Below, piece after piece: positions 1-42,318 of a DNA stretch of 42,318 bases. Numbering within the stretch: position 1 is the first letter of the stretch; each line of letters starts with the position of its first letter. Source of the DNA: Candidatus Sumerlaeota bacterium (lineage in GTDB: Bacteria; Sumerlaeota; Sumerlaeia; MWCT01); contig JAFGFK010000279.1 in the NCBI GenBank assembly GCA_016931135.1, forward strand, positions 1 to 42,318. The letters run 5' to 3'. Below the pieces are notes generated by a model. It was not told where the DNA came from. It searched no databases and saw only the letters and a program-made list of their open reading frames with translations. Both the position numbers and the translations under genes were made by a program.

Positions 1-139
1 ATTGACTTTTTTCATCCTTTGAACTTTAAACCAATATCAGTTTTCCGAGAGTTTCAATATGATATTTTTTTCTCGGAATAACAAGGTTCTTTCTCGTTCA
101 TTTGAGAGAGGAGACAAATTTTTTACAAGGAGAATCGCC

Positions 140-1675
140 ATGAGAAATCTTCCTGCCATTTGTATTTTAACCATTATCATGATGTTCGGTCTTATTGCTC
201 CGGATTCCCGGGCGGCTTGGGAAACTATCGCCACGGGTTTCGATTACCAGATGTTCACCGAGGCGGGTCCTACGCGCGTTTTTGTAACGCGGATGCAGAA
301 CGGAAATTCCAATTACGCCTTTGATACGATGAACGCCGGGGGGTACTTCAACTCTTCGGCAGTCTCCTACGGGCGCGAAACAGTCAGCGGGATGGTCTCG
401 CGTTACAATAATTCCCTGAATGATTATTTCTGGAAGGAGTGGGGAAAGCGCAATGACATTATCGCCGCCGTGAACGGGGATTACTGGGAGCGGGAATATT
501 ATCCCAGCGGACCTTATACAGGGTATCCTGCGGGGGGAATGGTCCAGAGCGGCTGGTTCTGCCGGAGGTTTCCCGGTTTCAGCGGCGGAAGCGGCGTATT
601 TGTGAACGCCTGGGGCGTTCCTCATATCGGCGGCGACGTGTGGAACGGGGACAACTCGGCAGCCTGGCAGAAAGTTGTTTTTTTCGATTCTTCCGAGGCG
701 CATATTACCAATATAAACAAAACCCGCGGATCGGATGATTTGATCGTCTATACGCGGCACCAGGGACCTCATACAAAAACCGATAACAGCGGGGTGGAGG
801 TTGTTGCGGAGGTAAACCGCACCGCATTGCCGTACGCCTACAGCGCCCCCTCCAATTCCTGCACCGCAACCATCAAGGAAATCCGCGATGGACAAGGCTC
901 CACCTATATCCCTTATGACCAGATCGTTCTTTCCGGTTCCGGCTCCTATGCCACAACCCTTAGAGATAAATGCGTCGTGGGGCAAACCATGTCCATCTAT
1001 TTGACCATTCGCGATTATGGTTTTTCCGGTAGAACCCCCGCGCATCCCGCGCAGGATTGGACCAGCGGTTATGCCAGCTGTGGATGCGATCGCGAAATCC
1101 TTATTGACAGCCAGGTGACAAACCTGCCTTCGCCCGATACCACCAAGCGCGCACGAACGGCGTTCGCCTATAATGCCACTTATACCTTTCTTGTGGTTGT
1201 TGAAGAACAATACTCGGGCGGCGCGTATGGAATGAACTTTCAGGAACTCGCCGAATTCTGCCGCGACCGGTTATCCGCAACCCATGCCGCCTCTGTGGAT
1301 GGCGGAGGCTCTTCCTGCATGTGGGTGAAGGGAAAAGGCATTGTGAACAATCCCTCCGATGGCGGTGAACGCGCCACCTATAACGGCATGATGTTCACTT
1401 CTCTTCAAGCCCCCAGCTATTCCACGGCATTTTCCACAGGGCTGACGGTTCAAACCAATAAAAGCACAACCCTTTACCTCGGTCCGGGCAGCAATTTCTG
1501 CGCCAGGGCGTCCTTATCAACGGGACAAACCGGAATTATTCTCAGCCATACTCAAAACGGATATTACGCAAAGAGCAAAAACTGGTGGAAATGCTCGATC
1601 GGCGGCATGGAAGGCTGGATTGCGGAAAGCGATCTTACCCTGGCTGCCCGCATTACGACATGGGAGCAATATTGA
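140..1675 (+). CDS. Secreted phosphodiester glycosidase (NAGPA/DUF2233 family) with C-terminal SH3b-like domain
   Basis: AGGAG RBS before ATG at 140, then a signal peptide. NAGPA-family motifs AAVNGDY, RARTAFA, GMNFQELAEF and SVDGGGSS. SH3-like tail LYLGPG...WWKCSIGGMEGWIAESDL. The ORF track start at 59 is probably too early. Confidence 0.8.
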   Translation: MRNLPAICILTIIMMFGLIAPDSRAAWETIATGFDYQMFTEAGPTRVFVTRMQNGNSNYAFDTMNAGGYFNSSAVSYGRETVSGMVSRYNNSLNDYFWKEWGKRNDIIAAVNGDYWEREYYPSGPYTGYPAGGMVQSGWFCRRFPGFSGGSGVFVNAWGVPHIGGDVWNGDNSAAWQKVVFFDSSEAHITNINKTRGSDDLIVYTRHQGPHTKTDNSGVEVVAEVNRTALPYAYSAPSNSCTATIKEIRDGQGSTYIPYDQIVLSGSGSYATTLRDKCVVGQTMSIYLTIRDYGFSGRTPAHPAQDWTSGYASCGCDREILIDSQVTNLPSPDTTKRARTAFAYNATYTFLVVVEEQYSGGAYGMNFQELAEFCRDRLSATHAASVDGGGSSCMWVKGKGIVNNPSDGGERATYNGMMFTSLQAPSYSTAFSTGLTVQTNKSTTLYLGPGSNFCARASLSTGQTGIILSHTQNGYYAKSKNWWKCSIGGMEGWIAESDLTLAARITTWEQY

Positions 1676-1722
1676 TGGAATAAGCAGCGCCCGATGAGGG
1701 GCGGTTACCTGAATTTCCGAGT

Positions 1723-2460
1723 TTAAAACAGAACCCAATCCTGCACCAGTGATGAGGATGTTCCGTAAAGATAGGCGCGGATATAATTCAAGCGGATTTC
1801 CCTGATTCCATCCCGAATGCCGATTTCCACGGGTCCGGAAACCGGCTCTTTCGTTTCTATAACGAAATCTGCGATGTTGGATTCCCCGGGAGCGTTCCCA
1901 ACCTTGATGATCTGTTGAGCTGGCGTTTCCCCATTGGATAACCAACTGACGAACTGCCGTTCGCCGCTCGAGATTTTATGGGGATAGAAGGAAACGTTAC
2001 CGCTTGCCTGCGTTATAATGGTTTGTCTTTTAAAATCGATCAGATAGATTTTTTTGTTACTATCGGTTTCCTTCCCCGAGGGAAAGAAACGGGATTGCCC
2101 GAAGGAGATCACCAGTTCCATCCGATCCCCGATATTGATGTAAAATTCGCCCTTTCCCGTATCCACATTCGTGAATTCGATCGCAGTGTGGAGATCGAAA
2201 TTCGGGGGCAGGCTTCGGGAAGGCAGCGTGATCATCGCCTCTTCAAGTCCCGGATTCTTGTCTTCTATATTCAGAATACAGCGTTTGTTTTCAAGCCTGG
2301 TCGTGCCTGTAGTGTTCTTCATATCCCACAAGAGTTCGTGAATCAATTCGTCGCTGAAATCGTCCTTCCATAAAACGGCGGCGGAAAGGGGGTTCAGGAT
2401 GAACATGCTGAAAGCCGGAAGGAATAGAATTATGGGAATATTTTTAATCCTGAGAATCAT
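1723..2460 (-). CDS. Secreted hypothetical protein, probable ConA/lectin-like beta-sandwich
   Basis: 245-aa ORF with a hydrophobic signal peptide, mature start AVLWKDDFSD, beta-strand-rich sequence, ending SSSLVQDWVLF. Confidence 0.65.
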   Translation of the reverse strand: MILRIKNIPIILFLPAFSMFILNPLSAAVLWKDDFSDELIHELLWDMKNTTGTTRLENKRCILNIEDKNPGLEEAMITLPSRSLPPNFDLHTAIEFTNVDTGKGEFYINIGDRMELVISFGQSRFFPSGKETDSNKKIYLIDFKRQTIITQASGNVSFYPHKISSGERQFVSWLSNGETPAQQIIKVGNAPGESNIADFVIETKEPVSGPVEIGIRDGIREIRLNYIRAYLYGTSSSLVQDWVLF

Positions 2461-2505
2461 AGTGATTGAGACGCTTTCATAAACAAAAAAAATTGCATGA
2501 CATCT

Positions 2506-4950
2506 TTACTTTATAATGACCTTGTTCGCCTGTTCCGAAGTTTGGTTTTTCGTCGTTTTCTGCGGTTGATAATTGACGGAATAGAGTTCATTGCCGCCCG
2601 CCTTGAAAATCGGCTTCAGATAACCGGAAGCAATCCATTGCTCCAGATTCAATTCCCGCAGTATCTTATGCTTTTTTTCCATGTCGATCCTGAGATAATA
2701 ATCGATCTTCAACTCCTTGAAGAATTTCAATTTCTCCCGTTCGTCTTTTATGCCGTACGCCTTCTGCATCTCCCAGTCATCGAGGTGAACGATGTTAATC
2801 GAGGGGTCGTAAAGCAGATAACGATTGTCATGAGTTAGAAGCGTTTTTCCGAGCATCAGGGTATTGACATGATCGATCATTCGGGCGTCGGCGCCAAAGA
2901 CATGGCTGTAAAACTCATCCGGCATCATGCCCGGACGCCTCAGGGCGGGGAGATGCTGGGGATATTCCTCCTTGTCTTTTATAACGACCGGGTGAGTTAT
3001 CTTGAAATTCATCAAAGCAAAGGGCAATCCCGGGAGGATAATCACGAGGATACACCAGACATGGAATAGCGCCCGCATTTTTTCACTGGAAAAGTATTCC
3101 ATTACGACAAAAGCGAACAGGATCATCGGCGCAAGGATCGGGATGATCTGATAAAGGTAGTATCCAGCCAGAAAATAATGATAGGACAAAAGACACACAA
3201 AAAGGAACAGCGCCAGAAAAATGGTTTTTTGATTATTGGTAAGATATTTGATCAGCCTGCCGGATCGGGGGTGCCTTTTGCCTTTCAGTTTTTGCGAAAG
3301 GGCTTGCGCAATCCATATTATGATCCCTGGAACGCACAAGGCAAGAAATATCGGAGCGAGTAACCATGCCCATCTCTGGAAGAGGATCAGATAGTAAAAG
3401 GTGGCGATGATTTTGGCAAACAAGGTGAAACGAACGCCGCCTTCCTGGGTTTGCGCATACCACAAATGACGGTTTTCTTCATTGATCGTTCCGGTTTTCT
3501 GTTTATCGTTCACCATGTAGAGAGCGGCTGTATCGATGCCATCCCCATTTTCCAGCCATTCGCCCTGCATGGAAGATAGAATCCGGGGATTGATGTTTTT
3601 CCCTCCGAAGATCGAGGAAAAATAAGGATAAACCGGATTACCGGTCAATGCCCAGTTCCGCGCATACCAGGGCGCGGCAATCAGAAAACACGCCAATATC
3701 AACCGCAGGAAAAATCCGCTTTTGAACAATTCCCCGAGCGTGTCCCAGTCGTCATTATAGGTATATTCCGGTTCAGCCACCTGCTTCAACCGCTCCGGAT
3801 CTCCCAGCATCTCGGAATATTCCTCCTGATCGGAAAGCATGGGAACCCTCGAATGAACCAGGAATATGAGAAAAACCCAGGCAACGAGCAAGAGGGGCGT
3901 CAAATAATTGATATGACAGGCAAATGCAGCGACCAGGGCGCTGAGCATGGCATAGGAGCGAAGTTTTGTGTCGATATACATAACGGCGAGGTAAAGAAAA
4001 GCTGCCGTAAAAAGAATCGTGAGGGCGTAATCGGATGTAAGCGTGAAATACCGGATGCCATAAGGGATGGTGCAGAAGAGCAGCGTCAAGGCTAAGGCGC
4101 TCAGCGTCACGCGGGTCAACCGGAGGATTAAATGATAAATCAGGAGGAGAGAACCCACGCAGCATACAGGCGCCAGAATCTGGGCGTGACAGTTTGACCA
4201 GAAACCGAATACGACTGAAGGCATGGCGCTCGCCAGGCGGTACATCTGGGGATAATTCGATCCTGTTCCGATCCCCATTTGGGCGACAATCTTCACCGGG
4301 AACCGGTGATTGAGAAAAAGGCTCCGCGCCATTCCAAGATAAGAGAGGCTGTCCCAGTAAGTGACAGGATAAAACAGGGCATGATAAAAGATGAGGAGGG
4401 TGATGAGAATCGCGCCTCCCAGGAAAAAGACCGCGCACATCCCCTGGAAAAATCCTGCGGGATGGATGATGGTTTGGGAATAGGCCCGGGACGCCACGGA
4501 GCGTTGTGCGGAACGCATCAGGAAATCATCCGCATATCCTTTGGAAACCTTGACCGGTCTCACCCAGTGCGCGGATGATGAAACAAGCAACGCTACAGTC
4601 AAAGCCAGAAGCAGACCCATGATCGCCCAGCCATAAAAGAATCCGAAGACGCCGCATATCTCCCCCAGGAACGTCGTCATGCTCAATCCCAGAACAAAAC
4701 TCAGAGCCAGGTAGGCAAGGCGGGGGATGAAGATATCAAAACATTTTAACAGAAAATGCCCCAGAAACATGTAAACCGCCAGGGGAACAAGGGAAAGAAG
4801 CGTCTCTTTAAAAGGAAAGTGGGCGAAGGTCAAATCCCATGATCGGAAAAGAGAGGGATAAACCAGGAACAGATTGGGATGTTTATACGTTAAAAATCCC
4901 CACCAGAAGAACATCCAGAATATCAGGAATACTTTGCCCGTGCTCTTCAT
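2506..4950 (-). CDS. Polytopic membrane glycosyltransferase, GT-C superfamily (ArnT/PMT-like)
   Basis: 814 aa with many TM segments, a loop motif YWDSLSYLGMAR, NYPQ, PWYARNWALTGNPVYPY, and a soluble C-terminal domain (LKELKIDYYL-type). Confidence 0.7.
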   Translation of the reverse strand: MKSTGKVFLIFWMFFWWGFLTYKHPNLFLVYPSLFRSWDLTFAHFPFKETLLSLVPLAVYMFLGHFLLKCFDIFIPRLAYLALSFVLGLSMTTFLGEICGVFGFFYGWAIMGLLLALTVALLVSSSAHWVRPVKVSKGYADDFLMRSAQRSVASRAYSQTIIHPAGFFQGMCAVFFLGGAILITLLIFYHALFYPVTYWDSLSYLGMARSLFLNHRFPVKIVAQMGIGTGSNYPQMYRLASAMPSVVFGFWSNCHAQILAPVCCVGSLLLIYHLILRLTRVTLSALALTLLFCTIPYGIRYFTLTSDYALTILFTAAFLYLAVMYIDTKLRSYAMLSALVAAFACHINYLTPLLLVAWVFLIFLVHSRVPMLSDQEEYSEMLGDPERLKQVAEPEYTYNDDWDTLGELFKSGFFLRLILACFLIAAPWYARNWALTGNPVYPYFSSIFGGKNINPRILSSMQGEWLENGDGIDTAALYMVNDKQKTGTINEENRHLWYAQTQEGGVRFTLFAKIIATFYYLILFQRWAWLLAPIFLALCVPGIIIWIAQALSQKLKGKRHPRSGRLIKYLTNNQKTIFLALFLFVCLLSYHYFLAGYYLYQIIPILAPMILFAFVVMEYFSSEKMRALFHVWCILVIILPGLPFALMNFKITHPVVIKDKEEYPQHLPALRRPGMMPDEFYSHVFGADARMIDHVNTLMLGKTLLTHDNRYLLYDPSINIVHLDDWEMQKAYGIKDEREKLKFFKELKIDYYLRIDMEKKHKILRELNLEQWIASGYLKPIFKAGGNELYSVNYQPQKTTKNQTSEQANKVIIK

Positions 4951-5246
4951 CGTTATTTAAAATGAAAGACTCCTTCTAAAGACTGCATACTATCAAGAGT
5001 AATAACGACATACTTTTTTCGATCATACAAGTACTTTTTGAAAAATATCTTGATGGGCGCATCCTGACTCTATTCCGGGAACGCAGGATGATTCCCGCGG
5101 GGTCATTATCTATAAACATCCTCAACTTTAATGGGTTTTGGCGTTGTTTGTAGTGAAGGGTATGGTATTATTCATAATCGGTATCATGATCCTCAAATTT
5201 TGACCCCATAATCCTCCCTATTACTCGGAAAACTGATGCGCCATTT

Positions 5247-5660
5247 TTACGCGATTCGCAGTTTGTATGTTACGGGGCATGATACGGAGTTGGATATGGC
5301 GCAGTATTTTTCGGTGAGACTTTCCAATTCTTCCCCGATATCGCCGGTTTGCCCTGAGATCGAAAGGGTGGCTTCCACGTTCACGGAAGTAAACATGAGT
5401 CCTTTGGGAGTTTTTTCCAGACGCCCCGTCGCCTTGCTTTCATAGCGCGTGGGGGAGAGTTTTTTCTTACGAAGGAAGAAGAAAAGAGTTGTCATCAGAC
5501 AACCTTCAATAGAGGCGACGAACAAATCCTCCGGAGTCCAGACTCCCGGCGTTCCCTGGAATTCGGGGGGTGAGGAAACCTCCAGTTGGGGTTTTTCGGG
5601 CAGGATGAATATTCCCTTTTCCTTTTCCGCCTTTTTCAAAAAGGTGGTATAAGCGTACAT
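5247..5660 (-). CDS. OsmC/Ohr family protein
   Basis: PPEFQG..GVWTPEDLFVASIEGC and EKYCAISNSV give the two conserved Cys. GGAGG RBS upstream. Confidence 0.88.
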   Translation of the reverse strand: MYAYTTFLKKAEKEKGIFILPEKPQLEVSSPPEFQGTPGVWTPEDLFVASIEGCLMTTLFFFLRKKKLSPTRYESKATGRLEKTPKGLMFTSVNVEATLSISGQTGDIGEELESLTEKYCAISNSVSCPVTYKLRIA

Positions 5661-5719
5661 TTGTCCCTCCTTGCAGTTATAGGATCATTTCGCGTCATTG
5701 CATCGGTTTTCGATGGTTT

Positions 5720-6844
5720 TTAACGCGGTTTCTTACGAAGGAGCGCTTTCAAGATGGTCATGGGATGGCTCAGGATATAGAAAAGGAAATTCCAGAAATC
5801 CTCCTGAATCATGTTCCGGAAGTCGCAGTTATTGGAACAGTTGCGGCAATAATTGTGATTTTGCAGCCGTTTTCGGATGTCATTGGCTTTCTTTGAAAAC
5901 CATATCTTTTCCAGGCTTTCCCCCGATTCCGGAAAATTGCCGAAACAGAACTGTTTTTCGACATAGTGGCAGGGGAGAAGGTTTCCCTCGACGTCGATGT
6001 AAGCGCTGCGATAACCCGCCATGCAGGGATAGGTCCGTCTTTTTTTGATGAGATGATCTTTATATTTGGAATACAGATACGCCTTTTCCGGGAAGCATGG
6101 GATCAGAATCCGGTTGATAAAGTCGATGATCTTTTTTGTCGTTTGAGGGGAACGGGGAATCATTTCCTTATTCTGATTATCGAAGAAATCGGATTCTGTC
6201 GCTAAAGTCCAGGTCATCGATGGCGTAAGGGCGCGCAGCAGGTGGTGAATATCCGTCAACCGGTTCACATTTTGTTCGGTTATAAGGGAAAGGACGCCCA
6301 CTTCGAAATGAGGACTCGAAAGGGAGCGAAGGCGGCGAATGGTTTCCACAGCCTTTTGATAGGCTCCCGGGACTCCCCTCATCCGGTCATGAACCACTTC
6401 GTCCCCATCGATGGATATCCCGATCTTGAAATCTATGGTTTGAGGAATCACGGAAAGAATCTGTTTCGTGGTTTCCACTATGGCGGAAGTCAATATCCCA
6501 TTTGACGGAATGGAAATTCTCCTGAGATTTGTCAGACGCCTGGAGGCGCTTGAAAGGATGTCCTTCAGGTCTTTCCGCAGAAAGGGCTCTCCACCGGTCA
6601 GGCTCAATATGCGCAGGTCTTTCCAGAGGGGGTCCTGAAAAAGACGGTCAAAATCCTCGAAGGAGAGCTCCTTCAGGTCTTTTTTTTTCCAGATCTGGCA
6701 CATGGAACACCGGCAATTGCATCGTTCCGTGATATTGAGAAGGAGAAAAGTGGGATATTGACCATGATGGATGAATTTATGAAACCGGGAGATAACGCCT
6801 TTTACCGGTCCGGCAAACATTATTTTTAGATAACCGGAATTCAT
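5720..6844 (-). CDS. Radical SAM protein with C-terminal SPASM/Twitch domain
   Basis: CNCRCSMC (CxxxCxxC), LTGGEPFLR, SIDG...HDRMRG, and C-terminal CMAG...PC...CRNCSNNC. Start overlaps the GT4 stop (ATGA, 6841-6844). Confidence 0.9.
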   Translation of the reverse strand: MNSGYLKIMFAGPVKGVISRFHKFIHHGQYPTFLLLNITERCNCRCSMCQIWKKKDLKELSFEDFDRLFQDPLWKDLRILSLTGGEPFLRKDLKDILSSASRRLTNLRRISIPSNGILTSAIVETTKQILSVIPQTIDFKIGISIDGDEVVHDRMRGVPGAYQKAVETIRRLRSLSSPHFEVGVLSLITEQNVNRLTDIHHLLRALTPSMTWTLATESDFFDNQNKEMIPRSPQTTKKIIDFINRILIPCFPEKAYLYSKYKDHLIKKRRTYPCMAGYRSAYIDVEGNLLPCHYVEKQFCFGNFPESGESLEKIWFSKKANDIRKRLQNHNYCRNCSNNCDFRNMIQEDFWNFLFYILSHPMTILKALLRKKPR

Positions 6845-7977
6845 AGGCTTTTTTTCAGGCGATTGAATACGGCAAGATATTTTCTGGCGGTATTTTCCCA
6901 GGAAAAGAGTTTGACTCTCTCATATCCCCGCTTGATAAGATTCTTCCTTTTGTCTTCATCCGCGAGGAGATTGCTCAACGCTTGAACCATGGACCCCTCA
7001 TCGTTCGGATCAACCAGGACGGACGCCTCTCCGGCAACCTCCGGCATGGAGGATCTGTTCGATGTGATGACAGGCAATCCGCACGCCATGGCTTCCACTA
7101 TGGGGAACCCGAAACCTTCGTATAAGGAGGCGTAAAACAGGACGGCTGCATGTTTATAGAGGGAAACCAGATGTTCCGTGGTCGCCCATTTGATATGATG
7201 AATCCGTTCTCTCAAGTTGGAGTTATACGCCTCTTTTTTTATGGTATGTTCTATTTCGTTCCATCCCGCGCCTGTTTGACCAACCAGGACAAAGTCATAT
7301 TCATCCGCCTCCCGGCACCTTTTGAAGGCGCGGATCATCCGGGGAACGTTTTTACTCCGAATCATCTGCCCGACAAAGAGGATATATTTACTGGAGATGC
7401 CATGGATCCGCTTGAGGGAATCGAATGGAATGCCTTCTTCTTCGGATATGGATGGGTCCAGCCCGTTGTGCGCCACTATGATGCGATCAGCGGGGATGTC
7501 CAGGTATTTCATGATGTCTTTTCCCGAACTCTGCGAAACCGTGAAAATCAGGTTTGCGTTCTTTGCCGTTGTTTTCAGAAACATGCGGAAATAATGCCTT
7601 TCCAGGAAGGGAAATTCATAAGGTAATACAAAACGCTTCAGATCATGGATTGTAACGGTAGAAATACAGGGAAGGCGGAACGGGGCGATATCGCTGGGAG
7701 ACCAGAAGACATCCACATCATGTTTCCGGGAAAGGCGGGGAAGGATAAAGTGTTCATAAAAGATTCGTCGAAGTCTGAATTTCCTCGTGATATCACAGAC
7801 AACATTGGTGAAATTATCACTTTTTATGGAATAATATCCGGCATTGTCTTTTCGGAGAAAAAGGATATATTCATTTTCCCTGTCAATCTCCGAAAGGGCG
7901 CGCAGGAGGTTTTTGGTGAATCGCCCTGCGCCGGTAATCCTGCGGTGCAATGGAAATGTATTGACTCCGATCCGCAT
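6841..7977 (-). CDS. Glycosyltransferase family 4 (GT-B)
   Basis: TIHDL, TVSQSS, and SLYEGFGFPIVEAMACGLPVITSN (EX7E motif). Confidence 0.93.
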   Translation of the reverse strand: MRIGVNTFPLHRRITGAGRFTKNLLRALSEIDRENEYILFLRKDNAGYYSIKSDNFTNVVCDITRKFRLRRIFYEHFILPRLSRKHDVDVFWSPSDIAPFRLPCISTVTIHDLKRFVLPYEFPFLERHYFRMFLKTTAKNANLIFTVSQSSGKDIMKYLDIPADRIIVAHNGLDPSISEEEGIPFDSLKRIHGISSKYILFVGQMIRSKNVPRMIRAFKRCREADEYDFVLVGQTGAGWNEIEHTIKKEAYNSNLRERIHHIKWATTEHLVSLYKHAAVLFYASLYEGFGFPIVEAMACGLPVITSNRSSMPEVAGEASVLVDPNDEGSMVQALSNLLADEDKRKNLIKRGYERVKLFSWENTARKYLAVFNRLKKSL

Positions 7978-7985
7978 TTAATCGT

Positions 7986-8924
7986 TCATTCCAATGTCTT
8001 TCCCCTGTATAAGGGGTTTAATCTTCTCAAGATTTCCCGGTAAGCCTTTTTCCTCTGATTATTGTCAATTTGAAATGATTCTTTTCCAGGATATATCCTT
8101 ATCAATATCAATCGTAGAATCATATCGACGCATATAAACGAACGCAAGAGAAATCTCGTAACGGGACTTTTATGTTTTTGAAAGTACAAGTCCATGCTGA
8201 CGAAGAGTTGGATGATAGTGAAATACCTTGCCTTTTTGCTGCTTTGACGGTGGAGATGACACACGCGGGATGCCGGAACAAGGCGCCTTTTCCATCCGTT
8301 CTTTTTCAGCCTTAAACAAAGGTCCGCATCCTCGGAATAGAGGAAGAACCGTTCATCGAAAAGAGGCTCTCCCTCCAAGGCGGAGCGCCGCGCCAGGAAC
8401 GCCGCCCCAGTAGCCCAGTCAATCTCGCGCGGCGCTCTTGTCGATTTTTCATGTCGCTTCCGCCGCCTGATCCTTTCCAATCCCTTCGCAAGAAGGGAAT
8501 GCTCTATCCAGTAATTCCAGATTGAGGGGAATCGAAAAACGGAAGAGACTATAACGTCATTTTCATCGACTATTTGGGGAGCGGCAAGCCCCACATCGGG
8601 ATTCTTATCCAAAAAATCGGATAATGCCTCCAAGGTCCCCGGAAATATTCGCGTATCCGGGTTGAGAATAAAAAGATATTCCGCCCCGGTCATGGATAGG
8701 GCGAGATTATTGGCTTTTGCAAACCCGAGATTGCGCGATTGCGTAGAAAACCGGATTTCCGGAAACTCCTTTTTGATCATCTCTGAAGTCGAATCAGAAG
8801 AGGCGTTATCTATTACGATGATCTCCAGATCTACTTGAGGAAGGTTCTGGCGGAGGGAATAAAGGCATTCCCGTAAAACCTCCCGACAGTTCCAGCTCAC
8901 AATCTGAATGGCTACCTGTACCAT
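7986..8924 (-). CDS. Glycosyltransferase family 2 (WbbL/rhamnosyltransferase-like)
   Basis: IVSWN, IDNASSD, NLGFAKANN, LNPDT, FDERFFLYSEDADLC. Confidence 0.93.
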   Translation of the reverse strand: MVQVAIQIVSWNCREVLRECLYSLRQNLPQVDLEIIVIDNASSDSTSEMIKKEFPEIRFSTQSRNLGFAKANNLALSMTGAEYLFILNPDTRIFPGTLEALSDFLDKNPDVGLAAPQIVDENDVIVSSVFRFPSIWNYWIEHSLLAKGLERIRRRKRHEKSTRAPREIDWATGAAFLARRSALEGEPLFDERFFLYSEDADLCLRLKKNGWKRRLVPASRVCHLHRQSSKKARYFTIIQLFVSMDLYFQKHKSPVTRFLLRSFICVDMILRLILIRIYPGKESFQIDNNQRKKAYREILRRLNPLYRGKTLE

Positions 8925-9046
8925 GGAACCCCTTTTTACAAATCAACGGGCTTTTTTCCGGTAATTGAATCTTGAAATATTGACCCTGACTGCGTTATGT
9001 CAACTTCTATTCATTTTTTTAGTGAAATTTATTAAATATTTCTTGC

Positions 9047-9074
9047 TTGACGCATATTCTGAGCTATATATAAT
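9047..9074 (+). promoter_or_regulatory. Sigma70-type promoter for the SPOR-protein / giant TPR gene pair
   Basis: TTGACG (9047-9052), 16-nt spacer, TATAAT (9069-9074), in an AT-rich intergenic region about 95 nt upstream of ATG 9170. Confidence 0.65.
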
Positions 9075-9169
9075 CATATAGATAATTCGATAAACTAAAA
9101 ACATTAGAATCTTTCCAGAATCAAGAATCAGGATTGATCAGTATTTTATGTTTGAAAGGGGTTTGTTGG

Positions 9170-12100
9170 ATGAAATCAAAGACCATTTTAATGGTGTTTT
9201 TAATTTCACTGGTCGCCCTTTGCCATATTGACGCCCAAGGAGATATTTTATTCTCAGACACCTTTACCGGCACCGATGGGACCAGGCCGGCTAATTGGAA
9301 GATCGTCAATGCCCCTGAAACGAACTTCTGGTTCCTGCAGGATGGACAATTATGCACGGGAAACGGAGATGATATATTGACGGGAGGGGGCTTCTCTTAC
9401 GCCATTATCAGCGCTCCCGCCGCGCAGTCATGGACGGATTACAGTATCCAAACCTCCTCCTGGATGTATCAGGCGAATGGCAATATGATGATTATTGCCA
9501 GATGGCTGGATGAGAACAACCATTATCGGGGAGTTATGGAAACCTTGAAGGGCGCTCGTTCTCTCAAGATAGAGAAGGTTCTCAAGGGAAATAGAACCGT
9601 TCTTGCCGAAGTCAAGGACGGCGTTGACGGAGTCAATATTCCCCCGATGGAAAATGGAACGTCTCCCGCCGATGCCCGCACGTTTCAATTCATTGTTTCC
9701 GGGTCGAAACTGACCTTCATTATGGGGGGAGCGGTATCGGTTCAAGCGACGGACGCCAGCTTCCCGTCGGGATCGGCAGGCGTCGGCGAATGGTTTCATT
9801 ACGCCTATTTTGATGATGTTGTCGTTCAGAAAGTTCAGGAAGGAGAAATCCCCTCAAAACCGGTTTCCCAGATACCAACGGTGATTCAACCATTGGGCTC
9901 TCTTGGAACGTCCGCTTCCACTCCGGGAACCATTTTCCGGATATTGATAGGTGAGGAATTGCCGGAACAAACGGCAAAGGATCTCCGGGATCAGCTTATC
10001 AGTTGGGGATACACCCCTGTCGAGTTATTTCAGAAAGATACCGGATACGATGTATATCTGGGCGCGTTTCTGTCCGATGCGGAGGCTCAGTCTGCCAAGG
10101 GTTTCCTGGAAGAGGAAGGTTTGAGTCCGCGCCGGATCGTTTCTTTGAGCGGCGACAAGGCGGTGGAAGTCAAAAAACAGGCAACCACAGCCAAAAGAAA
10201 TTTCCGCGTTCTGGCGCGTGAGTTCACGGATATAAGTTTCGCTGAAAAAATGAAAAAAGCCCTGGAAGAAGACGGGTATTTCCCGGTGGAAATTGTCAGT
10301 ATGGGCGCTAATCACAGGGTGTATATTGGCAGTTTCAATAATAGCGATGAGGCGGATAAACTTTCCAGAGCCTTGAAAGCGGATGGATATGACACCGCCA
10401 CTGTTATCGAAACGGAATTGGATACAGACATGTCAACGATTTTTCCGCCTTCCACAATAGCGTCCGCCCCTTCTTCGCCCGAACCGTTCAATCCGGCGAT
10501 GATTGCCGGCAAGTCCTCTGAATGGGAAGCCCTTTCCGAAAAACAAAAAGGGGAAGTTATGGATATCATTACCCTTCAGGAATCCTTGAAGCATGGGGAC
10601 ATGGTCACCAACGAGATATTGGGTATCAAGAAAAAAATTGAAGAACTGACCATGGAGCAGAAAAGAATCGTTGATATCTGGCGCGGCGAGGCGGAAAAAG
10701 AACAATCCAAACAAAGAACAATCGCGGAATTGGTCAAGAAAGCGGAAAACGCAAGAGATCAGAGGCAATGGGATGAAGCGCTCAAGTTCTGCGAAGAAGT
10801 CAAGAAACTGGACCCTAATAACGGTCGCGTCGTCATGATCGAACGATCGATCAAGGTCATAACGGAAGAAGATTATGAAGGCAAGAAGATCATCGAGGAG
10901 CAGGAGCGGGAAAAGATCAAAAGGGCGCGCGATATGGCGGAATCTCTGGAAAAACAGCAGAAATTCGAAGCCTCCCGCGCCCAATGGGGAATGGTTTTGA
11001 GCCTCGCCAAACCTGGTTCCCTCGATTATAACGACGCCAATACCGCGATCGGAAGAATCGACGGACTCCTTGCCGAAGCGGAGACCCAAAGACACAAACG
11101 GGAACAAAGCAGGCTCTATACCCTCTATGGTATCGGAGCTATCATGCTCCTTCTTGTTTTCCTGATCGTCATGATTGTCATTCGAAGCAGAAAACATGAC
11201 CGCGAACTTCTGCGTCAGGTTCAGGAATTGACGCTGAAACCACTCCTTGAGCTTCAGGAGGGCAAGGGACCCGCTGCCATTGAGGATATGACCTCTGACG
11301 TTCAATCCGCTGCTGCGGCTGCAATGCAAACTCCCGCAAGTACGGGAAAGAAAAAACATAAAAAACCGATAGCGGCGCCTGCGCCGGTGGAGGTTCCGGA
11401 ACCGGTCTTTGCGGAAGAGCCCGAAGAGATTCCCGAACCCGAACCCATTCCCGCTCCCGATATATATCCCGTTCCTGAAGTGGAAACGGCTCAAACCGGT
11501 TTCGAGAGCGTGAAATCCGTGGAAAAAGAGGAATTACCCGTTCCCTCCATCGACGACCTCGCTTTTGAGGAATCCCTTGCGTTGTCAGGCGATAAACAGG
11601 AGTCGGTTCCTCTGGAACCTTCTTCGTTGGACGCCTTGGAAGGGGGAGAGTTTGAACCCGCCCCTGTTTTATCGGAACCTGTCAAAGGACCTTCCGTGGA
11701 TGTCGATGACCTCTTTGATGAGACAACCCTGGAAGATGAAACCCTGAAATTGTCGCCTCTTTCTAATCTGGAAGAAAAGACGCCGCTGCCCGGTTTCCAG
11801 GAGATTTCCCTGGAGCCCATCACCCCTTCTTCTTCAAAGGAAAAGAAACAAACCCCGCCCCTTTATTCCCATAAAGAAGACGATATTACCGAGGTTATCC
11901 TTCCTTCCCGGATGGTTCGGGAACCTCTCGATGTCGGGACGCCGAATATCAACTCCCTGGAAACGCCCAGACCTGTTGAAGTCTCGGAATCTGTCCCTTC
12001 CATATCAAAAGCCGACACGACTCCCGAGGCGTTCAAACCCTCCAGCGTCGATTCCAACGTCATTTACGAGCAGGATTTTGATCAGGAGCAAAACGGGTCT

Positions 12101-12631
12101 ATTCCCGCAAATTGGAAGGGTAATTATAATTACGCCTCCCTCGTTGTCAGTGATCAATCCCCGGCTCCGGATTCCAGAAAGTGCATTGTCTTTGAAAAGG
12201 AGAAGGGAGCGGGCAGCGCCTTCTATTGTTGCCATTTTGCCGAAACAAGCGGAGTTGTGGGAATCGAGTTCGATCTTCGATGCGATATGAAAAACAAATA
12301 TCTCCTGGGCTTCTATATCGAAAAGGATGAAGATTATCGCTATTCCATTCACACGGTTATCCAATATATCAACTCCGGGAAACAAAGCGCCAAACCCTCT
12401 CTGCGCGTTCAGGGAAAACCGGTGCCTTACAATTGGGGGGATTGGAGACACATCAAATATATCGTCAATCTGATTGACGCTACGGTGGATGGATACGTGG
12501 ATGGCGAATTGATCGCCAACGGTGAAAAACTGGCAAGTTGTCCTACCAGCTTGAATACGATTTCAATACGGGATAATTTAGCCACTGTCGGAAAGCTAAT
12601 GATTGACAATATCAAAATTTATAAGGCATAA
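9170..12631 (+). CDS. Large single-pass membrane protein: signal peptide, ConA/DUF1080-like domain, two SPOR-like domains, coiled coil/TPR, TM helix, Pro/Glu-rich linker, C-terminal ConA-like domain
   Basis: Signal peptide from ATG 9170 (MKSKTILMVFLISLVALCHIDAQG). SPOR-like YDVYLGAFLSDAEAQ and HRVYIGSFNNSDEAD. TM LYTLYGIGAIMLLLVFLIVMIVI followed by RSRK. Acidic low-complexity tract. Terminal KLMIDNIKIYK strand. Confidence 0.8.
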   Translation: MKSKTILMVFLISLVALCHIDAQGDILFSDTFTGTDGTRPANWKIVNAPETNFWFLQDGQLCTGNGDDILTGGGFSYAIISAPAAQSWTDYSIQTSSWMYQANGNMMIIARWLDENNHYRGVMETLKGARSLKIEKVLKGNRTVLAEVKDGVDGVNIPPMENGTSPADARTFQFIVSGSKLTFIMGGAVSVQATDASFPSGSAGVGEWFHYAYFDDVVVQKVQEGEIPSKPVSQIPTVIQPLGSLGTSASTPGTIFRILIGEELPEQTAKDLRDQLISWGYTPVELFQKDTGYDVYLGAFLSDAEAQSAKGFLEEEGLSPRRIVSLSGDKAVEVKKQATTAKRNFRVLAREFTDISFAEKMKKALEEDGYFPVEIVSMGANHRVYIGSFNNSDEADKLSRALKADGYDTATVIETELDTDMSTIFPPSTIASAPSSPEPFNPAMIAGKSSEWEALSEKQKGEVMDIITLQESLKHGDMVTNEILGIKKKIEELTMEQKRIVDIWRGEAEKEQSKQRTIAELVKKAENARDQRQWDEALKFCEEVKKLDPNNGRVVMIERSIKVITEEDYEGKKIIEEQEREKIKRARDMAESLEKQQKFEASRAQWGMVLSLAKPGSLDYNDANTAIGRIDGLLAEAETQRHKREQSRLYTLYGIGAIMLLLVFLIVMIVIRSRKHDRELLRQVQELTLKPLLELQEGKGPAAIEDMTSDVQSAAAAAMQTPASTGKKKHKKPIAAPAPVEVPEPVFAEEPEEIPEPEPIPAPDIYPVPEVETAQTGFESVKSVEKEELPVPSIDDLAFEESLALSGDKQESVPLEPSSLDALEGGEFEPAPVLSEPVKGPSVDVDDLFDETTLEDETLKLSPLSNLEEKTPLPGFQEISLEPITPSSSKEKKQTPPLYSHKEDDITEVILPSRMVREPLDVGTPNINSLETPRPVEVSESVPSISKADTTPEAFKPSSVDSNVIYEQDFDQEQNGSIPANWKGNYNYASLVVSDQSPAPDSRKCIVFEKEKGAGSAFYCCHFAETSGVVGIEFDLRCDMKNKYLLGFYIEKDEDYRYSIHTVIQYINSGKQSAKPSLRVQGKPVPYNWGDWRHIKYIVNLIDATVDGYVDGELIANGEKLASCPTSLNTISIRDNLATVGKLMIDNIKIYKA

Positions 12632-12709
12632 GCATGCGTCATTCTCGCTGATTTGGCTGAGCGTCATGTAATTATGTCTTTTTTTGTAACATTTTATGAG
12701 TGGTAGGGT

Positions 12710-15700
12710 ATGGGGAAGCTATCACAAAGCGGCATTATCGAGCAGATTAATGATAAGATCGACGCCAAAGTATTGTTCGATAAAATCAACTATGCCCCTG
12801 ATAAGGTTCAGATTATCGGGACGACATTGAAATGTTTCTGTCCCCTGCATAAGGAAAAGGCGTTTCGATCTCTCATCGTCGATCTTAAAAAGAACTCCTT
12901 TCGTTGCAGTCTCAAAGGGTGCCCCGGATTTGAGGGGGGAACCCTCGTTCATTTCTACTCCCTTCATACGGGACAACCTGAAATCAAATCCGCATTCAGC
13001 CTGGCGAAACTCCTGAACCTGGAGATAGACCCGGATATGATTCAGGGACTGTCTCAAAGTTTCAAGGAAGAAGCCCAACAAGCCTTTCTGGAAAGGGATA
13101 TCGAAAAAGCCCAGAATTTCGCCTCTCAAGCCCTGGATGTCGATCCCGGCAATCTTGGCGCCAGATTCCTGATGGCTCAAGCCTTGGAGGAACTCGGAAA
13201 TAATGTCGGAGCCATCAAGGAATTCCAAGCCACTGCGGATGGTTACTCGGACCTGGGTGAATTCAACAGAGCCATCGAAATTTATGAAATGTATATCCTT
13301 AAAAGAGAACCTCGGAATGAGGAAATACTTCAGAAAGTGGCGATCCTGTACGAAAACCTCGGAGATAAGGATCGCGCCATCGAATTCTATCTGATCATTG
13401 CCTCCGAGAACGATAAAAAGAGCCAGAATGACAAGAATATTCCCCTTTTTCATAAAATCCTGGAGATGAACCCCTCAAGGAATGAAGTTCGACTCCAACT
13501 GGCGCAACTCTATGAATCCATCGAAAATCTCCCGATGGCCGTTGACCAGTATCTGGACGTCGCATCCTGGCGCCGCAATCAGGGAGATCTTCCCTCCGCT
13601 CTGTCCATCCTCGAACATATCAAACAAACTGTTCCGGAAAATTTCAACTGCCGGGAACAAATTGCCGAAATCTATTACGAACAGGGCAATTATGAAAAGG
13701 TCGAACAGGAATATCTGCAACTGGGAGAAATCGCCATTGAACAGGATGAATTGCATACCGCAGAAAGATTTTACAAGATACTTCTCGAGAAATTTCCTCA
13801 ATCCCTTGAAGGGCGCCAGGGACTGATCAATCTGTTCGAGAAAATGGAAAACCGCACCGCTTTCAGCCGCGAAAGCATAGGGCTTGCCGATATTCTCGAA
13901 TCAATGGGCGATCTTGAACGCGCTACGACGGTTCTGGCGCGGGCAAAACGTCAAAGTCCCAGCGATGTTTATATCAGGGAAAAGCTCATCCAGTTGCTTA
14001 TCAAGGCGAATCTTCGCGATGAAACGGTGGAAGAGTATTTTGAACTCGCAGACCTTTATAATGAGGTGGGGGAGGATCAGACGGTCGCCTCATGCCTCGA
14101 TAAAATCAAAAGCCTTCATCCGAAAAACCTGAAAACGCTCATCAGGGCGGCGTCTCAGTTTTATAAATACGATGATAAACAAAAGGGGCTGGCGGAATTT
14201 TTACAGTTAGCCGATGATCTCCAGGATGATGAATCCTTTGATTCCAGTATCAGCGTTTGTGAAGAAGCCCTCAAATGGGAACCCGATAATATTTCCATTC
14301 TGGAGCGGTTGCTGTCGGCGCAGACACAGGTCGGCTTGAAGGATCAGGCTCTGGAAACGTATCAGAAACTTTATCAGATTTATCGTAATGCCGATAATAT
14401 CGGAAAAGCGGAAGAAGCGCTTCGGGACGCCCTCACGCTCGATGAAAAAAATGTCCGCATTCATTCCCAGCTGACGGATATATATCTTTATCAGAACAAC
14501 ACGGCAAACGCCCTTTCCACACTGACTTCCTTAAGTCAGATCTATTATGAAAATGAGGATATCGATGGGGGAATCGAAACCGCCAGAAAAATCCTGGAAC
14601 TCAATCCTGATTCCGTCGCTATCAGGGAACGCCTGGCTTATCTCTACAGGGAAAACAAGATTTTTGACCAATCCATCGAGGAATACAATCTCGCAGCGGA
14701 ATATTATATCAGCCAGAATCAGCATACCGCTGCCATTAACGATCTCAAAGCGGTCCTCGAGATCGATGAAAACAATTATGAATCTGTGCTGAAAATCTCG
14801 AACCTCCTTCTGGAATACGAGTCGTTCGAGGAGGCGCTCCCTTATCTGATGAAAGGATTGGAACTTCTCAAAAGCGGGTGGGGAAGCCCCGAGGACGTGG
14901 TCAAGGAATACCACAGAATCCTCGCTTTGAAAGAAAATCAACTTCAACTCCGCGAGGAATTCATCGCCTATCTGAAATCCATTGATTATAAGGATGAAGC
15001 CTTCAAGGAAATTCGATCCCTGGTGGATTTGTATAAAGAACAGAAGAATTTCCCCAAATCGGCAGGCCTTTTGGAAGAACTAATTCCTCTCAAACCTGAA
15101 GATAACTCCCTGAAGTCTGAATTGGCTGATATGTATATGTCTATGGATATCCATCAGGAAGCCCTGAATTATTACGCCCAGGCAGCCGCCGGGTACAGAG
15201 AACAGGGCGAGGAATCCAAAACCATTGAAATCTATCGCAAGATTCTCCAAATCGATCCCCAGGAAGAATCCATCCGGGAAGAACTCGCCCAGATTCTTGC
15301 CTCCCAGGCTTCTCAATCCGAGAAATCATCCAAACGCTCCAAAGGCGCAAACCTGAAAACCGAAGCCATTGAACATTTCCTCTTCCTGATCAACAAAAGA
15401 AGACAGGAAGAGCGGGAACATGAAAATACCCGATTTTATATGAAAATACTCGATTTGGACCCTGAAATGAAAGATATTCGGGAAAAACTCGCCGCAGCTT
15501 ATGAAATGGCTCAGGATCCCGAATCCGCTCTGGAACAGTTGATGATCCTGGCGGAATCTTATAAAAAGGAGGGCGATTTTAATACCGCCATTGAACGGTG
15601 CAAGCGCGCCAAAACCATCCTCCCGGGGAATGAAATGCCCAGGGGGCTCCTCTTGAATCTTTATGAAGCCTCGGGCGATACGGCGTCCCTGAAAAATGAA

Positions 15701-18700
15701 CATATCGCGCTCGGTGAAATATGGCTGAACAGGTTGATGCCGGACAAGGCGGAAAAACATTTCCTCGAAGCTCAAAAACTCGATCCTACCGATATTGGCG
15801 TAGGGGAGAAACTTGCCGAGATTCATGAAGCCAGGGAAGATTATGAGGCGGCTTGCTCACAATATCGAAAAGTCAGCTCTTTGTATGAAGAGAAAGGCGA
15901 ACTGACGAGCGCAATCGCCGCGCTTCGGAAAATCAAACTTCTCGATCCTTATAACTTCGAGTCCCGGGAAAAAATCGCGGATTTGCTTGCCAAAGTCCGG
16001 GAAATTCCCGAGTCGCTTGAGGAATATTATGAACTCGCCGTGCTTTCTTTTGAAATCCAGAAGCCTGATAAAGCCCGGCTTTTCATAGAAAAGATTTCCG
16101 AAATCGCTCCCGATCATTTTGAATTCCGTCTCAAAGTGATCCAGCTCCTTCATAATTACAACAAAGCGGATGAAGCCATCGAGGAACTTCTCAATCTGTG
16201 CGCCATCCTCCTCCAGGGAGGGCGCCTGGACAATCTTCTCAAAGCCGTTGATTTCGGATTGAAACTCGATGAAACGCTTCTGAATCTCAGGGAATTCAGG
16301 ATCAAAGCCCTCCTGGGCTCTAATAATATCAAGGACGCGCTCGATGAGTACCACATTGCTGCGCGCTTCGCCTTCCATCAGGAGAAATACGAAAACGCGG
16401 AAACATATTTGAACGCCATACTGGAAAGAAAACCCAAGGACCTGGAAGCCCTTCAGCAAAGCGTCGAGTGCGCCTTGAAACTCGATAAAATCGAATCTGC
16501 GGTTGATTTCCTGATGAAACTGATCCCCCTCTTCGAGAAAAACGAGGATTTTGAAAAAGCAATCGACGCCTCCAAACGTATCCTGGAGCTTACGCCGGAT
16601 AATGTGGAAGTCATGAAACAACTGGCGAAATTCTACCTCAACGCCTCTCGGGAATCCGAAGCGGTGCGCGCCTTTGGCGCCATCGCTGATTTCTACGTCT
16701 CTCATGGAAATTATACCGAAGCCTGCACGTATCTTTCCCGCATCCTCGAATACGATACGGATTCCATTCCCACGATCCGAAAACTGGCTTTCCTGATTTA
16801 TGAAAACGAGAATCTCTTCAAGGCGCGTCCTCATTTCAGGAAGTTCCTCGAACTCTGTAAGTCCCAATTGCCCCCGGAGGAAACGATAAAAGAATATCAC
16901 AATGTCCTCAAAGTCGATCCAGCCAATCCCCAACTGATCCTCGAATTCGCGCGATTCCTCCAGAGCATCGAGGAATTGGAGAAAGCCCGGGAACAGTATT
17001 TGAAGGCGTCATCGCTTCTCACGGAAGACGCCAGAACCCGTGGGAAAGCCATTCAAATCCTGAATGAATTGATGGAAGTCTTCCCCAATGACACGGACAT
17101 CCTTTCTCAACTGGCTGATCTCTGCGTAAAGGAAAACAAGCCGGAACAAGCCTTTATCCATTTCAACAGGATTGCCGGTATTTTTCTCGAGAGAAAAGAC
17201 TTGAAGGAATCCATCAATTTTTATCTCAAGGCCTTGCGAATCAAACCGGATGACGCTGACTTGATATTGAAAATCGGGGAACTGTATGAAGAGATGGGGG
17301 ACGCTACAAAGGCGGTTCAACAATACCTCAATCTTTCTGATCTGAATGTCAAACTGAACAAGACAAGCCAGAATATTGAGATTTATCAGAGAATCCTTTC
17401 TCTTGATGAATCCATGAAACCGGTTCGTCATAAACTTGCCCGGCTTTATGAAAAGGAAAAACGAATCGACAAAGCCACGATTCATTATCTGTATCTTGGA
17501 AGGCAGTATGAAGAGGAGAAAGAGCGGAATCAAGCCCTCGCCGTTTATCAGCATATCAAATCCATCAATCCTGAAGAGGAGGAAAATCGCAAATTCATGG
17601 TGGAGATTTATCTCGCCACCAAGAGAAAGGAACAGGCGAAGCTTGAGTTGGAGGAACTGGCTGATCTGTACATGAAAAACCAGCAACTGGCCGAAGCCCA
17701 GGTTCACCTCCTGAAAGTGAAGGATATTGCCCCCCAGGACATTGGAGTAGCGGAAAAACTCGCGCTATTGTTCGATCAACAGGGCGAGAAGGAGCTATCC
17801 GCAAACGAATATGCGCGGGCATCCGCCCTTTATTTGAAAAGCGACGATTTTGAAAAAGCCGTTCACGTTCTTTTAAAAGCCAAGGAATTGATTCCCGAAA
17901 ATACCGAATATCGCGAAGAACTCCTGAAATGCTATGAAAAATCCCGGAAGAACAGCGAATTCCTGAGCGAAGGCATGGCATTGGCGGGCCTTTATTTCTC
18001 GTTCCAGAAAAATAAAGAGGCAACCAGGATATGCAAAATCATTTCCGCCTTTCAACCTTCCAACGTGGAATTGCGACTTCAAGTCGCCAATCTGTACGAG
18101 GCGAACGGTTTGCGGGAGCAGGCGCTCGAGGAATATCTCAATCTGTGCCGGTTTCTTCTGGAATCCAAGAATTTTGCCAAAGCCGGGGAAGCGTGCGAAA
18201 CCGGACTTGCCCTTTCTCCGGATCATGTCCCTCTTCTCGAAGCTGAAATCGATGTTTTCCTGGGACTCGAGAATCTTCCCAAAGCCGTTGAATTGTTCCT
18301 GAAACTCGCCGGAATACATCATGCCAGCGAAAATCCAACCGCAGAGGAACAGTCCTATCGCAAAGCCCTTGAAATCCTTCCGGAACATATCCCGGCTCAT
18401 GATGGATTGATAAACCTCCTCACCGTGGCCGGAAGAATACAGGAAGCCGTCGATCAACTCCTTGTTCTGAGCGGCATTCATGAAAAACAAAATAACATTG
18501 AGGCAGCCATACAGAAACGCCAGGAAATTCTTATTCTGCAACCGGAAAATATCAATGTTCGGGATGGACTTGCCACACTGTACAAATCCCAGGGAAACAA
18601 CAACGCCGCTATCCAGGAATATTTCACCCTTGCCCAGATGTGCGAGGATGATGAGAATTTCAAGGGGGCTCGAAATTATTACGAGGCGATTCTGCAGATC

Positions 18701-21700
18701 GACAACAGAAAAGTGGACGCTATCAGGGCTATTATAAACCTTGCCCAGAAAAAGAAGGACGTCGAAGTCTTCATCCAGTATTCCCAGCGCCTCGCCGATT
18801 ATTTTGAAAGCGTTCAAGCCTTCGCCGACGCGATTCCTCTCTATCAGGGGATCATTGATTGGGACAAGAACTATCTGGCTGCGTATCAGAAGTTGGGATT
18901 CTGCCTGGAGGCCGTCGGGAAGATCGAGGAAGCCGTCCATATCTATAAAGAGCTTGGGGAACAGTATCAGAAACAGGACGCCCTGAACGCAGCCGTTCAA
19001 TATTTTCAACTTGTGGAAAAACATCGTCCCAATGATTGGAACAATTTGAAGAATATGGCGGATCTCTATGTCAAACTCAAGAATACCGATCAAGCCACTG
19101 TTTATTATACGCAAACCATAGATATTCTCAGGTCTTTGGACAATCTGGATGAGGCGTTGAAACTAGCCCAAACTCTTGTTAAAATAAAACCCAACCACGT
19201 TCCCTCTTATCAGATATTCGCGGAAATCCTGGAAACGAAGGGCGAAGACCCCAAGGCGAGTGAGGCGTACGCGTATATAGCCTCCCTTCTGGATAAGGAG
19301 AAAAAGATTCAGGAAGCCATGAACGCGAGGGCTTCCGCCCTTCGCCTCTCTCCCGATCTGGTGGAAGAAAGGGAAAAATATGCAGCTAATCTCGTCCAAC
19401 TGGGACAAAACGATGAGGCGATCTTTCAATATCTCCAGATTACCGATGAATATGTCAAACGTCAGAATCATGACAATGCCATAGCCTCTGCGCGAACAGT
19501 TTTCAAACTCGATGACGCCAATCCGGACGCTCACCTCAAACTGAAAAATATCTTTATGACCATCGGCAATACCCGGGACGCCCTCCAGGAAATGGGATGG
19601 ATCGCCAGGGATTATATACAAAAAGGACTTCTCCAGGATTCCGAGACGATTCTATTGGAAGCAGTCCAACTGAATCCAAACGACCTTTCCTTCAGGGAAG
19701 ACCTTGCTTTGGTTTATCAGAAAACCGACCAGCCCGCAAAAGCTACGGAACAACTCCTCAAGATTACCCAGCAGTCCCTTGTCGATGGAGATTTGAACAA
19801 GGCTATTTCCAGCCTGGAGAAAGCCAAGTCTCTGGCAAAAGATAATATCGAAATCCGAAAGAACCTGGCGGAACTTTATTATCGGAATAATCTTCCGGAA
19901 AAAGCCCGGGAGGAACTCTTCAGCGTCGCAAATATTTATCTGGAACAAGGCTTGATCGAAGAAGCCAATAAAATCTGCGATATGATGATCCAGGAGTCTC
20001 CCAAGGATTGCTCCCTCAGGGAACTGATTGGAGACCTTTTCAAGGAACAGGAAATCCCGGAGCTTGCCGTCAAACAATACCTGGAAATCTCTTTCCTGAA
20101 AAAGACGGAATCCGCCTATGAAGATGTCATCAAATATGCCGACATGTCCCTGGAATTGAATCCTAAATGTCTTGAAGCGCACGAAAACCGTATCGAGGCG
20201 CTTCTTAAAATCGACAGACGCTCCGAGGCGTACGATGCACTCCTGACCGTTTCCGAATTTTATTCGGACCTGGGGCTGTTTGAAAAGGCGAGAGACGCCT
20301 ACAGGATGATGGCGGAACTGGCCCCGGACGATCCGGTTCCCATCCAGAAACTCGCCCTGGTCTATTCCCTGATGAATAAAAAGGACGATCAGATTAACGC
20401 GCTTCGGGAGTTGGGCGATATCTTCCTGAGACTCGATCGGACAGAGGACGCCGTGAAAACCTTCCGCTCCATTATCGATCTCAGACCCGATGACACGAGA
20501 GCCAGGGTTCAATATATCGATCTGTATTCCCGTATCGGACCGGAACAGGAATTGGTCGATGATTATATCAAGCTGATCGATATTTTCATAAAACACAAAG
20601 CGACCGCTGAAGCCACGCGTATCTTCGAGAAACTGATTCGCATCACGCCCGAAGACGCCGAAATCCGGGAGAAGTTCATCCGCTTCCTCGTTCAGAATAA
20701 TGATAGAGCCAAAGCCTTCGGGGAAATGTCGTCCCTTTCCTCCATGTATATGGAAAGCGGGGAACTCAAAAAGGCCTCGAGACTTCTGGGGGAGGCGGTG
20801 AAAATCGCCCCTGAGGATCCTTCCGTTCATCTGCAACTCGCGGAAACCTATGTCATGATGAATGCCAAAGGAATGGCGGTGCAGGAGTTCAAGAAATCCG
20901 CCACTCTGTTCGAAAAAATCGACAATCCCGCGAAGTCCCTTGAAATATGTGAAAGAATCATCATGATCGATCCTTATAACCTCGAAGTCAGACAGACCTA
21001 TATCGAACGACTGAAGAAAACAGACCGTATAGAGGATATCGTGGTTCACTCCCAAAAACTGGCTGACTTGTATATCGAAAGAGGACTTCTGGACCTTGCC
21101 GAGAACGTCTATCGGGACATCCTTAAAATCCAACCGGATAATATTGAAATCTGGAATTTTCTGATTCAAACCCATCTCCAGATCGGGCTCGAAGAAGACC
21201 TTGTCGATGATTATCTTTCCCTGGGAGACCTGTATCTCTCCAAGGGCGCGTTAAAGGAGGCTCTGGTTCAGTATAAAAAGGTGATCGAAGCCGATCCCTT
21301 GAATGTCGAGGTTCGACGGAAATATATTGATACCTATCTGCAGATCGGACTGGAACATGACCTGATAGACGATTATCTGGAATTGGCGGACGCCCTCATG
21401 AATCGCCAGCAGATCGAAGACGCCATCCGACTTTATTCCCATGTCATGTCTTTAGATCCCGATAATAAACAGGCGCGGATGAAATTATCCGAAACCAGGG
21501 GGCAAACCGACAAGCCCGATAAAAAGGGCAAAAGAAAAAAGGCTGACAAGGAAGAAAGGGAACAGATATCCCTGGCGACTGACCTTCCTAAAAAACCGGT
21601 CGAACGCCCATCCCTTCCGGAAGTTTCTTATCAGTCAGCCATTGATAATTATAAAAATATTCTCTCCATGAATCCGGCAAATGCCAATATCCGCTGTAAA

Positions 21701-21982
21701 CTCGCTGAAATTTATTCGAAAACCGGGAAGATGGATGAAGCGGTCGATGAATGGGATAAAGCCAGTGAAACATTCATCCTCAAGGGAGAACTGGATAAGG
21801 GAATATCTCTTTGTGAAAAAATACTCGAAATCAAACCCAAACACGCCGTTTCCAGGGATCGTCTCTCCAAGGCTATCCTGCAGCGCGATTCCTTCAAGGC
21901 GATTGAAAGCGCCATCTCTTCCTACGCCGATTCTCAGGACAAAGCCCCCGGCGAAAATACAAGCACCGAAGGCGACGCTTGA
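12710..21982 (+). CDS. Giant (3090 aa) TPR-like solenoid protein with N-terminal CHC2 zinc finger of the DnaG zinc-binding-domain type
   Basis: Uninterrupted 9.27-kb ORF. N-terminus CFCPLHKEKAFRSLIVDLKKNSFRCSLKGC..GGTLVHF..AFSLAKLLNLEI, then continuous TPR-like repeats (ILxxDPxNxxxRxxLAxxY). No signal peptide or TM segment. Confidence 0.9.
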   Translation: MGKLSQSGIIEQINDKIDAKVLFDKINYAPDKVQIIGTTLKCFCPLHKEKAFRSLIVDLKKNSFRCSLKGCPGFEGGTLVHFYSLHTGQPEIKSAFSLAKLLNLEIDPDMIQGLSQSFKEEAQQAFLERDIEKAQNFASQALDVDPGNLGARFLMAQALEELGNNVGAIKEFQATADGYSDLGEFNRAIEIYEMYILKREPRNEEILQKVAILYENLGDKDRAIEFYLIIASENDKKSQNDKNIPLFHKILEMNPSRNEVRLQLAQLYESIENLPMAVDQYLDVASWRRNQGDLPSALSILEHIKQTVPENFNCREQIAEIYYEQGNYEKVEQEYLQLGEIAIEQDELHTAERFYKILLEKFPQSLEGRQGLINLFEKMENRTAFSRESIGLADILESMGDLERATTVLARAKRQSPSDVYIREKLIQLLIKANLRDETVEEYFELADLYNEVGEDQTVASCLDKIKSLHPKNLKTLIRAASQFYKYDDKQKGLAEFLQLADDLQDDESFDSSISVCEEALKWEPDNISILERLLSAQTQVGLKDQALETYQKLYQIYRNADNIGKAEEALRDALTLDEKNVRIHSQLTDIYLYQNNTANALSTLTSLSQIYYENEDIDGGIETARKILELNPDSVAIRERLAYLYRENKIFDQSIEEYNLAAEYYISQNQHTAAINDLKAVLEIDENNYESVLKISNLLLEYESFEEALPYLMKGLELLKSGWGSPEDVVKEYHRILALKENQLQLREEFIAYLKSIDYKDEAFKEIRSLVDLYKEQKNFPKSAGLLEELIPLKPEDNSLKSELADMYMSMDIHQEALNYYAQAAAGYREQGEESKTIEIYRKILQIDPQEESIREELAQILASQASQSEKSSKRSKGANLKTEAIEHFLFLINKRRQEEREHENTRFYMKILDLDPEMKDIREKLAAAYEMAQDPESALEQLMILAESYKKEGDFNTAIERCKRAKTILPGNEMPRGLLLNLYEASGDTASLKNEHIALGEIWLNRLMPDKAEKHFLEAQKLDPTDIGVGEKLAEIHEAREDYEAACSQYRKVSSLYEEKGELTSAIAALRKIKLLDPYNFESREKIADLLAKVREIPESLEEYYELAVLSFEIQKPDKARLFIEKISEIAPDHFEFRLKVIQLLHNYNKADEAIEELLNLCAILLQGGRLDNLLKAVDFGLKLDETLLNLREFRIKALLGSNNIKDALDEYHIAARFAFHQEKYENAETYLNAILERKPKDLEALQQSVECALKLDKIESAVDFLMKLIPLFEKNEDFEKAIDASKRILELTPDNVEVMKQLAKFYLNASRESEAVRAFGAIADFYVSHGNYTEACTYLSRILEYDTDSIPTIRKLAFLIYENENLFKARPHFRKFLELCKSQLPPEETIKEYHNVLKVDPANPQLILEFARFLQSIEELEKAREQYLKASSLLTEDARTRGKAIQILNELMEVFPNDTDILSQLADLCVKENKPEQAFIHFNRIAGIFLERKDLKESINFYLKALRIKPDDADLILKIGELYEEMGDATKAVQQYLNLSDLNVKLNKTSQNIEIYQRILSLDESMKPVRHKLARLYEKEKRIDKATIHYLYLGRQYEEEKERNQALAVYQHIKSINPEEEENRKFMVEIYLATKRKEQAKLELEELADLYMKNQQLAEAQVHLLKVKDIAPQDIGVAEKLALLFDQQGEKELSANEYARASALYLKSDDFEKAVHVLLKAKELIPENTEYREELLKCYEKSRKNSEFLSEGMALAGLYFSFQKNKEATRICKIISAFQPSNVELRLQVANLYEANGLREQALEEYLNLCRFLLESKNFAKAGEACETGLALSPDHVPLLEAEIDVFLGLENLPKAVELFLKLAGIHHASENPTAEEQSYRKALEILPEHIPAHDGLINLLTVAGRIQEAVDQLLVLSGIHEKQNNIEAAIQKRQEILILQPENINVRDGLATLYKSQGNNNAAIQEYFTLAQMCEDDENFKGARNYYEAILQIDNRKVDAIRAIINLAQKKKDVEVFIQYSQRLADYFESVQAFADAIPLYQGIIDWDKNYLAAYQKLGFCLEAVGKIEEAVHIYKELGEQYQKQDALNAAVQYFQLVEKHRPNDWNNLKNMADLYVKLKNTDQATVYYTQTIDILRSLDNLDEALKLAQTLVKIKPNHVPSYQIFAEILETKGEDPKASEAYAYIASLLDKEKKIQEAMNARASALRLSPDLVEEREKYAANLVQLGQNDEAIFQYLQITDEYVKRQNHDNAIASARTVFKLDDANPDAHLKLKNIFMTIGNTRDALQEMGWIARDYIQKGLLQDSETILLEAVQLNPNDLSFREDLALVYQKTDQPAKATEQLLKITQQSLVDGDLNKAISSLEKAKSLAKDNIEIRKNLAELYYRNNLPEKAREELFSVANIYLEQGLIEEANKICDMMIQESPKDCSLRELIGDLFKEQEIPELAVKQYLEISFLKKTESAYEDVIKYADMSLELNPKCLEAHENRIEALLKIDRRSEAYDALLTVSEFYSDLGLFEKARDAYRMMAELAPDDPVPIQKLALVYSLMNKKDDQINALRELGDIFLRLDRTEDAVKTFRSIIDLRPDDTRARVQYIDLYSRIGPEQELVDDYIKLIDIFIKHKATAEATRIFEKLIRITPEDAEIREKFIRFLVQNNDRAKAFGEMSSLSSMYMESGELKKASRLLGEAVKIAPEDPSVHLQLAETYVMMNAKGMAVQEFKKSATLFEKIDNPAKSLEICERIIMIDPYNLEVRQTYIERLKKTDRIEDIVVHSQKLADLYIERGLLDLAENVYRDILKIQPDNIEIWNFLIQTHLQIGLEEDLVDDYLSLGDLYLSKGALKEALVQYKKVIEADPLNVEVRRKYIDTYLQIGLEHDLIDDYLELADALMNRQQIEDAIRLYSHVMSLDPDNKQARMKLSETRGQTDKPDKKGKRKKADKEEREQISLATDLPKKPVERPSLPEVSYQSAIDNYKNILSMNPANANIRCKLAEIYSKTGKMDEAVDEWDKASETFILKGELDKGISLCEKILEIKPKHAVSRDRLSKAILQRDSFKAIESAISSYADSQDKAPGENTSTEGDA

Positions 21983-22043
21983 TTTCGGATCGGTTCCCTT
22001 CTCCGCCTCCAGTCATTTCTATAACGCTGATCATGGCGTCCCG

Positions 22044-23027
22044 CTACAGGCGTTGACTCTTTTGATTTTGAGTCATTTGCAGGGCAAGACCCACGGAACC
22101 GATGACTCCGGCGTCATTGCCAAGTTCCGCGGGTATTATCTTCAGATTCTCGAAGTGTTCGGGGAATACGCGGCGTTTGACCTCGCGTCTTACCGGTTCA
22201 ATAATCACCGCTCCCGCATTCATCATTCCTCCCCCGATGACGACGACATCGGGATTCAACGCCATGACTGCCGTTGACACCCCCACGCCAAGATAATATC
22301 CCAGCTGCTCGAGCATCTCTTTTGCGAAAACATCTCCCTGTTGATATGCCTCATAAATGAGTTTCGCCGTCAGTTTCTTCCCTTCCCGAGACCATTTTTG
22401 AAGCAGGGGGGCTCGCCCTTGCTTGATATTCAATTCAACGATCCGCACAAGGGATGTGGCAGACGCATACGCCTCGAGACAACCCTGGTTTCCGCATCCG
22501 CAAAGCCTGCCGTCGGGTACAATGGTGACATGTCCCAGTTCTCCCGCACAATCGCTTGCGCCGCGGATCAATTCCCCGTTGATGATGATTCCACCGCCGA
22601 CTCCCGTTCCCAGCGTATAGGCAAGCATGATGGAGGAGTTTTGCCCCGCTCCTTTCCAGTATTCTCCATAAGCGGCGGCATTGGCGTCATTCTCCAAGTT
22701 GGCGGGTATTCCAAAGACTTTTTCTATGCGATCCCGCAGCGGGACGTTGATCCATCCCGGTAGATTGACCGCGTTACAAACGATACCCTTCCTGGTATCG
22801 AGAGGACCGGGAGAACCTATTCCTATCGCGCATATTTCGTCTTCTGTCGTCTTGTTTTGTTTCATGACAAGCCGGATCGCCCGGAGGATGTTTTCAATGA
22901 CGCCTTCCGGACCCCGATCCCTTTCCGAGTCGATCTCTACTTTTCCAACGATTTCTCCGTGGATCCTAACGAGGGCTGTTTTGATAAATGTGCCTCCCAG
23001 ATCAACGCCTATGGCATATGATTTCAT
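22044..23027 (-). CDS. ROK family sugar kinase (glucokinase-like)
   Basis: IGVDLGGT, GIGSPG, LENDANAAAYGE, TLGTGVGGG, GELGH, CGCGNQGCLEAYAS. Start at 23027 preferred; 23087 is an alternative. Confidence 0.93.
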   Translation of the reverse strand: MKSYAIGVDLGGTFIKTALVRIHGEIVGKVEIDSERDRGPEGVIENILRAIRLVMKQNKTTEDEICAIGIGSPGPLDTRKGIVCNAVNLPGWINVPLRDRIEKVFGIPANLENDANAAAYGEYWKGAGQNSSIMLAYTLGTGVGGGIIINGELIRGASDCAGELGHVTIVPDGRLCGCGNQGCLEAYASATSLVRIVELNIKQGRAPLLQKWSREGKKLTAKLIYEAYQQGDVFAKEMLEQLGYYLGVGVSTAVMALNPDVVVIGGGMMNAGAVIIEPVRREVKRRVFPEHFENLKIIPAELGNDAGVIGSVGLALQMTQNQKSQRL

Positions 23028-23108
23028 ACCTGTGGGAAACCTCCTTGTTCCCTCCCGGGAAAATTTTTTCTCGCTTCCTGGTTTCATAGCGTTAAAATCA
23101 ATTCATGT

Positions 23109-23137
23109 CTTTTAGGTTTTTCCTTCATAAACGTCAA
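23109..23137 (-). promoter_or_regulatory. Possible sigma70 promoter for the ROK kinase
   Basis: On the minus strand, TTGACG, 17-nt spacer, TAAAAG. The -10 box is an imperfect match. Confidence 0.35.
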
Positions 23138-23216
23138 GTGAATGAATAAATAAATAATTGACTTTTGTTCGATCCCGGTATTCCGTTATGTTATCTATGT
23201 ATAGGAGATAGGGAAT

Positions 23217-23609
23217 ATGACGTCAAAACTGATTTACATCGTCGATGATGAAAAGGAAGTCAGCGAGCTCTTGCGCCTCGCTCTGGAAACAAGGAATTAT
23301 AACGTAAAGACCGGTAGCGACGGTGAACAAGCCATGACGATGGTGAAACAGAAAAAACCGGACCTTCTTATCCTTGATTTCAAGATGCCCAAGATGAATG
23401 GCTATGAAGTCGTCAACGCCCTGAAATCTGACAAGGAATATTCCGACATTCCTATCATGGTGCTGACCATTATTACCCAGGGATCGAACAGAACGGACGA
23501 AGATTGGAAGAAGAGCCTTGGCGTCGATGACTTTATCACGAAGCCCTTCGATCCCCTCGTTGTCGTTGAAAGAGTGAAACATATCCTGGAGAAGAACAAA
23601 ACGGGATAA
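23217..23609 (+). CDS. Single-domain response regulator (receiver only)
   Basis: IVDDE, LILDFKMPKMNG (phospho-Asp), VLT, FITKPF. AGGAG upstream. Confidence 0.92.
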   Translation: MTSKLIYIVDDEKEVSELLRLALETRNYNVKTGSDGEQAMTMVKQKKPDLLILDFKMPKMNGYEVVNALKSDKEYSDIPIMVLTIITQGSNRTDEDWKKSLGVDDFITKPFDPLVVVERVKHILEKNKTG

Positions 23610-23646
23610 AACGGGTCGGATGATCGGGTTTTCTATCCGATAGCGC

Positions 23647-26034
23647 ATGGAAGAACATCTCGTTTTTCGCAAACCAATCTCAATGATCCAAAACCAACAC
23701 ATCCACAGCAGCCCTTTTTTTCGGGCGCTTCTGGGAATTGCCGTTTTTTTCCTCTTTGTTCTTTTTTGTATCCTGCTCGATATATCCAATTTCTTCCTGA
23801 ATTACATCCTTTTTTTATTATTGGCGGCTAGTATTTTTAAACCTTTTTATCCTCTTTATCTTCTTTTTCTTCTGTTGCCGTTTTTTGGCAACAATCCCGG
23901 GGGGAAACATTTCCTTTTCTTTGTCGATCAGATTCTTTTGATTGCGCTCCTGCGTTGGCTGATCCCTCTCCTTTTTGCAAAAAAGATCGTCCTCCGCGGT
24001 GCGCGCTTTGGCGTATGGATATGGCTTTTCTTCATTGCCACGATTCTTTGCCTTTTCCCCCTGCGCCTCGAAATCCTCAATGAGATGCGCGCTATCGGGA
24101 ATATCAAATGGCTTTTATATAACGTCTTCAACGCTTATGCCGTGAATTATTTCTGGTCCTTGAGGGTTCCTCTTAATTTGTTCTTATCCATCATGTTTTT
24201 CTATCATGTCATCAATAATGTCTCCGAAAAAAAACAACTGTCGAATCTGGCGCTGTGCGCCCTTTCGGGAATGTTCCTTTCCCTTGCGATCGGAATTCTC
24301 GATTTTCATAATATCATCGACCTGACCTTCTTTCGTTCCTTGAATCCCGATATCCAGCGCTTTGGCTATAAACGTTTGATGAGCCTGTTCTGGCATTCCG
24401 GATGGTTCGCCGAATACCTGTCCCTGTTATCTCCTTTTTACCTGGCGTTTCTCTGTTATCGTAAATTCAAACTGAAATTACGTCATATACTCCTGTTCAC
24501 GATGATTCTCTATGGCGTCGTTTTTACCTATCAACGCGCGGGGTGGATCTCCTTTATGAGCAGCGCCGTTGTTCTGCTGTTTTTATGCGGGAAAACTTAT
24601 CACTATTCATACAGGCGTCTATTGAGGATTTTCGTCGGACTTTTTGTTCTTTCTCTTGGCTTCGCGATGCTGTTTCTTGTTTTTTTCGATACAGACATGA
24701 AAATGTCTCTTGTTCACCGCCTGCAAAATATCTTTCAGTACAAAGATCGTACCCATATATGGAACCAGGCTTTGATTCTTTATTCGAAAAAGCCTTTTCT
24801 TGGCGTTGGATCGGGGAACTATTATCTTTATCATCGCTCTGCGTTTCCCCCGGATCATCCTTTTTTCGATTATGACAAGGTGACCGCGCATAACACTTAT
24901 ATCCATCTGCTTGTCGAAAGGGGACCTTTTGCCCTCTTGTTTTTTATAGTTCTTCTCGGTTCGGCGTTTCACTCATTGATCAAGTCGTTTGGCAGGGGAG
25001 AAAACAATCCCGATCGCCGCATGATCGTTGTCGCCTTGTTGTCTTCCCTGACAGCCTTCACGGTTTACGGCATCGCCCAGTATATGTTTTATATTCGTAT
25101 CATCGAACTCATATTCTGGTTCATCCTCGCTTTATCCGAGATCGTCTCACGCGCGGAACAGGATCAATATCAGGAAAACAAGAGAAATCCTTATAGATGG
25201 CATTTAGTCGTTTTTGTCGCAATTCTATCGGTTTTCCTTTGTTTTCAACCCACATCACGGGATATGTTTTATTGGAACAAGTGTGAGCATATCGATTCCA
25301 GTTTCATTGGATCCTGGTTCGATCCCTGGGATGAAGTGACTTTGCCTTGTGAAGGAGATGTGGTGGAAACGCGCTTCTTTCTTTTCCATCCCGACGTCAA
25401 AACGAATCCCGTTCATGTGAGTCTTACGGTAAACGAGCGGGCGCTAGCCACTTTTCTTACGCGGGATTTTTACGCGCACGCCATTGCAGCTTACGTTCCT
25501 TCCAGTTTTAAAAGGCCTCTTCGCATAGGTCTTCGTACCGATCGTCTCGTCCGCATGAACGAACTTTTTCCTGAATTCAAACATGACAGGAAGCAATTCC
25601 AGTGCGTGGGCGAGAGAAATATCCATTGCAGGAATCTCGGTTTGGAAGGGGTGGGTTTTTATCCATGGGAAGAGACGGATGGGCGCCGTTTCCGATGGAC
25701 TTACGCAAAACGGGCGTTGTGCGAGGTGAAGGTGACTTCACCCATTCTTCATCTTCAACTCGCGGCTTCCAATCCGGACCTCTCCCAAAAACCTCTATCC
25801 GTATCCATCGGTTTTTATAATGACAAGAACCGGACTATTTCTTCACAGGTTTTTCTCCTCGAGAAACAGAAAGGAGACAATTCTTCTCTGAACGCCGTTT
25901 TCGATCTTAAAGATTATATCGGGAAAACAGTCCGGATGGAAATAACGACTGATCGTCTCTTTTGTCCCCTCGATGACGACATCGAGGACCCAAGAACTCT
26001 GGGGATTTATGTCAGCGAACCTTTTTGGGAATGA
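23647..26034 (+). CDS. O-antigen ligase (Wzy_C) family membrane protein with extended C-terminal soluble domain
   Basis: Many TM helices, TYQRAGW, DRTHIWNQAL...KPFLGVGSGNY, TAHNTYIHLLVERG, then a beta-rich tail (GFYPWEETDGRRFRWT, DPRTLGI). Confidence 0.85.
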   Translation: MEEHLVFRKPISMIQNQHIHSSPFFRALLGIAVFFLFVLFCILLDISNFFLNYILFLLLAASIFKPFYPLYLLFLLLPFFGNNPGGKHFLFFVDQILLIALLRWLIPLLFAKKIVLRGARFGVWIWLFFIATILCLFPLRLEILNEMRAIGNIKWLLYNVFNAYAVNYFWSLRVPLNLFLSIMFFYHVINNVSEKKQLSNLALCALSGMFLSLAIGILDFHNIIDLTFFRSLNPDIQRFGYKRLMSLFWHSGWFAEYLSLLSPFYLAFLCYRKFKLKLRHILLFTMILYGVVFTYQRAGWISFMSSAVVLLFLCGKTYHYSYRRLLRIFVGLFVLSLGFAMLFLVFFDTDMKMSLVHRLQNIFQYKDRTHIWNQALILYSKKPFLGVGSGNYYLYHRSAFPPDHPFFDYDKVTAHNTYIHLLVERGPFALLFFIVLLGSAFHSLIKSFGRGENNPDRRMIVVALLSSLTAFTVYGIAQYMFYIRIIELIFWFILALSEIVSRAEQDQYQENKRNPYRWHLVVFVAILSVFLCFQPTSRDMFYWNKCEHIDSSFIGSWFDPWDEVTLPCEGDVVETRFFLFHPDVKTNPVHVSLTVNERALATFLTRDFYAHAIAAYVPSSFKRPLRIGLRTDRLVRMNELFPEFKHDRKQFQCVGERNIHCRNLGLEGVGFYPWEETDGRRFRWTYAKRALCEVKVTSPILHLQLAASNPDLSQKPLSVSIGFYNDKNRTISSQVFLLEKQKGDNSSLNAVFDLKDYIGKTVRMEITTDRLFCPLDDDIEDPRTLGIYVSEPFWE

Positions 26035-26819
26035 CGCTTCATCCAAAGGTGATTCACCGGGGATATCCCATGTCCGATCGAGTGAGCGTGACGGATGGCT
26101 TCCGTAACATATTCTTTTGCCAGCCCTACGGCTTCCCGCAGGGGTTTCCCCATTCCAATATAAGCCGCAAGCGCTGCGGACAGTGTGCATCCGGTTCCAT
26201 GCGTGTGTGAAATGTCTAGACGCGGAGACGTATATTCCATGAATTCATCTCCATCGAAGAACAGATCGATAGAGGCGTCGCCCTTCCTATGTCCTCCTTT
26301 TATAAGGACGGCGCGGGCGCCCATCCTCATGATGACTTCCGCTGATTCCTTCATTTCTTTCAGATTCGTTATTTCCCTTCCCGTGATAACGGAGGCTTCA
26401 TCGAGATTCGGGGTGACGATCATTGCCAGAGGCAGGATATCCCGCGAAAGGGCGCTTTCCGCTTCTTTCTTCAATAGGCGGGCGCCGCTTTTGGATACCA
26501 TGACAGGATCCACGACAATGTTCGCCATGTTGAATTCCCGCAATGTTCCGGCGACAATCCGGATAATGGAGGCGTTGAGCAGCATGCCGGTTTTTACGGC
26601 GTCAATCCCGATATCGGAAAAAACCGATCGCATCTGACATTCCACAAACCTTGACGGCACAGCGTGAATGTCCTGAACGCCCAGGGTATTTTGCGCCGTC
26701 AGGGCGGTTATGGCTGACATGCCGAATACCCCGAGATTCTGGAATGTTTTGAGGTCTGCCTGGATACCCGCCCCTCCTCCGGAATCCGATCCGGCAATTG
26801 TCATCACTCGTATTGTCAT
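26007..26819 (-). CDS. thiD: Hydroxymethylpyrimidine/phosphomethylpyrimidine kinase
   Basis: [69 protein letters not shown] before ATG 26819. Confidence 0.96.
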
Positions 26820-26860
26820 AGTCTTTTTCTCCACTTGTCAGGAAATCGGAAAATGCCGAG

Positions 26861-27571
26861 TTACGTTTCACAGACGCCTTTGAGTCTTCTCAGTTCATCT
26901 TCCAGGGAGGCGCGGATTTTCTCGATCCCCTCTCGTTCTGTTTCCGGCGGCGCCATGAGGGGTCTGCCGATTTTGATCAGGCATTTTGAAAAGGGGAGGG
27001 GTATCTCGCACCGGTCCCAGGAAGGGAGGGCGATTTTCCATGAATAGTTCGCAGCGGAAGGCAGGATAACTGCGCCGGTCGTTTTTGCCAGGAGAATGGA
27101 TCCTGGTTTGACCCTGTAGCGGGGACCCTGTGATCCATCGACGGCAAGAGCGGTGTTGAAGTTTTGTTTCAGTCGTTCGTGGAGATTGAGGAATCCGCCG
27201 ATCGCTCCCCGGTTGCCGGAACCCCTCACTGTTCCAAATCCGAATTTGTGAAGGAAACAGGATAAAAGTTCGCCATCCCTGCTTTTGCTCGTGAGAATGT
27301 AGATTTTTCTTTTCTTGTTTTGATTTATCCCAGCGCTTGCAGTGATAAATAGATCACCGTGCCAGAATGCGAAAATTACGCCCAGCCCTTTTTCATAAGC
27401 TTCTTCGAGATATTCCTTGTTCTCATAGTGAATTCGTAGGGTCATGCTCCAGAGGCGAAACAGGTAATAAAATATCGGAACTGCGATCTTCCGAAGCATG
27501 AAATATTTGAAATCTTTTCCCCAATGGGCTTTCTTTTTGCGTTCAGGGTTTGAGGAATACGGATTACTCAT
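26861..27571 (-). CDS. DUF374 / LpxJ-like lysophospholipid acyltransferase family protein
   Basis: [46 protein letters not shown] 27571 overlaps the end of the HU gene; the ORF-track extension to 27700 lies inside HU. Confidence 0.85.
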
Positions 27572-27839
27572 TGACTGTTTCGCGGAAGGCTTTGCCCGGT
27601 TTAAACACTGCCACGCGCTTCGGGGGAATATCGATCTTCTGACCTGTCCTGGGATTACGTCCGCTTCTCGCATTCTTTTCTTTGACGCAAAATGTTCCAA
27701 AACCTACCAGGCAGACTTTTTCTCCCTTTTTCAGGGCATTTTTGACCGACTCGAGAAAAAATTCCACGGTATCGACCGCCTGGTTCCGGGACAATCCCGT
27801 TTTGTCCATCAAGGATTTCACCATTTCAACTTTTGTCAT
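27564..27839 (-). CDS. hup: DNA-binding protein HU
   Basis: MTKVEMV...GEKVCLVGFGTF...ARSGRNPRTGQKIDIP...FKPGK. GGGGAG RBS upstream. Confidence 0.93.
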   Translation of the reverse strand: MTKVEMVKSLMDKTGLSRNQAVDTVEFFLESVKNALKKGEKVCLVGFGTFCVKEKNARSGRNPRTGQKIDIPPKRVAVFKPGKAFRETVNE

Positions 27840-28220
27840 TGCATTCTCCCCATAGTTTTTCCTGTTCATATAAATCATAAAAACAATACTATGAATATCG
27901 TATCATGCTCCGATGTCAAGCTGAAAAATATAAGCCCTCTTCCGGTCTTCCGGGAGGCGCGCATCAGTTTTCCGAGTAATAGGCGGGATTATGGGGCCAT
28001 ACTCAATAAAAATCCTTCAAACTATCCTGAGTTTTTTCTACAACAGGGATGCGGGATGATCTTGATGCGCTCCCGATTTTGTATCCGAACGGTTTAGACT
28101 TGACAATTGAAGCCGCCGCTCCATAGCTGTATATTCATCGATTTTGAAGGTTTTTCGTCGTATATCCTTAAACGTCAACAGGCGCTCGGACAATACGGGA
28201 ATCAGCATGAATCAGGTGTG

Positions 28221-29072
28221 ATGATGGCGTGCGATTTACATATTCATTCAACCGCTTCCGATGGAAGCTTCACCCCTTCTCAAGTTGTGGATCATGCCTG
28301 GAATATCGGACTCACCTGCATTTCCCTTACGGATCACGACACGGTGGAAGGAATCGAAGAGGCGGAGACCTGCGCCCGGGAACATGGCGTTCCCTTTATC
28401 CCGGGAATCGAGATGACGACGGTAGTGGATGAGCATGAAATCCATATCCTGGGATATTTTATAGATTATCGCAGCCCTGATTTCCACAATTTCCTGAAGT
28501 TCAGCAGGGATCAGACCTATTGCCGTTTGAGCGAGATTGTCAGCGCCTTGTCGAAACAAGGGTATTCCCTCACCATGGAGGAAGTTTCCGAGATCGCGGG
28601 CCCTGGCAGTATGGGAAGACCCCATGTTGCCCAGGCAATGGTTCGACATGGATATGTCGAGAACACACAGGAGGCTTTTGAGCGTTTCATAGGTTCTGAT
28701 GGGCTCGCTTATGTTCCGCCAAGGGGAGTACACTCGAAAGAAGCGTATCGCGTGATCGCGGAGGCGGGGGGCGTTTCCGCTTTCGCCCACCCGGGACAGG
28801 GCGGAAGAGCCGATATGGTTCGCGATCATGAAATTGAACTGCACAGGGAATGGGGAGCCAGGGCTCTTGAAGTCTTTCATCCCCGCCATGATGATTATAT
28901 GATCAATTATTATTTGAAACTGGCGCATAAGTTGAACCTGGGAATTGTCGGGGGCTCCGATTGCCACGGCGCCTATTATCCCAAAATCCTCATGGACAGG
29001 AAACTCGTACCCGATTGGGTGGCTGAAAAGATAAGGGAATTCCATGATAAGTTATCTTTAGGTTCGATCTGA
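28221..29072 (+). CDS. PHP-domain metal-dependent phosphoesterase (TrpH/YciV-like)
   Basis: DLHIHSTASDG, LTDHDT, PGIE, HILGY, GRPH, AHP, GGSDCHG. Likely start at 28221 or 28224. Confidence 0.92.
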   Translation: MMACDLHIHSTASDGSFTPSQVVDHAWNIGLTCISLTDHDTVEGIEEAETCAREHGVPFIPGIEMTTVVDEHEIHILGYFIDYRSPDFHNFLKFSRDQTYCRLSEIVSALSKQGYSLTMEEVSEIAGPGSMGRPHVAQAMVRHGYVENTQEAFERFIGSDGLAYVPPRGVHSKEAYRVIAEAGGVSAFAHPGQGGRADMVRDHEIELHREWGARALEVFHPRHDDYMINYYLKLAHKLNLGIVGGSDCHGAYYPKILMDRKLVPDWVAEKIREFHDKLSLGSI

Positions 29073-29088
29073 GCATGGTCTTGAAAAA

Positions 29089-30072
29089 ATGAAACGGGGA
29101 CAGAACAAATTCAAACGACGGTTAAAGGAATATTCCGAGGCGTATCTCTATCTTCTTCCCGCATTAGGCGTTGTCGCGCTGTTCTGGTTGTTTCCCGTCA
29201 TTCTTTCCATCATCGTTTCCTTTACCAATTGGAAGGGATTGGATACCTGGTCCACGGTGAAATGGGTAGGATTCGCTAATTACGCCAATGTCCTGATGGA
29301 TGAGGAATTCCACCAGTCTCTTTTGAATACCTTTCATTACGCCATGTACAGCGCGCCTCTGACTTTCATCGTCTCCCTGATCGCAGCCATTTTGCTCAAT
29401 ACCCGGATTCGAGGCAGGTCGTTTTTTCGAACGGTTTATTTCCTCCCGTTTATTACCACCTGGGTGGCAATTTCCATCTTATGGAAGTATTTCTATCATC
29501 GCGATTTCGGTCTTGCCAATTATTTCCTGAAATCGCTGGGATTGAAACCCCTGCAATGGTTGAGTGAACCCAAAGGAATTTTTACCCTTTTATTCGCCCC
29601 TCTTGGCATCGATATCAAACGCCCGCTGCTGGCAGGACCCAGCCTCGCGATGTTTTCCATTATCCTGACTTCGATCTGGAGATCCGTGGGATACTACATG
29701 ATCATATTTCTCGCCGGTTTGCAGAATATCGACAAATCCTATTACGAGGCTGCGGAAATCGACGGCGCCAATCCCTGGCAGCGGTTTCTTCATATCACGT
29801 TTCCCCTCTTGTCTCCCATCACTTTTTTTATCCTGATTGTTTCTCTTATCAATAGTTTCAAGGTATTTGTTCCGATGTTGATCATGACGCCCAGCGGGGG
29901 ACCCGACAATACGACCATTACGATTGTATTTCATCTCTATGAAAAGGGCTTTCAGGGACTCTGGCTGATGGGACGCGCATCGGCAGTCGCTTATATCCTT
30001 TTTCTGATTATCCTGGGCATTACCCTGATTCAGAATTTATTCCTGGGTCGCAGGGTGCATTATGAGAGTTGA
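29089..30072 (+). CDS. Carbohydrate ABC transporter permease (CUT1, MalF/UgpA-like)
   Basis: WVGFANY, FRTVYFLP, and EAA loop LAGLQNIDKSYYEAAEIDGA. Confidence 0.93.
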   Translation: MKRGQNKFKRRLKEYSEAYLYLLPALGVVALFWLFPVILSIIVSFTNWKGLDTWSTVKWVGFANYANVLMDEEFHQSLLNTFHYAMYSAPLTFIVSLIAAILLNTRIRGRSFFRTVYFLPFITTWVAISILWKYFYHRDFGLANYFLKSLGLKPLQWLSEPKGIFTLLFAPLGIDIKRPLLAGPSLAMFSIILTSIWRSVGYYMIIFLAGLQNIDKSYYEAAEIDGANPWQRFLHITFPLLSPITFFILIVSLINSFKVFVPMLIMTPSGGPDNTTITIVFHLYEKGFQGLWLMGRASAVAYILFLIILGITLIQNLFLGRRVHYES

Positions 30073-30090
30073 TCGAAACGGATCGGTTTC

Positions 30091-31170
30091 ATGAAAAGAC
30101 AAAAACAGAATAATATCACAATTCATCACGAAAGAAAATTCCTCGATCTGGTATTTGTATCGAATATCTTCGTTTTTATCCTTTTCCTGATAGGATTTCG
30201 CCTGGGGACCCGTATGAATGGAGAGTTTTCTCTTTTTACTCCCGCAAGATGGATTCTTCTTTATATCGCTGTTCTGGGTATTCTCGTTGCTTTGTCCATT
30301 TTCTGGCGAACCGGGGGAGCCTGGGTCAACCAGACCCTTGTGTATCAAATATTGCTCGCAGGATGTATTTTCATGATCCTTCCCTTTTTCTGGATGATCA
30401 TCACTTCGTTCAAGACATATAAGGAAGCCATGGCTTTCCCCCCCCTGTGGTGGCCCGAAAAGTTTCAATGGAAGAACTGGGTGGAAGCCTGGAATGCGCC
30501 GAAAGCCAATACCTATGGCGATCCTCCGGTTCCTTTGACCTTCACACGGTATTTCTTTGTCAGCGTTCTGGTGGGATTGGCGACCACAGGCGGGATTCTT
30601 TTCACATCCGCATTGGCGGCTTATGCCTTTGCCAAAATGAAATTTCCGGGTAAAGGGCTCTTTTTTTATATTATTCTTGCCATGATGATGGTGCCGGGAC
30701 AAGCGCTCCTGATCCCCAATTATCTCACCCTTGCCAAATTTCACTGGCTGGACCGCTATCATGCGCTGGTCATCCCCTGGCTTGCCAATGTCTTCACCAT
30801 ATTTCTGATGCGGCAGTTTTTCATGACCATTCCCAATGATCTCTGGGATGCAGCGCAAATTGACGGGGCGGGACGTTTTCGCTTTCTCTGGCAGGTCATG
30901 ATACCTCTTTCCAAGCCCGTCTTGATTACAGCCGGTATTTTCGATTTTCTCGGCAGCTGGAATTCCCTGTTCTGGCCCCTTATCGTGGTGACGCGCCCCG
31001 AAATGAGAACCCTTATGGTGGGATTGCAGGCTTTCAACCAGGATGCAGGCTCCGATTATCATCTTCTCATGGCTGCATCCACATTCGCCGTTCTTCCCAT
31101 TGTCTTCATTTTTTTCTTTCTCCAGCGATTTTTCATTCAGGGCATTGCCAGAACAGGCTTGAAATCATAG
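30091..31170 (+). CDS. Carbohydrate ABC transporter permease (CUT1, MalG/UgpE-like) with N-terminal extension
   Basis: PFFWMIITSFK, AAYAFAK, FLMRQFF.TIPNDLWDAAQIDGA, FFFLQRFFIQGI...GLK. Confidence 0.93.
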   Translation: MKRQKQNNITIHHERKFLDLVFVSNIFVFILFLIGFRLGTRMNGEFSLFTPARWILLYIAVLGILVALSIFWRTGGAWVNQTLVYQILLAGCIFMILPFFWMIITSFKTYKEAMAFPPLWWPEKFQWKNWVEAWNAPKANTYGDPPVPLTFTRYFFVSVLVGLATTGGILFTSALAAYAFAKMKFPGKGLFFYIILAMMMVPGQALLIPNYLTLAKFHWLDRYHALVIPWLANVFTIFLMRQFFMTIPNDLWDAAQIDGAGRFRFLWQVMIPLSKPVLITAGIFDFLGSWNSLFWPLIVVTRPEMRTLMVGLQAFNQDAGSDYHLLMAASTFAVLPIVFIFFFLQRFFIQGIARTGLKS

Positions 31171-31182
31171 AGGGGTTGAAAA

Positions 31183-31422
31183 ATGGCTTTTGAAGATATT
31201 AAAATCATCATCAAGACAAATGGGGAGATATGGGTGGATTTGGGGGATATGGAACCTCACAGGATCAATCATTACAAGGAACTGTTTGAGGAGGCGATCG
31301 GACCGGTAAAGGGTTCGATAACAGGCGCCGATGGCGGCGGCGGCAAGGGCGCGGCGCCTCTGCTTAGCCAGGGGATAACCGCCGATGAGAAGAAGGAAAA
31401 GGAACAAATCAAGGATGGTTGA
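31183..31422 (+). CDS. Small hypothetical protein, possibly DUF2997-like
   Basis: GAGG RBS and operon position. IKIIIKTNGEI...LFEEAIGPV resembles the DUF2997 pattern, which is a tentative call. Confidence 0.6.
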   Translation: MAFEDIKIIIKTNGEIWVDLGDMEPHRINHYKELFEEAIGPVKGSITGADGGGGKGAAPLLSQGITADEKKEKEQIKDG

Positions 31423-31460
31423 CGTTATCATCTCATTGAAATTGTTTCATTGATTCGGAG

Positions 31461-32561
31461 GTGTCTCATTTGAAGGTCTGTCCCCACTGCCATTTTTACA
31501 ACCAGGAACGAAACAAGAGATGTTTGAAATGCGGCTGGATTTTAGACCCTGTCAAGGACCTTCCTCAATTCAAGACAGGTCTCAAATCCAGGCGTTTCCC
31601 CCTGCTGGATGAAACTTTCCGCAAAATTCTCTGGAGACTGAAAAAAATATTCCGGTCGGAAATCCCGGAAGGAATTCCCCATCGCTTCCCTTTTCTGGCG
31701 GCAGGATTGTCCCTGTTATTCGGCGCGGGGCAGGTTTACAATCGGCAATATAAAAAAGCCGCTTTTTTCTTTCTCGCCGATGTCTTATGGCTCTGGATTG
31801 TCGCAGCGACCATTACCTTGTGGTATTCCAATATCATTATATTCTTTTTCGTCGCCTTTCTTCTCTATGCCTATAATGATGGTCTTGTCACTGCCGTGAA
31901 AATAAACGGACAGCAATGGACCTTGCGATATTCCCTGGCAGCCTATTCCGCGCTTTTTTTTATTCTGGGTTTTGTCATGATTATAAGTCAGTTTTTCTTT
32001 TTTTCCATCTTCAAACTGGTTCATGTTACGCAGCCCACGCTCGAGCCATTTTTTCACGATGGAGACCTGGTTTATGTGGATTGTCTCACCTACAAATTCA
32101 GAAAACCTCAAAGGGGCGAAATAATATTCTACACCCCGGAACGTTTTTATATGGAAATCCCTTCCGCCGGTTGGGATGGGACAAAATACGCCGTTTGGGA
32201 AAGGCGCACCTTTGAAAGAATCATGGGGCTGCCTGGAGATGTCGTGGAACGTAAACAGGGAAAATTTTATCTCAACGGCAATCCCATGCCTTACTGGATG
32301 CAGCCGATATTGCCGGATAATGTGTTTCCCGATATGAAATTCGAGGTTCCGGAGAAGCGTTATCTCGCCATCTTTTCCCATTCCCCCCAGGAAATATCGC
32401 TGGGTCCTTCCTGGGGAGGGAAAAGCCCCTCTCTCCGGGCGCCTGGAGTCATTCTGATCGGATGGGATAAAACCTGTCTTGTGGAAAAAAAACAGATTTT
32501 CGGAAGAGCCATGTTCATTATCAATCCCCCCAAACATCGAAGGGCGCTTTTGTATCAATAA
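31461..32561 (+). CDS. Signal peptidase I (S26) homologue with N-terminal zinc ribbon and extra TM helices; catalytic residues degenerate
   Basis: CPHC...CLKC, GAGQVYN (TM2-like), LEPFFHDGDLVYV, KPQRGEIIF, RIMGLPGDVV, IFGRAMF. True start may be TTG 31470, which has better GGAGG spacing. Confidence 0.8.
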   Translation: MSHLKVCPHCHFYNQERNKRCLKCGWILDPVKDLPQFKTGLKSRRFPLLDETFRKILWRLKKIFRSEIPEGIPHRFPFLAAGLSLLFGAGQVYNRQYKKAAFFFLADVLWLWIVAATITLWYSNIIIFFFVAFLLYAYNDGLVTAVKINGQQWTLRYSLAAYSALFFILGFVMIISQFFFFSIFKLVHVTQPTLEPFFHDGDLVYVDCLTYKFRKPQRGEIIFYTPERFYMEIPSAGWDGTKYAVWERRTFERIMGLPGDVVERKQGKFYLNGNPMPYWMQPILPDNVFPDMKFEVPEKRYLAIFSHSPQEISLGPSWGGKSPSLRAPGVILIGWDKTCLVEKKQIFGRAMFIINPPKHRRALLYQ

Positions 32562-32593
32562 TCTATCTTGGGAACTCAACCTGTTCGTATTCC

Positions 32594-35149
32594 TCAAACT
32601 TTGAGCAGGATATTTGTTCTCATCACTCTCATTTCCTGACGCGCCGAAGCGTCAAGAGCCAGAATGCTCACGAGAGCCGACCTCGGATCAATATAGTTCT
32701 TATCGTCCAAACGGATTCGGATACAAAATCTGGATGCCTGCTCTTTTTCCTGAAGATGCGTCAGATTCACAACGCTTTTTTTAAGGTCTCTCTCGATCCA
32801 TCCGGACTTTCGGGGAATACGGACCTGCCATGCGCTGGATTGAATGAACGATTGGAGGCTGGATAAGGATTGGCATTGTAACGGCCGGGGTAGAACCGCC
32901 TCATAATCTGCAGCAGTGGCGGCGCTTCCCAGCGATGGATGTTTCAAAGGAATTTCTTCGATTTTCAGGAATTCCAATCCCTGGGGCGCTTGCTCCCCCA
33001 TTCTGACCAGTATATCTTCTGGATCGGAGATTCGGGAAAGGAAGAGGTCGATCAGTTCTCCGGCGCCTTCATAACCCAGGGGCAGGGGAGGACCGTATTG
33101 CGCCCGGGGAAGGGGATTGAAACCCTGGGTAAACGCCATGGGGACGCCGGCGCGTTTCAGAATGGCGTGTATGGTTTTACCCAGGTCCAGGTGCGAGATC
33201 AGGCATATCGCTCCTTTTTTGGCGTACGTGATGCGTAATCGTTGAAGGGGGATAGCGGGAATGCGAGGCTTTTGAAGAAGGGGCGAAGATTCGGAAGCCT
33301 TCTTCTCATACGAGGGTGAGAGAATATTCCCCTGCCCTCCCTCACAGGCGCCGCAGCCCTGGCAACCTTCGTGAACGCAATTGGGAGTGATCTCTCCGGC
33401 AAATCCCTTTTTCCATTCCCTGTATAGAAAGGATTTATTCACGCCCGGATGGATATGATCCCATGGGAAGAGTTCGTTTTCCCTTCTTTCACGGGTGGCG
33501 TAGAAGGATGGATCGATTCCAGTTTCCTGAAACGCCCGCTGCCAGAGATCAGGACGGAAGGTTTCGTTCCAGCTGTCGAATCGGCAACCCAGTTCCCATG
33601 CCCTGAGAAGCGCCCGAGCGAGTTTTCGATCTCCCCGGGCAAATACCGCCTCCAGGTTGCTTTGGTTGATGTTATGCGCTTTGATGGTTATCCTCCTGGA
33701 TTTTATCCCGCTTTTGATATGCTCGATGCGCTCCTTGAGGATCGCAGGGCTGCATTGGCTTTCCCATTGGAAAGGAGTATGCGCCTTGGGGACAAAAGGA
33801 GACAATGTGACATTGATAGTATAGATTCCCCTCTTTGCCTCCCTTGCCGCGTTTTCCACCTGTTTGATCAACCGAATCATCCCATCGATGTCCTCGATAG
33901 TTTCCGTGGGAAGTCCGATCATGAAATAAAGTTTCAAGGTTTTCCTCCCGGAAGAAAAAGCCTTTCGGATGATATCGAGAAGCGTTGCGTCGTTGACAGG
34001 TTTATTGATGATGCGTCGCAATCTTTCCGTTCCCGCCTCGGGCGCCAGCGTAAGCCCGCTTTGCCGTACCGATTGCGCAGAGTCGATCATCTCAAGATCG
34101 CAGGAATTGATCCTGATGGAGGGAAGGGAAACGCTCACGCCGCGGGAGTCGAATTTCTCCCTGAGGGCGCGCATGAGGGGAGAAAGGCGGCTGTAATCCG
34201 CCGTAGAAAGGGCGAGGAGAGATATTTCTTCAAATCCGGTATTCTTGATACCGCATTCCGCGATTTCAAGAATCTGCTCCACCGGGCGTTCTCTGATCGG
34301 ACGGTTGATCATGCCGGCCTGGCAGAATCGGCATCCATTGGCGCATCCACGACACGCCTCGATTGCCAGACGCTCCTGGATGATTCTCAGGTTCGGCGCG
34401 ATAGGGCGAACAGGACCCTTATCCAGCGCTATGTTGAATCGTCTTGCCTCGATGGATGGCGGGACTCCCTTTTTTGTCACCTTCATTGCGGAAAGCGTTT
34501 GATCCGAAGCGTACTCAGGGATATAAAAAGAAGGCGCATAGACTCCAGGAATATCCTTCAGTTTCCACAGGAGATCGTTTCTTGTTCCTTTTCCATTTTT
34601 TTTGAAATCCGCAACCATGTCCATGATTTCAAGCGCCACATCCTCGCCATCACCGATGACAAAGGCGTCAAAGAAATCGGCGACTGGTTCCGGCGCCAAG
34701 GCGCCCTCCCCCCCTCCGATTACCAGGGGAAACGCCTCGGTTCTATCGGAAGATTTGATGGGCGCTCCTCCGACTTCAAGCATTGTGAGGATATTGGAAT
34801 AAAGGAGCTCATGTTGGAGAGTAAATCCAATGATGTCGAATTGATAAAGAGGCGCGCCGGTTTCAAGAGAGCAGAGGGGGGAACCGGTTTCACGTAACAA
34901 TTTTTCCGCATCCAACCATGGGGCGAAGGCGCGTTCCGCCGCATACCCTTCTCTGGCGTTGATCCGTTCATATAGAATCCTGAATCCGTGATAGGACATG
35001 CCGATTTCATAAACATCGGGAAAGGCGAGAACCATGCGAACCAGACAGGATTCTGCGTCTTTGGCGATTGCGTTCCATTCTCGGGCAATATAACGCCCCG
35101 GACGCTCCACCTTTATGTATTCATACCAGCTAGCGGCTTTTGCGTTCAT
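32594..35149 (-). CDS. TIGR03960-family B12-binding radical SAM protein fused to TIGR03936/DUF2344 domain
   Basis: VERPGRY, FPDVYEIGMS, RGCANGCRFCQAG, APEAGTERLR, FVPKAHTPFQW, LFPWDHI, CQGCGAC, then ISHLD...FTQGFNP. Confidence 0.9.
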   Translation of the reverse strand: MNAKAASWYEYIKVERPGRYIAREWNAIAKDAESCLVRMVLAFPDVYEIGMSYHGFRILYERINAREGYAAERAFAPWLDAEKLLRETGSPLCSLETGAPLYQFDIIGFTLQHELLYSNILTMLEVGGAPIKSSDRTEAFPLVIGGGEGALAPEPVADFFDAFVIGDGEDVALEIMDMVADFKKNGKGTRNDLLWKLKDIPGVYAPSFYIPEYASDQTLSAMKVTKKGVPPSIEARRFNIALDKGPVRPIAPNLRIIQERLAIEACRGCANGCRFCQAGMINRPIRERPVEQILEIAECGIKNTGFEEISLLALSTADYSRLSPLMRALREKFDSRGVSVSLPSIRINSCDLEMIDSAQSVRQSGLTLAPEAGTERLRRIINKPVNDATLLDIIRKAFSSGRKTLKLYFMIGLPTETIEDIDGMIRLIKQVENAAREAKRGIYTINVTLSPFVPKAHTPFQWESQCSPAILKERIEHIKSGIKSRRITIKAHNINQSNLEAVFARGDRKLARALLRAWELGCRFDSWNETFRPDLWQRAFQETGIDPSFYATRERRENELFPWDHIHPGVNKSFLYREWKKGFAGEITPNCVHEGCQGCGACEGGQGNILSPSYEKKASESSPLLQKPRIPAIPLQRLRITYAKKGAICLISHLDLGKTIHAILKRAGVPMAFTQGFNPLPRAQYGPPLPLGYEGAGELIDLFLSRISDPEDILVRMGEQAPQGLEFLKIEEIPLKHPSLGSAATAADYEAVLPRPLQCQSLSSLQSFIQSSAWQVRIPRKSGWIERDLKKSVVNLTHLQEKEQASRFCIRIRLDDKNYIDPRSALVSILALDASARQEMRVMRTNILLKV

Positions 35150-35246
35150 TGGTTTAAATATATTGTTTTTCCTTTTTTATGTTGAAGTCGATCTTCTTGA
35201 TACGATATTAAAAACAGTTAAATAACATCGCAAGTGGAGGGAAGCA

Positions 35247-36281
35247 ATGCCAAATTGGAGGATAATGATCGTTGACGATGAGCCAGATCTGATCAGTTTA
35301 TTGACCCAGGTCATTTCCACCCGCTACGAGGTTGTTGTTGCGCATAACGGCATGGACGCCCTGGAAAAACTGGATCGGTATGAACCGGATTTCATCATCC
35401 TCGATGTGATGATGCCCCTTATGGATGGATTTGACGCCTGCGCCGCCATCCGTAAAAAAAACTTGTACAAGGACGCCCCCATCTATTTCCTTACCTCATC
35501 TTCCGATCGGGAGGATATTAAAAAAGGATATGCCCTGGGATGCAATCTCTATCTTCAGAAACCATTCGATCCATTCCGATTGTTGAAGAATATCGACTTT
35601 TATTATGAGAAGAACCCCATCCCTCCCAAGACAAAAAAGTATAACCTGAAGCAGCTTCAGGAGATGGACGCCAAACCATCTCCCCGTAGGGAATTCAAGC
35701 CCTCCCCGGAGAAAAAAATCCTGGTGCGCGTGATGTATATCGATGATAATGAGGAAACCCTGGGATTTGTTTCCTTTGCCCTGAAAAATGAGAAGGATCC
35801 CCAGTTTGAATTTGAAATCATCACCACCTCCCAACCCATCGAGGCGCTCTCTCAAATCGTTCATTATGAGCCGGATATTGTCCTCCTCGATATCAAGATG
35901 CCCAAACTGGATGGCTTTCAACTCTCCCAGATCATCAAAATCAATCAAAATCTTAAATCCACCGAGATTCAGTTTGTCTCCGCAGTGGCGACTCCCAAAG
36001 ACGTGGAATATGTAAATCATGTAACCGGAAATCCTTTGCTCAGAAAGCCTTTTGAAATCAAAAGCCTTGTTCAGGCGTTGAAGAATATATGCCGGAAACC
36101 GGAGTTTCATATAAAAGAAAAACGCATCTCATACGAAGAGATACAGAAGGAATTGCGGATTGAAAAACAATCAAAAGAAGATGAAATCAGGCGTATCCAG
36201 GAACAAAAGGCTATCCAGGATCATTTGAAACCTCTTACCGAATTCTATAAGGATTTCGAGAAAAAAGAGAAGAAAAGTTGA
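35247..36281 (+). CDS. Response regulator with two receiver domains and a charged helical tail
   Basis: REC1 IVDDE/ILDVMMP/FLT/LQKPF and REC2 IDDN/LLDIKMP/FVSA/LRKPF. GGAGG RBS. Confidence 0.9.
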   Translation: MPNWRIMIVDDEPDLISLLTQVISTRYEVVVAHNGMDALEKLDRYEPDFIILDVMMPLMDGFDACAAIRKKNLYKDAPIYFLTSSSDREDIKKGYALGCNLYLQKPFDPFRLLKNIDFYYEKNPIPPKTKKYNLKQLQEMDAKPSPRREFKPSPEKKILVRVMYIDDNEETLGFVSFALKNEKDPQFEFEIITTSQPIEALSQIVHYEPDIVLLDIKMPKLDGFQLSQIIKINQNLKSTEIQFVSAVATPKDVEYVNHVTGNPLLRKPFEIKSLVQALKNICRKPEFHIKEKRISYEEIQKELRIEKQSKEDEIRRIQEQKAIQDHLKPLTEFYKDFEKKEKKS

Positions 36282-36327
36282 GGGAGACATCCCGAACGAT
36301 ACGGATCAAAACCTGATGAATCTTCCC

Positions 36328-38589
36328 TTATCGATATTTCTTGAAATCCTTCAGTCGATTCAGAAAATCCTGCAATTGTCGGGATAGTTCAGTGATTTGT
36401 TTGTCAGGTCCGAACCTGATTGCGTAATACAGCCGGCTTCCTTCTTCCAGGAGGTCGTAAGGCGCATGACATTCTCTTCCCAATTCAAAAAGGAATTCTC
36501 TTGCCGTAAGATTCACCGGGCGATGAATGGTTTTCCCCGCGATCAGTTTGATCATCCGGTAGTAGAAAAGGTTGCTCATTCTTCTCAAAGGGGGGAAAAA
36601 CGGCGAATAGGTCTTGCCGCGCGTTCTATTCTTTAAACGCCTGTAAAAGACAATGGCGGAAAGATTCAAGACGAAAAGAAATCCCGCAAAGGATATGATG
36701 AGGGGGTGCCGCAGATTGAGAAACAGCCTTTGCATCGCGCGGCTTTTCCTGAGCCTGATGATAAGAGGGTTCATGACTATACCGCATTTCTTCTTCATAT
36801 ATTCATAAGACCGCTGGATCAGCTGCGCCTGTTGCCTGTCGTTGTATCCGAAGGTGAAGTTCTCCCATTTCCGCGAAAGAGACGTAAAAAAATCCGAAAT
36901 CTTCTTGAAATACAGTCGATCGGTATAAATCGTCATGGGCGCCGGGGGAGTGGGATCGAATCTTTCCCATCCATATTCCCTGTCATATACCTCTACCCAG
37001 GTATGGGCGTCACTTTGACGAATGATAAACTTTTGTTCCTTTTTGTCATAAGAACCGCCGTGAAAACCGGAAGCCAGACGGCAGGGTATGCCTTGGGTTC
37101 GCAAAAGCATCATCATACTCGTAGCGAATAATTCGCAATGTCCCTGTTTGGTCGAAAATAAAAAATCCTCGATGGGATTGTCATCCCTCAGGGATCCCAC
37201 CTTCAAAGAATATTGATAATCGTTCATGAGAAACGATTCGATCCTTCGCGCCTTCTCAAATGTCGAGGATGACTTACCGGCGATCCTCGCAGCCAGAAGA
37301 TCAATCTTATCCCCATCGAGATTTCTGGGAATATAAGTGAACCAGGGATTGGACAATATGGAAGATTCGTCTTCTTCCCGGAATGGGGTGGAAAGGCAAT
37401 AAGCCTCGTATTGGGTGATCATTTTCGGAGGAAGGATGAAAATGGCGTCGCCATGGTCTTTGAATACGGTTTCCGACAATCCACTCTCACTTTTCAGCAT
37501 GATAAGATGGGCAAGAGAGAAAATGTGTCGAGATGGAAAATCGATATATGAAATCTCCTGTTTGATTGTTTTGGGAGATTGTTTACCCGTATGTTGGAGT
37601 CGTGGCGTCATATCCGGTATTCCCGGAGTAAAATTGACGGTTCTGTTTTGAGGATCGATCGTATAAGTCTCATATTGTCGAAGTTGCTGGCTTTTAATCC
37701 AGGAAGTTCCGGTAAAAAGATCGAACGCGCCGCCCCTCAGGTAAAGATTTTCCTCTGTTATGCTTGTATCGTTGATTTTCACCTCCATGACCGGCTGGGG
37801 ATTGTTCTGTATGTTTCTAAGGCAACCCAGGTTGATTTCCGTCGAGAAACCGCTGAAAAGAACCTGTTCCGTAGTGGAGGGCAGGGGAATATCAGAATAA
37901 TAATAATGGCTGGATACTCGGGGAATCAGGAGAAAGATCAAGAGAGAGAGAAATACCACAAGGAAACCGGATAGCGTCATGATGCGCCGCCAGGAGGAAG
38001 GAAGCCCTTTTTCCTTTAATGACGTTTCCAGTTCTCTGAGCGTATCAACCGGCGTTGAATCCTGGATCTGGGATGAGAGAAGCGCGGACCTGGTTTGGAT
38101 TTCCAGGACTTTTTCCGCCTCGAACTGGACATTCAGCCATATCAGGGCGTATAGGGAGGAAAGGATGAAAAAAAACAAAAAGAACGGGAACAGGGAACTT
38201 CTAGTCAGAACCGCCGTGATGATGATCATCAGGAATGCCAGAATCCACATCAGGAGAATATCACGCGATTTCTTGGGATTGAAGGCTTTGCTGATTTGAA
38301 GAAATCCGATCTGGTAGGCAAAAATCACATGCATGGGTTTTACCCGAAAGAAAATAAGAATCAACGTGAAGAGAATAAAAAGCGCAGACGCCAGATTCCA
38401 TGCGCGCGTGTAACCTGGAAAGGGTTCCGTATTGCGGGTGATGAACCAGCTCGGAATAAGGACAAACAGAAAAAATCCAACGGCGATAAGCGAGTAATCC
38501 GGCAGCAGGAGCAGGGTTAAAAAGCCTGCGACTGTGGTTGAATAAATACCCCATTTCAACTTGAGCATGATCATTTTTGTATCAAACAT
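36328..38589 (-). CDS. TgpA-like membrane transglutaminase-domain protein (DUF3488 + transglutaminase core + DUF4129-like tail)
   Basis: N-terminal TM bundle ending FLLIPR, SGFS.EINLG, YLRG, catalytic triad GHCELFA / DAHTWVEVY / RFDPTP, a TM helix, TAREF...YYAIRFG. Confidence 0.9.
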   Translation of the reverse strand: MFDTKMIMLKLKWGIYSTTVAGFLTLLLLPDYSLIAVGFFLFVLIPSWFITRNTEPFPGYTRAWNLASALFILFTLILIFFRVKPMHVIFAYQIGFLQISKAFNPKKSRDILLMWILAFLMIIITAVLTRSSLFPFFLFFFILSSLYALIWLNVQFEAEKVLEIQTRSALLSSQIQDSTPVDTLRELETSLKEKGLPSSWRRIMTLSGFLVVFLSLLIFLLIPRVSSHYYYSDIPLPSTTEQVLFSGFSTEINLGCLRNIQNNPQPVMEVKINDTSITEENLYLRGGAFDLFTGTSWIKSQQLRQYETYTIDPQNRTVNFTPGIPDMTPRLQHTGKQSPKTIKQEISYIDFPSRHIFSLAHLIMLKSESGLSETVFKDHGDAIFILPPKMITQYEAYCLSTPFREEDESSILSNPWFTYIPRNLDGDKIDLLAARIAGKSSSTFEKARRIESFLMNDYQYSLKVGSLRDDNPIEDFLFSTKQGHCELFATSMMMLLRTQGIPCRLASGFHGGSYDKKEQKFIIRQSDAHTWVEVYDREYGWERFDPTPPAPMTIYTDRLYFKKISDFFTSLSRKWENFTFGYNDRQQAQLIQRSYEYMKKKCGIVMNPLIIRLRKSRAMQRLFLNLRHPLIISFAGFLFVLNLSAIVFYRRLKNRTRGKTYSPFFPPLRRMSNLFYYRMIKLIAGKTIHRPVNLTAREFLFELGRECHAPYDLLEEGSRLYYAIRFGPDKQITELSRQLQDFLNRLKDFKKYR

Positions 38590-38595
38590 ACCCTA

Positions 38596-39165
38596 TTATT
38601 TATGGGAAAAAGTGATGACATCCCCGTCGCTGATGATCCCATTGGTCGGATCGTAGGTTTTATTGATAAGGTATATGGGCAAAACATAATCCAGCGCTTC
38701 TTCCCTTGAATAATCCCCGGTTCCATCGTTGTTTTCATCGGAAGAGCTTGCCAGCAGCATGTATTTTTGTATCAGAATATCCAGATCGGAATCGCCATCA
38801 GGACCCACGCTTATGATAAAGTATTCATATTCCCCGGATGGCTGGTGGTAATAAGCATAATGTTTGATGTTGGACTGTTTGGTAAAGGGATCGCCTGGCA
38901 GGCTCGATATATATGCCGTCGGCGCATTCAGCCGGCTTAATTGCATGGGATAATCGTTGTAATCCATCCGGTAATTCTGAAGCGCTCGGGAAAGCGCCCT
39001 GTGTTCCTCTTTTACGCGTTCCACTTTTGTCCGCACAATGATGAATTTGGAGGAATAAACAAATATCAGGGAGAGAATCAAGGTGAGGGTAAGGACTATC
39101 ATCATTTCAAACAGGGTGATTGCCCGTTTCGCATCGTTACCGCTTTTTGTTAAATTCGGGAGCAT
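38596..39165 (-). CDS. Type IV pilin / GspG-like pseudopilin
   Basis: Class III signal KRA|ITLFEMMIVL with E+5 and a hydrophobic helix, ALQNYRMDYNDYP, GDPF, ISVGPDGD, YDPTNGIISDGDV. Confidence 0.8.
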   Translation of the reverse strand: MLPNLTKSGNDAKRAITLFEMMIVLTLTLILSLIFVYSSKFIIVRTKVERVKEEHRALSRALQNYRMDYNDYPMQLSRLNAPTAYISSLPGDPFTKQSNIKHYAYYHQPSGEYEYFIISVGPDGDSDLDILIQKYMLLASSSDENNDGTGDYSREEALDYVLPIYLINKTYDPTNGIISDGDVITFSHK

Positions 39166-39284
39166 GAATTATACCCATTACTGAATATTTTTAATATATA
39201 TTTATATGTCTTTTTGATTCTGAGTTTCAACAAAAAAATGAAGATTTCCCTGAACCTATTGTCATTTTTCAATCAAGATGCGCC

Positions 39285-40517
39285 CTAATCGAGATATAAA
39301 AGGAACTCTTTTCTTATATTGATGAATCCCTCCAGGCTCTTTTGATACGAGGAGTGAATCTGGGAAACGGTTTCTCCCTTTTTAATCCTCTCAATGACAT
39401 TCCGGCTTCCAATCAGCCCGTAATTGGGGTCCAGTTTGTATGTTTCTGGATATAGTTTGTACAAGGCGCAAAGAATGTGCAATCCCGTATCAACCGGATC
39501 GAAATCCGCGCGATTATTCAATGTAAGCCTCACTCCATGACATTCCTCTCCCTTGAATTTACTTTCCGCCGGAATGAAGTGGCAGGGCGTGAATTGAACC
39601 CCCGCCGGATTTCTCGCCGTTAACTCGGCTGCCAGTTTATCAGCATCGATCCATGGTGCTCCGAACAATTCAAAGGGAGTGTCCGTGCCTCTTCCAACCG
39701 AAACGTTCGACTCTGACGCCTCTGTAAGGGCAACACCCGGATACAGTATCTCCTGCGTTACGCTGCGGATGTTCGGGGAGGGATTGACCCAGGGAAGCTC
39801 CGTTTCATCGAAAAACATCTTCCTTTTCCACCCCTCCATTTTGATTACCTTTAGATTGCATTGAATCCCGTAAAACTCGTTAAACATCCTGGCAAGTTCC
39901 CCTATCGTCATTCCGTGAACGATCGGCAGGTAATGATAGCTGGTGAATCTTCTCAGAAGCTCCTTATCCTGTACAAGACCGGCAACCCGAAGACCTGTTA
40001 TCGGATTGGGACGATCCAGAACCACAAAGTCGATGTTGTTTACAGCCGCTTCTTCCATGCACATTGCCATGGTGGATATATAGGTATAGAAACGCGCCCC
40101 AATATCCTGGATGTCGAATACAAACGTATCGATGTCTTTCATCTGTTCCTTTGTTGGCCTGTAGCTTTCGCCATATAGACTATAGATCATGAGACCCGTT
40201 TTTTCCTCGGTCAAATTATTGACCCGTTCATCCGCCACGCCTTTGAAACCATGTTCCGGCGCAAAAATTGCGCGAATGTCCACATTTTGCGAGGAGGTCA
40301 TTAAATCGAGAATCGATCGCCCCTGAAAATCAACGGCTGAATGATTGGCGATCAAACCTACTTTCTTACCTTTCAGAATGGAAAAATCGTCACGAACGAG
40401 AACATCCAGCCCCGTCAATACGACTGGCTTCTTCGGACTCTCCGGAACGACTTCCACCCTTGCGCACGATACCAGAATAACGAGTAAAAGCAGACTTCCT
40501 ATATGCCATCTTTTCAT
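39285..40517 (-). CDS. namZ: Exo-beta-N-acetylmuramidase NamZ (DUF1343) family lipoprotein
   Basis: Lipobox LVSC, TGLDVL, FAPEHG, FDIQDIGARFYTY, LDRPNP, HGMTIGELA, WVNPSPN, SVGRGTDTPF. Confidence 0.92.
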   Translation of the reverse strand: MKRWHIGSLLLLVILVSCARVEVVPESPKKPVVLTGLDVLVRDDFSILKGKKVGLIANHSAVDFQGRSILDLMTSSQNVDIRAIFAPEHGFKGVADERVNNLTEEKTGLMIYSLYGESYRPTKEQMKDIDTFVFDIQDIGARFYTYISTMAMCMEEAAVNNIDFVVLDRPNPITGLRVAGLVQDKELLRRFTSYHYLPIVHGMTIGELARMFNEFYGIQCNLKVIKMEGWKRKMFFDETELPWVNPSPNIRSVTQEILYPGVALTEASESNVSVGRGTDTPFELFGAPWIDADKLAAELTARNPAGVQFTPCHFIPAESKFKGEECHGVRLTLNNRADFDPVDTGLHILCALYKLYPETYKLDPNYGLIGSRNVIERIKKGETVSQIHSSYQKSLEGFINIRKEFLLYLD

Positions 40518-40544
40518 GTTATGCCCTCCTCCGGCTGTTTCCTT

Positions 40545-41537
40545 TTATGTCAGATTCTTGACTTCTCCAAACGCATTGCATATAATATCCCATGTTTTTT
40601 CAGGATTATCCGGCGCAATGCTTGATATGTGAGAACAGGCGTCAAATCCCCAAACAGCCAGGTTGCGAATGCCGGATTGAACCGCTTCCTTTACCGCAGT
40701 TTGTATCTCTTCCTCTCTTCCTCCCGGCACCTTGAATCCCTGTATCCAGATATGCCCTTCCCTGTTCATTTCCCTGCATACCTTGTTCACCTTCCGGGAA
40801 AAATCCCCCACGTACTGCTTCACTTCCTTTTTCAAGGCGTACCAGTAAGGATCCGTTCCGAAGTTGTCGAGGTTCTCCATGGCTGCGAGCTCCTGAAACC
40901 ATTCATCTTTTACCGTTGATCCGGGCAGAATGCACAGGGAATTCCTGACCCCCAGCTCATGCCCGTAATCGATCATCTCCTGGAGAAAATCGACGATGCT
41001 GCGGTGTTTGAATTCCTTCACCTCTTCCGTTTCTTCCATGGGAAGGGGATGACCGTAGAGTTCTTCGAACCTGACTTTGCAGAATTTGCATCGGCAGCCC
41101 CATGTTCCGGGGCGCCCCCCCATCCATCCGGAGATATAAAAATGAGGTTCATCCCAGAAAAGGTAGTCCGGCTCCGCTGCAACAGCCGTTTCACACCATT
41201 GGCGCATGAATTTGCGGAATTCCGGGTTATTGGGGCACGCAATACCTGCGGGTTTTCCATCGGAAAGTATCTCGCAAACCTCCGGATGCGAGGCGATATA
41301 CTCGGAAAAAGCCTCTCCTCCGAATACCTTTCCTACGCCCCAGGGATCGATCTGAGTCTCGAGCCCCTGATCCCGGCTGATTTTGACGATCTCCTTCATG
41401 GTTTTGGCGTAGAAGTGATAATCATTCTCGCTGAAGGTATGAACGACATAGGTAAAATGTTTATCCACAAGGTATTGCATATCCTTTTGCGCATGGCGCG
41501 GGATGCGGTTTCCAAAATAACTCGATCCGATTTTCAT
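40545..41537 (-). CDS. Hypothetical TIM-barrel glycoside-hydrolase-like protein
   Basis: 330 aa with no signal peptide. SYFG, DPWGVG.VFGGE, ACPNNPEFR, LFWDEPH, GCRCKFC, GTDPYW, IWIQGF. Confidence 0.65.
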   Translation of the reverse strand: MKIGSSYFGNRIPRHAQKDMQYLVDKHFTYVVHTFSENDYHFYAKTMKEIVKISRDQGLETQIDPWGVGKVFGGEAFSEYIASHPEVCEILSDGKPAGIACPNNPEFRKFMRQWCETAVAAEPDYLFWDEPHFYISGWMGGRPGTWGCRCKFCKVRFEELYGHPLPMEETEEVKEFKHRSIVDFLQEMIDYGHELGVRNSLCILPGSTVKDEWFQELAAMENLDNFGTDPYWYALKKEVKQYVGDFSRKVNKVCREMNREGHIWIQGFKVPGGREEEIQTAVKEAVQSGIRNLAVWGFDACSHISSIAPDNPEKTWDIICNAFGEVKNLT

Positions 41538-41679
41538 TTTTTCATCCCCCGAATTTAATAGGAACGATAATTACGATTGACCTTTCCCCCGTCAATGGAA
41601 AACAAAGACGGCATGGATCTTTTTCAATATATCCTGATTTGAAATTTTATTCTTTTGTTTGATCGGGAGGCGTATTTCC

Positions 41680-42006
41680 ATGAATCTCTTTCAATTGCCC
41701 CAGGAAGCCCTGAAGGAAGAATTCTTCGAACCCTTGATGCCGGATTGCGGGATTCTCATTGAAAGGATTATCTCAAAAGGCAATGCATCGCCACCCGGTT
41801 TCTGGTATGATCAGGATCGCGATGAATGGACGGCTCTCCTCCAGGGAAAGGCTAAAATTGCATGGTTCGATGGCAGAACCAGAGACCTTGTCCCCGGAGA
41901 CTGGCTTTTTATCCCCGCTCATGAAAAACATCGCGTCGAATGGACTTCCACCGATCCCCCCTGCATCTGGCTTGCCGTTCATGGAAAATTGCGGAATGAT
42001 GAATGA
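41680..42006 (+). CDS. Cupin-domain protein
   Basis: GGGAGG RBS, IERIISKG.ASPPGFWYDQDRDEW, L.PGD...IPAHEKHRVEWT. Confidence 0.88.
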   Translation: MNLFQLPQEALKEEFFEPLMPDCGILIERIISKGNASPPGFWYDQDRDEWTALLQGKAKIAWFDGRTRDLVPGDWLFIPAHEKHRVEWTSTDPPCIWLAVHGKLRNDE

Positions 42007-42079
42007 AGAATGCGCCCTCCTTCGTTAAACCCGAGGTTTAACTACGGAGGGGAAAAATGCGGAATGCGGAATACGGAGT
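41991..42079 (+). repeat. Heptamer tandem repeats (GxxGAAT) flanking a stem-loop
   Basis: gcggaat-gatgaat-gaagaat (41991-42011), hairpin ccctcc-ttc-gttaaacc-cga-ggtttaac-tac-ggaggg (42015-42051), gcggaat-gcggaat-acggagt (42059-42079). Confidence 0.7.
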
Positions 42080-42200
42080 GTATTAAATAACAATTCCACA
42101 CTTTAAATCCCGCCGATGTCGGGACTTCGTCCTCACGCTTTCAGCGTGATTCCTCAGAATAACTATCCTGCCTTCTTATTTTTATATTTGAATTCCTTAC

Positions 42201-42228
42201 TTCAAACTTTTAACTTCAAACTTCAAAC
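42201..42228. repeat. Heptamer tandem repeat (TTCAAAC)
   Basis: ttcaaac-ttttaac-ttcaaac-ttcaaac directly downstream of a minus-strand stop codon. Confidence 0.65.
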
Positions 42229-42231
42229 TTT

Positions 42232-42318
42232 CTATTTCCCCTGCGACGCCCAGTAATCATCCAGGATCAACTGCCCCTTTTCCTGCATCCTTTTCACGGC
42301 GACATCCACAGCGCGAAA
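42232..42318 (-). CDS. 3' end of a gene running in from beyond the window, possibly a solute-binding protein
   Basis: Open frame FRAVDVAVKRMQEKGQLILDDYWASQGK* reading as an amphipathic helix. Only 28 aa are visible, so the product is a guess. Confidence 0.45.
   Translation of the reverse strand, partial: FRAVDVAVKRMQEKGQLILDDYWASQGK

What the first reader, a model, noticed from the sequence alone, without database searches (positions are those of the whole stretch)
12710..13040. DnaG-type CHC2 zinc finger without a primase, fused to a 3000-aa solenoid
Seen: IIEQINDKID...CPLHKEK..RSLIVDLKKNSFRCSLKGC...GGTLVHF...AFSLAKLLNLEI follows the whole DnaG zinc-binding-domain pattern (CPFHxEKTPSF.V....FHCFGC..GG..i.F....A...LA...gi), with two extra residues between the last Cys pair. 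No TOPRIM, helicase or nuclease domain is visible anywhere in the protein. Known: this domain recognises ssDNA template in primase. Inference: it has been repurposed as a DNA or ssDNA sensor on a scaffold protein.
Basis: partly seen in the sequence, partly recalled or inferred. Interest (0 to 1): 0.8.

Follow-up and report, generated by a model that had tools for sequence, protein, structure and literature searches.

The report
Primase zinc finger on giant scaffold
A 3,090-residue repeat protein of the uncultured phylum Sumerlaeota begins with an enzyme-less copy of the DNA-primase zinc finger and is encoded next to a cell-wall-binding membrane protein, an undescribed pairing that may link the cell envelope to the replication machinery.

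Summary
Residues 10-107 of the 3,090-aa ORF (12710-21982, +) are a divergent DnaG-type CHC2 zinc ribbon. Pfam PF01807 scores just under its cut-off, but profile-profile comparison, an AlphaFold model and two structure searches all point to primase zinc-binding domains. The last Cys pair is C-x4-C.

The rest is about 52 tandem 54-residue three-helix TPR-like units, with no room for a TOPRIM, helicase or nuclease domain. An intact dnaG and dnaA lie elsewhere in the genome.

The domain is a Sumerlaeota-specific family found in 72 of 75 genomes, with four paralogue classes:
- the giants;
- a ~1,360-aa form ending in a DnaA AAA+ module (one is in this genome);
- a ~500-aa form;
- a ~130-aa form.

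The giant lies directly downstream of a bitopic SPOR membrane protein in at least 32 of 71 genomes.

The "ssDNA sensor" reading is not shown, and published work found that an isolated Bacillus primase zinc domain does not bind ssDNA. My best reading is an envelope-anchored mega-scaffold whose zinc ribbon is a shared docking module for a replication-related target. The ligand is unknown.

This scan flagged the same family earlier on other genomes. I found no paper describing it.

The parts
12710..21982 (+). Giant ORF: 3,090 aa, 355 kDa, pI 5.0, net charge -138. Zinc ribbon plus solenoid.
   Evidence: Collinear orthologues of 3,071, 3,072 and 3,051 aa at 52%, 26% and 25% identity. 19 representatives of 3,039-3,120 aa align in 3,290 columns.
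12737..13030 (+). DnaG-type CHC2 zinc ribbon, residues 10-107. It is the most conserved block of the protein.
   Evidence: Pfam, hhalign, AF2, Foldseek, VIA-align. The conservation scan gives residues 41-80 the highest value, 0.66 against a mean of 0.46.
12839..12922 (+). Putative zinc ligands Cys44, His47, Cys66 and Cys71 (C-x2-H-x18-C-x4-C).
   Evidence: Invariant in 30 of 30 aligned family members. They align with the CHC2 ligands of the genome's own DnaG. Zinc binding itself was not tested.
13148..21460 (+). Array of about 51 tandem 54-residue three-helix TPR-like units, residues 147-2917.
   Evidence: Autocorrelation peaks at lag 54 (+0.42 against mean -0.79, sd 0.20) with harmonics up to 378. 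A unit HMM gives 53 hits, with starts spaced exactly 54 apart in 45 of 52 intervals. The AF2 model of residues 1-450 shows helices of 13, 17 and 14 residues per unit, pLDDT 94.2. Pfam TPR families score up to E 1.7e-148.
21461..21676 (+). Variable lysine-rich linker, residues 2918-2989.
   Evidence: Lowest conservation and most gaps among the 19 giants. Composition: 17 K+R and 12 D+E.
21677..21979 (+). Last repeat unit and a conserved C-terminal tail motif (R-[DE]-R-L-S-[KR]-A-...-D-S-F-K-A-[IL]-E-S-A-I).
   Evidence: Unit hit at residue 2990. The tail motif is shared by most of the ~3,050-aa orthologues printed; it is degenerate in P0083 and absent from the shorter P0031 and P0049.
9134..12631 (+). 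Upstream partner gene: a bitopic SPOR membrane protein. The ORF from TTG is 1,165 aa; the public record starts 12 codons later, giving 1,153 aa. Layout: signal peptide, two SPOR domains, a TM helix near residue 660-720, an acidic and proline-rich tail, and a conserved C-terminal domain.
   Evidence: SPOR PF05036, E 7.9e-11. Sequence. TM segment and tail composition. A same-strand upstream ORF carries SPOR in 11 of 18 further genomes. Adjacency is seen in at least 32 of 71 genomes (searches compared).
12029..12628 (+). Conserved ~190-aa C-terminal domain of the SPOR protein, predicted to be cytoplasmic. No Pfam family.
   Evidence: 45-79% identical in 13 of 13 partner proteins from other genomes. 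46 invariant columns. One copy each in 71 of 75 genomes of the phylum. No Pfam match.
12632..12709 (.). 78-nt spacer between the SPOR gene and the giant gene. Co-transcription is plausible.
   Evidence: No terminator-like site reported in it. A purine-rich stretch lies before the ATG.

Best explanation
The ORF encodes a 355-kDa cytoplasmic scaffold, not an enzyme.

Anatomy:
- Its first ~110 residues are a phylum-specific subfamily of the primase (DnaG-type) CHC2 zinc ribbon.
- The rest is about 52 tandem 54-residue three-helix TPR-like units forming one long alpha-solenoid.
- It is the downstream, probably co-transcribed, partner of a bitopic membrane protein. That partner has periplasmic SPOR domains, which bind peptidoglycan, and a long acidic cytoplasmic tail ending in a highly conserved domain.

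Proposed mechanism:
- The SPOR protein holds the solenoid at the envelope, at septal or polar wall.
- The zinc ribbon is a docking module shared by four paralogue classes, one of which carries a DnaA AAA+ ATPase.
- It addresses these proteins to a common target in the replication sphere. The most likely target is the primase RNA-polymerase domain with its template, because that is the only known working partner of this fold.
- The giant would then bridge the cell wall and the replication or chromosome machinery over tens of nanometres.

Shown: domain identity, repeat architecture, length conservation, phylum-wide distribution, paralogue classes and the gene pairing.

Inferred: zinc binding, topology of the partner, physical contact between the two proteins, the ligand of the zinc ribbon, and any role in replication or segregation.
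For: Domain identity.

The zinc ribbon is the most conserved block of the giant.

Distribution:
- 295 representatives among 1.84 billion proteins at E<=1e-3.
- 72 of 75 genomes of the phylum, and 41 of 43 high-quality ones, with 1-5 copies each.
- All 12 named loci out of 14 are Sumerlaeota/BRC1.

Purifying selection on the whole length: orthologues at 19-49% identity keep nearly the same length and align with almost no gaps.

Paralogue link to replication:
- 38 of the 152 stored proteins (the 150 listed hits plus P0001 and P0002) end in a DnaA domain-III module.
- The copy in this genome (contig C401, 1,362 aa) scores PF00308 at E 1.6e-64 and TIGR00362 at 301 bits, without domain IV.
- The Walker A G-x-GKTH motif is invariant in all 38.

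Tree: the N-terminal domains of the giants form one clade (38 of 39, support 98/85). The short and ~500-aa classes are clades too.

Gene pairing:
- SPOR protein directly upstream in the window, in L018 and L019, and in 11 of 18 further genomes.
- At least 32 of 71 genomes by comparing the places, spanning 11 taxonomic families.
- All 14 partner proteins share TM, acidic tail and conserved C-terminal domain.
- That domain is single-copy in 71 of 75 genomes.

Primase zinc domains work with the RNA-polymerase domain, not alone (PMC5429622, passages).

The ribbon core keeps a basic charge like DnaG's.
Against: - No experiment exists on any member of the family.
- In 7 of 18 genomes tested the upstream gene is not the SPOR protein. 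In families f9, f10, f12 and f16 the two genes lie on different contigs or far apart.
- No replication, segregation or division gene is a conserved neighbour of any class.
- The genome already has a complete DnaG with its own zinc domain, so it is not clear why primase would need another.
- The solenoid is strongly acidic (net charge -138). The whole zinc domain is on average slightly acidic across the family. Both argue against a surface that hugs DNA.
- The zinc ribbon's variant features (C-x4-C, F-R-[ST]-L) are conserved in all classes and differ from DnaG. The ligand may therefore differ from DnaG's.
Confidence: 0.4

Rival explanations
1. First reader's reading. The zinc ribbon is an autonomous DNA or ssDNA sensor that reports or tethers nucleic acid to the scaffold directly, without primase.
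For: - Homology and fold identity with the template-recognising domain of primases.
- The ribbon core is basic: mean +4.0 over 141 sequences, against +5 for the genome's own DnaG.
- The DnaA-ATPase paralogue has lost DnaA's DNA-binding domain IV, so the zinc ribbon could replace it.
Against: - The isolated B. subtilis DnaG zinc domain showed no ssDNA binding in gel shifts (PMC5429622, passages).
- The whole domain has mean net charge -1.1, and only 22% of 143 domains have pI above 8.
- The attached solenoid is very acidic.
Confidence: 0.2
2. The zinc ribbon is a purely protein-level module with no link to DNA or replication. It could cap the solenoid, bind the SPOR partner, or let the four CHC2 paralogue classes assemble with each other. 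The giant would then be an envelope-associated cytoskeletal or polarity scaffold, working like FimV/HubP-type landmarks or SgmX.
For: - The conserved pairing is with a wall-binding membrane protein, not with a DNA protein.
- The partner's layout (periplasmic wall-binding domain, TM, acidic cytoplasmic region, conserved C-terminal domain) resembles the FimV/HubP layout described in the abstract of PMC12918733 (listing).
- NCBIfam shows weak TPR-level similarity to the pilus scaffold SgmX.
- The variant ligand spacing and motif are conserved in all classes and differ from DnaG.
Against: - One paralogue class joins the same zinc ribbon to a nearly unaltered DnaA ATPase core. This ties the family to replication.
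- Every structural neighbour of the domain with Z of 7 or more is a primase or primase-helicase.
Confidence: 0.3
3. The protein is part of an anti-phage defence or other mobile system, with the TPR array as a sensor and the zinc ribbon as a nucleic-acid-recognising head.
For: Long TPR sensor arrays and AAA+/STAND-like modules occur in defence systems (general knowledge, recalled). A weak GapS6b hit appears in one ~500-aa relative (E 7e-4).
Against: - No PADLOC model matches the giant, the paralogue, the zinc domain or the SPOR partner: 0 of 4 proteins.
- The family is near-universal and vertically inherited in the phylum: 72 of 75 genomes, with class-wise clades.
- The neighbours are housekeeping genes.
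Confidence: 0.03
4. Artefact: a chimeric assembly joining a primase fragment to a repeat gene, or a decaying pseudogene.
For: None found. The window comes from a fragmented metagenome assembly of 523 contigs.
Against: - The same architecture and length occur in independent assemblies.
- An independent contig spans the junction with 0 differences at even depth.
- There are no internal stops over 9.3 kb.
Confidence: 0.01

Closest known systems
Zinc-binding domain of bacterial DnaG primase (Pfam PF01807 Zn_ribbon_DnaG / zf-CHC2; PDB 1d0q, 2au3)
   Same: - Same fold: VIA-align Z 9.3-10.2; Foldseek probability 1.00.
- Same CHC2 ligand set and the C-P-x-H-x-E and G-G motifs.
- N-terminal position, with the same helical flanks.
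   Different: - The last Cys pair is C-x4-C instead of C-x2-C, with two more residues before the G-G.
- F-R-[ST]-L replaces T-P-S-F.
- The Pfam score is below the gathering cut-off.
- It is followed by a solenoid instead of the DNAG_N/TOPRIM polymerase and helicase-binding domains.
- It forms a separate family restricted to one phylum.
TPR superhelix proteins (for example the O-GlcNAc transferase TPR domain, PDB 1w3b; designed consensus TPR arrays)
   Same: Antiparallel helical repeats with TPR sequence signatures. Pfam TPR families score far above their cut-offs. Foldseek E is 1e-11 to 1w3b.
   Different: - The period is 54 residues with three helices per unit, not 34 with two. It reads as two TPR motifs sharing the middle helix (my inference from the unit consensus).
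- Global TM-scores to known TPR superhelices are only 0.14-0.2, so the supercoil differs.
- About 52 units sit in one chain, with the length conserved across a phylum.
FimV/HubP-type polar landmark proteins (compared with the upstream SPOR partner plus the giant taken together)
   Same: Periplasmic peptidoglycan-binding domain, one TM helix, a long acidic cytoplasmic region, then a conserved C-terminal module and TPR elements (FimV/HubP layout from the abstract of PMC12918733, listing).
   Different: - The wall-binding domain is SPOR, not LysM.
- The C-terminal domain has no Pfam family and is not a FimV TPR domain.
- The TPR mass sits in a separate 3,090-aa protein carrying a primase zinc ribbon.
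- No sequence homology to FimV or HubP was seen.
DnaA domain III and its stand-alone relative Hda (for the paralogue that shares this zinc ribbon)
   Same: The sister class ends in a DnaA-type AAA+ module with Walker A/B and the downstream conserved motifs. TIGR00362 scores 301 bits and the Hda model 82.8 bits.
   Different: The window's protein has no ATPase at all. The paralogue lacks DnaA domains I, II and IV, and carries the zinc ribbon and about 20 repeat units instead.

Membership tests
Zn_ribbon_DnaG / zf-CHC2 (PF01807) | Cys-His-Cys-Cys zinc ligand set in the conserved positions | tested here: met
   C44, H47, C66 and C71 are invariant in 30 of 30 sequences. They align to the ligands of the genome's own DnaG.
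Zn_ribbon_DnaG / zf-CHC2 (PF01807) | Canonical C-x2-C spacing of the second ligand pair | tested here: not met
   The spacing is C-x4-C in all 30 aligned members. The hhalign alignment shows a two-residue gap on the DnaG side.
Zn_ribbon_DnaG / zf-CHC2 (PF01807) | Score at or above Pfam's gathering threshold of 24.9 bits | tested here: not met
   21.9 bits, E 1.6e-4 for this protein. The paralogue on C401 passes with 27.3 and 30.7 bits. 10 of 20 relatives give sub-threshold matches.
Zn_ribbon_DnaG / zf-CHC2 (PF01807) | Primase zinc-ribbon fold | tested here: met
   AF2 pLDDT 91.9. Foldseek top hits are 2au3 and 1d0q, with the next hit at E>1. VIA-align gives Z 10.2, 9.3, 7.1 and 7.0, all to primases, then 3.9.
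Zn_ribbon_DnaG / zf-CHC2 (PF01807) | Binds one zinc ion | not testable with these tools
   Needs metal analysis of the purified domain.
DnaG primase (TIGR01391) | DNAG_N plus TOPRIM RNA-polymerase core after the zinc domain | tested here: not met
   Repeat units fill residues 147-2917. PF08275 and PF13662 hit only other contigs of the genome. TIGR01391 scores 22.4 bits against a cut-off of 283.6.
TPR repeat proteins | Significant match to TPR profile families | tested here: met
   TPR_19 E 1.7e-148, TPR_14 E 2.8e-113 and many others. All 25 families shown, of 35 matched, are helical-repeat families.
TPR repeat proteins | 34-residue, two-helix repeat period | tested here: not met
   The period is 54 with three helices per unit. 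Lags 20 and 34 give only minor peaks.
FimV/HubP polar landmark (for the gene pair) | Periplasmic LysM domain and C-terminal FimV TPR domain in one protein | tested here: not met
   The partner carries SPOR, not LysM. Its C-terminal domain matches no Pfam family. The TM helix and acidic tail are present.
Known anti-phage defence systems (PADLOC-DB) | Match to a defence-system protein model | tested here: not met
   0 families for 4 proteins.

The most novel reading that the evidence does not exclude
Sumerlaeota have a lineage-specific machine that ties chromosome replication to the cell wall.
- A SPOR protein marks septal or polar peptidoglycan.
- Its conserved cytoplasmic domain holds a 355-kDa solenoid of fixed length, which acts as a molecular ruler or tether.
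- The solenoid's primase-type zinc ribbon plugs into the primase or replisome.
- The same zinc ribbon delivers a DnaA-ATPase paralogue (and two smaller paralogues) to the same site. That paralogue could switch DnaA off or on where and when primers are made. This would be a replication-coupled control analogous to Hda with the clamp, but built from different parts.
Probability: 0.15. Interest if true: 0.85.

Novelty: new variant of a known kind. Interest (0 to 1): 0.62.

Why it matters
- It shows that the primase zinc-binding domain, so far known as part of primases and primase-helicases, has been detached and reused as the common head of a whole protein family. That family includes a DnaA-ATPase fusion and one of the largest repeat proteins of these genomes.
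- The giant keeps its length (about 52 units of an unusual 54-residue three-helix repeat) across a phylum. This suggests that length itself is functional.
- Its conserved pairing with a wall-binding SPOR protein offers a concrete, testable hypothesis for how an uncultured phylum connects envelope, division site and replication.
- Even if the DNA link fails, the 54-residue repeat solenoid and the new conserved cytoplasmic domain of the SPOR partner are undescribed building blocks.

Tried and rejected
- **Complex prediction.** Giant residues 1-450 were folded with the SPOR partner's C-terminal domain (result). The verdict was 'no answer' (score 0.00), which is neither for nor against binding. 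A first planned job, zinc ribbon with the DnaG RNA-polymerase domain, was never accepted because the queue was full. I replaced it, so that pair remains untested.
- **Expression.** No RNA holder is listed for the stretch, and the two metatranscriptome runs of the same study held none of it. This says nothing about expression.
- **Helicase-loader idea.** I considered that the DnaA-ATPase paralogue replaces a missing helicase loader. DciA (PF05258) is over its cut-off in only 1 of 75 genomes. However, this genome has a DnaC/DnaI-like ATPase next to purH on contig C204, so the idea is dropped.
- **Gene neighbourhoods of the other classes.**
  - nadC is upstream of the DnaA fusion in 5 of 5 other loci, which carries no functional hint.
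  - Neighbours of the ~500-aa class (ClpB, Der) are shared only within one family. Neighbours of the short class are not shared.
  - Distant giant loci L021 and L024 have unrelated neighbours.
- **Defence.** No PADLOC match.
- **PDB by sequence.** Only weak hits (2au3 E 0.33).
- **ESM Atlas.** 19 of 30 nearest clusters carry PF01807. This is a lead only.
- **Word-index protein search** with the N-terminus found only 2 relatives. The full HMMER scan was needed.
- **Literature searches with no relevant paper:**
  - CHC2 + tetratricopeptide + zinc finger: 0 papers.
  - Sumerlaeota + tetratricopeptide: 2 unrelated papers.
  - DnaA + AAA+ + tetratricopeptide + zinc ribbon: 0 papers.
  - The Sumerlaeota genomics paper PMC8092238 has no occurrence of TPR, DnaA, primase or zinc in its main text. 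Its supplements were not looked at.
- Alignment A2 was too diverse for the search for related loci, so A1 was used. A reference with stop codons was corrected. An over-long protein sent to the Atlas was resent as a part.
Full report
**What is there.** The window (contig C384 of a 4.66-Mb, 523-contig, 88.8%-complete assembly) holds one open frame from 12710 to 21982 on the + strand, 3,090 aa. It has no internal stop. The protein is 355 kDa, pI 5.0.

**The zinc ribbon is real.** Pfam matches residues 10-107 to PF01807 (Zn_ribbon_DnaG) over positions 6-94 of the 98-position profile. The E-value is 1.6e-4 and the score 21.9 bits, just under the 24.9-bit gathering score. NCBIfam's dnaG model matches the same stretch weakly. 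Plain sequence comparison with PDB is not significant (2au3 E 0.33). The assignment therefore rests on stronger tests:
- A 30-sequence alignment of the family's N-termini against the genome's own DnaG N-terminus gives hhalign probability 94.1%, E 1.2e-7 over 80 columns.
- AlphaFold2 on that alignment gives pLDDT 91.9.
- Foldseek against PDB returns only the Aquifex primase (2au3, E 1.7e-4) and the Bacillus stearothermophilus primase zinc domain (1d0q, E 1e-3, TMt 0.66) before dropping to E 1.3.
- An independent aligner run over 48,161 chains ranks 2au3 (Z 10.2), 1d0q (Z 9.3, rmsd 3.2 over 101 residues), Twinkle (Z 7.1) and T4 primase (Z 7.0) first. The next chain scores 3.9.

C44, P45, H47, C66 and C71 are invariant in 30 of 30 sequences.

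**No enzyme is attached.** Autocorrelation of the sequence peaks at lag 54, with harmonics up to 378. An HMM of the unit finds 53 hits whose starts, from residue 147 to 2864, are spaced exactly 54 apart in 45 of 52 intervals. One more unit lies at 2990, after a lysine-rich variable linker. The AlphaFold2 model of residues 1-450 (pLDDT 94.2) shows three helices of about 13, 17 and 14 residues per unit. The unit consensus reads like two TPR motifs sharing the middle helix; this is my inference.

Pfam TPR families match massively, and Foldseek finds TPR superhelices such as OGT (E 1e-11). Global TM-scores are only 0.14-0.2, so the supercoil is not the classical one. Nothing but repeats fits between the zinc ribbon and the C-terminus. 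Genome-wide scans for DNAG_N and Toprim_4 hit other contigs only. A complete dnaG (596 aa, all primase domains) is on C369 and a canonical dnaA is on C485.

**It is a conserved family, not an accident.** A profile of the domain run over 1.84 billion representative proteins finds 295 at E<=1e-3 and 201 at E<=1e-10. Among the 152 proteins then held:
- 40 (the window's own included) are 2,393-3,634 aa without any ATPase, clustered near 2,600, 2,950 and 3,039-3,120 aa.
- 38 end in a DnaA AAA+ module, mostly at 1,353-1,395 aa.
- Most of the rest are fragments or short forms.

Nineteen giants of 3,039-3,120 aa, 19-49% identical to the window's protein, align in 3,290 columns with almost no gaps. The most conserved 40-residue block is the zinc ribbon. 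Three orthologous loci from named assemblies are collinear over 3,088-3,100 aligned residues at 52%, 26% and 25% identity.

All 12 named loci of 14 found in 185,579 species genomes are Sumerlaeota/BRC1. Within the phylum 72 of 75 genomes (41 of 43 high-quality ones) carry the domain, with 1-5 copies each. This, together with a Logan contig spanning 12533-13900 without differences (probably the source sample), rules out a chimeric assembly.

**Paralogue classes.**
- *DnaA fusion.* This genome has a second member on contig C401: zinc ribbon (over the Pfam cut-off), about 20 repeat units, and a C-terminal DnaA domain III. PF00308 scores E 1.6e-64 and TIGR00362 301 bits, covering model positions 83-340 of 437. 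Domain IV is absent. Its ATPase motifs are conserved in 38 of 38 such proteins, and it is close to the genome's own DnaA.
- *Two further classes* occur in other families of the phylum: a ~500-aa form with a conserved C-terminal helical region, and a ~130-aa stand-alone form.
- *Tree.* On a tree of the N-terminal domains the giants form one clade (38 of 39, support 98/85). The short class (97/90) and the ~500-aa class (92/100) are clades as well. With 118 columns, deep branches are weak.
- *Repeat period.* The 54-residue period, or its multiples, is the top autocorrelation peak in 10 of 10 giants and 6 of 6 DnaA fusions tested.

**The partner gene.** The gene directly upstream (9134-12631, same strand, 78-nt spacer without a terminator-like site) encodes a protein with these parts, in order:
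- a signal peptide;
- two SPOR domains;
- a coiled-coil/TPR stretch;
- one internal TM helix followed by basic residues;
- a ~490-aa acidic, proline-rich tail;
- a ~190-aa C-terminal domain without a Pfam family.

I first saw this gene only in close relatives (L018 and L019), and not in two distant loci.
- Of 18 further genomes in which the giant's start was found (2 more failed), 11 have a SPOR protein as the same-strand upstream ORF and 7 do not.
- All 14 partner proteins share the TM helix, the tail and the C-terminal domain, which is 45-79% identical to the window's.
- That domain is present once in each of 71 of 75 genomes. It occurs in 107 database proteins, whose named members are Sumerlaeota apart from one partial record labelled Poribacteria.
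- Comparing the places listed by eye, the SPOR gene ends within about 370 bp upstream of a zinc-ribbon gene, on the same contig and strand, in at least 32 of 71 genomes from 11 taxonomic families. 45 rows were not listed, so the true number may be higher. In families f9, f10, f12 and f16 the two genes are apart.

**How it most likely works.** SPOR domains bind amidase-processed septal peptidoglycan. This is established knowledge, and is stated in the abstract of PMC7822825 seen in the listing. The partner's predicted topology puts its acidic tail and conserved domain in the cytoplasm. The whole layout recalls the FimV/HubP polar landmarks (abstract of PMC12918733).

I therefore read the giant as an envelope-anchored solenoid whose conserved tip, the zinc ribbon, is an address module shared with the DnaA-ATPase paralogue and two smaller classes. 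The only known working partner of this fold is the primase RNA-polymerase domain with its template. Passages of PMC5429622 report that the isolated B. subtilis zinc domain did not bind ssDNA at all, and that the zinc domain plus polymerase domain were needed. It makes docking to primase or the replisome the more economical guess, but it is only a guess.

Several observations count against any DNA-centred model:
- The solenoid is very acidic.
- The zinc domain as a whole is not basic, although its ribbon core is.
- No replication gene is a conserved neighbour.
- The family's variant motifs differ from DnaG in all classes.

A purely protein-level role (capping, partner binding, or assembly among paralogues) is a serious rival.

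**Novelty.** I found no paper on this architecture in four searches and in the main text of the Sumerlaeota genomics paper (supplements not seen). The scan itself flagged the family before on other genomes. My results agree with those notes and add:
- the 54-residue period;
- the class structure;
- the counts for the SPOR pairing;
- the conserved C-terminal domain of the partner.

The domain is a new variant of a known fold. The protein family and the gene pair are undescribed, and function remains inferred.

Noticed in passing
own genome contig C401:8653-12741 (- strand); loci L002, L007: A 1,362-aa paralogue: the same variant zinc ribbon, about 20 units of the 54-residue repeat, and a C-terminal DnaA domain-III ATPase without domain IV. 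A nadC-like gene lies directly upstream here and in 5 of 5 other loci checked.
   Followed up: partly
loci L040-L044 (about 500 aa) and L045-L052 (about 130-220 aa): Two further conserved classes carry the same zinc ribbon. The ~500-aa form has a few repeats and a conserved C-terminal helical region (motif ...EFY-x-AFC...). The other is a stand-alone ~130-aa form. Their neighbourhoods are not conserved beyond one taxonomic family.
   Followed up: partly
proteins P0094, P0106, P0122, P0124, P0132: Short zinc-ribbon proteins (208-272 aa) with low-complexity acidic or proline-rich linkers. They all end in a similar C-terminal peptide, [KR]-[KR]-x-[IT]-[SA]-[YF]-[LIV], which looks like a docking or membrane-targeting tail.
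   Followed up: no
whole phylum; own contig C204 (locus L035:29-763, - strand): DciA (PF05258) passes its cut-off in only 1 of 75 Sumerlaeota genomes. This genome instead has a 244-aa DnaC/DnaI-like ATPase with an N-terminal Cys-rich motif. It follows a 243-aa unannotated ORF and purH.
   Followed up: partly
window 12029-12628: The C-terminal ~190-aa domain of the SPOR protein has no Pfam family. It is the best-conserved part of that protein (46 invariant columns in 14 sequences) and is single-copy in 71 of 75 genomes. A similar beta-rich region seems to occur near the protein's N-terminus; relatives show weak 3keto-disac_hyd hits there.
   Followed up: partly
window 2506-4950 (-), 1723-2460 (-), 40545-41537 (-): Three sizeable ORFs (814, 245 and 330 aa) have no Pfam match at E<=1e-3.
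   Followed up: no
window 5720-8924 (-) and 23647-26034 (+): An envelope or polysaccharide gene set surrounds the pair: a radical-SAM/SPASM protein, GT4 and GT2 glycosyltransferases upstream, and a 795-aa Wzy_C (O-antigen-ligase-like) protein downstream.
   Followed up: no
protein P0097 (3,212 aa): This is the one giant-sized protein whose zinc ribbon groups with the DnaA-fusion side of the tree rather than with the other 38 giants. Its 54-residue periodicity is weak.
   Followed up: no
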